Origin: an uncultured bacterium
GTDB taxonomy: Bacteria; Patescibacteriota; Gracilibacteria; UBA1369; PNNO01
Reading direction: 5' to 3'
Assembly: GCA_963704705.1 (NCBI GenBank)
Contig: OY969931.1
Span: forward strand, 210,001-242,000
DNA length: 32,000 nucleotides
A model generated the notes under the pieces. It saw nothing but the letters and a program-made list of their open reading frames with translations, was not told the DNA's origin and ran no database searches. The translations under genes and the position numbers were made by a program. Every line of letters begins with the position of its first letter. The first letter of the stretch is position 1. Shown here piece by piece: positions 1 to 32,000 of this stretch.

Positions 1-131
1 TCAACCATGGTTTTATCAAGTTCTTCTTTGGTGATATAAAAAGCTTTATCAAAGTGAGCATGACAATTAACAAAACCGCCATTTTGTTTAACAGCTTCCA
101 AGAATTGTGATTTTAAATCCCATTTTTGCAT
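1..131 (-). CDS. N-terminal fragment of a gene continuing off the left edge; possible amidohydrolase-fold enzyme
   Basis: Absent from the ORF track because it is open at the window edge. The reverse strand from ATG 131..129 reads MQKWDLKSQFLEAVKQNGGFVNCHAHFDKAFYITKEELDKTMV with no stop down to nt 1. The CHAH (HxH) element near the N-terminus is typical of metal-dependent amidohydrolases. The function is a guess from 43 residues. Confidence 0.4.
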   Translation of the reverse strand, partial: MQKWDLKSQFLEAVKQNGGFVNCHAHFDKAFYITKEELDKTMV

Positions 132-201
132 ATCTTTTTTTTAATAATTTTCGAGTTTATTTTATATAAAAAAAACAACTATAGCTAGTTATCTCTTAAA
201 A

Positions 202-277
202 TGGTGGGTCATACTGGATTCGAACCAGTGACCTTCTCCTTAAAAGGGAGCCGCTCTACCTGCTGAGCTAATGACCC
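202..277 (-). tRNA. tRNA-Lys (anticodon UUU), CCA encoded
   Basis: The reverse complement GGGTCATTAGCTCAGCAGGTAGAGCGGCTCCCTTTTAAGGAGAAGGTCACTGGTTCGAATCCAGTATGACCCACCA folds as a cloverleaf. It has a perfect 7-bp acceptor stem (GGGTCAT/ATGACCC), a GCTC/GAGC D stem, anticodon loop CTTTTAA, T arm ACTGG-TTCGAAT-CCAGT, discriminator A and an encoded CCA. Confidence 0.93.
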
Positions 278-295
278 AAAAAAGATTGCTTCACC

Positions 296-324
296 ATTCT
301 ACGAATACTTAACCTTTAGCGCAA
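296..324 (-). promoter_or_regulatory. Candidate sigma70-type promoter for tRNA-Lys (TTGCGC-N17-TAGAAT)
   Basis: The reverse strand reads cTTGCGC taaaggttaagtattcg TAGAAT. The -35 is at 324..319 and the -10 at 301..296, with a 17-nt spacer. The -10 ends about 18 nt upstream of the mature tRNA 5' end (277). Motif match only. Confidence 0.45.
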
Positions 325-325
325 G

Positions 326-901
326 TTAATTTTCATTTTTCTGTGTAAAAAGGCTGATTCCGAGGAAGCCCAAAGCCGGAAGCATGAACCAAACACTGTA
401 ATGATCAATGAGTAATCGGGCGATATTCGACTGATTGTAAATATCCTGAAAAGCACTGCTTGTAGCAATAGGGTCACCTACAATAAATGATGAACCTGAA
501 ACAAAAATTAAAGCAACACTTACTATTAAACAGGCATTTAAAAACCCGAATAATAAATTTATGGCTAGTTTAAAGCCAATAGGGCCGTCAGTTCTTACGT
601 CTACATCATAGTTGCCTTTAACGGATAAAAGTACAATAAGTACTACAAGCATTATAATTTTAACTAGAGCCGCCGCATCTTCAGGTGTGTTTACATAAAA
701 AAGCTTCATCATTTTCATAAAATTATCTGATAAAGCCAGAGTCTTCCCGAATAAATTACCCACAGCATCAGCAAAAAGTGCTGACATATAAGTAGCGATT
801 ATTACTTTTATATTATTGTTTCTGCCAATAATCAAACTGTAGGCAACTACAAGTCCGAAAAATACTATAATTAATAAATCCCACGATAGATTTACATTCA
901 T
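326..901 (-). CDS. Small polytopic membrane protein, CvpA-like (colicin V production family) by architecture
   Basis: Track ORF of 191 aa. There are four to five hydrophobic segments. The N-terminus WDLLIIVFFGLVVAYSLIIGRNNNIKVIIATYMSALFA resembles the first two helices of CvpA-family proteins. The family call is tentative. Confidence 0.4.
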   Translation of the reverse strand: MNVNLSWDLLIIVFFGLVVAYSLIIGRNNNIKVIIATYMSALFADAVGNLFGKTLALSDNFMKMMKLFYVNTPEDAAALVKIIMLVVLIVLLSVKGNYDVDVRTDGPIGFKLAINLLFGFLNACLIVSVALIFVSGSSFIVGDPIATSSAFQDIYNQSNIARLLIDHYSVWFMLPALGFLGISLFTQKNEN

Positions 902-955
902 GCTTTTAATTTAGATCAATATTTATAGTATAACATCATACAAAATTTGGCAAGA

Positions 956-2092
956 TTATCCAAAAAGCCCTTTTTTATTTTCTTTAATATTAAGTTTTGC
1001 TTCTGTTGCAAGCTCTTCATAAAGTTCTTTTTCTTTTTTTGTAAGTTTTGCAGGTACATCCAAAATTATTTTAATATAGTGATCTCCCTTTAGCGATGTA
1101 TTAAGTCTCGGCATTCCATAACCCTTTAATTTAAAAACTTTTCCACTGCTTGTGCCTGCAGGAATTTTTAATTTAACTTTTTCATAAACCGTTGGAACTT
1201 CAATTTCGTCTCCAAGAACCCCTTGTAGTAAATGAATTTTTTGTTCCGTATGAATATCATCTCCGCTTCTTACAAATTCTTTGTGAGATTCTACATTAAT
1301 ATGTAAATATAAATCTCCGTAATCTCCGCCTTTAAGTCCTGCTTCACCTTTGCCGCTCAATCTAATTGTTGAATCATCATTTATTCCGGCTGGAATTTTA
1401 ACTTTTACTCTTTCTTTTTTTCTTATTCTGGTTGTGCCGTGACAAACACTGCATTTTTTTTCTGGAGTTCTTCCTTCGCCATGGCATACGTCGCAGGTTC
1501 TTGAAGTAGCTATTTGGCCAAGTAAAGTCTGGCGAATTTCTTTGATTTCACCTGTGCCGTTACATAATGCACATGTGACAATTTTGCTTCCGGGTTCAGC
1601 ACCGGTAGCTTTGCAATGATCACATTTTTCCGCTTTTGTTATTTCAAGTTCACGCTCTGTACCTGTTACACTTTCTTCAAATTTAATTTTGATATTGGCT
1701 TCTATGTCTTCTCCTCTAACAGGTCCTCCTGCACGCGATCTTGTTCTTGAGCTAGAGCCGCCACTAAAAAATGTTTCAAAAATATCAGCAAAACCACCTC
1801 CCATATTTGAAAAATCAAATCCCTGAGCATTAAAGCCTGAATATCCCTGAGCACCGCCATAACCGCCACCTGCACCCTGAGATTGACCAAACTGGTCATA
1901 ATAAGTACGTTTTTTATTGTCCGACAGGGTTTCGTAAGCTTCACTCACTTGTTTGAATTTTGCTTCTGCACTTTTATCTCCTTTATTTTTATCAGGATGA
2001 TATTTTTGCGCTAATTTTCTGTAAGCTTTTTTAATTTCCTGGTCATTAGCGCCTTTGCTTATTCCTAGAATTTCGTAATAATCTTTAGCCAT
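956..2092 (-). CDS. dnaJ: Molecular chaperone DnaJ (type I Hsp40)
   Basis: The J domain is [33 protein letters not shown] with the HPD tripeptide. A Gly/Phe-rich linker follows. There are four CxxCxGxG zinc-finger repeats ([32 protein letters not shown]) and a C-terminal substrate-binding domain. Confidence 0.97.
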
Positions 2093-2166
2093 CAGACACG
2101 AGTGTTAATGAGTGTCCCGCGAGCGAATAGAATAATCGCGAGCATAAGTATATATTTTGCTTGGGT

Positions 2167-2195
2167 ATTCTAATTATATATTGAAATAAAATCAA
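2167..2195 (-). promoter_or_regulatory. Candidate sigma70-type promoter for dnaJ (TTGATT-N17-TAGAAT)
   Basis: The reverse strand reads TTGATT ttatttcaatatataat TAGAAT, with the -35 at 2195..2190 and the -10 at 2172..2167. This leaves a leader of roughly 65-70 nt that contains two sets of direct repeats (see findings). Confidence 0.5.
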
Positions 2196-2233
2196 TTATT
2201 AGGTATTAGTTATTAGCAATTAGTAATTGATTT

Positions 2234-2308
2234 GGCCTCATCGTCTAGCGGTTAGGACATCGCCCTCTCACGGCGGAAACAGGGGTTCGATTCCCCTTGG
2301 GGCTACCA
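2234..2308 (+). tRNA. tRNA-Glu (anticodon CUC), CCA encoded
   Basis: GGCCTCATCGTCTAGCGGTTAGGACATCGCCCTCTCACGGCGGAAACAGGGGTTCGATTCCCCTTGGGGCTACCA aligns arm for arm with bacterial tRNA-Glu. It has D stem GTCT/GGAC, anticodon stem TCGCC/GGCGG, loop CTCTCAC and T arm AGGGG-TTCGATT-CCCCT. The acceptor stem has two G-U pairs, including G1-U72. Confidence 0.85.
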
Positions 2309-2374
2309 AGAGCGTAGCGCTGATGGCGCGGAGCTCTTTGGAGTGAGCTTTAGCGAACGAAGCGGAAATATACT

Positions 2375-2435
2375 CGGCAATCTCAGTTTGCCCGGCAAAG
2401 TGGGTTTGCCGACCAAAGTGGGTTTGCCCGGCAAT
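2375..2435 (+). repeat. 18-nt tandem repeat x3.3 generating 13-bp palindromes TTTGCC-C-GGCAAA
   Basis: The units are cggcaatctcagtttgcc (2375-2392), cggcaaagtgggtttgcc (2393-2410), gaccaaagtgggtttgcc (2411-2428) and a partial cggcaat (2429-2435). The unit junctions form tttgcccggcaaa (2387-2399, a perfect palindrome), tttgccgaccaaa (2405-2417, degenerate) and tttgcccggcaat (2423-2435). Confidence 0.85.
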
Positions 2436-2647
2436 TCCCTGAATAACAAACCAAACTTCAGGATTGTCAACTTGATTTTAGAAACAAATTATACTTTTTT
2501 TAGTTTTTTTAAGTGAGATTGGAAGAGATATTAAAAAGCGTCTAAACCTTGGATTAAAGCGAAAAGTAAAGAGTTGCGGCATCAAAAAGAATATTATCTG
2601 ATATTAAAAAAGTCGCTTAGAATAGAGAATAACGCTAAATTGTACCA

Positions 2648-2675
2648 TTGACGAAGCAACTTCATTTGTATAACA
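2648..2675 (+). promoter_or_regulatory. Candidate distal promoter of the S-layer gene (TTGACG ... TATAAC)
   Basis: TTGACG lies at 2648-2653 and TATAAC at 2669-2674. The spacer is 15 nt, or 16 nt if ATAACA with the upstream TG is used. This would give a leader of about 235 nt. Motif match only, and the spacer is short. Confidence 0.35.
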
Positions 2676-2712
2676 TTCACCTGATCATAGCGAAAAAATA
2701 GAAATCCACAGA

Positions 2713-2728
2713 GCTCTCGCAAGAGGGC
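2713..2728 (+). other. GNRA-capped hairpin in the S-layer leader (GCTCTC-GCAA-GAGGGC)
   Basis: A 6-bp stem (one G-U pair) closes a GCAA tetraloop. It is one of the few GC-rich elements in an AT-rich leader. Confidence 0.5.
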
Positions 2729-2785
2729 CTAATCTTACTGCGCGTCATAAACGTATAGATACCTTATTATATATAACACTGCTCA

Positions 2786-2813
2786 TTGAAAATCAGGCGG
2801 AAAAAATTATAAC
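2786..2813 (+). promoter_or_regulatory. Candidate proximal promoter of the S-layer gene (TTGAAA-N16-TATAAC)
   Basis: TTGAAA lies at 2786-2791, followed by a 16-nt spacer and TATAAC at 2808-2813. This is the same -10 hexamer as the distal candidate. It would give a leader of about 95 nt that begins at the GAAA hairpin. Confidence 0.4.
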
Positions 2814-2821
2814 AACAATCC

Positions 2822-2837
2822 GTTACTGAAAAGTAAC
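2822..2837 (+). other. Perfect GNRA-capped hairpin (GTTACT-GAAA-AGTAAC) in the S-layer leader
   Basis: A perfect 6-bp inverted repeat closes a GAAA tetraloop, 78 nt upstream of ATG 2915. Confidence 0.55.
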
Positions 2838-2914
2838 ATTAATATATATGTCTTATAGGTTTGGACATTAAATAAACCAATCATTTTATCAATTATTCTT
2901 AACTTTAGAAAGCC

Positions 2915-5900
2915 ATGGATCTTTCTTTGCGAAACATTCGCAAAAACATCGCTGCTTTCACGTTGCTTGGAATTCTTGCCAGTTTTGTTGTGGCAGGAAC
3001 TGCAAATGCAGCTGTAGCTACCGATGTTTACGGTGACGTTACTGGTACCGAATGGTATTCAGCTGACGTTCAATGGGGACTCGATAACGGGATCCTCGAC
3101 GAATCTCAAGCTTATTTTAGAGCTGGTGATAACGCTACCAGAGCAGAATTCTTCAAGATGACTGCTGCAGGAGCTGGTATCCCAGAAGCTGCTTGTGATG
3201 AAACTTTATTCCCAGATTTAAATGCAGATCACTGGGGATGTGGATGGGTAACTGCCTTAGCTGAAGCTGGAGTTGTTTCTGGTGACGGTGCTAATGCAGC
3301 AACCCCAGGTTATGTAAGACCAAACGACAACATCGTACGTGCGGAAGCAGGTAAAGTTGTAGTTGAAGCTTACGGACTAACTGGATCTTCTCCAGGAACA
3401 GTATTCGACGATGTTGCTGGTACTGAATGGTATTCTGATTATGCAGGTATTGCTTTTGATAACTGTGTATTCCAGGGTGTTGGAAGTACTATGAACCTTG
3501 AAGGAGGACGAAACATTGTTCGTGCTGAAGCTATCGCTGTTGTACACAGAGGTGCTAACCCAACTAGTGACTGTCAAAGTTATGTAGGTCCTACTGGAGC
3601 ACTTACTGTATCAGTTGATGGTTCAACTCCTGCAAGCTCACTAATCCCAAGAAATGCAAGTGGCGTTTCTTACACTGTTTGGGGATTACAAGCTTCTAAC
3701 GATGAAGATGTTAATATCGAAGGACTTTTAGTTCACAGAACTGGTTTAGGTGAAGCTAACGACTTCAAAGAAGTTAGACTTTATGTAAACGGTGTACAAA
3801 AAGGTTCTAAGAAAAATGTTAACACTACTTCTAACGATGCAGATTTTGCTCTTGCAGGTGATGTAATTACTGTTCCTGCAGGTGGAAAACTTCTTGTAGA
3901 AGCTGTTGCTGACATGGATACTTTGAACTCTAACTCAGAGAACGCTCTATGTTTGATGGCTCCTGAATCTGTTACTGCTGTAGGTGCTGATTCTGGTGAA
4001 CCTGTAGTTGTTGGAGGCGCATTCACTGCTTGCGGTAATTATATGTATACAACTTCTGCAACTGTAGGTACTGTTCAATATACAACTACTGACTTTGGTG
4101 GAGATATTAACGTTGGTGATACTGACGTAGATATGACTCGTCTTAGATTGGAAGTTGATGGTGAAGCTGGTATGATCCAGAGAATCACTATGAAACAAAC
4201 CGGAAGTGCTGACCCTGAAGATTTTGCTAATACTATGTGGTATCACAACAATGTTGCTGTTGACGGACTTGATTGTGGATGGGCAGGAGATTTCTGGTCT
4301 TGTGACTTCACTGGTGCTAATCAAACAGTAGCTGATGGAGGTGTATATAATTTGGACCTTCGAACTGACGTTGTAGGTGGTATTGCAAACACTGCTGCTT
4401 TTGACGTTAAGAGAGATACTGATATCTATGTACTTGGAGATCAGTATCATTACGGATTAAATGTAAGTGAAGCTACAGGAAGCACTGCTCCAGCTGCTAG
4501 AAATATAGTTGGCGGACGTCTTGCATTCTCAACTTCAGCTGATAATCCAACTGTTGGTGATGTTGCTCCAAATGCAAATGATCACGAATTCTTAGGATTC
4601 AACATTTCTACAGGAGGTGATTCTGTAGATATCAATCAATTCGATTTAGTTGTGACTTATGATGGTTTATCTCTTGCAGCTAATGAAGTAGATGATCTTA
4701 AAGTATGGAAATGGGACAAAGGAACTGAAAGCTGGAAAATTGCAGCTTCTGGACTAGATCCAGCTAACGGTACATGTACTTTATGGCCGGTTCCTGCTAC
4801 TTGTACTAATACTTACGAAGATGTTATCTCATTACCTGCATCAGGTACTACTCAGTTTATGGCAACTATGGATGTAGATGCTAATGCACCTGATGGAGCT
4901 ACATATGCTGTAGGTATGAATCCTCTAGCTACTGGAGATGCTGAATTTTCAAGTAACGGTGATCCTGTTTCTACAACAGAAATTTCTGGATTACCACTTG
5001 CTGGTAATGCACAAACTGTTGCTCCACCAAACTTAACTGTTGAAAAATCATCAGCTCCTGGTGATCAGACTGTAGTTAAAAACCAGAAAGCTATTGACCT
5101 TGTAGGTTACGATCTTACTGCATCTACTGCTTCTGATCTTACTTTCAGAACATTAGAACTTACTTGTGTTCCTAGTGCTGGTAATTGTGATGATTACTTC
5201 ACTAATCTTGAACTTTATCAAAAAGACGGAGCAAGTTTGTTCTTCCTTGATAATTCAAACTTCTCAGGACAAGTGGCAGTATTCAACAATGTTAACCTTG
5301 ATATAGCAAACGGACAAACTGAAAAAATATTAGCTAGAGCTGATGCTACTTCAAGTCCTGCAACTGGTGTTACAGCTACTATTGAATTAGCAGCTGATAC
5401 TGATATTGCTGCTGATGATGAATTTGGATACGCATTATCTTCTGGAGCGATTGCAGATCAAATTGATGCATGTGTTGCTGGTGGTGAAGGTTGTTTAACT
5501 CCAACTACTGAAGCACCAGTAATTTCATTCGCTAGCAATGGTGCAATCCAGGTTTCTATTGAGGATACATTAGATGACGAAATCGTTCTTGATGGTACTA
5601 ACGATGTGTTAGTTGGAGAAGTAACTATTCGTGAGACATCAGATGCTGAAGGTATTCTTATTAGAAAATTAAGATTAACAAATAATATTGATGGAGTTGG
5701 TTGTGGTACAAGTGGCGTTTCTACTGTTAAAATTCCATATCCAGATGCAACCAATCCATATACTGCAGCTTTACAGGTAAGTGGTATATCTGAATTCTCA
5801 TTTGCTACTACCGGAGACAGAAAAGTATCTGTTCCAAGAGATGGAACAATAACTCTTCCAATATATGTTAATACAAACACTATTGGTGGTTCAGGAACTA

Positions 5901-6679
5901 CTTCCGGAGAATGCGTTGACATGCAGGTTAACTTACTTAATGGTGTTGACTTCAGTTATGACGCTGGCACAATTGATATTGATGCATTAGGCACATCTTC
6001 TGGTGTTCAATTACCTACCGCTGACATAGTTGGTGGTGCTGGATATACTGGAGACGTTTACAGTTCTGGAGCAAATACATTCACTATCAGAAACAACAAA
6101 CCTTCAATCACTACAAATTATGAATTGACTACAGGTCAGGATCTATACGGATTTGGACAAACTCCAAGTGCATCTGATCCAGTTCTTGGATTCAATGTTT
6201 CTGTAGAAGGTACTGATACTATGTCAATGTATGACATTGAACTTAGTGAAGACGGAACTTGTAGCGCATTAGCTACGAACGTACTTCTTTACAGGGAAAC
6301 TGCTTACCTAGCTAACCAGGCAGCTCTTGCTGATGATGGTGGCGATGGAGTATTCGATGCAGCAGACTTTACTAATGGAGTAGGTATTCAGGTAACTGGT
6401 GGTTCTGATAGAAATTATGTAGTTGTAGCTGATACATCTACTGGTGGTTGTGTATTCAACACTACTACACCCGATACACTAGAAGTTTGGATTGGAGACA
6501 ATGGATTCGATGCAGACTATGACAATGATGCTAACGCAGCAACTGGTGATGGTCCATCTGCATTCATTTGGGATGATTCAAAAGTTAATTTAATCCCTGG
6601 TCAAAATGCACCTTGGATTGGTGATACTGGTGTAAATAACGATACAGTCAACGCTGATACTACTATGATCTTCGGATAA
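2915..6679 (+). CDS. S-layer / cell-surface protein with N-terminal triple SLH anchor
   Basis: Track ORF of 1254 aa.
- It has a Sec signal peptide (IAAFTLLGILASFVVAGTANA|AV) and three SLH repeats.
- The remaining ~1040 aa are Thr/Asp/Gly/Val/Ala-rich, Lys-poor and look beta-rich.
- C-ending codons are strongly preferred (aac, gac, ttc, atc, tac), unlike neighbouring genes.
- The only canonical intrinsic terminator in the window follows the gene. Confidence 0.85.
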   Translation: MDLSLRNIRKNIAAFTLLGILASFVVAGTANAAVATDVYGDVTGTEWYSADVQWGLDNGILDESQAYFRAGDNATRAEFFKMTAAGAGIPEAACDETLFPDLNADHWGCGWVTALAEAGVVSGDGANAATPGYVRPNDNIVRAEAGKVVVEAYGLTGSSPGTVFDDVAGTEWYSDYAGIAFDNCVFQGVGSTMNLEGGRNIVRAEAIAVVHRGANPTSDCQSYVGPTGALTVSVDGSTPASSLIPRNASGVSYTVWGLQASNDEDVNIEGLLVHRTGLGEANDFKEVRLYVNGVQKGSKKNVNTTSNDADFALAGDVITVPAGGKLLVEAVADMDTLNSNSENALCLMAPESVTAVGADSGEPVVVGGAFTACGNYMYTTSATVGTVQYTTTDFGGDINVGDTDVDMTRLRLEVDGEAGMIQRITMKQTGSADPEDFANTMWYHNNVAVDGLDCGWAGDFWSCDFTGANQTVADGGVYNLDLRTDVVGGIANTAAFDVKRDTDIYVLGDQYHYGLNVSEATGSTAPAARNIVGGRLAFSTSADNPTVGDVAPNANDHEFLGFNISTGGDSVDINQFDLVVTYDGLSLAANEVDDLKVWKWDKGTESWKIAASGLDPANGTCTLWPVPATCTNTYEDVISLPASGTTQFMATMDVDANAPDGATYAVGMNPLATGDAEFSSNGDPVSTTEISGLPLAGNAQTVAPPNLTVEKSSAPGDQTVVKNQKAIDLVGYDLTASTASDLTFRTLELTCVPSAGNCDDYFTNLELYQKDGASLFFLDNSNFSGQVAVFNNVNLDIANGQTEKILARADATSSPATGVTATIELAADTDIAADDEFGYALSSGAIADQIDACVAGGEGCLTPTTEAPVISFASNGAIQVSIEDTLDDEIVLDGTNDVLVGEVTIRETSDAEGILIRKLRLTNNIDGVGCGTSGVSTVKIPYPDATNPYTAALQVSGISEFSFATTGDRKVSVPRDGTITLPIYVNTNTIGGSGTTSGECVDMQVNLLNGVDFSYDAGTIDIDALGTSSGVQLPTADIVGGAGYTGDVYSSGANTFTIRNNKPSITTNYELTTGQDLYGFGQTPSASDPVLGFNVSVEGTDTMSMYDIELSEDGTCSALATNVLLYRETAYLANQAALADDGGDGVFDAADFTNGVGIQVTGGSDRNYVVVADTSTGGCVFNTTTPDTLEVWIGDNGFDADYDNDANAATGDGPSAFIWDDSKVNLIPGQNAPWIGDTGVNNDTVNADTTMIFG
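3020..3553 (+). other. Three S-layer-homology (SLH) repeats, aa ~36-213
   Basis: The repeats are TDVYGDVTGTEWYSADVQWGLDNGIL...ATRAEFFKM, FPDLNADHWGCGWVTALAEAGVVSG...IVRAEAGKVVVEAYG and FDDVAGTEWYSDYAGIAFDNCVFQG...IVRAEAIAVVHRG. Each has the aromatic-rich start and the TRAE/VRAE core that characterise SLH domains. Confidence 0.8.
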
Positions 6680-6719
6680 TAATTCGAACTGATTAGTAAC
6701 TATCAATGTTGCTTAAAAA

Positions 6720-6746
6720 GCCCCGCCGAAAGGCGGGGCTTTTTTT
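6720..6746. terminator. Bidirectional rho-independent terminator
   Basis: The sequence is aaaaa-GCCCCGCC-gaaa-GGCGGGGC-ttttttt. It has a perfect 8-bp GC stem, a GAAA loop, an A-run upstream and a T-run downstream. It lies between the convergent S-layer gene (+) and the lipoprotein gene (-). Confidence 0.9.
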
Positions 6747-6764
6747 ATACTTAAATATATTTAA

Positions 6765-7433
6765 TTAGATGTGTTTTTTAATTAAGCTAAGATAAGTAGC
6801 AAAATCATTTGTTAACTGAGCATTCCTTAGTTCATCTGTCTCATCTCTTATAAGGCCTGTTTCATTGCTGCCAAGTGCTCTTTTTATAGAAAAATTATAT
6901 ACCCTATATGTTGCTTCCATTTGGTCCTGTAGAAATTGTCTTGTTTGTTCATGATTCCATAATAAAAACTCATCGGTTTCTTCAGCGCTTTTTGGATAAC
7001 CGTTTCCGATAAATAAAACAACTCCTTTATCCAAAGTAATATCAATAAGGCTCTGAATATATGCTTTATTTCTATTAAAATTTTCTTCAGCTGCTTCCTG
7101 GCTGCCTCCAACATAATCATTCGGACCTAATCCAACCAAAATTAAATTAACATATCCATCTACTTTTTTATCAACCAATTCCTGAACTAAATCTTTTGCA
7201 TCCAACCCAGAGTTAACTTCGTGGAAAATAAAAATATTATCTGTTTTCTGCTCAGCATTTGCCATTTTTTCTTTTAAATAATTAAACCATCCCTGATATT
7301 CAGGCCCACCAATTAAATTCACATAATAGGGCTGAGTTTCATCTATATCCACTAAACCGTTTCCATCAATTGTAGGTCCGCAAGCTGTTAATAAAACTAG
7401 TCCTGCTGCCAAAAAAGCTAATACTTTTTTCAT
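6765..7433 (-). CDS. Putative lipoprotein, function unknown (weak SGNH-hydrolase-like GxND block)
   Basis: The track ORF 6765..7493 starts at a TTG and overlaps ahcY. The internal ATG at 7433 gives MKKVLAFLAAGLVLLTAC|G, a textbook lipoprotein signal with a lipobox. ILVGLGPNDY resembles SGNH block III, but no GDS block I serine is visible. Confidence 0.6.
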   Translation of the reverse strand: MKKVLAFLAAGLVLLTACGPTIDGNGLVDIDETQPYYVNLIGGPEYQGWFNYLKEKMANAEQKTDNIFIFHEVNSGLDAKDLVQELVDKKVDGYVNLILVGLGPNDYVGGSQEAAEENFNRNKAYIQSLIDITLDKGVVLFIGNGYPKSAEETDEFLLWNHEQTRQFLQDQMEATYRVYNFSIKRALGSNETGLIRDETDELRNAQLTNDFATYLSLIKKHI

Positions 7434-7471
7434 AATATTATTGGTTAATAATTTCGGTTTTGGATTATACT

Positions 7472-8710
7472 CTACGAAGTGCCTTCCTGCCAAGAGTTCA
7501 AATATTCAATTTGTTCAGGAGTTAGCTCGTCGATTTCTACATCCATTGTTTTAAGCTGTAGTTTTGCGATTTCATCATCGATTTCTGCTGGAAGCTGAAT
7601 AACTGCATTACCGAGCTTACCTTTATTTTTAACTAAAAATTCACAAGCGAGTGCCTGGCCGCAGAAGCTCATGGACATAACATCAGATGGGTGTCCTTCA
7701 GCTGCCGCTAGGTTAATTAAACGGCCTTCTCCTAAAATATAAATATGACCAGGACCTTCTATTTCAAATTTTTCCATAAAGGGTCTTACTTGCTCTGTAT
7801 GCTTTGCAATTTCGCGAATACCCTTCACGTCTATCTCAATGTCAAAATGGCCTGAATTCGCAAGAATCGCGCCCATTTTCATTGTTTTAACGTGCGCCGG
7901 GCTTATAACATGTTTATTACCGGTAACCGTAATAAAAATATCTCCGATTGGTGCTGCGTCTTCCATTTTCATCACTCTAAATCCATCCATATGTGCCTGA
8001 AGTGCAGGGAAAGCATCAACCTCTGTAACAATAACATTTGCACCCAAACCTTTTGCTCGCATGGCAGTGCCCTTACCGCAGCTTCCATATCCTGCGACAA
8101 CAACAGTTTTTCCGCAAACCAAAGTATTTGTTGCCCTTAAAATACCGTCCCATGTTGATTGGCCGGTTCCATAATAATTATCCATTAAATGTTTTGTATT
8201 GTTGTCATTAACAGCTATAACCGGATATTTTAAAGCACCTTCCCGAACCATTGAATGAAGTCTGATAATTCCTGTTGTTGTTTCTTCACATCCGCCGATA
8301 ATTTCATCCATTAAATCAGTTCGTTTTGTATGAATTTCAGTAACCAAATCACATCCGTCGTCTATTGTAATATTTGGTTTTATATCCAGTACATTATTTA
8401 GGCAGGCATAATATTCCTCAGAAGTCTGACCTTTTTTGCCATACGCTTTCATTCCTTTCGCTCGCAAAGCTTCTGCTACATCATCCTGAGTTGAAAGTGG
8501 ATTACACCCTGCAACCGCTACTTCTGCACCCCCGGCTTCCAAAGTTTCAACAAGGTTTGCTGTTTCTTTTGTTATATGAAGAGCCATGCCGATTCGCACA
8601 CCCTTAAGTGGCTTTTCTTTTTCAAATCGTTTTTTGATTTCCATTAAAGCACCCATGTTTTCTTTTGCGAGTGCCATATTATTTTCTCCCTGCTTTATTA
8701 AATTATTCAT
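7472..8710 (-). CDS. ahcY: Adenosylhomocysteinase (short, about 410-aa type)
   Basis: KPLKGVRIGMALHITKETANLVETLEAGGAEV is the substrate domain. VVVAGYGSCGKGTAMRAKGLGANVIVTEVD is the NAD Rossmann motif, and GHFDIEIDV is also present. The start overlaps the metK stop as TAATG. Confidence 0.95.
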   Translation of the reverse strand: MNNLIKQGENNMALAKENMGALMEIKKRFEKEKPLKGVRIGMALHITKETANLVETLEAGGAEVAVAGCNPLSTQDDVAEALRAKGMKAYGKKGQTSEEYYACLNNVLDIKPNITIDDGCDLVTEIHTKRTDLMDEIIGGCEETTTGIIRLHSMVREGALKYPVIAVNDNNTKHLMDNYYGTGQSTWDGILRATNTLVCGKTVVVAGYGSCGKGTAMRAKGLGANVIVTEVDAFPALQAHMDGFRVMKMEDAAPIGDIFITVTGNKHVISPAHVKTMKMGAILANSGHFDIEIDVKGIREIAKHTEQVRPFMEKFEIEGPGHIYILGEGRLINLAAAEGHPSDVMSMSFCGQALACEFLVKNKGKLGNAVIQLPAEIDDEIAKLQLKTMDVEIDELTPEQIEYLNSWQEGTS

Positions 8711-9855
8711 TATTTAAATACGTTAGTTTTATCTGTTTGCTCCCATGTGAATTCAGGGAGTTCGCGGCCAAAGTGGCCATAGCAAGCTGTTTTTTGATAA
8801 ATTGGTCTTAATAAATTTAAACCGGTAATTATTCCTGCCGGACTTAAATCGAAATTATCCAAAATCATTTGTTCGATTTTTCTGTCATCAACTTTACCTG
8901 TTCCATAAGTTTTAACTTCAATAGATAAAGGATGGGTTACGCCGATTGCGTATGAAAGCTGAAGTTCACATTTTTTTGCGATTCCGCTCGCAACAACATT
9001 TTTTGCAATATATCTGGCCATGTAAGTTGCGCTTCTGTCTACTTTTGTTGGATCTTTTCCTGAGAAACAACCTCCGCCATGAGCAGCTGAGCCGCCATAG
9101 GTATCAACAATTATTTTTCTGCCTGTTAATCCCGTATCACCCATTGGTCCGCCAATAATAAATTTACCTGTTGGGTTAATGTAGTATTTTGTATTTTTAT
9201 CAATCAAGCCGTCGCAAACAGGTTTAATAACATATTTCTTAATATCTTCCGCGATTTCTTTTTGAGTAAGCCTTGGATCATGTTGAGCAGACACAACAAC
9301 CTGATCAATTCTTTTTGGTTTACCGTCGTGATATTCTACTGTTACCTGAGTCTTGCCGTCAGGTCTTAAATAATTTAGAATTTTATTTTTTCGAACTTCT
9401 TCAAGTTTCATAGCAAGCTTATGAGCAAGACTAATTGGCAAAGGCATGAGTTCAGGAGTTTCATCACAGGCATATCCAATCATAATTCCCTGATCACCAG
9501 CACCAAGATTTTTATCTATTGTGTGTTTTTTATTCACACCCTGTGCAATATCCGGACTCTGTTCATGAATAGAAGTGATAACACTGCAGGTTTCGTTATC
9601 AAAGCCGAATTTCGCCCTTGTGTAGCCAATATCTTTAACAACCTTCCTTGCAATATCAGGTATATCAACATAACAATTTGTTGTAATTTCACCTGCAACA
9701 AAAACCAAACCTGTTGTTACCAGAGTTTCACAAGCAACGCGTCCAAAAGGATCCTGCTCCAAAATTGCGTCTAAGATTGCATCAGAAACCTGATCTGCAA
9801 GTTTATCAGGATGTCCGCAAGTAACCGATTCCGATGTAAAGTAATGTTTGTTCAT
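8710..9855 (-). CDS. metK: S-adenosylmethionine synthetase
   Basis: [37 protein letters not shown] and [26 protein letters not shown] are hallmark MetK motifs. The length is 381 aa. Confidence 0.97.
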
Positions 9856-9906
9856 AATACGAAAAGGATATTAGCAAAGTCAGGCGAAGAAATCCAGAGG
9901 TACCAT

Positions 9907-9941
9907 ATGCAAATTGTCAGAAAAAAGCTAGCTATTTGCAT
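9907..9941. promoter_or_regulatory. Perfect 8-bp inverted repeat ATGCAAAT-N19-ATTTGCAT in the metK / GT2 divergent intergenic region
   Basis: ATGCAAAT lies at 9907-9914 and ATTTGCAT at 9934-9941, with the spacer tgtcagaaaaaagctagct. It sits inside a 120-nt divergent promoter region. Confidence 0.4.
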
Positions 9942-9975
9942 ACAGTACTTCCGGCATTTGTGTTAAAATTAAGCC

Positions 9976-11025
9976 ATGGTAATTAAGCTTCCTGAAATCT
10001 CAATTGTGATTGTTGGATATAAAGCGAAAAAGTACCTTGATGAATGCTTTAAATCAATCCAGCATCAAACAATTTTTAGCCCGAATAATGTCGAGGTTAT
10101 TTATATTGATAATGCTTCTTTTGATCAAAGCATTGCGCATATTCAGCGAAATTATAAATGGGTTAACACGGTTCGCAACATGAAAAATATTGGATTCGGA
10201 CCTGCTTTAAATCAGGGGATACGTTATGCATCGGGTGAATATGTTTTAGTAATGAATCCTGATGTTATTCTTGAGAAGGATTATCTTGAAAATGCTGTCA
10301 AAAAAATGCAGCACGACAGGCATATTGCAGCAATCATGGGTAAAATTTATCAATATGATTTTAATTCATCAGGTAAAACAGAATTTTTAGATAGTGTTGG
10401 GATACACGCTTATGTTGATCGCGAAATTTTGAGTGCGCGCGGTGCACCTGACGAAGGGCAGTTTGAAGACCCTTGTGAAATTTTTAGTGTAAGAAATATT
10501 TGTGCATTTTATAGAAAAAGCGCATTAGAAGATGCCCAGATGCTTGGAGAATATTTTGATGAGAATTTCTTTTTATATTTGGAAGATGTTGATTTGTGCT
10601 GGAGGCTGCACTTACTTGGCTGGAAAGTATATTATTTGCCATCACTGGTTAGTTTTCATTTTCGTGATACGTACAAAGATGCAACTCTTGAAAAATATAA
10701 AGCTATTGAAAGAAGACAATTTATAATAAATGAAAGATTAATGCTCGTGAAAAATGAATTTATATTTACAATGCTGCGCGATATCTATTCTTTGGCAAAA
10801 AAGCGTTTAATTAAAAGTTTTTTTAAAGAAGGTTGGATTTCGGGTTACTTTCAGTATTTAAAAATGCTTCCAAAAACATTGAGTTGGAGGCATACAATAA
10901 TGAAAAGAAAACGTGTTACCCGCTATGATATGCAAAAGTGGTTTGTGAAATCCGGCAGTAAAAAATACGATTTTTATAAATCAAAAAATTTACAAATATA
11001 TGCAAAGCTTCCTCCGACTTACTAA
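9976..11025 (+). CDS. Family 2 glycosyltransferase (rhamnosyltransferase-like)
   Basis: ISIVIVGYKAKKYLDECFKSIQHQT, IYIDNASFDQS, then NIGFGPALNQG, VMNPDV and YLEDVDLCWR make up the typical GT-A/GT2 motif order, including the DxD-like and ED acceptor motifs. Confidence 0.85.
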   Translation: MVIKLPEISIVIVGYKAKKYLDECFKSIQHQTIFSPNNVEVIYIDNASFDQSIAHIQRNYKWVNTVRNMKNIGFGPALNQGIRYASGEYVLVMNPDVILEKDYLENAVKKMQHDRHIAAIMGKIYQYDFNSSGKTEFLDSVGIHAYVDREILSARGAPDEGQFEDPCEIFSVRNICAFYRKSALEDAQMLGEYFDENFFLYLEDVDLCWRLHLLGWKVYYLPSLVSFHFRDTYKDATLEKYKAIERRQFIINERLMLVKNEFIFTMLRDIYSLAKKRLIKSFFKEGWISGYFQYLKMLPKTLSWRHTIMKRKRVTRYDMQKWFVKSGSKKYDFYKSKNLQIYAKLPPTY

Positions 11026-12370
11026 TCAAAAAAAACCTTCGATTATAATTTTGCTGGTTTCTGACTTGCTATTTTTTTTCGCGAGTTTTTTATGTGCATA
11101 TTATTTTCGTAATTTTATTGCTGATCCTATTCAGCCGATACTTGTTTATATGCAGGCTTTGCCTGTGGCATTTTTAATTCTGATAATTGTTTTTTATTTT
11201 TTTGGACTGTATGAACAAAAAATTCGAATTGAAAGCATAAGTGAAATTTTCACTGTAATTAAAGGTATATTAATGACAGCTGTTTTGCTGATGGCTGTTT
11301 CTTTTTTATATAAATATGATTATTCACGCGGTTTTGTTTTGATTTTTGTTGGTTTTGCCATGGTTTTTTTGAATTCAGGCAGATATTTTGTGAGACTTTA
11401 TCAAAGATTACTTATTAAAAAAGGTAAAGGTATTAGTCGTATTTTGATATTGGGCGCAGGAAAGCCGGGTCGCCGTTTAGCTGAACAAATCGAGAAATTT
11501 AAAGATTTTGGTTACTTAATTGTTGGTTATGTTGATGATAAAGTTCGCAAAGACAGAGTTAATTTACTTGGCGGTATAAATGAGATTTCACAAATAATCA
11601 AAAAGTATAAAATAGATGTTGTTTACGTTTCGGATCCAACAATGGCTCACGAAAAAATGCTCGAACTAATGACAGAGTGCAGTGATTTAAATGTGCAGTT
11701 TAAACTGGTTTCATCATTATACGAAATTTTGGTCGGAAATATTAATATAAGTGAACTTGAGGGTATTCCTTCGATTGATGTGAAACCGCGAAAAGCTAAT
11801 TTTCTTTATCGATTAATCAAAAGAATAATTGATATCTTAGGATCTTTGATTCTGCTGATTTTATTTATGCCTTTTTGGCTGTTGATTGTTATTTTAATTC
11901 GGCTTGATTCAAAAGGTGCGGCACATTTTATTCATAAAAGAGTCGGGAAAGATGGAAAAGAATTTAATTTATATAAGTTTAGAACAATGAAAGGCACTGT
12001 TGGTGCATATCAAGTTGCGCCTTTAAAAGCCAGCGATGCGCGAATTACCAAGATTGGCAAATTTTTGCGAAAAACAAGTCTGGATGAACTTCCGCAATTA
12101 TTAAATGTTTTGAAAAATGATATGTCTTTGGTTGGGCCAAGACCCGAAATGCCTTTTATTGTTAAAAAATATTCAAAATGGCAAAGAAAGCGCCTTGAAG
12201 TTAAACCTGGGTTAACAGGGCTTTGGCAAATTTTGGGTAGAAAAGACCTGCCCCTTCATGAGAATATAGAATATGATTTTTATTATATACAAAACCAGTC
12301 TTTGCTTCTTGATCTTGTAATTTTGATTAAGACAGTATGGGCTGTAATAACCGCAAAAGGTGCATTTTAA
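11000..12370 (+). CDS. Polyprenyl-phosphate glycosyl-phosphotransferase (WbaP/EpsB-type initiating sugar transferase)
   Basis: There are four N-terminal TM helices and a central Rossmann-like segment (ILILGAGKPGRRLA). The C-terminal bacterial sugar transferase domain reads KRIIDILGSLILLILFMPFWLLIVILIRLDSKG...LYKFRTM...DELPQLLNVLKNDMSLVGPRPE. It overlaps the GT2 gene by 26 nt. Confidence 0.9.
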   Translation: MQSFLRLTNQKKPSIIILLVSDLLFFFASFLCAYYFRNFIADPIQPILVYMQALPVAFLILIIVFYFFGLYEQKIRIESISEIFTVIKGILMTAVLLMAVSFLYKYDYSRGFVLIFVGFAMVFLNSGRYFVRLYQRLLIKKGKGISRILILGAGKPGRRLAEQIEKFKDFGYLIVGYVDDKVRKDRVNLLGGINEISQIIKKYKIDVVYVSDPTMAHEKMLELMTECSDLNVQFKLVSSLYEILVGNINISELEGIPSIDVKPRKANFLYRLIKRIIDILGSLILLILFMPFWLLIVILIRLDSKGAAHFIHKRVGKDGKEFNLYKFRTMKGTVGAYQVAPLKASDARITKIGKFLRKTSLDELPQLLNVLKNDMSLVGPRPEMPFIVKKYSKWQRKRLEVKPGLTGLWQILGRKDLPLHENIEYDFYYIQNQSLLLDLVILIKTVWAVITAKGAF

Positions 12371-12382
12371 TCTGTAAAAACC

Positions 12383-14341
12383 ATGAAAAAAAATATCAGT
12401 ACACGGCTTGAAAAAATAATAGAATGGCTAATTTATATCTCAGTAATTATTGTGCCGCTTATATTTTTACCGCAGGTTAATTCGGTTTTTGCAGCGCCAA
12501 AGCTTTATATTTTCAGGGTAATTACTTTACTTATTATTTTACTTTGGGGTGCGAAATGTTTATTTTCTGACAAAATTAGGTTTAAATTTCCAAAGTTTTT
12601 TTGGTTTGTAATTGCATATGCAGCAATATCGATAGTTAATACTTTTGTTACAGTAAATATTTTCACAAGTTTATTTGGAACTTATGGAAGATTTTTGGGA
12701 ATTTTTACCATAATCAATTTATTATTCTGGATTTACATAGTTTTTAGTTTTATAAATACACGCGAAAAAATCATTAAACTTATTTGGTATTCAGTGATAA
12801 CTTCTTTTGTTGTAGGGGTTTATGGACTGCTTCAATATTTTGATTTATTTGTGAATATTATCCCATGGACTATGGATCCGATGGACAGGGTCTTTAGTAC
12901 GATCGGACACAGTAATCATACAGCAGCATATCTTGGAATGAATTTAATGCTTATGTTTGCCTTAATTTTTAACGAGGATAATAAGAAAAGAAAGATTATG
13001 CTTTGTATCGGGTTTGCATTGATTGGATTAGTTCTAATTTTAACTGCAAGCCGCGGTGGTGTTTTTGCGGTAATAATTGCAGGTATTGTTTGGCTGGTAT
13101 TTATTTTAAAAAGCAAAAAATTATCCAAAAAAACATTTAAATTTACAATAATCGGATTAATTATAGGAGCGATTTTCGGCATTTTATTAAGCGGACCGAT
13201 TTCTAAAATTGGCGTGGTTGAAAGAACAACATCAACAATTACCTATGTTTTACAGGGTAATATGCCGGATAGGGTAAGCTGGTGGTTAAGTAGTTTTGAA
13301 ATGATAGCTGACAAACCTTTCCTTGGGCACGGACTATCAACTTTTAAAGATATCTACAATCAATATCGCCGTACTGATTATAGGCTGCCGGATGATTCTC
13401 AGGACAATATAACGCCTGAAACAGCACATAATGAATATTTAAATATCGCCGCAACTCAGGGGATAATCGGATTTTTGCTTTATGCAGCCATGATATTTGT
13501 TCTGTTGCGTTCAGCATATAAATATATTAAGAAAGCTAATCAACAAGACAAAATAATAGCACTTAGTTTATTAACAGCTTTATTGGTTTATTTGATCGAA
13601 GTGTTTATGAGTTTTGGCACGGTATGTACACTATTTATTTTTTACACAATAATTGGCTTACTTGTGGCATATATTAATATTGAAAATAATTCCGAACTGG
13701 TATTAAAAAGGTTTATTTTATTTATAAAAGCAATTTTCATTATAGTTGTAATTTTTATTTTTGTTTTAGGTAATTATGGTGCCTTCAGGGTTATTGAGGC
13801 AGAATATTATTTTGAACAAGCAAATCATTATCAGTTAACCGGAGATTTTGAAAATGCTATTAACTCATATGATAAAACAGTAGAAATTCAGGGGCATGTT
13901 CCTAAATATTATGAAGAATATGCTAATTTTATCTTTGAATTTGCAATAAATTTACCTGAGCAGGCACAGGTAAATTATTTAAAAAATGCAGTCAATTTAT
14001 ATGCAAATGCAATAAAAATTAATAATAATTATCCAAACATACTTATGAATCAGGCCTTGGTTTATTCAAGATTAGTGGATTTATACAGGAACGATTCTGA
14101 TAATTACGAAAAATATAAATTCCTCTCAATTGAGGTAATGAAAGTAGTTATGGAGAAAATGAAAAATAATCCTTATTATGTTTATAAATTTGCAATAACT
14201 TTAAAATTTTATAAGCAGTACGAAGATGCCCTTGGACAATTTATTTTAGTAAAAGAAATAAGAAACCATTATCTGGATACTGATGAAAAAATTAAAGAAC
14301 TACAATATTTAATTTCTTCTGGCGAGCAAACTACAGAATAA
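12383..14341 (+). CDS. O-antigen ligase/polymerase-family (Wzy_C) membrane protein with C-terminal TPR-like domain
   Basis: About 12 TM helices are predicted. Wzy_C signatures include GHSNHTAAYL, LTASRGG and the loop ETAHNEYLNIAATQGIIGF. The last ~180 aa are soluble and TPR-like (YYFEQANHYQLTGDFENAINSYDKTVEI..., YLKNAVNLYANAIKINNNYPN...). Confidence 0.75.
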   Translation: MKKNISTRLEKIIEWLIYISVIIVPLIFLPQVNSVFAAPKLYIFRVITLLIILLWGAKCLFSDKIRFKFPKFFWFVIAYAAISIVNTFVTVNIFTSLFGTYGRFLGIFTIINLLFWIYIVFSFINTREKIIKLIWYSVITSFVVGVYGLLQYFDLFVNIIPWTMDPMDRVFSTIGHSNHTAAYLGMNLMLMFALIFNEDNKKRKIMLCIGFALIGLVLILTASRGGVFAVIIAGIVWLVFILKSKKLSKKTFKFTIIGLIIGAIFGILLSGPISKIGVVERTTSTITYVLQGNMPDRVSWWLSSFEMIADKPFLGHGLSTFKDIYNQYRRTDYRLPDDSQDNITPETAHNEYLNIAATQGIIGFLLYAAMIFVLLRSAYKYIKKANQQDKIIALSLLTALLVYLIEVFMSFGTVCTLFIFYTIIGLLVAYINIENNSELVLKRFILFIKAIFIIVVIFIFVLGNYGAFRVIEAEYYFEQANHYQLTGDFENAINSYDKTVEIQGHVPKYYEEYANFIFEFAINLPEQAQVNYLKNAVNLYANAIKINNNYPNILMNQALVYSRLVDLYRNDSDNYEKYKFLSIEVMKVVMEKMKNNPYYVYKFAITLKFYKQYEDALGQFILVKEIRNHYLDTDEKIKELQYLISSGEQTTE

Positions 14342-15436
14342 TGCAGTAATCGGGATAGCCAGTAACAACCCGAAACTGCCGCTTATTGATCGTACAATTT
14401 CAGCTGCCATAAAGTCGAAGTTTATTACCTGGAGTGCAGCAAAATTGTTTAAATAGAAAAGCATTAATAATGGGAATGCGCTTCCGACATATGCAAGTAT
14501 CAATGTATTGCTCATTGTTCCCATAATATCTTTACCAACATTCATTCCTGATTTAAATAATTCTTTTGGGCCCAGGTTAGGGTTGGCTTGTGCTATTTCA
14601 TTTACAGCTGACGATATTGACATTCCAACATCCATAACAGCACCCAAAGCACCAATTACAATGCTGGCAAAAAAGATATTACCAAAATCAAGATCAGGTC
14701 TGTTTATATATAAAACACGTGCGTCTTCACCTGATAATCCTGTTAACACACTAATTTTGCCTACGATATAAGCTATAAGCGCAGCGAATAACAAACCTCC
14801 GATTGTGCCCAATATCGCACTGAGTGCTTTTTTGGTGAATCCGCTAATTATTAGAATTGTTGCAAATGTTACAGCAATACTGATAATTATTGAAAGCAGC
14901 AATGGGTTTGCTCCCTGAATAGAATAGGGAATTAAAATTAAAAATATTGCTCCAACAGTTATAATTAAACTTATTAAAGCTCTTAAACCTTTCCATTTCC
15001 CCAAAACTATAATTGCAATCATAAAGAGTACAACAAAAATTATCATTGCGTTGCTTCTTGCATAGTCAGTTGCAAATCCTTCATAAGTCCCATCTTCATA
15101 TTGTTTTAAAAGCACTATAACATGGTCACCTTTTTTCAAATCTAAGTCAAAAATTCTGCCTTCAATCTCATTTTTAGAAGAAAAGATTACACCTTTATTT
15201 GGGCCTTCCAGAATTTCGTAAGTAACGTCCTGAATTCTTGAATATTGAGGGTCCGGTTTATTTGGATCATATGATGGATTCGATTCATCAATTTGAATTT
15301 TTTGTTCATGAACTTCGCTAACCTTTGCGTTTACATAATCCTGATATACAGGGTCAGCAGGTGGCGCTTTATCTGCCGCACAAACTGTTTGTGTGAAGCT
15401 TAAAAATAAAAGCGCTGCTGTAAGTAATTTTTTCAT
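14309..15436 (-). CDS. YibE/F-family integral membrane protein
   Basis: Starting at ATG 15436 gives the signal-like MKKLLTAALLFLSFTQTVCAADK. The track start at 15463 adds 9 aa. A soluble N-domain of about 120 aa is followed by about 7 TM helices. GKWKGLRALISLIITVGAIFLILIPYSIQGANPLL...LTGLSGEDARVLY matches my recollection of YibE/F proteins. The 3' end overlaps the convergent Wzy_C gene by 33 nt. Confidence 0.6.
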   Translation of the reverse strand: MKKLLTAALLFLSFTQTVCAADKAPPADPVYQDYVNAKVSEVHEQKIQIDESNPSYDPNKPDPQYSRIQDVTYEILEGPNKGVIFSSKNEIEGRIFDLDLKKGDHVIVLLKQYEDGTYEGFATDYARSNAMIIFVVLFMIAIIVLGKWKGLRALISLIITVGAIFLILIPYSIQGANPLLLSIIISIAVTFATILIISGFTKKALSAILGTIGGLLFAALIAYIVGKISVLTGLSGEDARVLYINRPDLDFGNIFFASIVIGALGAVMDVGMSISSAVNEIAQANPNLGPKELFKSGMNVGKDIMGTMSNTLILAYVGSAFPLLMLFYLNNFAALQVINFDFMAAEIVRSISGSFGLLLAIPITALFCSLLARRN

Positions 15437-15477
15437 GATATATAATAGTAAAGCAGGTTGCATTTTAATCCATTTTA

Positions 15478-16380
15478 ATGAATAAAGAAATTAAAAAATT
15501 TGCAAAGGAACTTGGCTTCGATTTGTTTCGAATAATTGATGCGAATCCATTGCCAGAAGAAGCTGATCGTTTAAGAATATGGCTTAATAGAGGGTTTGAG
15601 GGTGATATGGATTATCTTGATAAAGACCCCCAAAAACGTACTGATCCTCAAAAAATCCTACCAGAAGCAAAATCAATAATTTGCCTTGGGATGAATTATT
15701 ATCAAAAAGTAGATCCTGCCAGCAATTGCAAGGTTGCACGTTACGCTTTTGGAAAGGATTATCACAAAGTCATAGAAAAAAAACTTAAAAAGATACGCCA
15801 ATTTATAATTGAAAAAACAGATGCAACAAAGCAGGATTTTAAATTATACTCTGATGCCGGCCCGTTTTTAGAACGTGCTTTTGCTGCAAAAGCCGGATTG
15901 GGATTCATTGGAAAGAATACAACTTTGATTACACCAGAATTCGGCTCATGGGTATTTTTAGCGGAAATTATTACAACTCTCGAACTTGAAATCGACCCTC
16001 CAATACAAAAATTTATTGGTGCTTGCGGAAGCTGCGATCGCTGTATAAAGGCATGTCCGACAAAAGCTCTTAATAAACCATATGAACTTGATGCCCGTAA
16101 ATGTATTTCGTATCAAACAATCGAAAACAAAGGCGAATTAACGGCCGACATTAGAGATCGCGCTTTTGGCTGCGATATATGTCAGGAAGTGTGTCCGCAC
16201 AATTGTCGTGCAATAATTACAAAATCACAGGATTTTTTAAATCATATTGCGGGTCCGAGCTTAAATCCAAATGAAATAAATCAAATGACACAGCAAGAAT
16301 TCGATCAAAAATTTACAGGCTCGCCATTAAAGCGCGCAGGTTTAAAAAACCTTAAAAGAAACATACAAAATATGATATGA
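15478..16380 (+). CDS. queG: tRNA epoxyqueuosine(34) reductase QueG (compact form)
   Basis: The N-terminus reads LGFDLFRIIDANPLPEEADRLRIWLNRGFEGDMDYLDK. The two ferredoxin-type 4Fe-4S motifs are CGSCDRCIKACP and CDICQEVCPHN. The C-terminal FTGSPLKRAGLKNLKRN is also present. The gene ends in TGA. Confidence 0.9.
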   Translation: MNKEIKKFAKELGFDLFRIIDANPLPEEADRLRIWLNRGFEGDMDYLDKDPQKRTDPQKILPEAKSIICLGMNYYQKVDPASNCKVARYAFGKDYHKVIEKKLKKIRQFIIEKTDATKQDFKLYSDAGPFLERAFAAKAGLGFIGKNTTLITPEFGSWVFLAEIITTLELEIDPPIQKFIGACGSCDRCIKACPTKALNKPYELDARKCISYQTIENKGELTADIRDRAFGCDICQEVCPHNCRAIITKSQDFLNHIAGPSLNPNEINQMTQQEFDQKFTGSPLKRAGLKNLKRNIQNMI

Positions 16381-16407
16381 TCATCCCAGTGAATTAACTT
16401 ATTAATT

Positions 16408-16785
16408 ATGAAACGTTCTTTTGTTTATATTGGAAATATATTTGGAATTATAATCGGTCTTATTGGGCTTGAAGCGCCTTATTTATATGGCGGAGTTATT
16501 GCTGTCGGATTAGGCTCTCTTTTGGATCCTGCACTTTTACAACCTTTGTATATTGGCCTTATGGTTCTTGCTGTTGTTGGTCAGTTTTATAAAGTAAAGG
16601 AAAGTATGGCATTTATGCCCTTGATACTACAGGCAGTTATTGGAATTGTTTCATTTATTTTTATATTTCCTGTTCGAATAGACATTGTTGGATATCTTGG
16701 AATTTTAGGTTTGATTTATATTCTTGTTTGGCCTTTTATAAGCAAACAACTTAATAAAAGGAAAGTAGTAAAAATTAAAGCTTAA
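16408..16785 (+). CDS. Small hydrophobic membrane protein (about 4 TM), unknown function
   Basis: Track ORF of 125 aa, almost entirely hydrophobic (FVYIGNIFGIIIGLIGL..., LYIGLMVLAVVGQF..., VIGIVSFIFIFPV..., LGILGLIYILVWPFI) with a basic tail KQLNKRKVVKIKA. Its stop is 2 nt before the amrS ATG. Confidence 0.6.
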   Translation: MKRSFVYIGNIFGIIIGLIGLEAPYLYGGVIAVGLGSLLDPALLQPLYIGLMVLAVVGQFYKVKESMAFMPLILQAVIGIVSFIFIFPVRIDIVGYLGILGLIYILVWPFISKQLNKRKVVKIKA

Positions 16786-16787
16786 AG

Positions 16788-17804
16788 ATGCATAAATGCA
16801 TTCTTTACAAAAAAAAGGATGAAAAAAAAGTGGAGTGTCAGGCATGTAATTGGTATTGTAATATTCCAGACGGCTTAACGGGCATTTGCGGTGTAAGGCA
16901 AAATAAAGGCGGGGATTTGTATTTGCTTGTTTATGGTAAAGCGATTGCGGTCCATGTGGATAATGTTGAAAAAAAGCCATTATTTCATTTCTTGCCAGGC
17001 ACAAAAATTTTTAGTTTTGGAACAATTGGCTGCAATTTTCATTGTTTGTTTTGTCAGAATTGGGATATTTCGCAGGTTCGTTTAAAAAATGAAAGCGAGG
17101 TTACTGGAGAAGATTTATCACCTAAAGAAGCGGTTAAATATTGTCTGGAAAATGATATACCTTCTATTGCCTACACATATAACGAGCCAGCCATATTTTT
17201 TGAATATGCTTATGACACAGCAAAGCTCGCGCACAAGCATGGTATTAAAAATGTTTTTGTTTCAAATGGATATGAATCAAAAGAGGCTTTGAAAAAAATT
17301 CATCCTTATCTTGATGCTATAAATATCGATCTAAAAGGTTTTACTAAAGAATTTTATCAGGATATTTGCAGTGCAAAGCTTGAGCCTGTTCTTGAAAACA
17401 TCAAAAGAACTTATGAAATGGGAATCTGGCTTGAAGTAACGACTCTTGTGATTCCGGGCAAAAACGATTCCGATGAAGAACTTACAAAAATTGCAGAATT
17501 TATAGCTGGGGTTTCAAAAGAAATTCCCTGGCATGTAACAGCTTTTTATCCACAATATAAAATGATGGACACGCCTCCGACTTCATCTGAAACATTGGAA
17601 AGAGCTTATAAAATAGGCAAGAAAGCAGGATTAAATTATGTTTATACAGGTAATATCCCTGGCATGGAAGCGGAAAGCACGCATTGCCCGAAGTGCAAAG
17701 AAATAATTATTAAACGTTTTGGTCTTGATTGCGAATCGTGTAATGTTGATAAAGAAGGTAAATGTAAAAATTGTAAAACTAAAATCCCAGGTGTATGGAA
17801 ATAA
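16788..17804 (+). CDS. amrS: AmmeMemoRadiSam system radical SAM enzyme
   Basis: The N-terminal Cys cluster is CQACNWYCNIPDGLTGICGVRQN. EKKPLFHFLPG and the radical SAM motif GCNFHCLFCQNWDIS (CxxxCxxC) follow. The C-terminal Cys-rich tail is CPKCKEIIIKRFGLDCESCNVDKEGKCKNC. Confidence 0.9.
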   Translation: MHKCILYKKKDEKKVECQACNWYCNIPDGLTGICGVRQNKGGDLYLLVYGKAIAVHVDNVEKKPLFHFLPGTKIFSFGTIGCNFHCLFCQNWDISQVRLKNESEVTGEDLSPKEAVKYCLENDIPSIAYTYNEPAIFFEYAYDTAKLAHKHGIKNVFVSNGYESKEALKKIHPYLDAINIDLKGFTKEFYQDICSAKLEPVLENIKRTYEMGIWLEVTTLVIPGKNDSDEELTKIAEFIAGVSKEIPWHVTAFYPQYKMMDTPPTSSETLERAYKIGKKAGLNYVYTGNIPGMEAESTHCPKCKEIIIKRFGLDCESCNVDKEGKCKNCKTKIPGVWK

Positions 17805-18568
17805 CAAGAAAACCAGCAGTAGCAGATGCGTTTTATCCGGCTGATCCGAAAATATTGGGTCGAATGATAGATGACTATTTGGATGATTGTGCAAAGCCAG
17901 ATATTAAAGGTGAAATAAAGGCAATTATTGTGCCGCATGCAGGATATGTTTATTCGGGGGTTGTTGCAGCAGCAGGTTATAATTTAATAAAAAATCATCC
18001 TGCTAAAAAAGTTTTATTAATTGGGCCTTCACATTATGTTTTGTTTAAGGGCGCTGCTGTGCCGGAATCAACAATCTGGCAAATGCCTTTTGGGAATATC
18101 AATGTTCAGCGGCTTCCCACCAGCACACTTATAGTAGAAGATGAAGCCCCATTTGTTGAGGAGCATTCATTGGAAGTGCAGGTGCCTTTTTTGCAAAGGG
18201 TGATGGGGGATTTTGAGCTTTATCCTTTGTGTTTGGGTGATGTTAACTCGCAAGCTTTGGCAAATGAGCTTAAAGATTTTGCGCAGCGCGATGATGTTTT
18301 GATAGTTGTTAGCTCTGATTTAAGCCATTTTTATACTTATACTGAAGCCAATGATTTGGATAAACGTGCAAATGAATTTCTTCCAAAGCTCGATATTGAA
18401 AATGCCCGCAATGTTGAAGCGTGCGGAATAAAAGGAATCATGACTTTGCTTCATTTGGCTAAAATGTTTGGTCTAAAAGGTTACTTTATTGATTATAAAA
18501 ATTCCGGTGACACAGCCGGTGAAAAAAGCCGTGTTGTTGGCTATGGATGTTATGCTTTTACAAAATAA
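17795..18568 (+). CDS. amrB: AmmeMemoRadiSam system protein B (MEMO1 family)
   Basis: RKPAVADAFYPADP, AIIVPHAGYVYSG, LIGPSHY, EHSLEVQVPFLQ and SSDLSHF are MEMO-family signatures. It overlaps amrS by 10 nt. Confidence 0.9.
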   Translation: MEITRKPAVADAFYPADPKILGRMIDDYLDDCAKPDIKGEIKAIIVPHAGYVYSGVVAAAGYNLIKNHPAKKVLLIGPSHYVLFKGAAVPESTIWQMPFGNINVQRLPTSTLIVEDEAPFVEEHSLEVQVPFLQRVMGDFELYPLCLGDVNSQALANELKDFAQRDDVLIVVSSDLSHFYTYTEANDLDKRANEFLPKLDIENARNVEACGIKGIMTLLHLAKMFGLKGYFIDYKNSGDTAGEKSRVVGYGCYAFTK

Positions 18569-18571
18569 ATC

Positions 18572-19096
18572 ATGGAAAAAATTCAGCAATATAAATTAAA
18601 GGAACTTGCCCATAACACAATTGCAGCCGAACTTGGCGTTGAAGAATTAAAAGATTGGAAATTTGAAGAACCTGAATTTAATGAGAAGCGCGGAGTTTTT
18701 GTAACTCTTGATATTGAAGGTTCACTTCGCGGTTGTATTGGCAATATCGAACCTGTTTATCCTTTGTGGGAAGCTGTTAAACGCAATGCTTACGAGGCCG
18801 CGTTTGGAGATCCAAGATTTTCGCCACTTACTGAAGATGAATTTGAGATGATCGATATTGAGATTTCGATTTTGACTGTTCCGGAGCTGTCGTCGGTAGA
18901 CAAAATCCGTCCCGGGACGGATGGAGTAGTCATTGAACAGGGAGGCTACAAAGCAACTTATTTGCCCCAAGTGTGGGAAGACATTCCAAATATGGAGGAT
19001 TTTTTGTCGAGTCTTTGCATGAAGGCTGGTTTGGATTCTGGCGCTTGGCACGATGAAGAAACCAAGGTTTATACTTATCAGGTTGAGAAGTTTTAA
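18572..19096 (+). CDS. amrA: AmmeMemoRadiSam system protein A (AMMECR1 domain)
   Basis: RGVFVTLDIEGSLRGCIGNIEP, AFGDPRFSPL, ISILT and GVVIEQGGYKATYLPQVWE make up the canonical AMMECR1 core, including the LRGCIG motif. Confidence 0.9.
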   Translation: MEKIQQYKLKELAHNTIAAELGVEELKDWKFEEPEFNEKRGVFVTLDIEGSLRGCIGNIEPVYPLWEAVKRNAYEAAFGDPRFSPLTEDEFEMIDIEISILTVPELSSVDKIRPGTDGVVIEQGGYKATYLPQVWEDIPNMEDFLSSLCMKAGLDSGAWHDEETKVYTYQVEKF

Positions 19097-19620
19097 GTCA
19101 ATTTATCCTTACCTTTATTAGCAGCTCTTGCCAGTACGAATAATAAATCAGAGAGTCTATTTAGATATGGCAGAGTATTTTCGAATAAATGCTGATTTTC
19201 TGACAGTTTTACACAAGTTCTTTCTGCACGGCGGCAAACAGTTCGTGCCATGTGGATTGAGCAGGCTGATTTTGTTCCTCCCGGGAGGAGAAATTGATGT
19301 AATTTTGGCAGTCCTTTGCTGAATTTATCAATTATTTTTTCTAAATCACGCACTTTACCTAAATCAAATTTTGGTAGAACTTCATGGAGATCTTTTTTAT
19401 ATGTTGCAACATGTGATCCCAAAATAAACAAATCGCGCTGAACCGACTCTAACACCTTTTTTATAAGCCTTGATCTCGTAATTGCAATCGCAAACCCGAT
19501 TGCTGAGCTTAATTCATCAATATCGCCATAGGCTGCAACACGCAACGAACTTTTGCTAACTTTTTCGCCGTCGCATAAAGAAGTTTTGCCTTTGTCTCCT
19601 GTTTTGGTGTATATTTTCAT
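19093..19620 (-). CDS. ATP:cob(I)alamin adenosyltransferase, PduO/MMAB type
   Basis: MKIYTKTGDKGKTSLCDGEKVSKSSLRVAAYGDIDELSSAIG, FLLPGG and ARTVCRRAER are present. The length is 175 aa. Its stop codon shares the palindrome TTAA (19093-19096) with the amrA stop. Confidence 0.9.
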   Translation of the reverse strand: MKIYTKTGDKGKTSLCDGEKVSKSSLRVAAYGDIDELSSAIGFAIAITRSRLIKKVLESVQRDLFILGSHVATYKKDLHEVLPKFDLGKVRDLEKIIDKFSKGLPKLHQFLLPGGTKSACSIHMARTVCRRAERTCVKLSENQHLFENTLPYLNRLSDLLFVLARAANKGKDKLT

Positions 19621-19636
19621 ACCAAAATGTTAAAAT

Positions 19637-19685
19637 ATCACTCGGTAATCTGCAATCACCGAGTGATCCGCAATCACCCAGTGAT
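19637..19685. promoter_or_regulatory. Three-arm repeat element in the adenosyltransferase / folE divergent intergenic region
   Basis: Arm 1 is atcactcggt (19637-19646) and arm 2 is accgagtgat (19658-19667). They form a perfect 10-bp inverted repeat around an 11-nt spacer. The 16-mer gcaatcaccgagtgat (19652-19667) recurs 18 nt later as gcaatcacccagtgat (19670-19685, 15/16 identical). This gives a third arm that can also pair with arm 1. Confidence 0.6.
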
Positions 19686-19701
19686 TTAAACCTACTTTAC
19701 T

Positions 19702-20256
19702 ATGGATAAAGATAAAATCAAAGAATTTACACGCGACTTTATTAAATATATTGGTGATGATCCAGACCGCGAAGGTCTTAAAGATACACCTGACCGTTTT
19801 GCTAAGGCATGGGATAAGCTTTATTCGGGTTATAAACTTAAGCCCGAAGATGTGCTCACTGTTTTTGATGATGAAAAATATGATGAGATGATTGTTGTTA
19901 AGGATATCGAATTTTATAGTACTTGCGAGCACCATTTGATTCCTTTTTACGGCAAGGTTCATGTTGGATATATCCCGAATGGTAAAATAATTGGTCTATC
20001 AAAAATTCCGCGAATTGTCGAAATTTTTTCGCGTCGTTTACAAAATCAGGAGCGCCTTACTTTTCAGATTGCCGATGCTTTGGATAAAGCTTTGCAGCCA
20101 AAAGGCGTTGGCGTGATTATTGAAGGCAAACATATGTGCATGATGGCGCGCGGCGTTGAAAAGCAAAATACTGTTGTTACAACATCTTCTGTTAAAGGTT
20201 TATTTAAATCTAATGATAAAACCCGTTCAGAATTCTTAAGACATTTAGAACGTTAA
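19702..20256 (+). CDS. folE: GTP cyclohydrolase I (FolE type IA)
   Basis: GLKDTPDRFAKAW, YSTCEHHLIPFYGKVHVGYIPNGKIIGLSKIPRIVEIFSRRLQNQERLT and EGKHMCMMARGV are present. The Zn-binding Cys and His residues are conserved. Confidence 0.95.
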   Translation: MDKDKIKEFTRDFIKYIGDDPDREGLKDTPDRFAKAWDKLYSGYKLKPEDVLTVFDDEKYDEMIVVKDIEFYSTCEHHLIPFYGKVHVGYIPNGKIIGLSKIPRIVEIFSRRLQNQERLTFQIADALDKALQPKGVGVIIEGKHMCMMARGVEKQNTVVTTSSVKGLFKSNDKTRSEFLRHLER

Positions 20257-20259
20257 TAT

Positions 20260-20856
20260 ATGCTTCCTGCTTCGTTACAAAAACTCATTGATGAACTTGC
20301 AAGACTTCCGGGTATTGGCCCGAAGTCAGCTCAAAGACTTGCTGTTTTTTTGCTTCGATCTCCGCATCAGAGAATACAACCTTTAGGGGAAGCACTTTTA
20401 AATTTAAAAGACGGATTGGCGTTTTGTGAAGAGTGCTGGCATGTAACTGAAGAGTCGCCTTGTAATATTTGTTCTGATCCCGGGCGCGAAACTCACAGAG
20501 TTTGCATTGTTGAAGATGTACTTGATGTAATTGCAATTGAAAGAACAGGAAAATATAAAGGTTTGTACCATGTTCTTCATGGGGTTTTATCTCCGGTTGA
20601 CGGCATTTCAGCTGATCAATTGAAAATTGCAGAGCTTTTTAGCCGCGTTGATAAAAATCCTGAAATAAATGAAATAATTTTAGCGACAAATCCAAGTCTG
20701 GAAGGGGAAGCTACCGCACTTTACATCCAAAAACACTTTGTTGACAACAATATTAAGATAACAAGAATCGCCAGAGGTCTGCCTATCGGATCAGATTTAG
20801 AATACGCTGATTCGGTAACGCTTGGGAAAGCGCTTCTAAATCGAACGGATTATTAG
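20260..20856 (+). CDS. recR: Recombination protein RecR
   Basis: The helix-hairpin-helix is LIDELARLPGIGPKSAQRLAVFLL and the C4 zinc finger is CEECWHVTEESPCNIC. The Toprim domain includes VCIVEDVLDVIAIE and ILATNPSLEGEATALY. The C-terminal part reads GLPIGSDLEYADSVTLGKAL. It starts 3 nt after folE. Confidence 0.95.
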   Translation: MLPASLQKLIDELARLPGIGPKSAQRLAVFLLRSPHQRIQPLGEALLNLKDGLAFCEECWHVTEESPCNICSDPGRETHRVCIVEDVLDVIAIERTGKYKGLYHVLHGVLSPVDGISADQLKIAELFSRVDKNPEINEIILATNPSLEGEATALYIQKHFVDNNIKITRIARGLPIGSDLEYADSVTLGKALLNRTDY

Positions 20857-21640
20857 AAAGCGCAAAAACAGCAGTGCCTGAGCCGCAAAGCATTACCTGG
20901 TTTGCGCCGTTTTCAAGCAGTTTACTTTTAATTTCTTCAAATCCTGCACCAGCAAAATTTTCAAAATCATTATGAATATTTTCAAAAACATCTTTTGTTG
21001 AATTTGATTCAACGCTTGCGAGCATTTTTTTAGTTTGTCCTGTATTGGCTCCGCACTGTGATAAATCGATCTTGTTATACATTAATTTTGTTGATTTTCG
21101 AAGCTGCGGAATAACAAGTATTTTATATTTTTCAGTCCAGCCGCTTAATAATAAAAGCCGGGGCAAAATTTTGATTTTTTCTCCATAGTTAGTTGCGTAA
21201 GCTGTTTCATTTTCAATGAAATACGGAACATCTTTTCCGATTCCCGCACCGATTTCACGCATTTCATCAAGGCTCAGTTTCATTATTTCCAAAGAATTCA
21301 AAGCCGTAATAATTGCTGCCGCATCACTGCTTCCACCGCCTAAGCCCGCGCCGAGCGGGATTATTTTATCAATAATAATGTCGTAGTCATGCTTAAATTC
21401 CCAGTTTTTATTTAAAGCTTTTATGGCTTCTGCAACTGTATTATTTTGAGGGTCGATCAGCTTGGCTTCGTTACCTCTAAAGCGTACGTTAAATTTACCA
21501 TCACCTTTTTCCTGTGAAATCATTATCTCATCCATAACAGGAATTTGCTGCATGATTGTTTGAATCTGATGATATCCGTTTTCATCTTTTTTAAGAATAT
21601 CCAGAGCCAGATTTACTTTTGCGAATGCGTATTTAATCAT
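20783..21640 (-). CDS. ispE: 4-diphosphocytidyl-2-C-methyl-D-erythritol kinase
   Basis: FAKVNLALDILKKDENGYHQIQTIMQQI and the GHMP kinase motif IPLGAGLGGGSSDAAA are present. The length is 285 aa. The 3' end overlaps the convergent recR by 74 nt. Confidence 0.9.
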   Translation of the reverse strand: MIKYAFAKVNLALDILKKDENGYHQIQTIMQQIPVMDEIMISQEKGDGKFNVRFRGNEAKLIDPQNNTVAEAIKALNKNWEFKHDYDIIIDKIIPLGAGLGGGSSDAAAIITALNSLEIMKLSLDEMREIGAGIGKDVPYFIENETAYATNYGEKIKILPRLLLLSGWTEKYKILVIPQLRKSTKLMYNKIDLSQCGANTGQTKKMLASVESNSTKDVFENIHNDFENFAGAGFEEIKSKLLENGANQVMLCGSGTAVFALSNNPFDLEALSQALPNQRILNLIR

Positions 21641-22814
21641 TTTTTTTTAAAGAAACAATACAGTAACATTGTAAGCCTTTTCCTTTGCCAAACGAAGTTA
21701 AATTTTCACCTGAAGTAGATATAATCCCTATTCTCATTTCCGGAATATCACATAAATTCGCAAGGTTGGCTTTAAGTTTTGGTGATATTAAGTCGATTTT
21801 TGGACGTTTGCCTTCTATCATACAGCCGATATTGTTAATCGAGTATCCGCGTTTGTTTACTTTTTTTAGAATTTTATATAGATAATTTCTGCTGTCTTTT
21901 ATTTTTTTAACTTTGCACCATTTATCAGCAAAAGCTCCCAATGATTTTTCGCCAATTGCCTGTAGTAAGCCATTGCACAACGCATGTAGTAAAACATCGC
22001 CATCTGAGTTTCCTTGTAATTTATTCTCATTTTTAAATTCAAGTCCGCCCAAAATTAAATTTCCGGTATCATCGAATTCATGGCTGTCCTGGCCGATTCC
22101 AACAAGATAATCAGAGGGAAGGTCTCCAAGTGCATGACGTACAAATTCATAATCTTCAATGGTAGTAACTTTTATGTTATGTTCGGATGCCGGTACATGA
22201 TAAACATGATGGCCCGCGGTTTCTACCAATTGGGCTTCGTCAGTCATATCAATATAATCTGCGCCAACTTTTGTAAGTGAATCTTTTAAAATTTTATATG
22301 TAAAAATTTGAGGGGTTTGAGCCAGTTTGAATTTTTCACGATCATGGCTTTTATGGATTTTAGTTTGGTTTATTTCTTTTAAAGTTGGTTTAACAGGATG
22401 CGTAACAATGCAAGCACCTTTTGAAGCAGCCTTTTTTATGCATTTTTCGATTTCCTCAAAACTAACAATCGGATTAGCACCGTTATGTATCAAAATCAGA
22501 TCTTTTAATTTAGGTTTTATGTATCTTGAAATATATTGGATTCCGTTTAGCACGCTTTCGGCCCGGGTGCCTCCGCCCGGAACCAATTTTATATTTTTTT
22601 TATTCCCCGGAAAGTATGCTTTTAGCATTTTTTCAACGGGCTTTTTAAGTTTTCGATTAATAACAATAACAATCCGATCTACTTTTGGGTGATCGTAAAA
22701 ATTAACAATCGTATGATATAAAAGCGGTTTATTATGTATTGGCAAAAGTAGTTTAGGGATTTTACCATCCATTCTTTTACTTTCACCTGCTGCTGCAATA
22801 AGTGCGATATTCAT
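21633..22814 (-). CDS. ispDF: Bifunctional IspD/IspF (MEP cytidylyltransferase / MEcPP synthase)
   Basis: The N-terminal IspD part reads IALIAAAGESKRMDGKIPKLLLPIHNKPLLYHT. The C-terminal IspF part reads VGIGQDSHEF...GNSDGDVLLHALCNGLLQA...GYSINNIGCMIEGKRPK. It overlaps ispE by 8 nt. Confidence 0.93.
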   Translation of the reverse strand: MNIALIAAAGESKRMDGKIPKLLLPIHNKPLLYHTIVNFYDHPKVDRIVIVINRKLKKPVEKMLKAYFPGNKKNIKLVPGGGTRAESVLNGIQYISRYIKPKLKDLILIHNGANPIVSFEEIEKCIKKAASKGACIVTHPVKPTLKEINQTKIHKSHDREKFKLAQTPQIFTYKILKDSLTKVGADYIDMTDEAQLVETAGHHVYHVPASEHNIKVTTIEDYEFVRHALGDLPSDYLVGIGQDSHEFDDTGNLILGGLEFKNENKLQGNSDGDVLLHALCNGLLQAIGEKSLGAFADKWCKVKKIKDSRNYLYKILKKVNKRGYSINNIGCMIEGKRPKIDLISPKLKANLANLCDIPEMRIGIISTSGENLTSFGKGKGLQCYCIVSLKKND

Positions 22815-22834
22815 ATTTGTATTTTAGAAGATTG

Positions 22835-22865
22835 CCTCGCGGAGCGCAAATGCGCTCGCGCGAGG
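22835..22865. other. 31-nt GC-rich near-perfect palindrome (14-bp stem with one bulge)
   Basis: The sequence is cctcgcg-gagcgca-aa-tgcgctc-g-cgcgagg. It lies between the stop of the small ORF (22872) and the ispDF start (22814). No U-tract follows it on the transcribed (minus) strand. Confidence 0.7.
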
Positions 22866-22871
22866 ACTTGA

Positions 22872-23141
22872 TCACCGGCTTTTCTTTTCTTTCTCCTCCG
22901 GGAACACCCATCTTCGAATTATTGGAATTGTTATCAGGATCATGAAGATGACTAACAGTGCCAGGCAGTTACTGACTGTGGCTTGTTTGTCTTTCCACAG
23001 AATGTAAAGTGTCAGACAGTACACGCCGGTGCCAACAAAGAATCTTGGTGGCAGCACCTCGTTACGCAGCATCAGGTATACAAAACCCAATGCTACCAAA
23101 GCTACTCCAATGTACAGAAGTTGATTCGGATTGAAATCCAT
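22872..23141 (-). CDS. Small membrane protein (3 predicted TM), unknown function; compositionally atypical
   Basis: Track ORF of 89 aa: LLYIGVALVALGFVYLML, FFVGTGVYCLTLYILW, CLALLVIFMILITIPII, then a basic tail EEKEKKSR. It is the only gene in the window with a strong Shine-Dalgarno motif (GGGAGGG at 23157..23151, 9 nt before the ATG). My hand count gives about 44% GC, against about 33% in a 240-nt sample of the adjacent ispDF. Confidence 0.55.
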   Translation of the reverse strand: MDFNPNQLLYIGVALVALGFVYLMLRNEVLPPRFFVGTGVYCLTLYILWKDKQATVSNCLALLVIFMILITIPIIRRWVFPEEKEKKSR

Positions 23142-23255
23142 GTTTTTTGTCCCTCCCGAATGATGTTAAAGAGCTTGAAGCCGCGAAAGTTTGTTTTCAG
23201 CTGCAAAAGAGCGAAGCACAAAACTTGATCAATAATACTACATTTTATTTAAAAG

Positions 23256-23966
23256 TCAACTGCTCTTTTTTCCTATAATAACACCAAATCTTCCGGTTCC
23301 TTCCAAATTAATATCACCTCTATACGAAAAATATTTGTCAGTATTGCAGGCAGTACATAATTCCGCAATATAAATATTTGATTCATCAACACCTTGGTCC
23401 ATACATTGTTTTTTTGTTGCTTTCCAAAAATCCACATGATTTTTATCATCGATAAATTCATGCAACTCTTTCGGCAATTCATTGTATGGGTCACTGAATT
23501 CAGCATGACACGGCCCTAAAGAAGGCGAAACATCAACTTTAATATTTGCGGCATTGCATCCAAAATCATCAATCATTTTTCTAATTACTTTTCCAACAAT
23601 ATTCTGCGCTGACCCTTTCCATCCATTGTGTACATTGGCAATAACTCCGCGCTTCTCATCCCAAATCATAACAGCCTGGCAATCCGCGACCTGAATCATT
23701 AAAAACCTACCGGCTAAATCAGTAATCATTGCATCATATCCATCGATTTCTCCATGCACACTTTCATCAACTTTTAATATCCGGTCACCGTGAATCTGAT
23801 TTAGGCTGATTAGCTGCCCCATATCAATTCCAAGTTCAGCACAAATTCGCTGCCTGTTCTCCAGAACATCATCTTCATTATCTCCAATCCCAAACCTAAC
23901 ATTTAAAGAGTCAAAAGGTTCGTGGCTAATGCCTCCGTTGCGTGTAAAAGTTTTTTTAATAATCAT
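23256..23966 (-). CDS. pgeF: Peptidoglycan editing factor PgeF / YfiH (DUF152, laccase-domain) family protein
   Basis: SLNQIHGDRILKVDE, ADCQAVMIWD, VHNGWKGSAQNIV and GPCHAEF are the conserved His/Cys/His constellation motifs of the YfiH family. Confidence 0.85.
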   Translation of the reverse strand: MIIKKTFTRNGGISHEPFDSLNVRFGIGDNEDDVLENRQRICAELGIDMGQLISLNQIHGDRILKVDESVHGEIDGYDAMITDLAGRFLMIQVADCQAVMIWDEKRGVIANVHNGWKGSAQNIVGKVIRKMIDDFGCNAANIKVDVSPSLGPCHAEFSDPYNELPKELHEFIDDKNHVDFWKATKKQCMDQGVDESNIYIAELCTACNTDKYFSYRGDINLEGTGRFGVIIGKKSS

Positions 23967-24840
23967 TATTGAAGAATCTGACGAATAGTAAACGGGAGTT
24001 CCAAAGCCAAATCAGTTGCGCTAAAACAAAAATCTTTTTGTTTATATAAAAAGTCACCTGTGTAACCTATTAAAAATGCAGCGATTTTGCATGCATCAAA
24101 CGGTGTGGCTCCCTGCGCAATTAAAGAAGTAATTACCCCAGCCAAAACATCGCCGCTTCCGCCAACAGTTAAACCTGCGTTTCCTGTTTTATTTAAGGCC
24201 ACATCACCCTGAGGAGAAGCAATTACATCAGTAGGACTTTTTAATAAAACATTAATCTGCATTTCGGTTGCAATGGTTCTGACAAATTTAATTATATCGT
24301 CCTGCTCTTTGCTATCTTTAATATCGCGCATAGTTAAGTTTTCGAATTCATTTTTATGAGGGCAAACAACAATTGGCTGACTTAACGGTACTTCTTTTAC
24401 TAATTTTAAAACTTCTATTGCAGTTGAGTCCAGAACAGTTGGTACTTCCAAGGCTTCAATTAATTCCAAAATTGCACGAACAGTAACTTCACGATCATAC
24501 ATGCCAGGCCCAATTAAAACACTGTCGCATTTTTTAGACATTTGTAAAATTTCAGCAACACCCTGATGAGTTAAGTATTGGCCTGGAAATTTTTTAACAA
24601 TAAAATCCGGATACAAACTTCGGCTTACATCAAAATTACTTTCAGGAACAAATACATAAACCAAGTCGCTGCCACTATATAATGAACCTAAAGCACTTAA
24701 TAAAGGCGCACCATAATATTCTATGCTCCCTCCAACAATTAAAACTTTTCCATTCTGACCTTTATGTGAGGATGGAGTACGGCCCGGAAAAATTTTTTTA
24801 ATATATTGTTTTCGTAGTGTTGATAATGATCCTGGACCCA

Positions 24841-24841
<1 letters not shown>
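23966..24841 (-). CDS. nnrD: ADP/ATP-dependent NAD(P)H-hydrate dehydratase (YjeF C-terminal type)
   Basis: SHKGQNGKVLIVGGSIEYYGAPLLSALGSLYSGSDLVYV, LIGPGM and GNAGLTVGGSGDVLAGVITSLIAQG are present. The TAATG junctions on both sides link it to eno and pgeF. Confidence 0.9.
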
Positions 24842-26130
<1,289 letters not shown>

Positions 26131-26181
26131 TTATTAATAACCGGCCATAACTTAGCGAAATTTGAGTAAAACTTCAAGCTT

Positions 26182-26210
26182 TTGCGTTTTTTATAAAATT
26201 AAAGTACAAT
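26182..26210 (+). promoter_or_regulatory. Candidate promoter TTGCGT-N17-TACAAT for the MBL-fold gene
   Basis: TTGCGT lies at 26182-26187, followed by a 17-nt spacer and TACAAT at 26205-26210. This placement argues against the track's TTG start at 26211 and for ATG 26244. Confidence 0.4.
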
Positions 26211-26243
26211 TTGCCTGCGTTTTTTAAGCTTAACCAAAATAAA

Positions 26244-26870
26244 ATGGAAATTAAATGGCACGGAGAAAGTACTTTTACGATAAAAGGCAAATCAACAACA
26301 ATAGTTATTAATCCGGTTGAAGGAGGCAAGCACAGTTTAAAAGAAGTTAAAGCTGACACAATACTTCTTACAGATGATTATCATGAAAAAGCAAAGTTAG
26401 TTAAAGGATGTGAAAAAGCTGAAATTATAAATTGGCCAGGCGAATATGAAGTTCAGGGAGCAGCAATTATTTCTATTCCAACATTTACAAATGAGCAAGA
26501 AGAAGGAGATTCTGATAAAGGAAGAATTGTAATTTTTAGTTTATTGGTAGATGACATTAGAATTTGTCATTTGGGTGAAATTGGCCAGGAACTCGATGAA
26601 GATATTTTGGAAAAAATCGGAGATATAGATGTTTTGATTGTACCTGTTGCATGTAAAAGAGCTCTTGATAATAAAAAAATCCATAATGCTATTGAAGATA
26701 TCGATCCTAGAGTTATCATTCCAATGTATTATGACAACACTGAAGAGCTTGAGAAATTTTTAAAAGAAATTGGCACAACAGATTATGAAGAAGTTGATGT
26801 TTTTGAAGTAAAGGCAAAAAGCTCATTACCTGAAGAGCGCACAGATGTTGTTGTTTTAAAAGCTGTTTAA
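26244..26870 (+). CDS. MBL-fold (UPF0173/UlaG-like) protein with degenerate metal-binding motif
   Basis: MEIKWHGESTFTIKGKSTTIVINP, ADTILLTDDYHEKA, ICHLGEIG and DVLIVPV follow the strand order of short MBL-fold hydrolases. The HxHxDH motif is replaced by TDDYHE. I use the ATG start at 26244; the track starts at a TTG 33 nt upstream. Confidence 0.5.
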   Translation: MEIKWHGESTFTIKGKSTTIVINPVEGGKHSLKEVKADTILLTDDYHEKAKLVKGCEKAEIINWPGEYEVQGAAIISIPTFTNEQEEGDSDKGRIVIFSLLVDDIRICHLGEIGQELDEDILEKIGDIDVLIVPVACKRALDNKKIHNAIEDIDPRVIIPMYYDNTEELEKFLKEIGTTDYEEVDVFEVKAKSSLPEERTDVVVLKAV

Positions 26871-26880
26871 ACCTTAATGA

Positions 26881-26955
26881 GTTCCCATAGTTCAATGGAT
26901 AGAACGAGGGCCTCCTAAGCTCTAAATGCAGGTTCGATTCCTGCTGGGGACACCA
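26881..26955 (+). tRNA. tRNA-Arg (anticodon CCU), CCA encoded
   Basis: GTTCCCATAGTTCAATGGATAGAACGAGGGCCTCCTAAGCTCTAAATGCAGGTTCGATTCCTGCTGGGGACACCA. It has acceptor stem GTTCCCA/TGGGGAC, D stem GTTC/GAAC, anticodon loop CTCCTAA and T arm GCAGG-TTCGATT-CCTGC. The discriminator is A and CCA is encoded. Confidence 0.9.
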
Positions 26956-26991
26956 CAGAGCAGTTGTTATTTTCTGCAAACACATAATTTG

Positions 26992-27021
26992 TTGACAAAA
27001 TTGAAATAAAAGTGATAGATT
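26992..27021 (+). promoter_or_regulatory. Near-consensus extended -10 promoter TTGACA-N18-(TG-a)TAGATT for the orphan gene pair
   Basis: TTGACA lies at 26992-26997, TG at 27013-27014 and TAGATT at 27016-27021. It is 34 nt upstream of ATG 27055. This is the best -35 match in the window. Confidence 0.55.
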
Positions 27022-27054
27022 AAATTACCTTTCTTATTTTTTAATTTTAAAATT

Positions 27055-28359
27055 ATGGAAAAAGATACTTCTACAACCGAAGCTAGTTTAAATGATAGTG
27101 AATTGGCCCCTATTAGTGATCGTGTTGAAAATAGAGTTGTTCGTGATTGGCCTACTATGGTATCAGGAGCAATAATAAGATGGCGTGTTGAAAAAAATAT
27201 GTCGTATCTTCAAGACCCAAAATCTGCTGAATTACCTCCTGATGATTGGTTTTATGAAGATGATTCACCTGAGTTTAAAGATGAAGTAAGAAGAGGAGTA
27301 GTTAGAAGTATGGAAAAGGCAAAACCCTGCCTTGTTCAAATTCTCGATAAGACTGTAAGAGATATACATACAGGTGTAAAAGAATCACCTACTGTTCAGT
27401 CAGTTCAGGAAAAGCTTGGAAAAGATTCTTTTAGATTGGCCAGGCAGCTTACAAGGTATGTTGAACTTTTAAAAGGAAGACTGCCTGATAGAGTTACACC
27501 TGAACTTCTTGAAAAAATTGCAGATACTGCAAAAGGTGCTGCACATGTATTAAATACCTGGATGACTGATGAACGTGAAGTTGCAACAATAGAAAATGCA
27601 ATAAGAGAATTCGCTGATAAAGGGGTTGTAGATAAAGAAACATGGGTTTCGATTAAAGATTTAACCGGTGAGGAATTTGTCACTGAATTATTTAAAAAAC
27701 TAGGTGTTCATATTGGTGTTCAGCCACTTAATGCTCAAGAATTAGATATGATTTATCATCAGGATATGAAGGAAGTTGTAAAATCTATTTTAGCAAAAAT
27801 AGGTATTAATATTGGAGATTCTCAAACTCAGGATGTAAAGAATCAGCAAGCAGATGTTGAAGATGTTGCAAAATTTATGCTCGGCGTATCAGGTGGTGAT
27901 GTATTAGGTAAAGATGAGTTGAATAAACCATCAACGTTAAAAAATACAACACAACGCAGAAGAACTCTTGGGACACTACAGCCACTGGTATATATTACAG
28001 CAGACAAAGGATTGTTTCCTGGCAAATCAAGCGAAGATCAGCTTGAATTAATGTCTCAGCTACAGGATGCAACCAAAGGACAGTACTTTGGCACTTTGGG
28101 AGCTTTTATTGCACTCAATTTAGCTCAAAGATCAGCTACTTTAAGACCAGTTGAGGTAGCAGAAAAAATTGGTGCGACCCCAATAAGACTTATATGTCAG
28201 GACAATATGGCAGGAGGACAAACATTTGTTGATATAAGTTATGACAGAAATAAAGGCCATGAAAATAGAACGCTAAAAAGATCAAAGGATAAAAAACTTG
28301 GAGCAGATCAAGGTGTTGGTATTGCCTGGGGAGAAGAATTTTTAATTGATGAAAAGTAG
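27055..28359 (+). CDS. Orphan soluble protein, 434 aa, no recognisable domain
   Basis: Track ORF. It has no hydrophobic segment and no nucleotide-binding or catalytic motif that I can recognise. The N-terminus is acidic, the middle looks helical, and the C-terminal region (GQYFGTLGAFIALNLAQRS...PIRLICQDNMAGGQTFVDISYD) is more conserved-looking. Coding is supported by length and codon periodicity only. Confidence 0.7.
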   Translation: MEKDTSTTEASLNDSELAPISDRVENRVVRDWPTMVSGAIIRWRVEKNMSYLQDPKSAELPPDDWFYEDDSPEFKDEVRRGVVRSMEKAKPCLVQILDKTVRDIHTGVKESPTVQSVQEKLGKDSFRLARQLTRYVELLKGRLPDRVTPELLEKIADTAKGAAHVLNTWMTDEREVATIENAIREFADKGVVDKETWVSIKDLTGEEFVTELFKKLGVHIGVQPLNAQELDMIYHQDMKEVVKSILAKIGINIGDSQTQDVKNQQADVEDVAKFMLGVSGGDVLGKDELNKPSTLKNTTQRRRTLGTLQPLVYITADKGLFPGKSSEDQLELMSQLQDATKGQYFGTLGAFIALNLAQRSATLRPVEVAEKIGATPIRLICQDNMAGGQTFVDISYDRNKGHENRTLKRSKDKKLGADQGVGIAWGEEFLIDEK

Positions 28360-28431
28360 TATTATTTGTAATGATTTTGGCTTTCTGCTCTTATAAATTT
28401 TTGAATCTAAATATTATTAATTTTAATTATT

Positions 28432-31400
28432 ATGCCTCCAGAGAGACTAACTGGTATTGGATCAGGATCAAAAGATAAATGGCCTACTCATGATGCACGT
28501 GACGATGAATTTGAAGCAACCAGAGAGATTGCAATAGGACTTGTAGATGAAGATGATTTAAAATTTATTGGAACACAACAGGATTTATTGGATAGTTATG
28601 TAAAATATAACTTTAAAAATCCAAAATCCAAATTATCTTCATTGGTAAAAAATGTTATCTGGGGATTGTGGGAAAATGAAAAAACCAGGGATAATTTATT
28701 TCCTGAAGAAATTGATACAGAAGAAAAATTAAGAGAATTTATCGATGATAAAGAAAAACATTCCACTCCGGTTGGAAGAAGTATAGTTAATTTTGCAATT
28801 TTGGCTGTAAGATCGGGTTTTGTCGCTATACCAATGAGAAGACGAGTTGAAGAACATATTGAATCTCAACTTTCATTTTTCTTGGAAGATATATTTGATG
28901 AATGGATAGAATTATTAAAAAATAAAAATGCGAAATTTAATCCTTCAAAATATAAAAATGATGAAGAAAGAAGCAAAGCAGAAGAAACATTTAGAAAAAA
29001 AATGCAATTAAGATTCAGATTAATTAGCTGGGTAAGTAATTCCGAAAAATTACATAATGAGTTGATGGAACGTTATTATATTGAAGGAAACATGAATGTT
29101 TTTGGTTTTTTCTTAAGGAAACTTCTTAATATTGATACAGCAGGAGCCAAAGTTAAAGAATTAATGATTGGCGTAATTGACAAGCAGTTTAATGATAAAA
29201 GGAAGCAATTATTGGATTTAATAGATGGATTAAAAGCTGATAGTAAAAAGAAGGCAGCTAAAGAAAGAGAAGCAATCAAAGCGATTGAAATTGTTGCAGA
29301 TGGTGTTGGTGTAAAAACTGCGGCGGCGCATATCACACCAAAGCCTGGAACAATTAAAACTATTAGTGGAGTGGATATACCGGTACCAGGAAGAATTGAA
29401 GAGCCGTCAGCGTCAGATACAGACCCTGAAGATTTAGATAGTGGTTTTGATGAAGATGAAACTTCAGGTGTTTATTATGCGGAAACAGGTGAAAAAACAG
29501 AAGTTTTCAAAAAGGGAAGAAAAGTGAAATTTAAAGGAAAAAGGCCAATATCACCTACTGCACATTCAGAAAAACCTAATGAAGTTACAATAGTTCGTAC
29601 AGATATTCAGGCTTCAATTGAACCAGCAGATCAGGATACTGACGTTGATGCAATATTACCTGCAACTGAAGGAACAGACATTGATGTTGTAGCTGATCAA
29701 ACGCAAACTGATGAAGAAATCTTACATGCAAGCCACGAAGTTGAACCTGAAGAATTATCCGAAGAAGATTTGGATGAAGTTGAAGATGCTGAAGATGCTG
29801 AAGCTAGTGATCCTGAACCAGCAGCGTTGAGTGAATTCGATCTTACGCAAAATTATAATTCTGGACCAGCTCCGGCAGCACCGGAAAGAGGATTGAAACC
29901 AGTACTAAAAGTAAACACGCCAAAGGTAGTAAAACAGTATACATCTCAAGAACCAGTGCCGGCACACGAATTAGATCTTTCACATAGTGAACCAGCATCG
30001 CCAGCATCAACTGATGGTACAACTGATGCTTCATCTACTCAAGAAAGAGAAACTTTTAATGTATATCCTCCGGTTCCTGGTTTGGCAATTAAAACACCAC
30101 TGCCTGCCCAGCCAGCACTTTCAGCAACACTTAAAAAGCAAATAACAAAATTAGCTGAAAAAGCCAGTGATCAAAGACCGGAACCCGCTGCTGAACCAGC
30201 TCCTGAAGCTGCTGTTAAAGCAGTCATAAATCATGGTATAACACTCCCTGAATTACCTTCATTTAGAGATAAGCTTACCGATGAAAAAAATCCTAAAAAA
30301 CCTACTGAAAGATTAAAGTCTTGGGTAGGTAGTAATCCAAAAACTGTTAAAGCAGTAATTCTTGGAGTAGTTTTGGCTGTACTTGGCGGATCTGGATATT
30401 TGACTTACAAACACGAAGGCAAAAAAGATTCATTAAGAGGTAAAGATAAAGTTGCATCAAAATCAACAATTGATGTTAAGAAAGAAAAAGTGATTATGGC
30501 TCCTATTTCAACAATGGAATCTACTATGGAACCTTCAATGGGTCCTACGATGGCTCCTTCAATGAAAGCCCCTATGCATACGGTTATGCAAGCTGAAGCA
30601 ATGCGACAGGCAGCAACAATGCAACATGCTATGAGGCCAGAGTCAATGCAGGCACCTATGCATGCGGTAATGAGCGTTGCTGGCATGAAAGCACCTAAAG
30701 AAGTTATGGCTGCAAGTAAAGATATTATGAAACCACAGCCTGCACATAGAACAGCCCCTATTCAAAAAACTGTTGATGTAAGAGGTGCAACTTCTAATCC
30801 GCGATTTGCAAATATTGATGTCAAAACAGTAGATGATTTACCAGATGGAATTTATAAGCAAATGTGGCAAGGCAAAAAATTCAATTTAGAAGGAAATGTT
30901 TCTTATTCAAAATTTCTGGAAGATGCATTAAAAAATATGATAAAAAAACTTCCAAGAAAAGAGAGATATAAAGCTTTATATGCATACTATCAAGAACTCA
31001 GAAAAACTGAAAATGGATGGCTTCTTTATAAGAAATTGCTTGAAGAAAGTCTTGTTGAAAAGGCATTAACAAAAGAAGGTTTAACTGAAAAAGAAGAGGC
31101 ACAGCTTAAAGATTGGAATGATTATCAGAAAAGACATCGAGGAAGAGCAAAGCAGGCAAAAGAACTTCTTCAAAATTATAAATGGCTAATGAAATCAAAG
31201 AAGAAAGGCAAAGCATACAAAATGTATGAAGATTATCGTGCCAGAGGTGTCGAATTGATGGAATTCCCTGGAGTAGCTCATCTTGAAAGAAGTGCAGACA
31301 ATATATTACCTCATGAAAAAATCAGTTATGCTACCAAAGATGGAAAGGCATTAGGTACAATGGTTAGAATGACAAAAGCAATTAAAAAAGTAGCAAAATC

Positions 31401-32000
31401 CTTCCCAATGCCTGATTTAGCTATGGGTAGTACAACCGGTTCAATTGAACAAACGCCTTCTCATACGATGTTTGCTGAACATCAGGTTGATGCTCCAACT
31501 CCTCCGCCAATTCCAGCTGATGCAGTTGTTCATCAGGTTGATGATAGCCAGATTTTATCTGTTGCACCTTTGCCGCCTAATACTCCTAAATCATTTGGTT
31601 CGGCTCCAATGCCTGATCTTAAACCTGTACTTGGGGATATGCTTGCAAAGAGACCTCCTAGAATTCCTGCAGACGCAAGAGTTTATAAAATTGAACCTAA
31701 GGATATGTTTGATGTGAAAATGGCTAAACCGCAGGATTTTGGTTCAGCGCCAATGCCTGAATTAAAAGCGGTTCTAGCAGCAATGGACAGAAAGAGAAAG
31801 CAAACTCCGCCGCCAATTCCGCAGGACGCATATTATAAATTAACTGAAGATGATATTTTACCGGAACCACCACCAATTCCGGTTGAAGAAAGTCAGATTT
31901 TGAAAGTTAAAAATATGGCTCCGGAACCAAAAATGTATGGTGCGGCTCCGCTTCCAAAAGAAATTAAACCTATTTTAGGAGTTAAACCACCGGCAATTCC
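28432..32000 (+). CDS. Giant orphan single-pass membrane protein, 5' part (at least 1189 codons, continues past the window)
   Basis: It is not in the ORF track. I read frame 1 codon by codon. There is an in-frame TAA at 28408, the first ATG is at 28432, and no stop occurs through 32000. The product starts MPPERLTGIGSGSKDKWPTHDARDDEFEATREIAIGLVDEDDLKF... Antisense and out-of-frame track ORFs in this span are short and compositionally mirror-like. Confidence 0.85.
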   Translation, partial: MPPERLTGIGSGSKDKWPTHDARDDEFEATREIAIGLVDEDDLKFIGTQQDLLDSYVKYNFKNPKSKLSSLVKNVIWGLWENEKTRDNLFPEEIDTEEKLREFIDDKEKHSTPVGRSIVNFAILAVRSGFVAIPMRRRVEEHIESQLSFFLEDIFDEWIELLKNKNAKFNPSKYKNDEERSKAEETFRKKMQLRFRLISWVSNSEKLHNELMERYYIEGNMNVFGFFLRKLLNIDTAGAKVKELMIGVIDKQFNDKRKQLLDLIDGLKADSKKKAAKEREAIKAIEIVADGVGVKTAAAHITPKPGTIKTISGVDIPVPGRIEEPSASDTDPEDLDSGFDEDETSGVYYAETGEKTEVFKKGRKVKFKGKRPISPTAHSEKPNEVTIVRTDIQASIEPADQDTDVDAILPATEGTDIDVVADQTQTDEEILHASHEVEPEELSEEDLDEVEDAEDAEASDPEPAALSEFDLTQNYNSGPAPAAPERGLKPVLKVNTPKVVKQYTSQEPVPAHELDLSHSEPASPASTDGTTDASSTQERETFNVYPPVPGLAIKTPLPAQPALSATLKKQITKLAEKASDQRPEPAAEPAPEAAVKAVINHGITLPELPSFRDKLTDEKNPKKPTERLKSWVGSNPKTVKAVILGVVLAVLGGSGYLTYKHEGKKDSLRGKDKVASKSTIDVKKEKVIMAPISTMESTMEPSMGPTMAPSMKAPMHTVMQAEAMRQAATMQHAMRPESMQAPMHAVMSVAGMKAPKEVMAASKDIMKPQPAHRTAPIQKTVDVRGATSNPRFANIDVKTVDDLPDGIYKQMWQGKKFNLEGNVSYSKFLEDALKNMIKKLPRKERYKALYAYYQELRKTENGWLLYKKLLEESLVEKALTKEGLTEKEEAQLKDWNDYQKRHRGRAKQAKELLQNYKWLMKSKKKGKAYKMYEDYRARGVELMEFPGVAHLERSADNILPHEKISYATKDGKALGTMVRMTKAIKKVAKSFPMPDLAMGSTTGSIEQTPSHTMFAEHQVDAPTPPPIPADAVVHQVDDSQILSVAPLPPNTPKSFGSAPMPDLKPVLGDMLAKRPPRIPADARVYKIEPKDMFDVKMAKPQDFGSAPMPELKAVLAAMDRKRKQTPPPIPQDAYYKLTEDDILPEPPPIPVEESQILKVKNMAPEPKMYGAAPLPKEIKPILGVKPPAI
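30346..30408 (+). other. Single predicted transmembrane helix of the giant protein (aa 639-659)
   Basis: VKAVILGVVLAVLGGSGYLTY is the only hydrophobic stretch of 20 aa or more in 1189 residues. It is flanked by basic residues on both sides (KKPTERLKSW... and ...KHEGKKDSLRGK), so the topology is ambiguous. Confidence 0.65.
30496..30729 (+). repeat. Met-periodic tract (17 Met in 78 aa, mostly M-x3 tetrapeptides, with His)
   Basis: MAPIST MEST MEPS MGPT MAPS MKAP MHTV MQAEA MRQAAT MQHA MRPES MQAP MHAV MSVAG MKAPKEV MAASKDI M. At the DNA level this is a degenerate 12-nt periodicity. Confidence 0.85.
31498..32000 (+). repeat. Degenerate ~40-52-aa tandem protein repeats with PPxIP and [FY]G[SA]AP[ML]P-x2-[LI]K-x-[VI]L motifs
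   Basis: - PPxIP occurs five times: TPPPIP at 31498, RPPRIP at ~31651, TPPPIP at ~31804, PPPIP at ~31867 and KPPAIP at ~31984.
- The FGSAPMP motif occurs three times: FGSAPMPDLKPVLG at 31594, FGSAPMPELKAVLA at 31738 and YGAAPLPKEIKPILG at 31936.
- SQILSV and SQILKV also recur.
- A degenerate FPMPDLAMG lies at ~31405.
- The array is cut by the window edge. Confidence 0.8.

Follow-up and report, generated by a model that had tools for sequence, protein, structure and literature searches.

The long open reading frame that begins at nt 28432 of the window (the whole 32,000-nt stretch of DNA analysed here) is a genuine gene for a single-pass membrane protein, and database searches indicate that its product belongs to a new protein family confined to a narrow, Peribacteria-like group of CPR/Patescibacteria. 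We suggest tentatively, with a probability of about 40%, that this protein, specific to its lineage and crossing the membrane once, serves as a scaffold or tether in the envelope, linking the inside of the cell with the envelope itself or with an adjacent host cell, possibly for cell-cell contact. The features discussed below are as follows.

26211–26870, + strand: MBL-fold hydrolase gene (Lactamase_B_3; Pfam PF13483, E 7.7e-30), the conserved left frame of the variable segment
26881–26955, + strand: tRNA-Arg(CCT) (ARAGORN and Rfam), the boundary directly upstream of the fast-evolving gene pair
27055–28359, + strand: 434-aa orphan partner gene, product predicted to be soluble and acidic (pI 5.3)
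28432–32000, + strand: large ORF, codons 1–1189 out of 1255; the remaining 66 and the stop are at 6962–7160 of contig L001
28432–29301, + strand: N-terminal all-alpha domain (N-domain; aa 1–290), AF2 pLDDT 86.8, pTM 0.82, 13 helices
29302–30321, + strand: acidic Pro/Glu/Asp/Thr-rich disordered linker (aa 291–630), net charge -32
30346–30408, + strand: single transmembrane (TM) helix (aa 639–659), Kyte-Doolittle peak 1.93, basic residues on both flanks
30496–30729, + strand: Met-periodic tract (aa 689–766; MxxxM with Pro and His), shuffle P < 5e-5
30814–31401, + strand: basic helical-bundle domain (aa 795–990, pI 9.7), AF2 pLDDT 73.4, pTM 0.70
31402–32000 and on past the window, + strand: C-terminal linear-motif array (aa 991–1233), ending in an amphipathic tail

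Frame 1 is open from ATG 28432 to the window edge at nt 32000, and recounting reconfirmed the 1189 stop-free codons reported in the preliminary description. An in-frame TAA lies upstream at 28408, with no ATG, GTG or TTG between the two, and the frame is missing from the program-made ORF list because it runs off the window. At the local base composition the per-codon probability of a stop is about 0.07, such that 1189 open codons would occur by chance with a probability of 10^-38 to 10^-40; none of the other five frames stays open for more than 131 codons. Extension of the contig, as had been proposed, located the true stop 198 nt past the window edge on a Logan contig (L001) that shares 6,961 nt with the window at 100% identity. 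The protein is thereby 1255 residues long, with 66 codons beyond the window's 1189, and is not giant by bacterial standards, as it had been called. Three orthologues of 1217–1255 residues are collinear with it from end to end, Ka/Ks against the orthologues is 0.21–0.32 for the whole gene with every segment at or below 1, and no diversifying selection was detected in the gene, which is under purifying selection throughout. An A-rich frame with low-complexity stretches that runs off the window and has no database annotation could be suspected of being a pseudogene, a product of chimeric assembly or open without coding, but the stop codon on the identical contig, the collinear orthologues and Ka/Ks values well under 1 in every region refute this reading, the AF2 models are confident, and its probability is practically nil; the frameshift or assembly error that had been named as a possible refutation is not borne out by the identical second assembly and the orthologues.

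About 12 distinct homologues of the large protein are present among 1.84 billion representatives, all in Peribacteria- or Patescibacteria-like genomes, and the GTDB loci with the family belong to a Patescibacteria SAG and a 'Ca. Peribacteria' MAG. The N-domain has only 7 representatives in the 1.84 billion proteins, in the N-terminal position every time. The bacteria that carry the family are tiny and probably symbiotic. Peribacteria lack fatty-acid synthesis, are symbionts by inference, and have strain variation concentrated in large envelope proteins (PMC4736985). The earlier description of the protein as an orphan stands in that no relatives were found in Pfam, NCBIfam, PHROG, PADLOC or the PDB, and falls in that the related CPR genomes hold these homologues. 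Pfam/NCBIfam and motif scans were empty, in agreement with the earlier report of no named domain or catalytic signature, and Walker A, HExxH, LPxTG and SLH motifs are absent. Candidate identities that we rejected are an S-layer or SLH-anchored surface protein (no SLH domain or signal peptide), a WH2/Tarp-like actin-nucleating effector (no WH2 Pfam match, LKKV or secretion signal) and a known anti-phage defence system (no PADLOC model match).

One architecture is common to all full-length members, i.e. those carrying the N-domain: N-domain, acidic disordered linker, one TM helix, Met/Pro-rich spacer, basic helical bundle, Pro/Tyr linear-motif repeats and C-terminal amphipathic helix. In an alignment (A2) of 10 members, plus L005, the members carry the family signature of an N-terminal all-alpha domain, a single TM helix, a post-TM bundle with DLPxGxY...GW..Y, and the amphipathic tail. 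All of the features listed in the preliminary description (an N-terminal part without hydrophobic segment, an acidic linker, a hydrophobic helix at 639–659, a Met tract at 689–766, a basic helical region and Pro-rich repeats) were found. The N-domain begins with a conserved, disordered N-terminal peptide, MPPE(K/R)LTG, and has a Ka/Ks of 0.10–0.16; the acidic linker is the least constrained of all regions (Ka/Ks 0.43–0.48) and holds short conserved islands, e.g. NVxPPVPGLAIKTP and ITLPxLPSF. Of the 78 residues of the Met tract 17 are Met (22% vs 2.2% elsewhere), and 9 of the 16 intervals between them show i/i+4 spacing, a value reached by 0 of 20,000 shuffles. The tract is probably a flexible spacer, since other members carry a Pro-rich tract at the same place. 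Segment-wise Foldseek searches with the AlphaFold models, which had been recommended, gave no match for either domain (PDB and BFVD for the N-domain), nor did the N-domain have a PDB profile match or the bundle a PDB match, and the models thus indicate two all-alpha folds without relatives in the PDB.

The C-terminal array contains four xPMP(D/E)LKPVLG units, six PPxIPxDA units (the Pro-rich repeats counted as PMP(D/E)L and PPxIP, respectively) and acidic Tyr motifs (YYKL, EYASI); these motifs are near-invariant among orthologues, and the array has a Ka/Ks of 0.12–0.24. It is followed by the amphipathic tail KKKSLWGRAKNWFKEKLA (L001 7104–7157), with P0012 ending in KKGFFRRLFGRKAA. The tail is present in all 11 distinct full-length members but not in the L007 protein, which has no N-domain either. 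Its hydrophobic moment is 0.44–0.75 across members, compared to 0.27–0.78 for the membrane-targeting sequences of MinD and FtsA, and a helical wheel places L, W, A, W, F and L within about 140 degrees. Judged from its sequence, the tail is a putative membrane-binding element of the MinD/FtsA type, being a basic amphipathic helix that ends the protein and has an unbroken hydrophobic face; MinD/FtsA-type membrane-targeting sequences are cytoplasmic (PMC6803595).

The large gene and the 434-aa gene change far more quickly than the housekeeping genes around them, with enolase 82–93% identical among genomes compared to 25–87% for the N-domain and 23–81% for the 434-aa partner. The post-TM bundle has a mosaic identity profile, raised Ks and phylogenetic incongruence at 100% bootstrap, with a replaced tract from about aa 690 to 1005 (nt ~30499–31446), and this pattern identifies it as an exchangeable cassette, swapped between lineages. 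All related genomes examined have the large gene at one and the same locus, with syntenic flanking genes of 82–93% identity; the MBL-fold hydrolase gene holds its position in L002, L005, L006, L008, L009 and L010 (53–81% identity), as does tRNA-Arg(CCT) in 7 of 7 informative loci, with no att-like repeat of the tRNA downstream and no integrase nearby. The segment next to the tRNA varies: L005 and L010 have additional genes there, and L006 has lost the partner. The 434-aa gene had also been called an orphan, correctly in that Pfam, NCBIfam, PHROG, PADLOC and PDB matches are all absent, and it has only 5 clusters in 5.8 billion sequences. The search for synteny that had been suggested places it with the large gene in 4 of 6 informative loci, with homologues upstream of the large gene in L002/L003 (81%), L005 (30%, E 2e-51) and L010 (24%, E 1e-18) and none found in L006 or L008, and it co-varies with the N-domain. 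This synteny is largely explained by the close relationship of the genomes, as the enolase identities attest, and the linkage may reflect only that kinship; nothing demonstrates the multi-gene system proposed earlier.

The orientation of the protein in the membrane bears on all proposals for its role. In each member, the TM helix alone has a summed Hessa dGapp that approaches or falls below about 3 kcal/mol; the helix is central in the large protein (639–659 of 1255), with positions of 218–648 in other members. There is no N-terminal hydrophobic segment and no signal peptide, and the N-domain is therefore presumed to be cytoplasmic; together with the 340–650 residues ahead of the TM helix, among them a folded domain and the linker with its net charge of -32, this argues for a presumed N-in/C-out orientation. 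However, K/R residues are slightly richer on the C-terminal side of the helix in 11 of 12 members, and there is one Cys in the 7,234 residues C-terminal of the helix across members, with none in the 1255-aa protein (the SLH protein of the window has 18). These flank charges, the MinD-like tail and the absent Cys lean towards the opposite orientation.

In the envelope scaffold that we favour, the N-module would be in the cytoplasm, as the lack of a signal peptide suggests, working with the co-varying 434-aa partner, and the TM helix would be a signal-anchor that places the C-module outside the membrane. The Met/Pro-rich spacer would cross the wall, the basic bundle and the multivalent motifs would bind conserved components of the envelope or of a partner cell, and the amphipathic tail would pin the distal end to a membrane surface. 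For a bacterium thought to be a symbiont, such a layout would join the inside of the cell to the envelope or to a neighbouring cell, such as that of a host. The missing hydrophobic N-terminus and the long pre-TM region favour this reading, as do the architecture kept in all full-length members, the fast evolution and module exchange inside a conserved frame, and the Peribacteria context of symbionts with variable large envelope proteins (PMC4736985). Set against it are the lack of any experimental or homology link to a function, the slightly more basic C-terminal side, a tail resembling cytoplasmic membrane-targeting sequences (PMC6803595), the near absence of Cys after the TM helix whereas exported Peribacteria proteins are often Cys-rich, C-terminal motifs more conserved than expected of a host-facing surface, the failure to detect diversifying selection, and a partner that is missing in L006 and whose linkage may be mere kinship. 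The earlier proposal of an envelope-spanning scaffold or surface protein survives as the most economical reading, although the flank charge, tail and Cys evidence conflicts with its topology.

In ZipA, the TM helix is followed by a charged segment, a Pro-rich linker and a globular domain. The same order in the large protein, with a Pro/Met-rich linker, raises an alternative that we consider rather unlikely, in which the protein is a membrane tether at the cytoplasmic face like ZipA, FtsA or EzrA. The TM helix and the MinD/FtsA-like tail would then keep a cytoplasmic C-terminal half at the membrane, and the bundle and Pro/Tyr motifs would recruit conserved cytoskeletal or divisome proteins. The close resemblance of the tail to known membrane-targeting sequences, with hydrophobic moments in their range, fits this alternative, as do the more basic C-side flank, the essentially Cys-free C-terminal half and the near-invariant motifs, which are expected with a conserved internal partner. 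However, it requires export of an N-region of 340–650 residues, folded domain and acidic linker included, without a signal peptide; ZipA_C, FtsA, SepF and EzrA signals are absent even at E values up to 10; and divisome components are rarely so fast-evolving or mosaic.

A more elaborate version of the envelope scaffold, and a long shot, is that the two genes together encode a contact apparatus, modular and recombining, of an episymbiotic CPR bacterium. The N-domain and the 434-aa partner would make up a cytoplasmic N-module, coupled across the membrane to an extracellular cassette that is exchangeable and determines partner specificity, and then to a long motif-bearing tether whose tail inserts into the host membrane. 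If true, the apparatus would give a bacterium unable to make fatty acids a physical link by which to attach and perhaps to acquire lipids.

The bitopic layout, with a helical bundle just outside the TM helix, is also what a transmembrane receptor or signalling module would have, with the bundle as an extracytoplasmic sensor, exchangeable by ligand, and a cytoplasmic output domain acting with the 434-aa partner. The swapping of the sensor-like domain as a cassette and the co-variation of N-domain and partner agree with this, and weak, non-significant Foldseek neighbours include the ligand-binding bundles of chemoreceptors (Tsr, McpS). These fold matches, at E values of about 4–5 and TM-scores up to 0.28 (TMt, Tsr 3atp), are noise, no HAMP, kinase, GGDEF, HTH or anti-sigma domains were found, and the long motif array and tail are left unexplained, making a receptor improbable.

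Highly improbable is a two-gene module of the conflict or defence type, directed for example against phage or serving self/non-self recognition, in a tRNA-adjacent variable hotspot. Both genes do evolve far faster than their neighbours, gene content beside tRNA-Arg varies, and domains are shuffled between lineages. However, there are no PHROG matches, PADLOC returned 0 families for the large protein, the 434-aa partner and the distant member P0011, and neither nuclease, ATPase or toxin motifs, viral-contig relatives, nor an att repeat or integrase nearby were found; purifying selection acts throughout, and the constant locus is unlike patchy defence islands.

The C-terminal repeats bear what we take to be a superficial likeness to several classes of eukaryotic short linear motifs, with PPPIP as an SH3/EVH1/profilin ligand, acidic YxxPhi, EPIYA- or LIR-like docking sites and PMPELKPVLG...KR as a WH2-like element, but a eukaryote-directed adhesin or effector mimic is scarcely plausible, as such short motifs easily arise by chance, WH2, FH1 and Tarp family matches are lacking, LKKV is absent from the candidate WH2 segment PMPELKPVLGDMLAKR, in which a Pro falls within the putative helix, the protein is membrane-anchored without a secretion signal, and no eukaryotic host is known for these bacteria.

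Among known systems, the large strain-variable extracellular proteins of 'Ca. Peribacter' (Anantharaman et al. 2016, PMC4736985) are from the same bacterial group, are envelope-associated and vary between close strains, but export is predicted for them and their Cys content is often very high, whereas the large protein has no signal peptide, a large presumed cytoplasmic part and no Cys; it has no SLH match either, unlike the other, 1254-aa protein of the window. The polar landmark scaffolds FimV and HubP share large, highly acidic disordered regions, a single TM helix and short conserved terminal motifs, but their LysM N-domain is exported with a signal sequence in the opposite orientation, and the large protein has no signal peptide and no Pfam/NCBIfam match to LysM or the FimV C-terminal motif (TIGR03504/03505). 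TolA and TonB likewise have a single TM helix, after which an extended region, Pro/Lys-rich or helical, can reach across the wall, but their helix is N-terminal, not central, with no large cytoplasmic domain, and neither TonB_C nor TolA domain III is matched in Pfam/NCBIfam. With MinD and FtsA every full-length member shares the short basic amphipathic helix at the extreme C-terminus, but the large protein lacks an ATPase or actin-like domain and is already TM-anchored, and its tail may lie outside the cell as a PBP5-type amphipathic anchor. ZipA, the FtsZ membrane tether, is also fast-evolving and lineage-restricted and resembles the large protein in the post-TM order of charged region, flexible Pro-rich linker and globular domain, but its TM helix is at the extreme N-terminus (N-out, C-in), whereas about 640 residues precede it here, none of 10 members matches ZipA_C at E values up to 10, and the fold has no PDB neighbour. 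RodZ, the bitopic MreB-associated morphogenetic protein, differs in that the large protein has no HTH or DUF4115 signal, has a 13-helix fold as its N-domain, is about four times longer with additional motif arrays and the amphipathic tail, and is restricted to a narrow CPR clade; the likeness lies in the arrangement of a cytoplasmic N-domain, a disordered juxtamembrane linker, a single TM helix, a Pro-rich extracytoplasmic spacer and a C-terminal region, i.e. that of a trans-membrane coupler.

The frame-1 reading frame that opens at ATG 28432 is a real gene. As the preliminary description held, it has an in-frame stop upstream at 28408 and 1189 stop-free codons up to the window edge, and it is missing from the mechanical ORF list because the frame continues past that edge. 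At the base composition of the window about one codon in 14 should be a stop, so that the chance of a 1189-codon open run is 10^-38 to 10^-40; the longest open run in the other five frames is 131 codons. The extension past the edge that had been proposed is provided by a Logan contig (L001), which was retrieved by exact-sequence look-up of the 434-aa protein encoded directly upstream, is 100% identical to the window across 6,961 nt, and places the end of the gene 66 codons further, with a product of 1255 aa. At least two orthologues can be aligned with this protein end to end, one of 1254 aa (72% identity) and one of 1217 aa (66%); both came from a word-indexed search with the full-length query. 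Nei-Gojobori Ka/Ks values against orthologues are 0.21–0.32 for the whole gene, 0.10–0.16 for the N-domain, 0.12–0.24 for the C-terminal repeats and 0.43–0.48 for the linker; diversifying selection was rejected, with pN/pS above 1 in no 45-codon window. Promoter and terminator scans gave scores no better than shuffled sequence.

The anatomy described from the sequence also holds. The N-terminus has no hydrophobic segment, the linker (aa 291–630) is acidic with a net charge of -32, and the only transmembrane-grade (TM) segment is at aa 639–659, with a basic helical region after it. The Met-periodic tract contains 17 Met in 78 aa with i/i+4 spacing (shuffle P < 5e-5), and the Pro-rich repeats, with PPxIP in six copies and PMP(D/E)L in four, are detectable at the DNA level as well; Walker A, HExxH, LPxTG and SLH signatures are absent.

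An exhaustive phmmer search of 1.84 billion representatives found relatives of the N-domain (aa 1–290) in only seven proteins, 843–1163 aa in length (E 4.5e-85 to 2e-6), at the extreme N-terminus in every one. Genome and metagenome scans added a locus in a marine Patescibacteria single-cell genome (L005), one in a MAG assigned to 'Candidatus Peribacteria' from hypersaline mats of the Atacama (L006; source study ERP107533, cited in PMC7872239), and a few metagenome contigs. Since the window has its gene order in common with these genomes, and its housekeeping proteins are 82–93% identical to theirs, it comes from a Peribacteria-like CPR bacterium. A GTDB scan with patterns built from close orthologues returned no locus and one with the family alignment returned three; the viral contigs scanned held no relative of the large protein. 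A word-indexed homologue search with the post-TM profile (A4) gave zero matches and overlooked even its own family members, which we count as a miss by the tool rather than absence, as nulls from this search with Lys-rich or low-complexity queries are unsafe evidence of absence.

All full-length, N-domain-bearing members share one layout. The N-domain is followed by a disordered acidic linker, which varies in length, and by a single TM; beyond the TM come a spacer rich in Met or Pro, a helical domain, an array made of short linear motifs, and a basic amphipathic tail at the C-terminus. The helical domain has invariant aromatics (DLPxGxY...GW..Y...W...Y..Y). In the most distant clade, acidic (D/E)xYYAx(I/V)E(I/V)xKPP repeats take the place of the PPxIP / PMPELKPVLG units, and the window protein keeps DAYYKL and PEYASI as remnants of them. 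A 649-aa protein on a contig from a MAG labelled Nitrospirota (L007, 7404–9353, +) combines the TM and the post-TM domain with acidic NYYAEYEV repeats, and lacks both the N-domain and the amphipathic tail; the C-module can therefore exist on its own. The Nitrospirota label may be a binning error.

Comparison among members shows that the gene is a mosaic in which the post-TM domain has been swapped between lineages. In its N-domain, TM and C-repeats the window protein shares 80–100% identity with its close orthologues; at aa ~800–1000 the figure is only ~50–55%, against 70–80% with the otherwise distant family member P0009. Ks is 1.2–1.6 in the post-TM tract versus 0.3–0.7 elsewhere, and the cassette boundaries, marked by a rise in pS, lie near aa 690 and 1005. 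In region-wise NJ trees the clade of P0001, P0005 and P0006 is supported by 100% of bootstraps for the N-domain, the TM and the C-repeats, and by 0% for the post-TM domain, where P0001, P0009 and L005 group together at 100%, and P0005, P0006 and P0007 at 97%. A second exchange is seen in L005, whose N-domain groups with P0010 and post-TM domain with P0009. The gene is a clear natural experiment in module exchange, one domain moving between lineages while the rest tracks the species tree.

The best-supported reading is a descriptive one: the large protein is a modular membrane scaffold with a single TM, is confined to one lineage, evolves fast, and has short linear motifs on either side of the membrane. 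A cytoplasmic N-module would work together with the 434-aa partner, the TM would act as a signal-anchor, an external spacer, basic bundle and multivalent motif array would bind conserved envelope or partner-cell components, and the amphipathic tail would fix the distal end onto a membrane; to this mechanism as a whole we assign a probability of about 0.4. It fits the biology of the Peribacteria, inferred symbionts that have no fatty-acid synthesis and whose strains differ above all in large envelope proteins (PMC4736985).

The weak point is the N-in/C-out topology. N-in is favoured because a signal peptide is absent although the TM comes only after 340–650 residues, which include a folded domain and the strongly acidic linker; C-out then follows by default. 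Four observations lean against C-out. First, the TM flanks are both basic, and in 11 of 12 members the C-side is by a small margin the more basic. Secondly, the tail looks like a cytoplasmic membrane-targeting sequence (MTS). Thirdly, the order of TM, charged segment, Pro-rich linker and globular domain is like that of ZipA. Fourthly, there is one Cys in 7,234 residues C-terminal of the TM, compared with 18 in the SLH protein of the window; lack of Cys was dropped as a sign of an extracellular C-half in view of those 18 and of exported Peribacteria proteins often being Cys-rich (PMC4736985).

The foremost alternative is a ZipA/FtsA-like tether on the cytoplasmic membrane face, which the four observations suit, the signal-peptide argument opposes, and we consider unlikely. 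Member tails, for example KKKSLWGRAKNWFKEKLA, KGIFGKVKSWFSRKAA and KKGFFRRLFGRKAA, have hydrophobic moments of 0.44–0.75, within the range computed for the membrane-targeting peptides of FtsA from E. coli and of MinD from E. coli and B. subtilis, and a helical wheel places a single contiguous hydrophobic face on the tail. The MTS concept, and the weak monovalent affinity of such sequences, are set out in PMC6803595.

A receptor or signalling module is improbable. The invariant residues of the N-domain (including D24, R86, F90, P91, S128, W158 and R229) give no hint of a catalytic site. Pfam, NCBIfam, PHROGs and PADLOC gave no match to the whole protein, its segments, any family member or the 434-aa partner, and the best E value in PDB sequence and profile searches was 0.26. 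AlphaFold2 models from nine-sequence alignments are confident for the N-domain (13 helices, pLDDT 86.8, pTM 0.82) and moderately confident for the post-TM helical bundle (pLDDT 73.4, pTM 0.70). The structure search advocated in the preliminary description, run with Foldseek against PDB for both domains and BFVD for the N-domain, returned nothing significant (best E 0.26–1.9, best TM-score ≤ 0.32, which is noise). The large protein is outside every known family that could be tested, and from the models the two domains are apparently novel folds.

The large gene and its partner are flanked on the left by conserved genes for an MBL-fold hydrolase and tRNA-Arg(CCT), and on the right by conserved Na/Pi transporter and MiaB-like genes.

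Features at the tRNA boundary and in the variable segment
Window 26881–26955, +: tRNA-Arg(CCT), exactly between the MBL hydrolase gene and the fast-evolving pair; in the same place in 7 of 7 informative loci
Window 27055–28359, +: 434-aa partner
L005 5127–6197, +: unrelated 356-aa orphan, between the tRNA and the partner
L010 1918–3792, +: partner homologue, 624 aa in total, with an N-terminal extension of ~150–190 aa
L010 3905–5584, +: 559-aa protein of ~34-residue tandem alpha repeats (NLEKFEGLDHxElAxxLIexGqG)

The window gene order is common to the related genomes, whose housekeeping proteins (among them Enolase, NnrD and RecR) are 82–93% identical, while in the same genomes the N-domain falls to 25–46% and the partner to 23–31% identity; the pair is therefore fast-evolving within a conserved frame. 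The synteny search called for at the outset thus recovered the gene order, but because the genomes are close relatives we downgraded it as evidence for a functional pair, and the synteny is mainly a sign of relatedness rather than proof of a functional operon. N-domain and partner identities move in step across genomes (87/81, 30/31 and 25/23%) and that of the post-TM domain does not, which fits an N-module made of the N-domain and the adjacent partner gene, although physical linkage on the DNA would give the same pattern. Gene content of the variable segment is genome-specific: the partner is absent from L006, and L005 and L010 have unrelated extra genes. In L010, of the most divergent clade, the repeat protein lies between partner homologue and large gene, and its sole match, to the GIPC1 GH2 domain, is short and dubious. 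A conflict or recognition module in a tRNA-adjacent hotspot would account for such a segment, and we think it quite improbable; no att-like repeat was found downstream of the tRNA-Arg, and a tRNA-linked genomic island was rejected for want of both att repeat and integrase.

A eukaryote-directed motif mimic is very improbable, as the WH2, EPIYA and LIR readings of the C-terminal motifs were rejected because they are based on short, degenerate patterns. The chance that the ORF is an artefact is negligible beside its open run and its end-to-end orthologues.

Three other regions of the window are of interest.

Other features of the window
2915–6679, +: second 1254-aa protein, with an SLH domain at aa 99–145 (E 5.7e-9) and nothing further in Pfam or NCBIfam; unrelated to the large ORF
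9976–14341, +: exopolysaccharide or O-antigen-type cluster, with a family-2 glycosyltransferase, a polyprenyl glycosylphosphotransferase (TIGR03025, E 3e-127) and an O-antigen-ligase-like protein with a TPR tail
20783–22814, -: IspE and fused IspD/IspF of the MEP pathway

The first is likely to be an S-layer protein or a large surface protein, of the Cys-rich kind known from Peribacteria. For the published 'Ca. Peribacter riflensis' genomes the mevalonate pathway was reported as the route to isoprenoids (PMC4736985), so this lineage has another route, or both. The polysaccharide cluster is in keeping with the large outlay on surface polymers that has been reported for the group.

Much of bacterial diversity belongs to the CPR/Patescibacteria, and to our knowledge little is known of their envelope organisation and contact with other cells beyond the Saccharibacteria. 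Though narrow, the family would be informative whichever side the C-module is on: with an external C-module the protein becomes a candidate for setting partner specificity, and with an internal one it would be a new kind of membrane tether for the divisome or cytoskeleton in a reduced bacterium. It supplies two modelled domains without a Foldseek neighbour in the databases searched, and the putative membrane-binding tail, the module exchange and the apparently novel folds are concrete, testable features. The observations of the preliminary description stand, and its interpretation stands in part. None of the known families that could be tested includes the protein, and its likeness to bitopic envelope scaffolds already known goes no further than layout.
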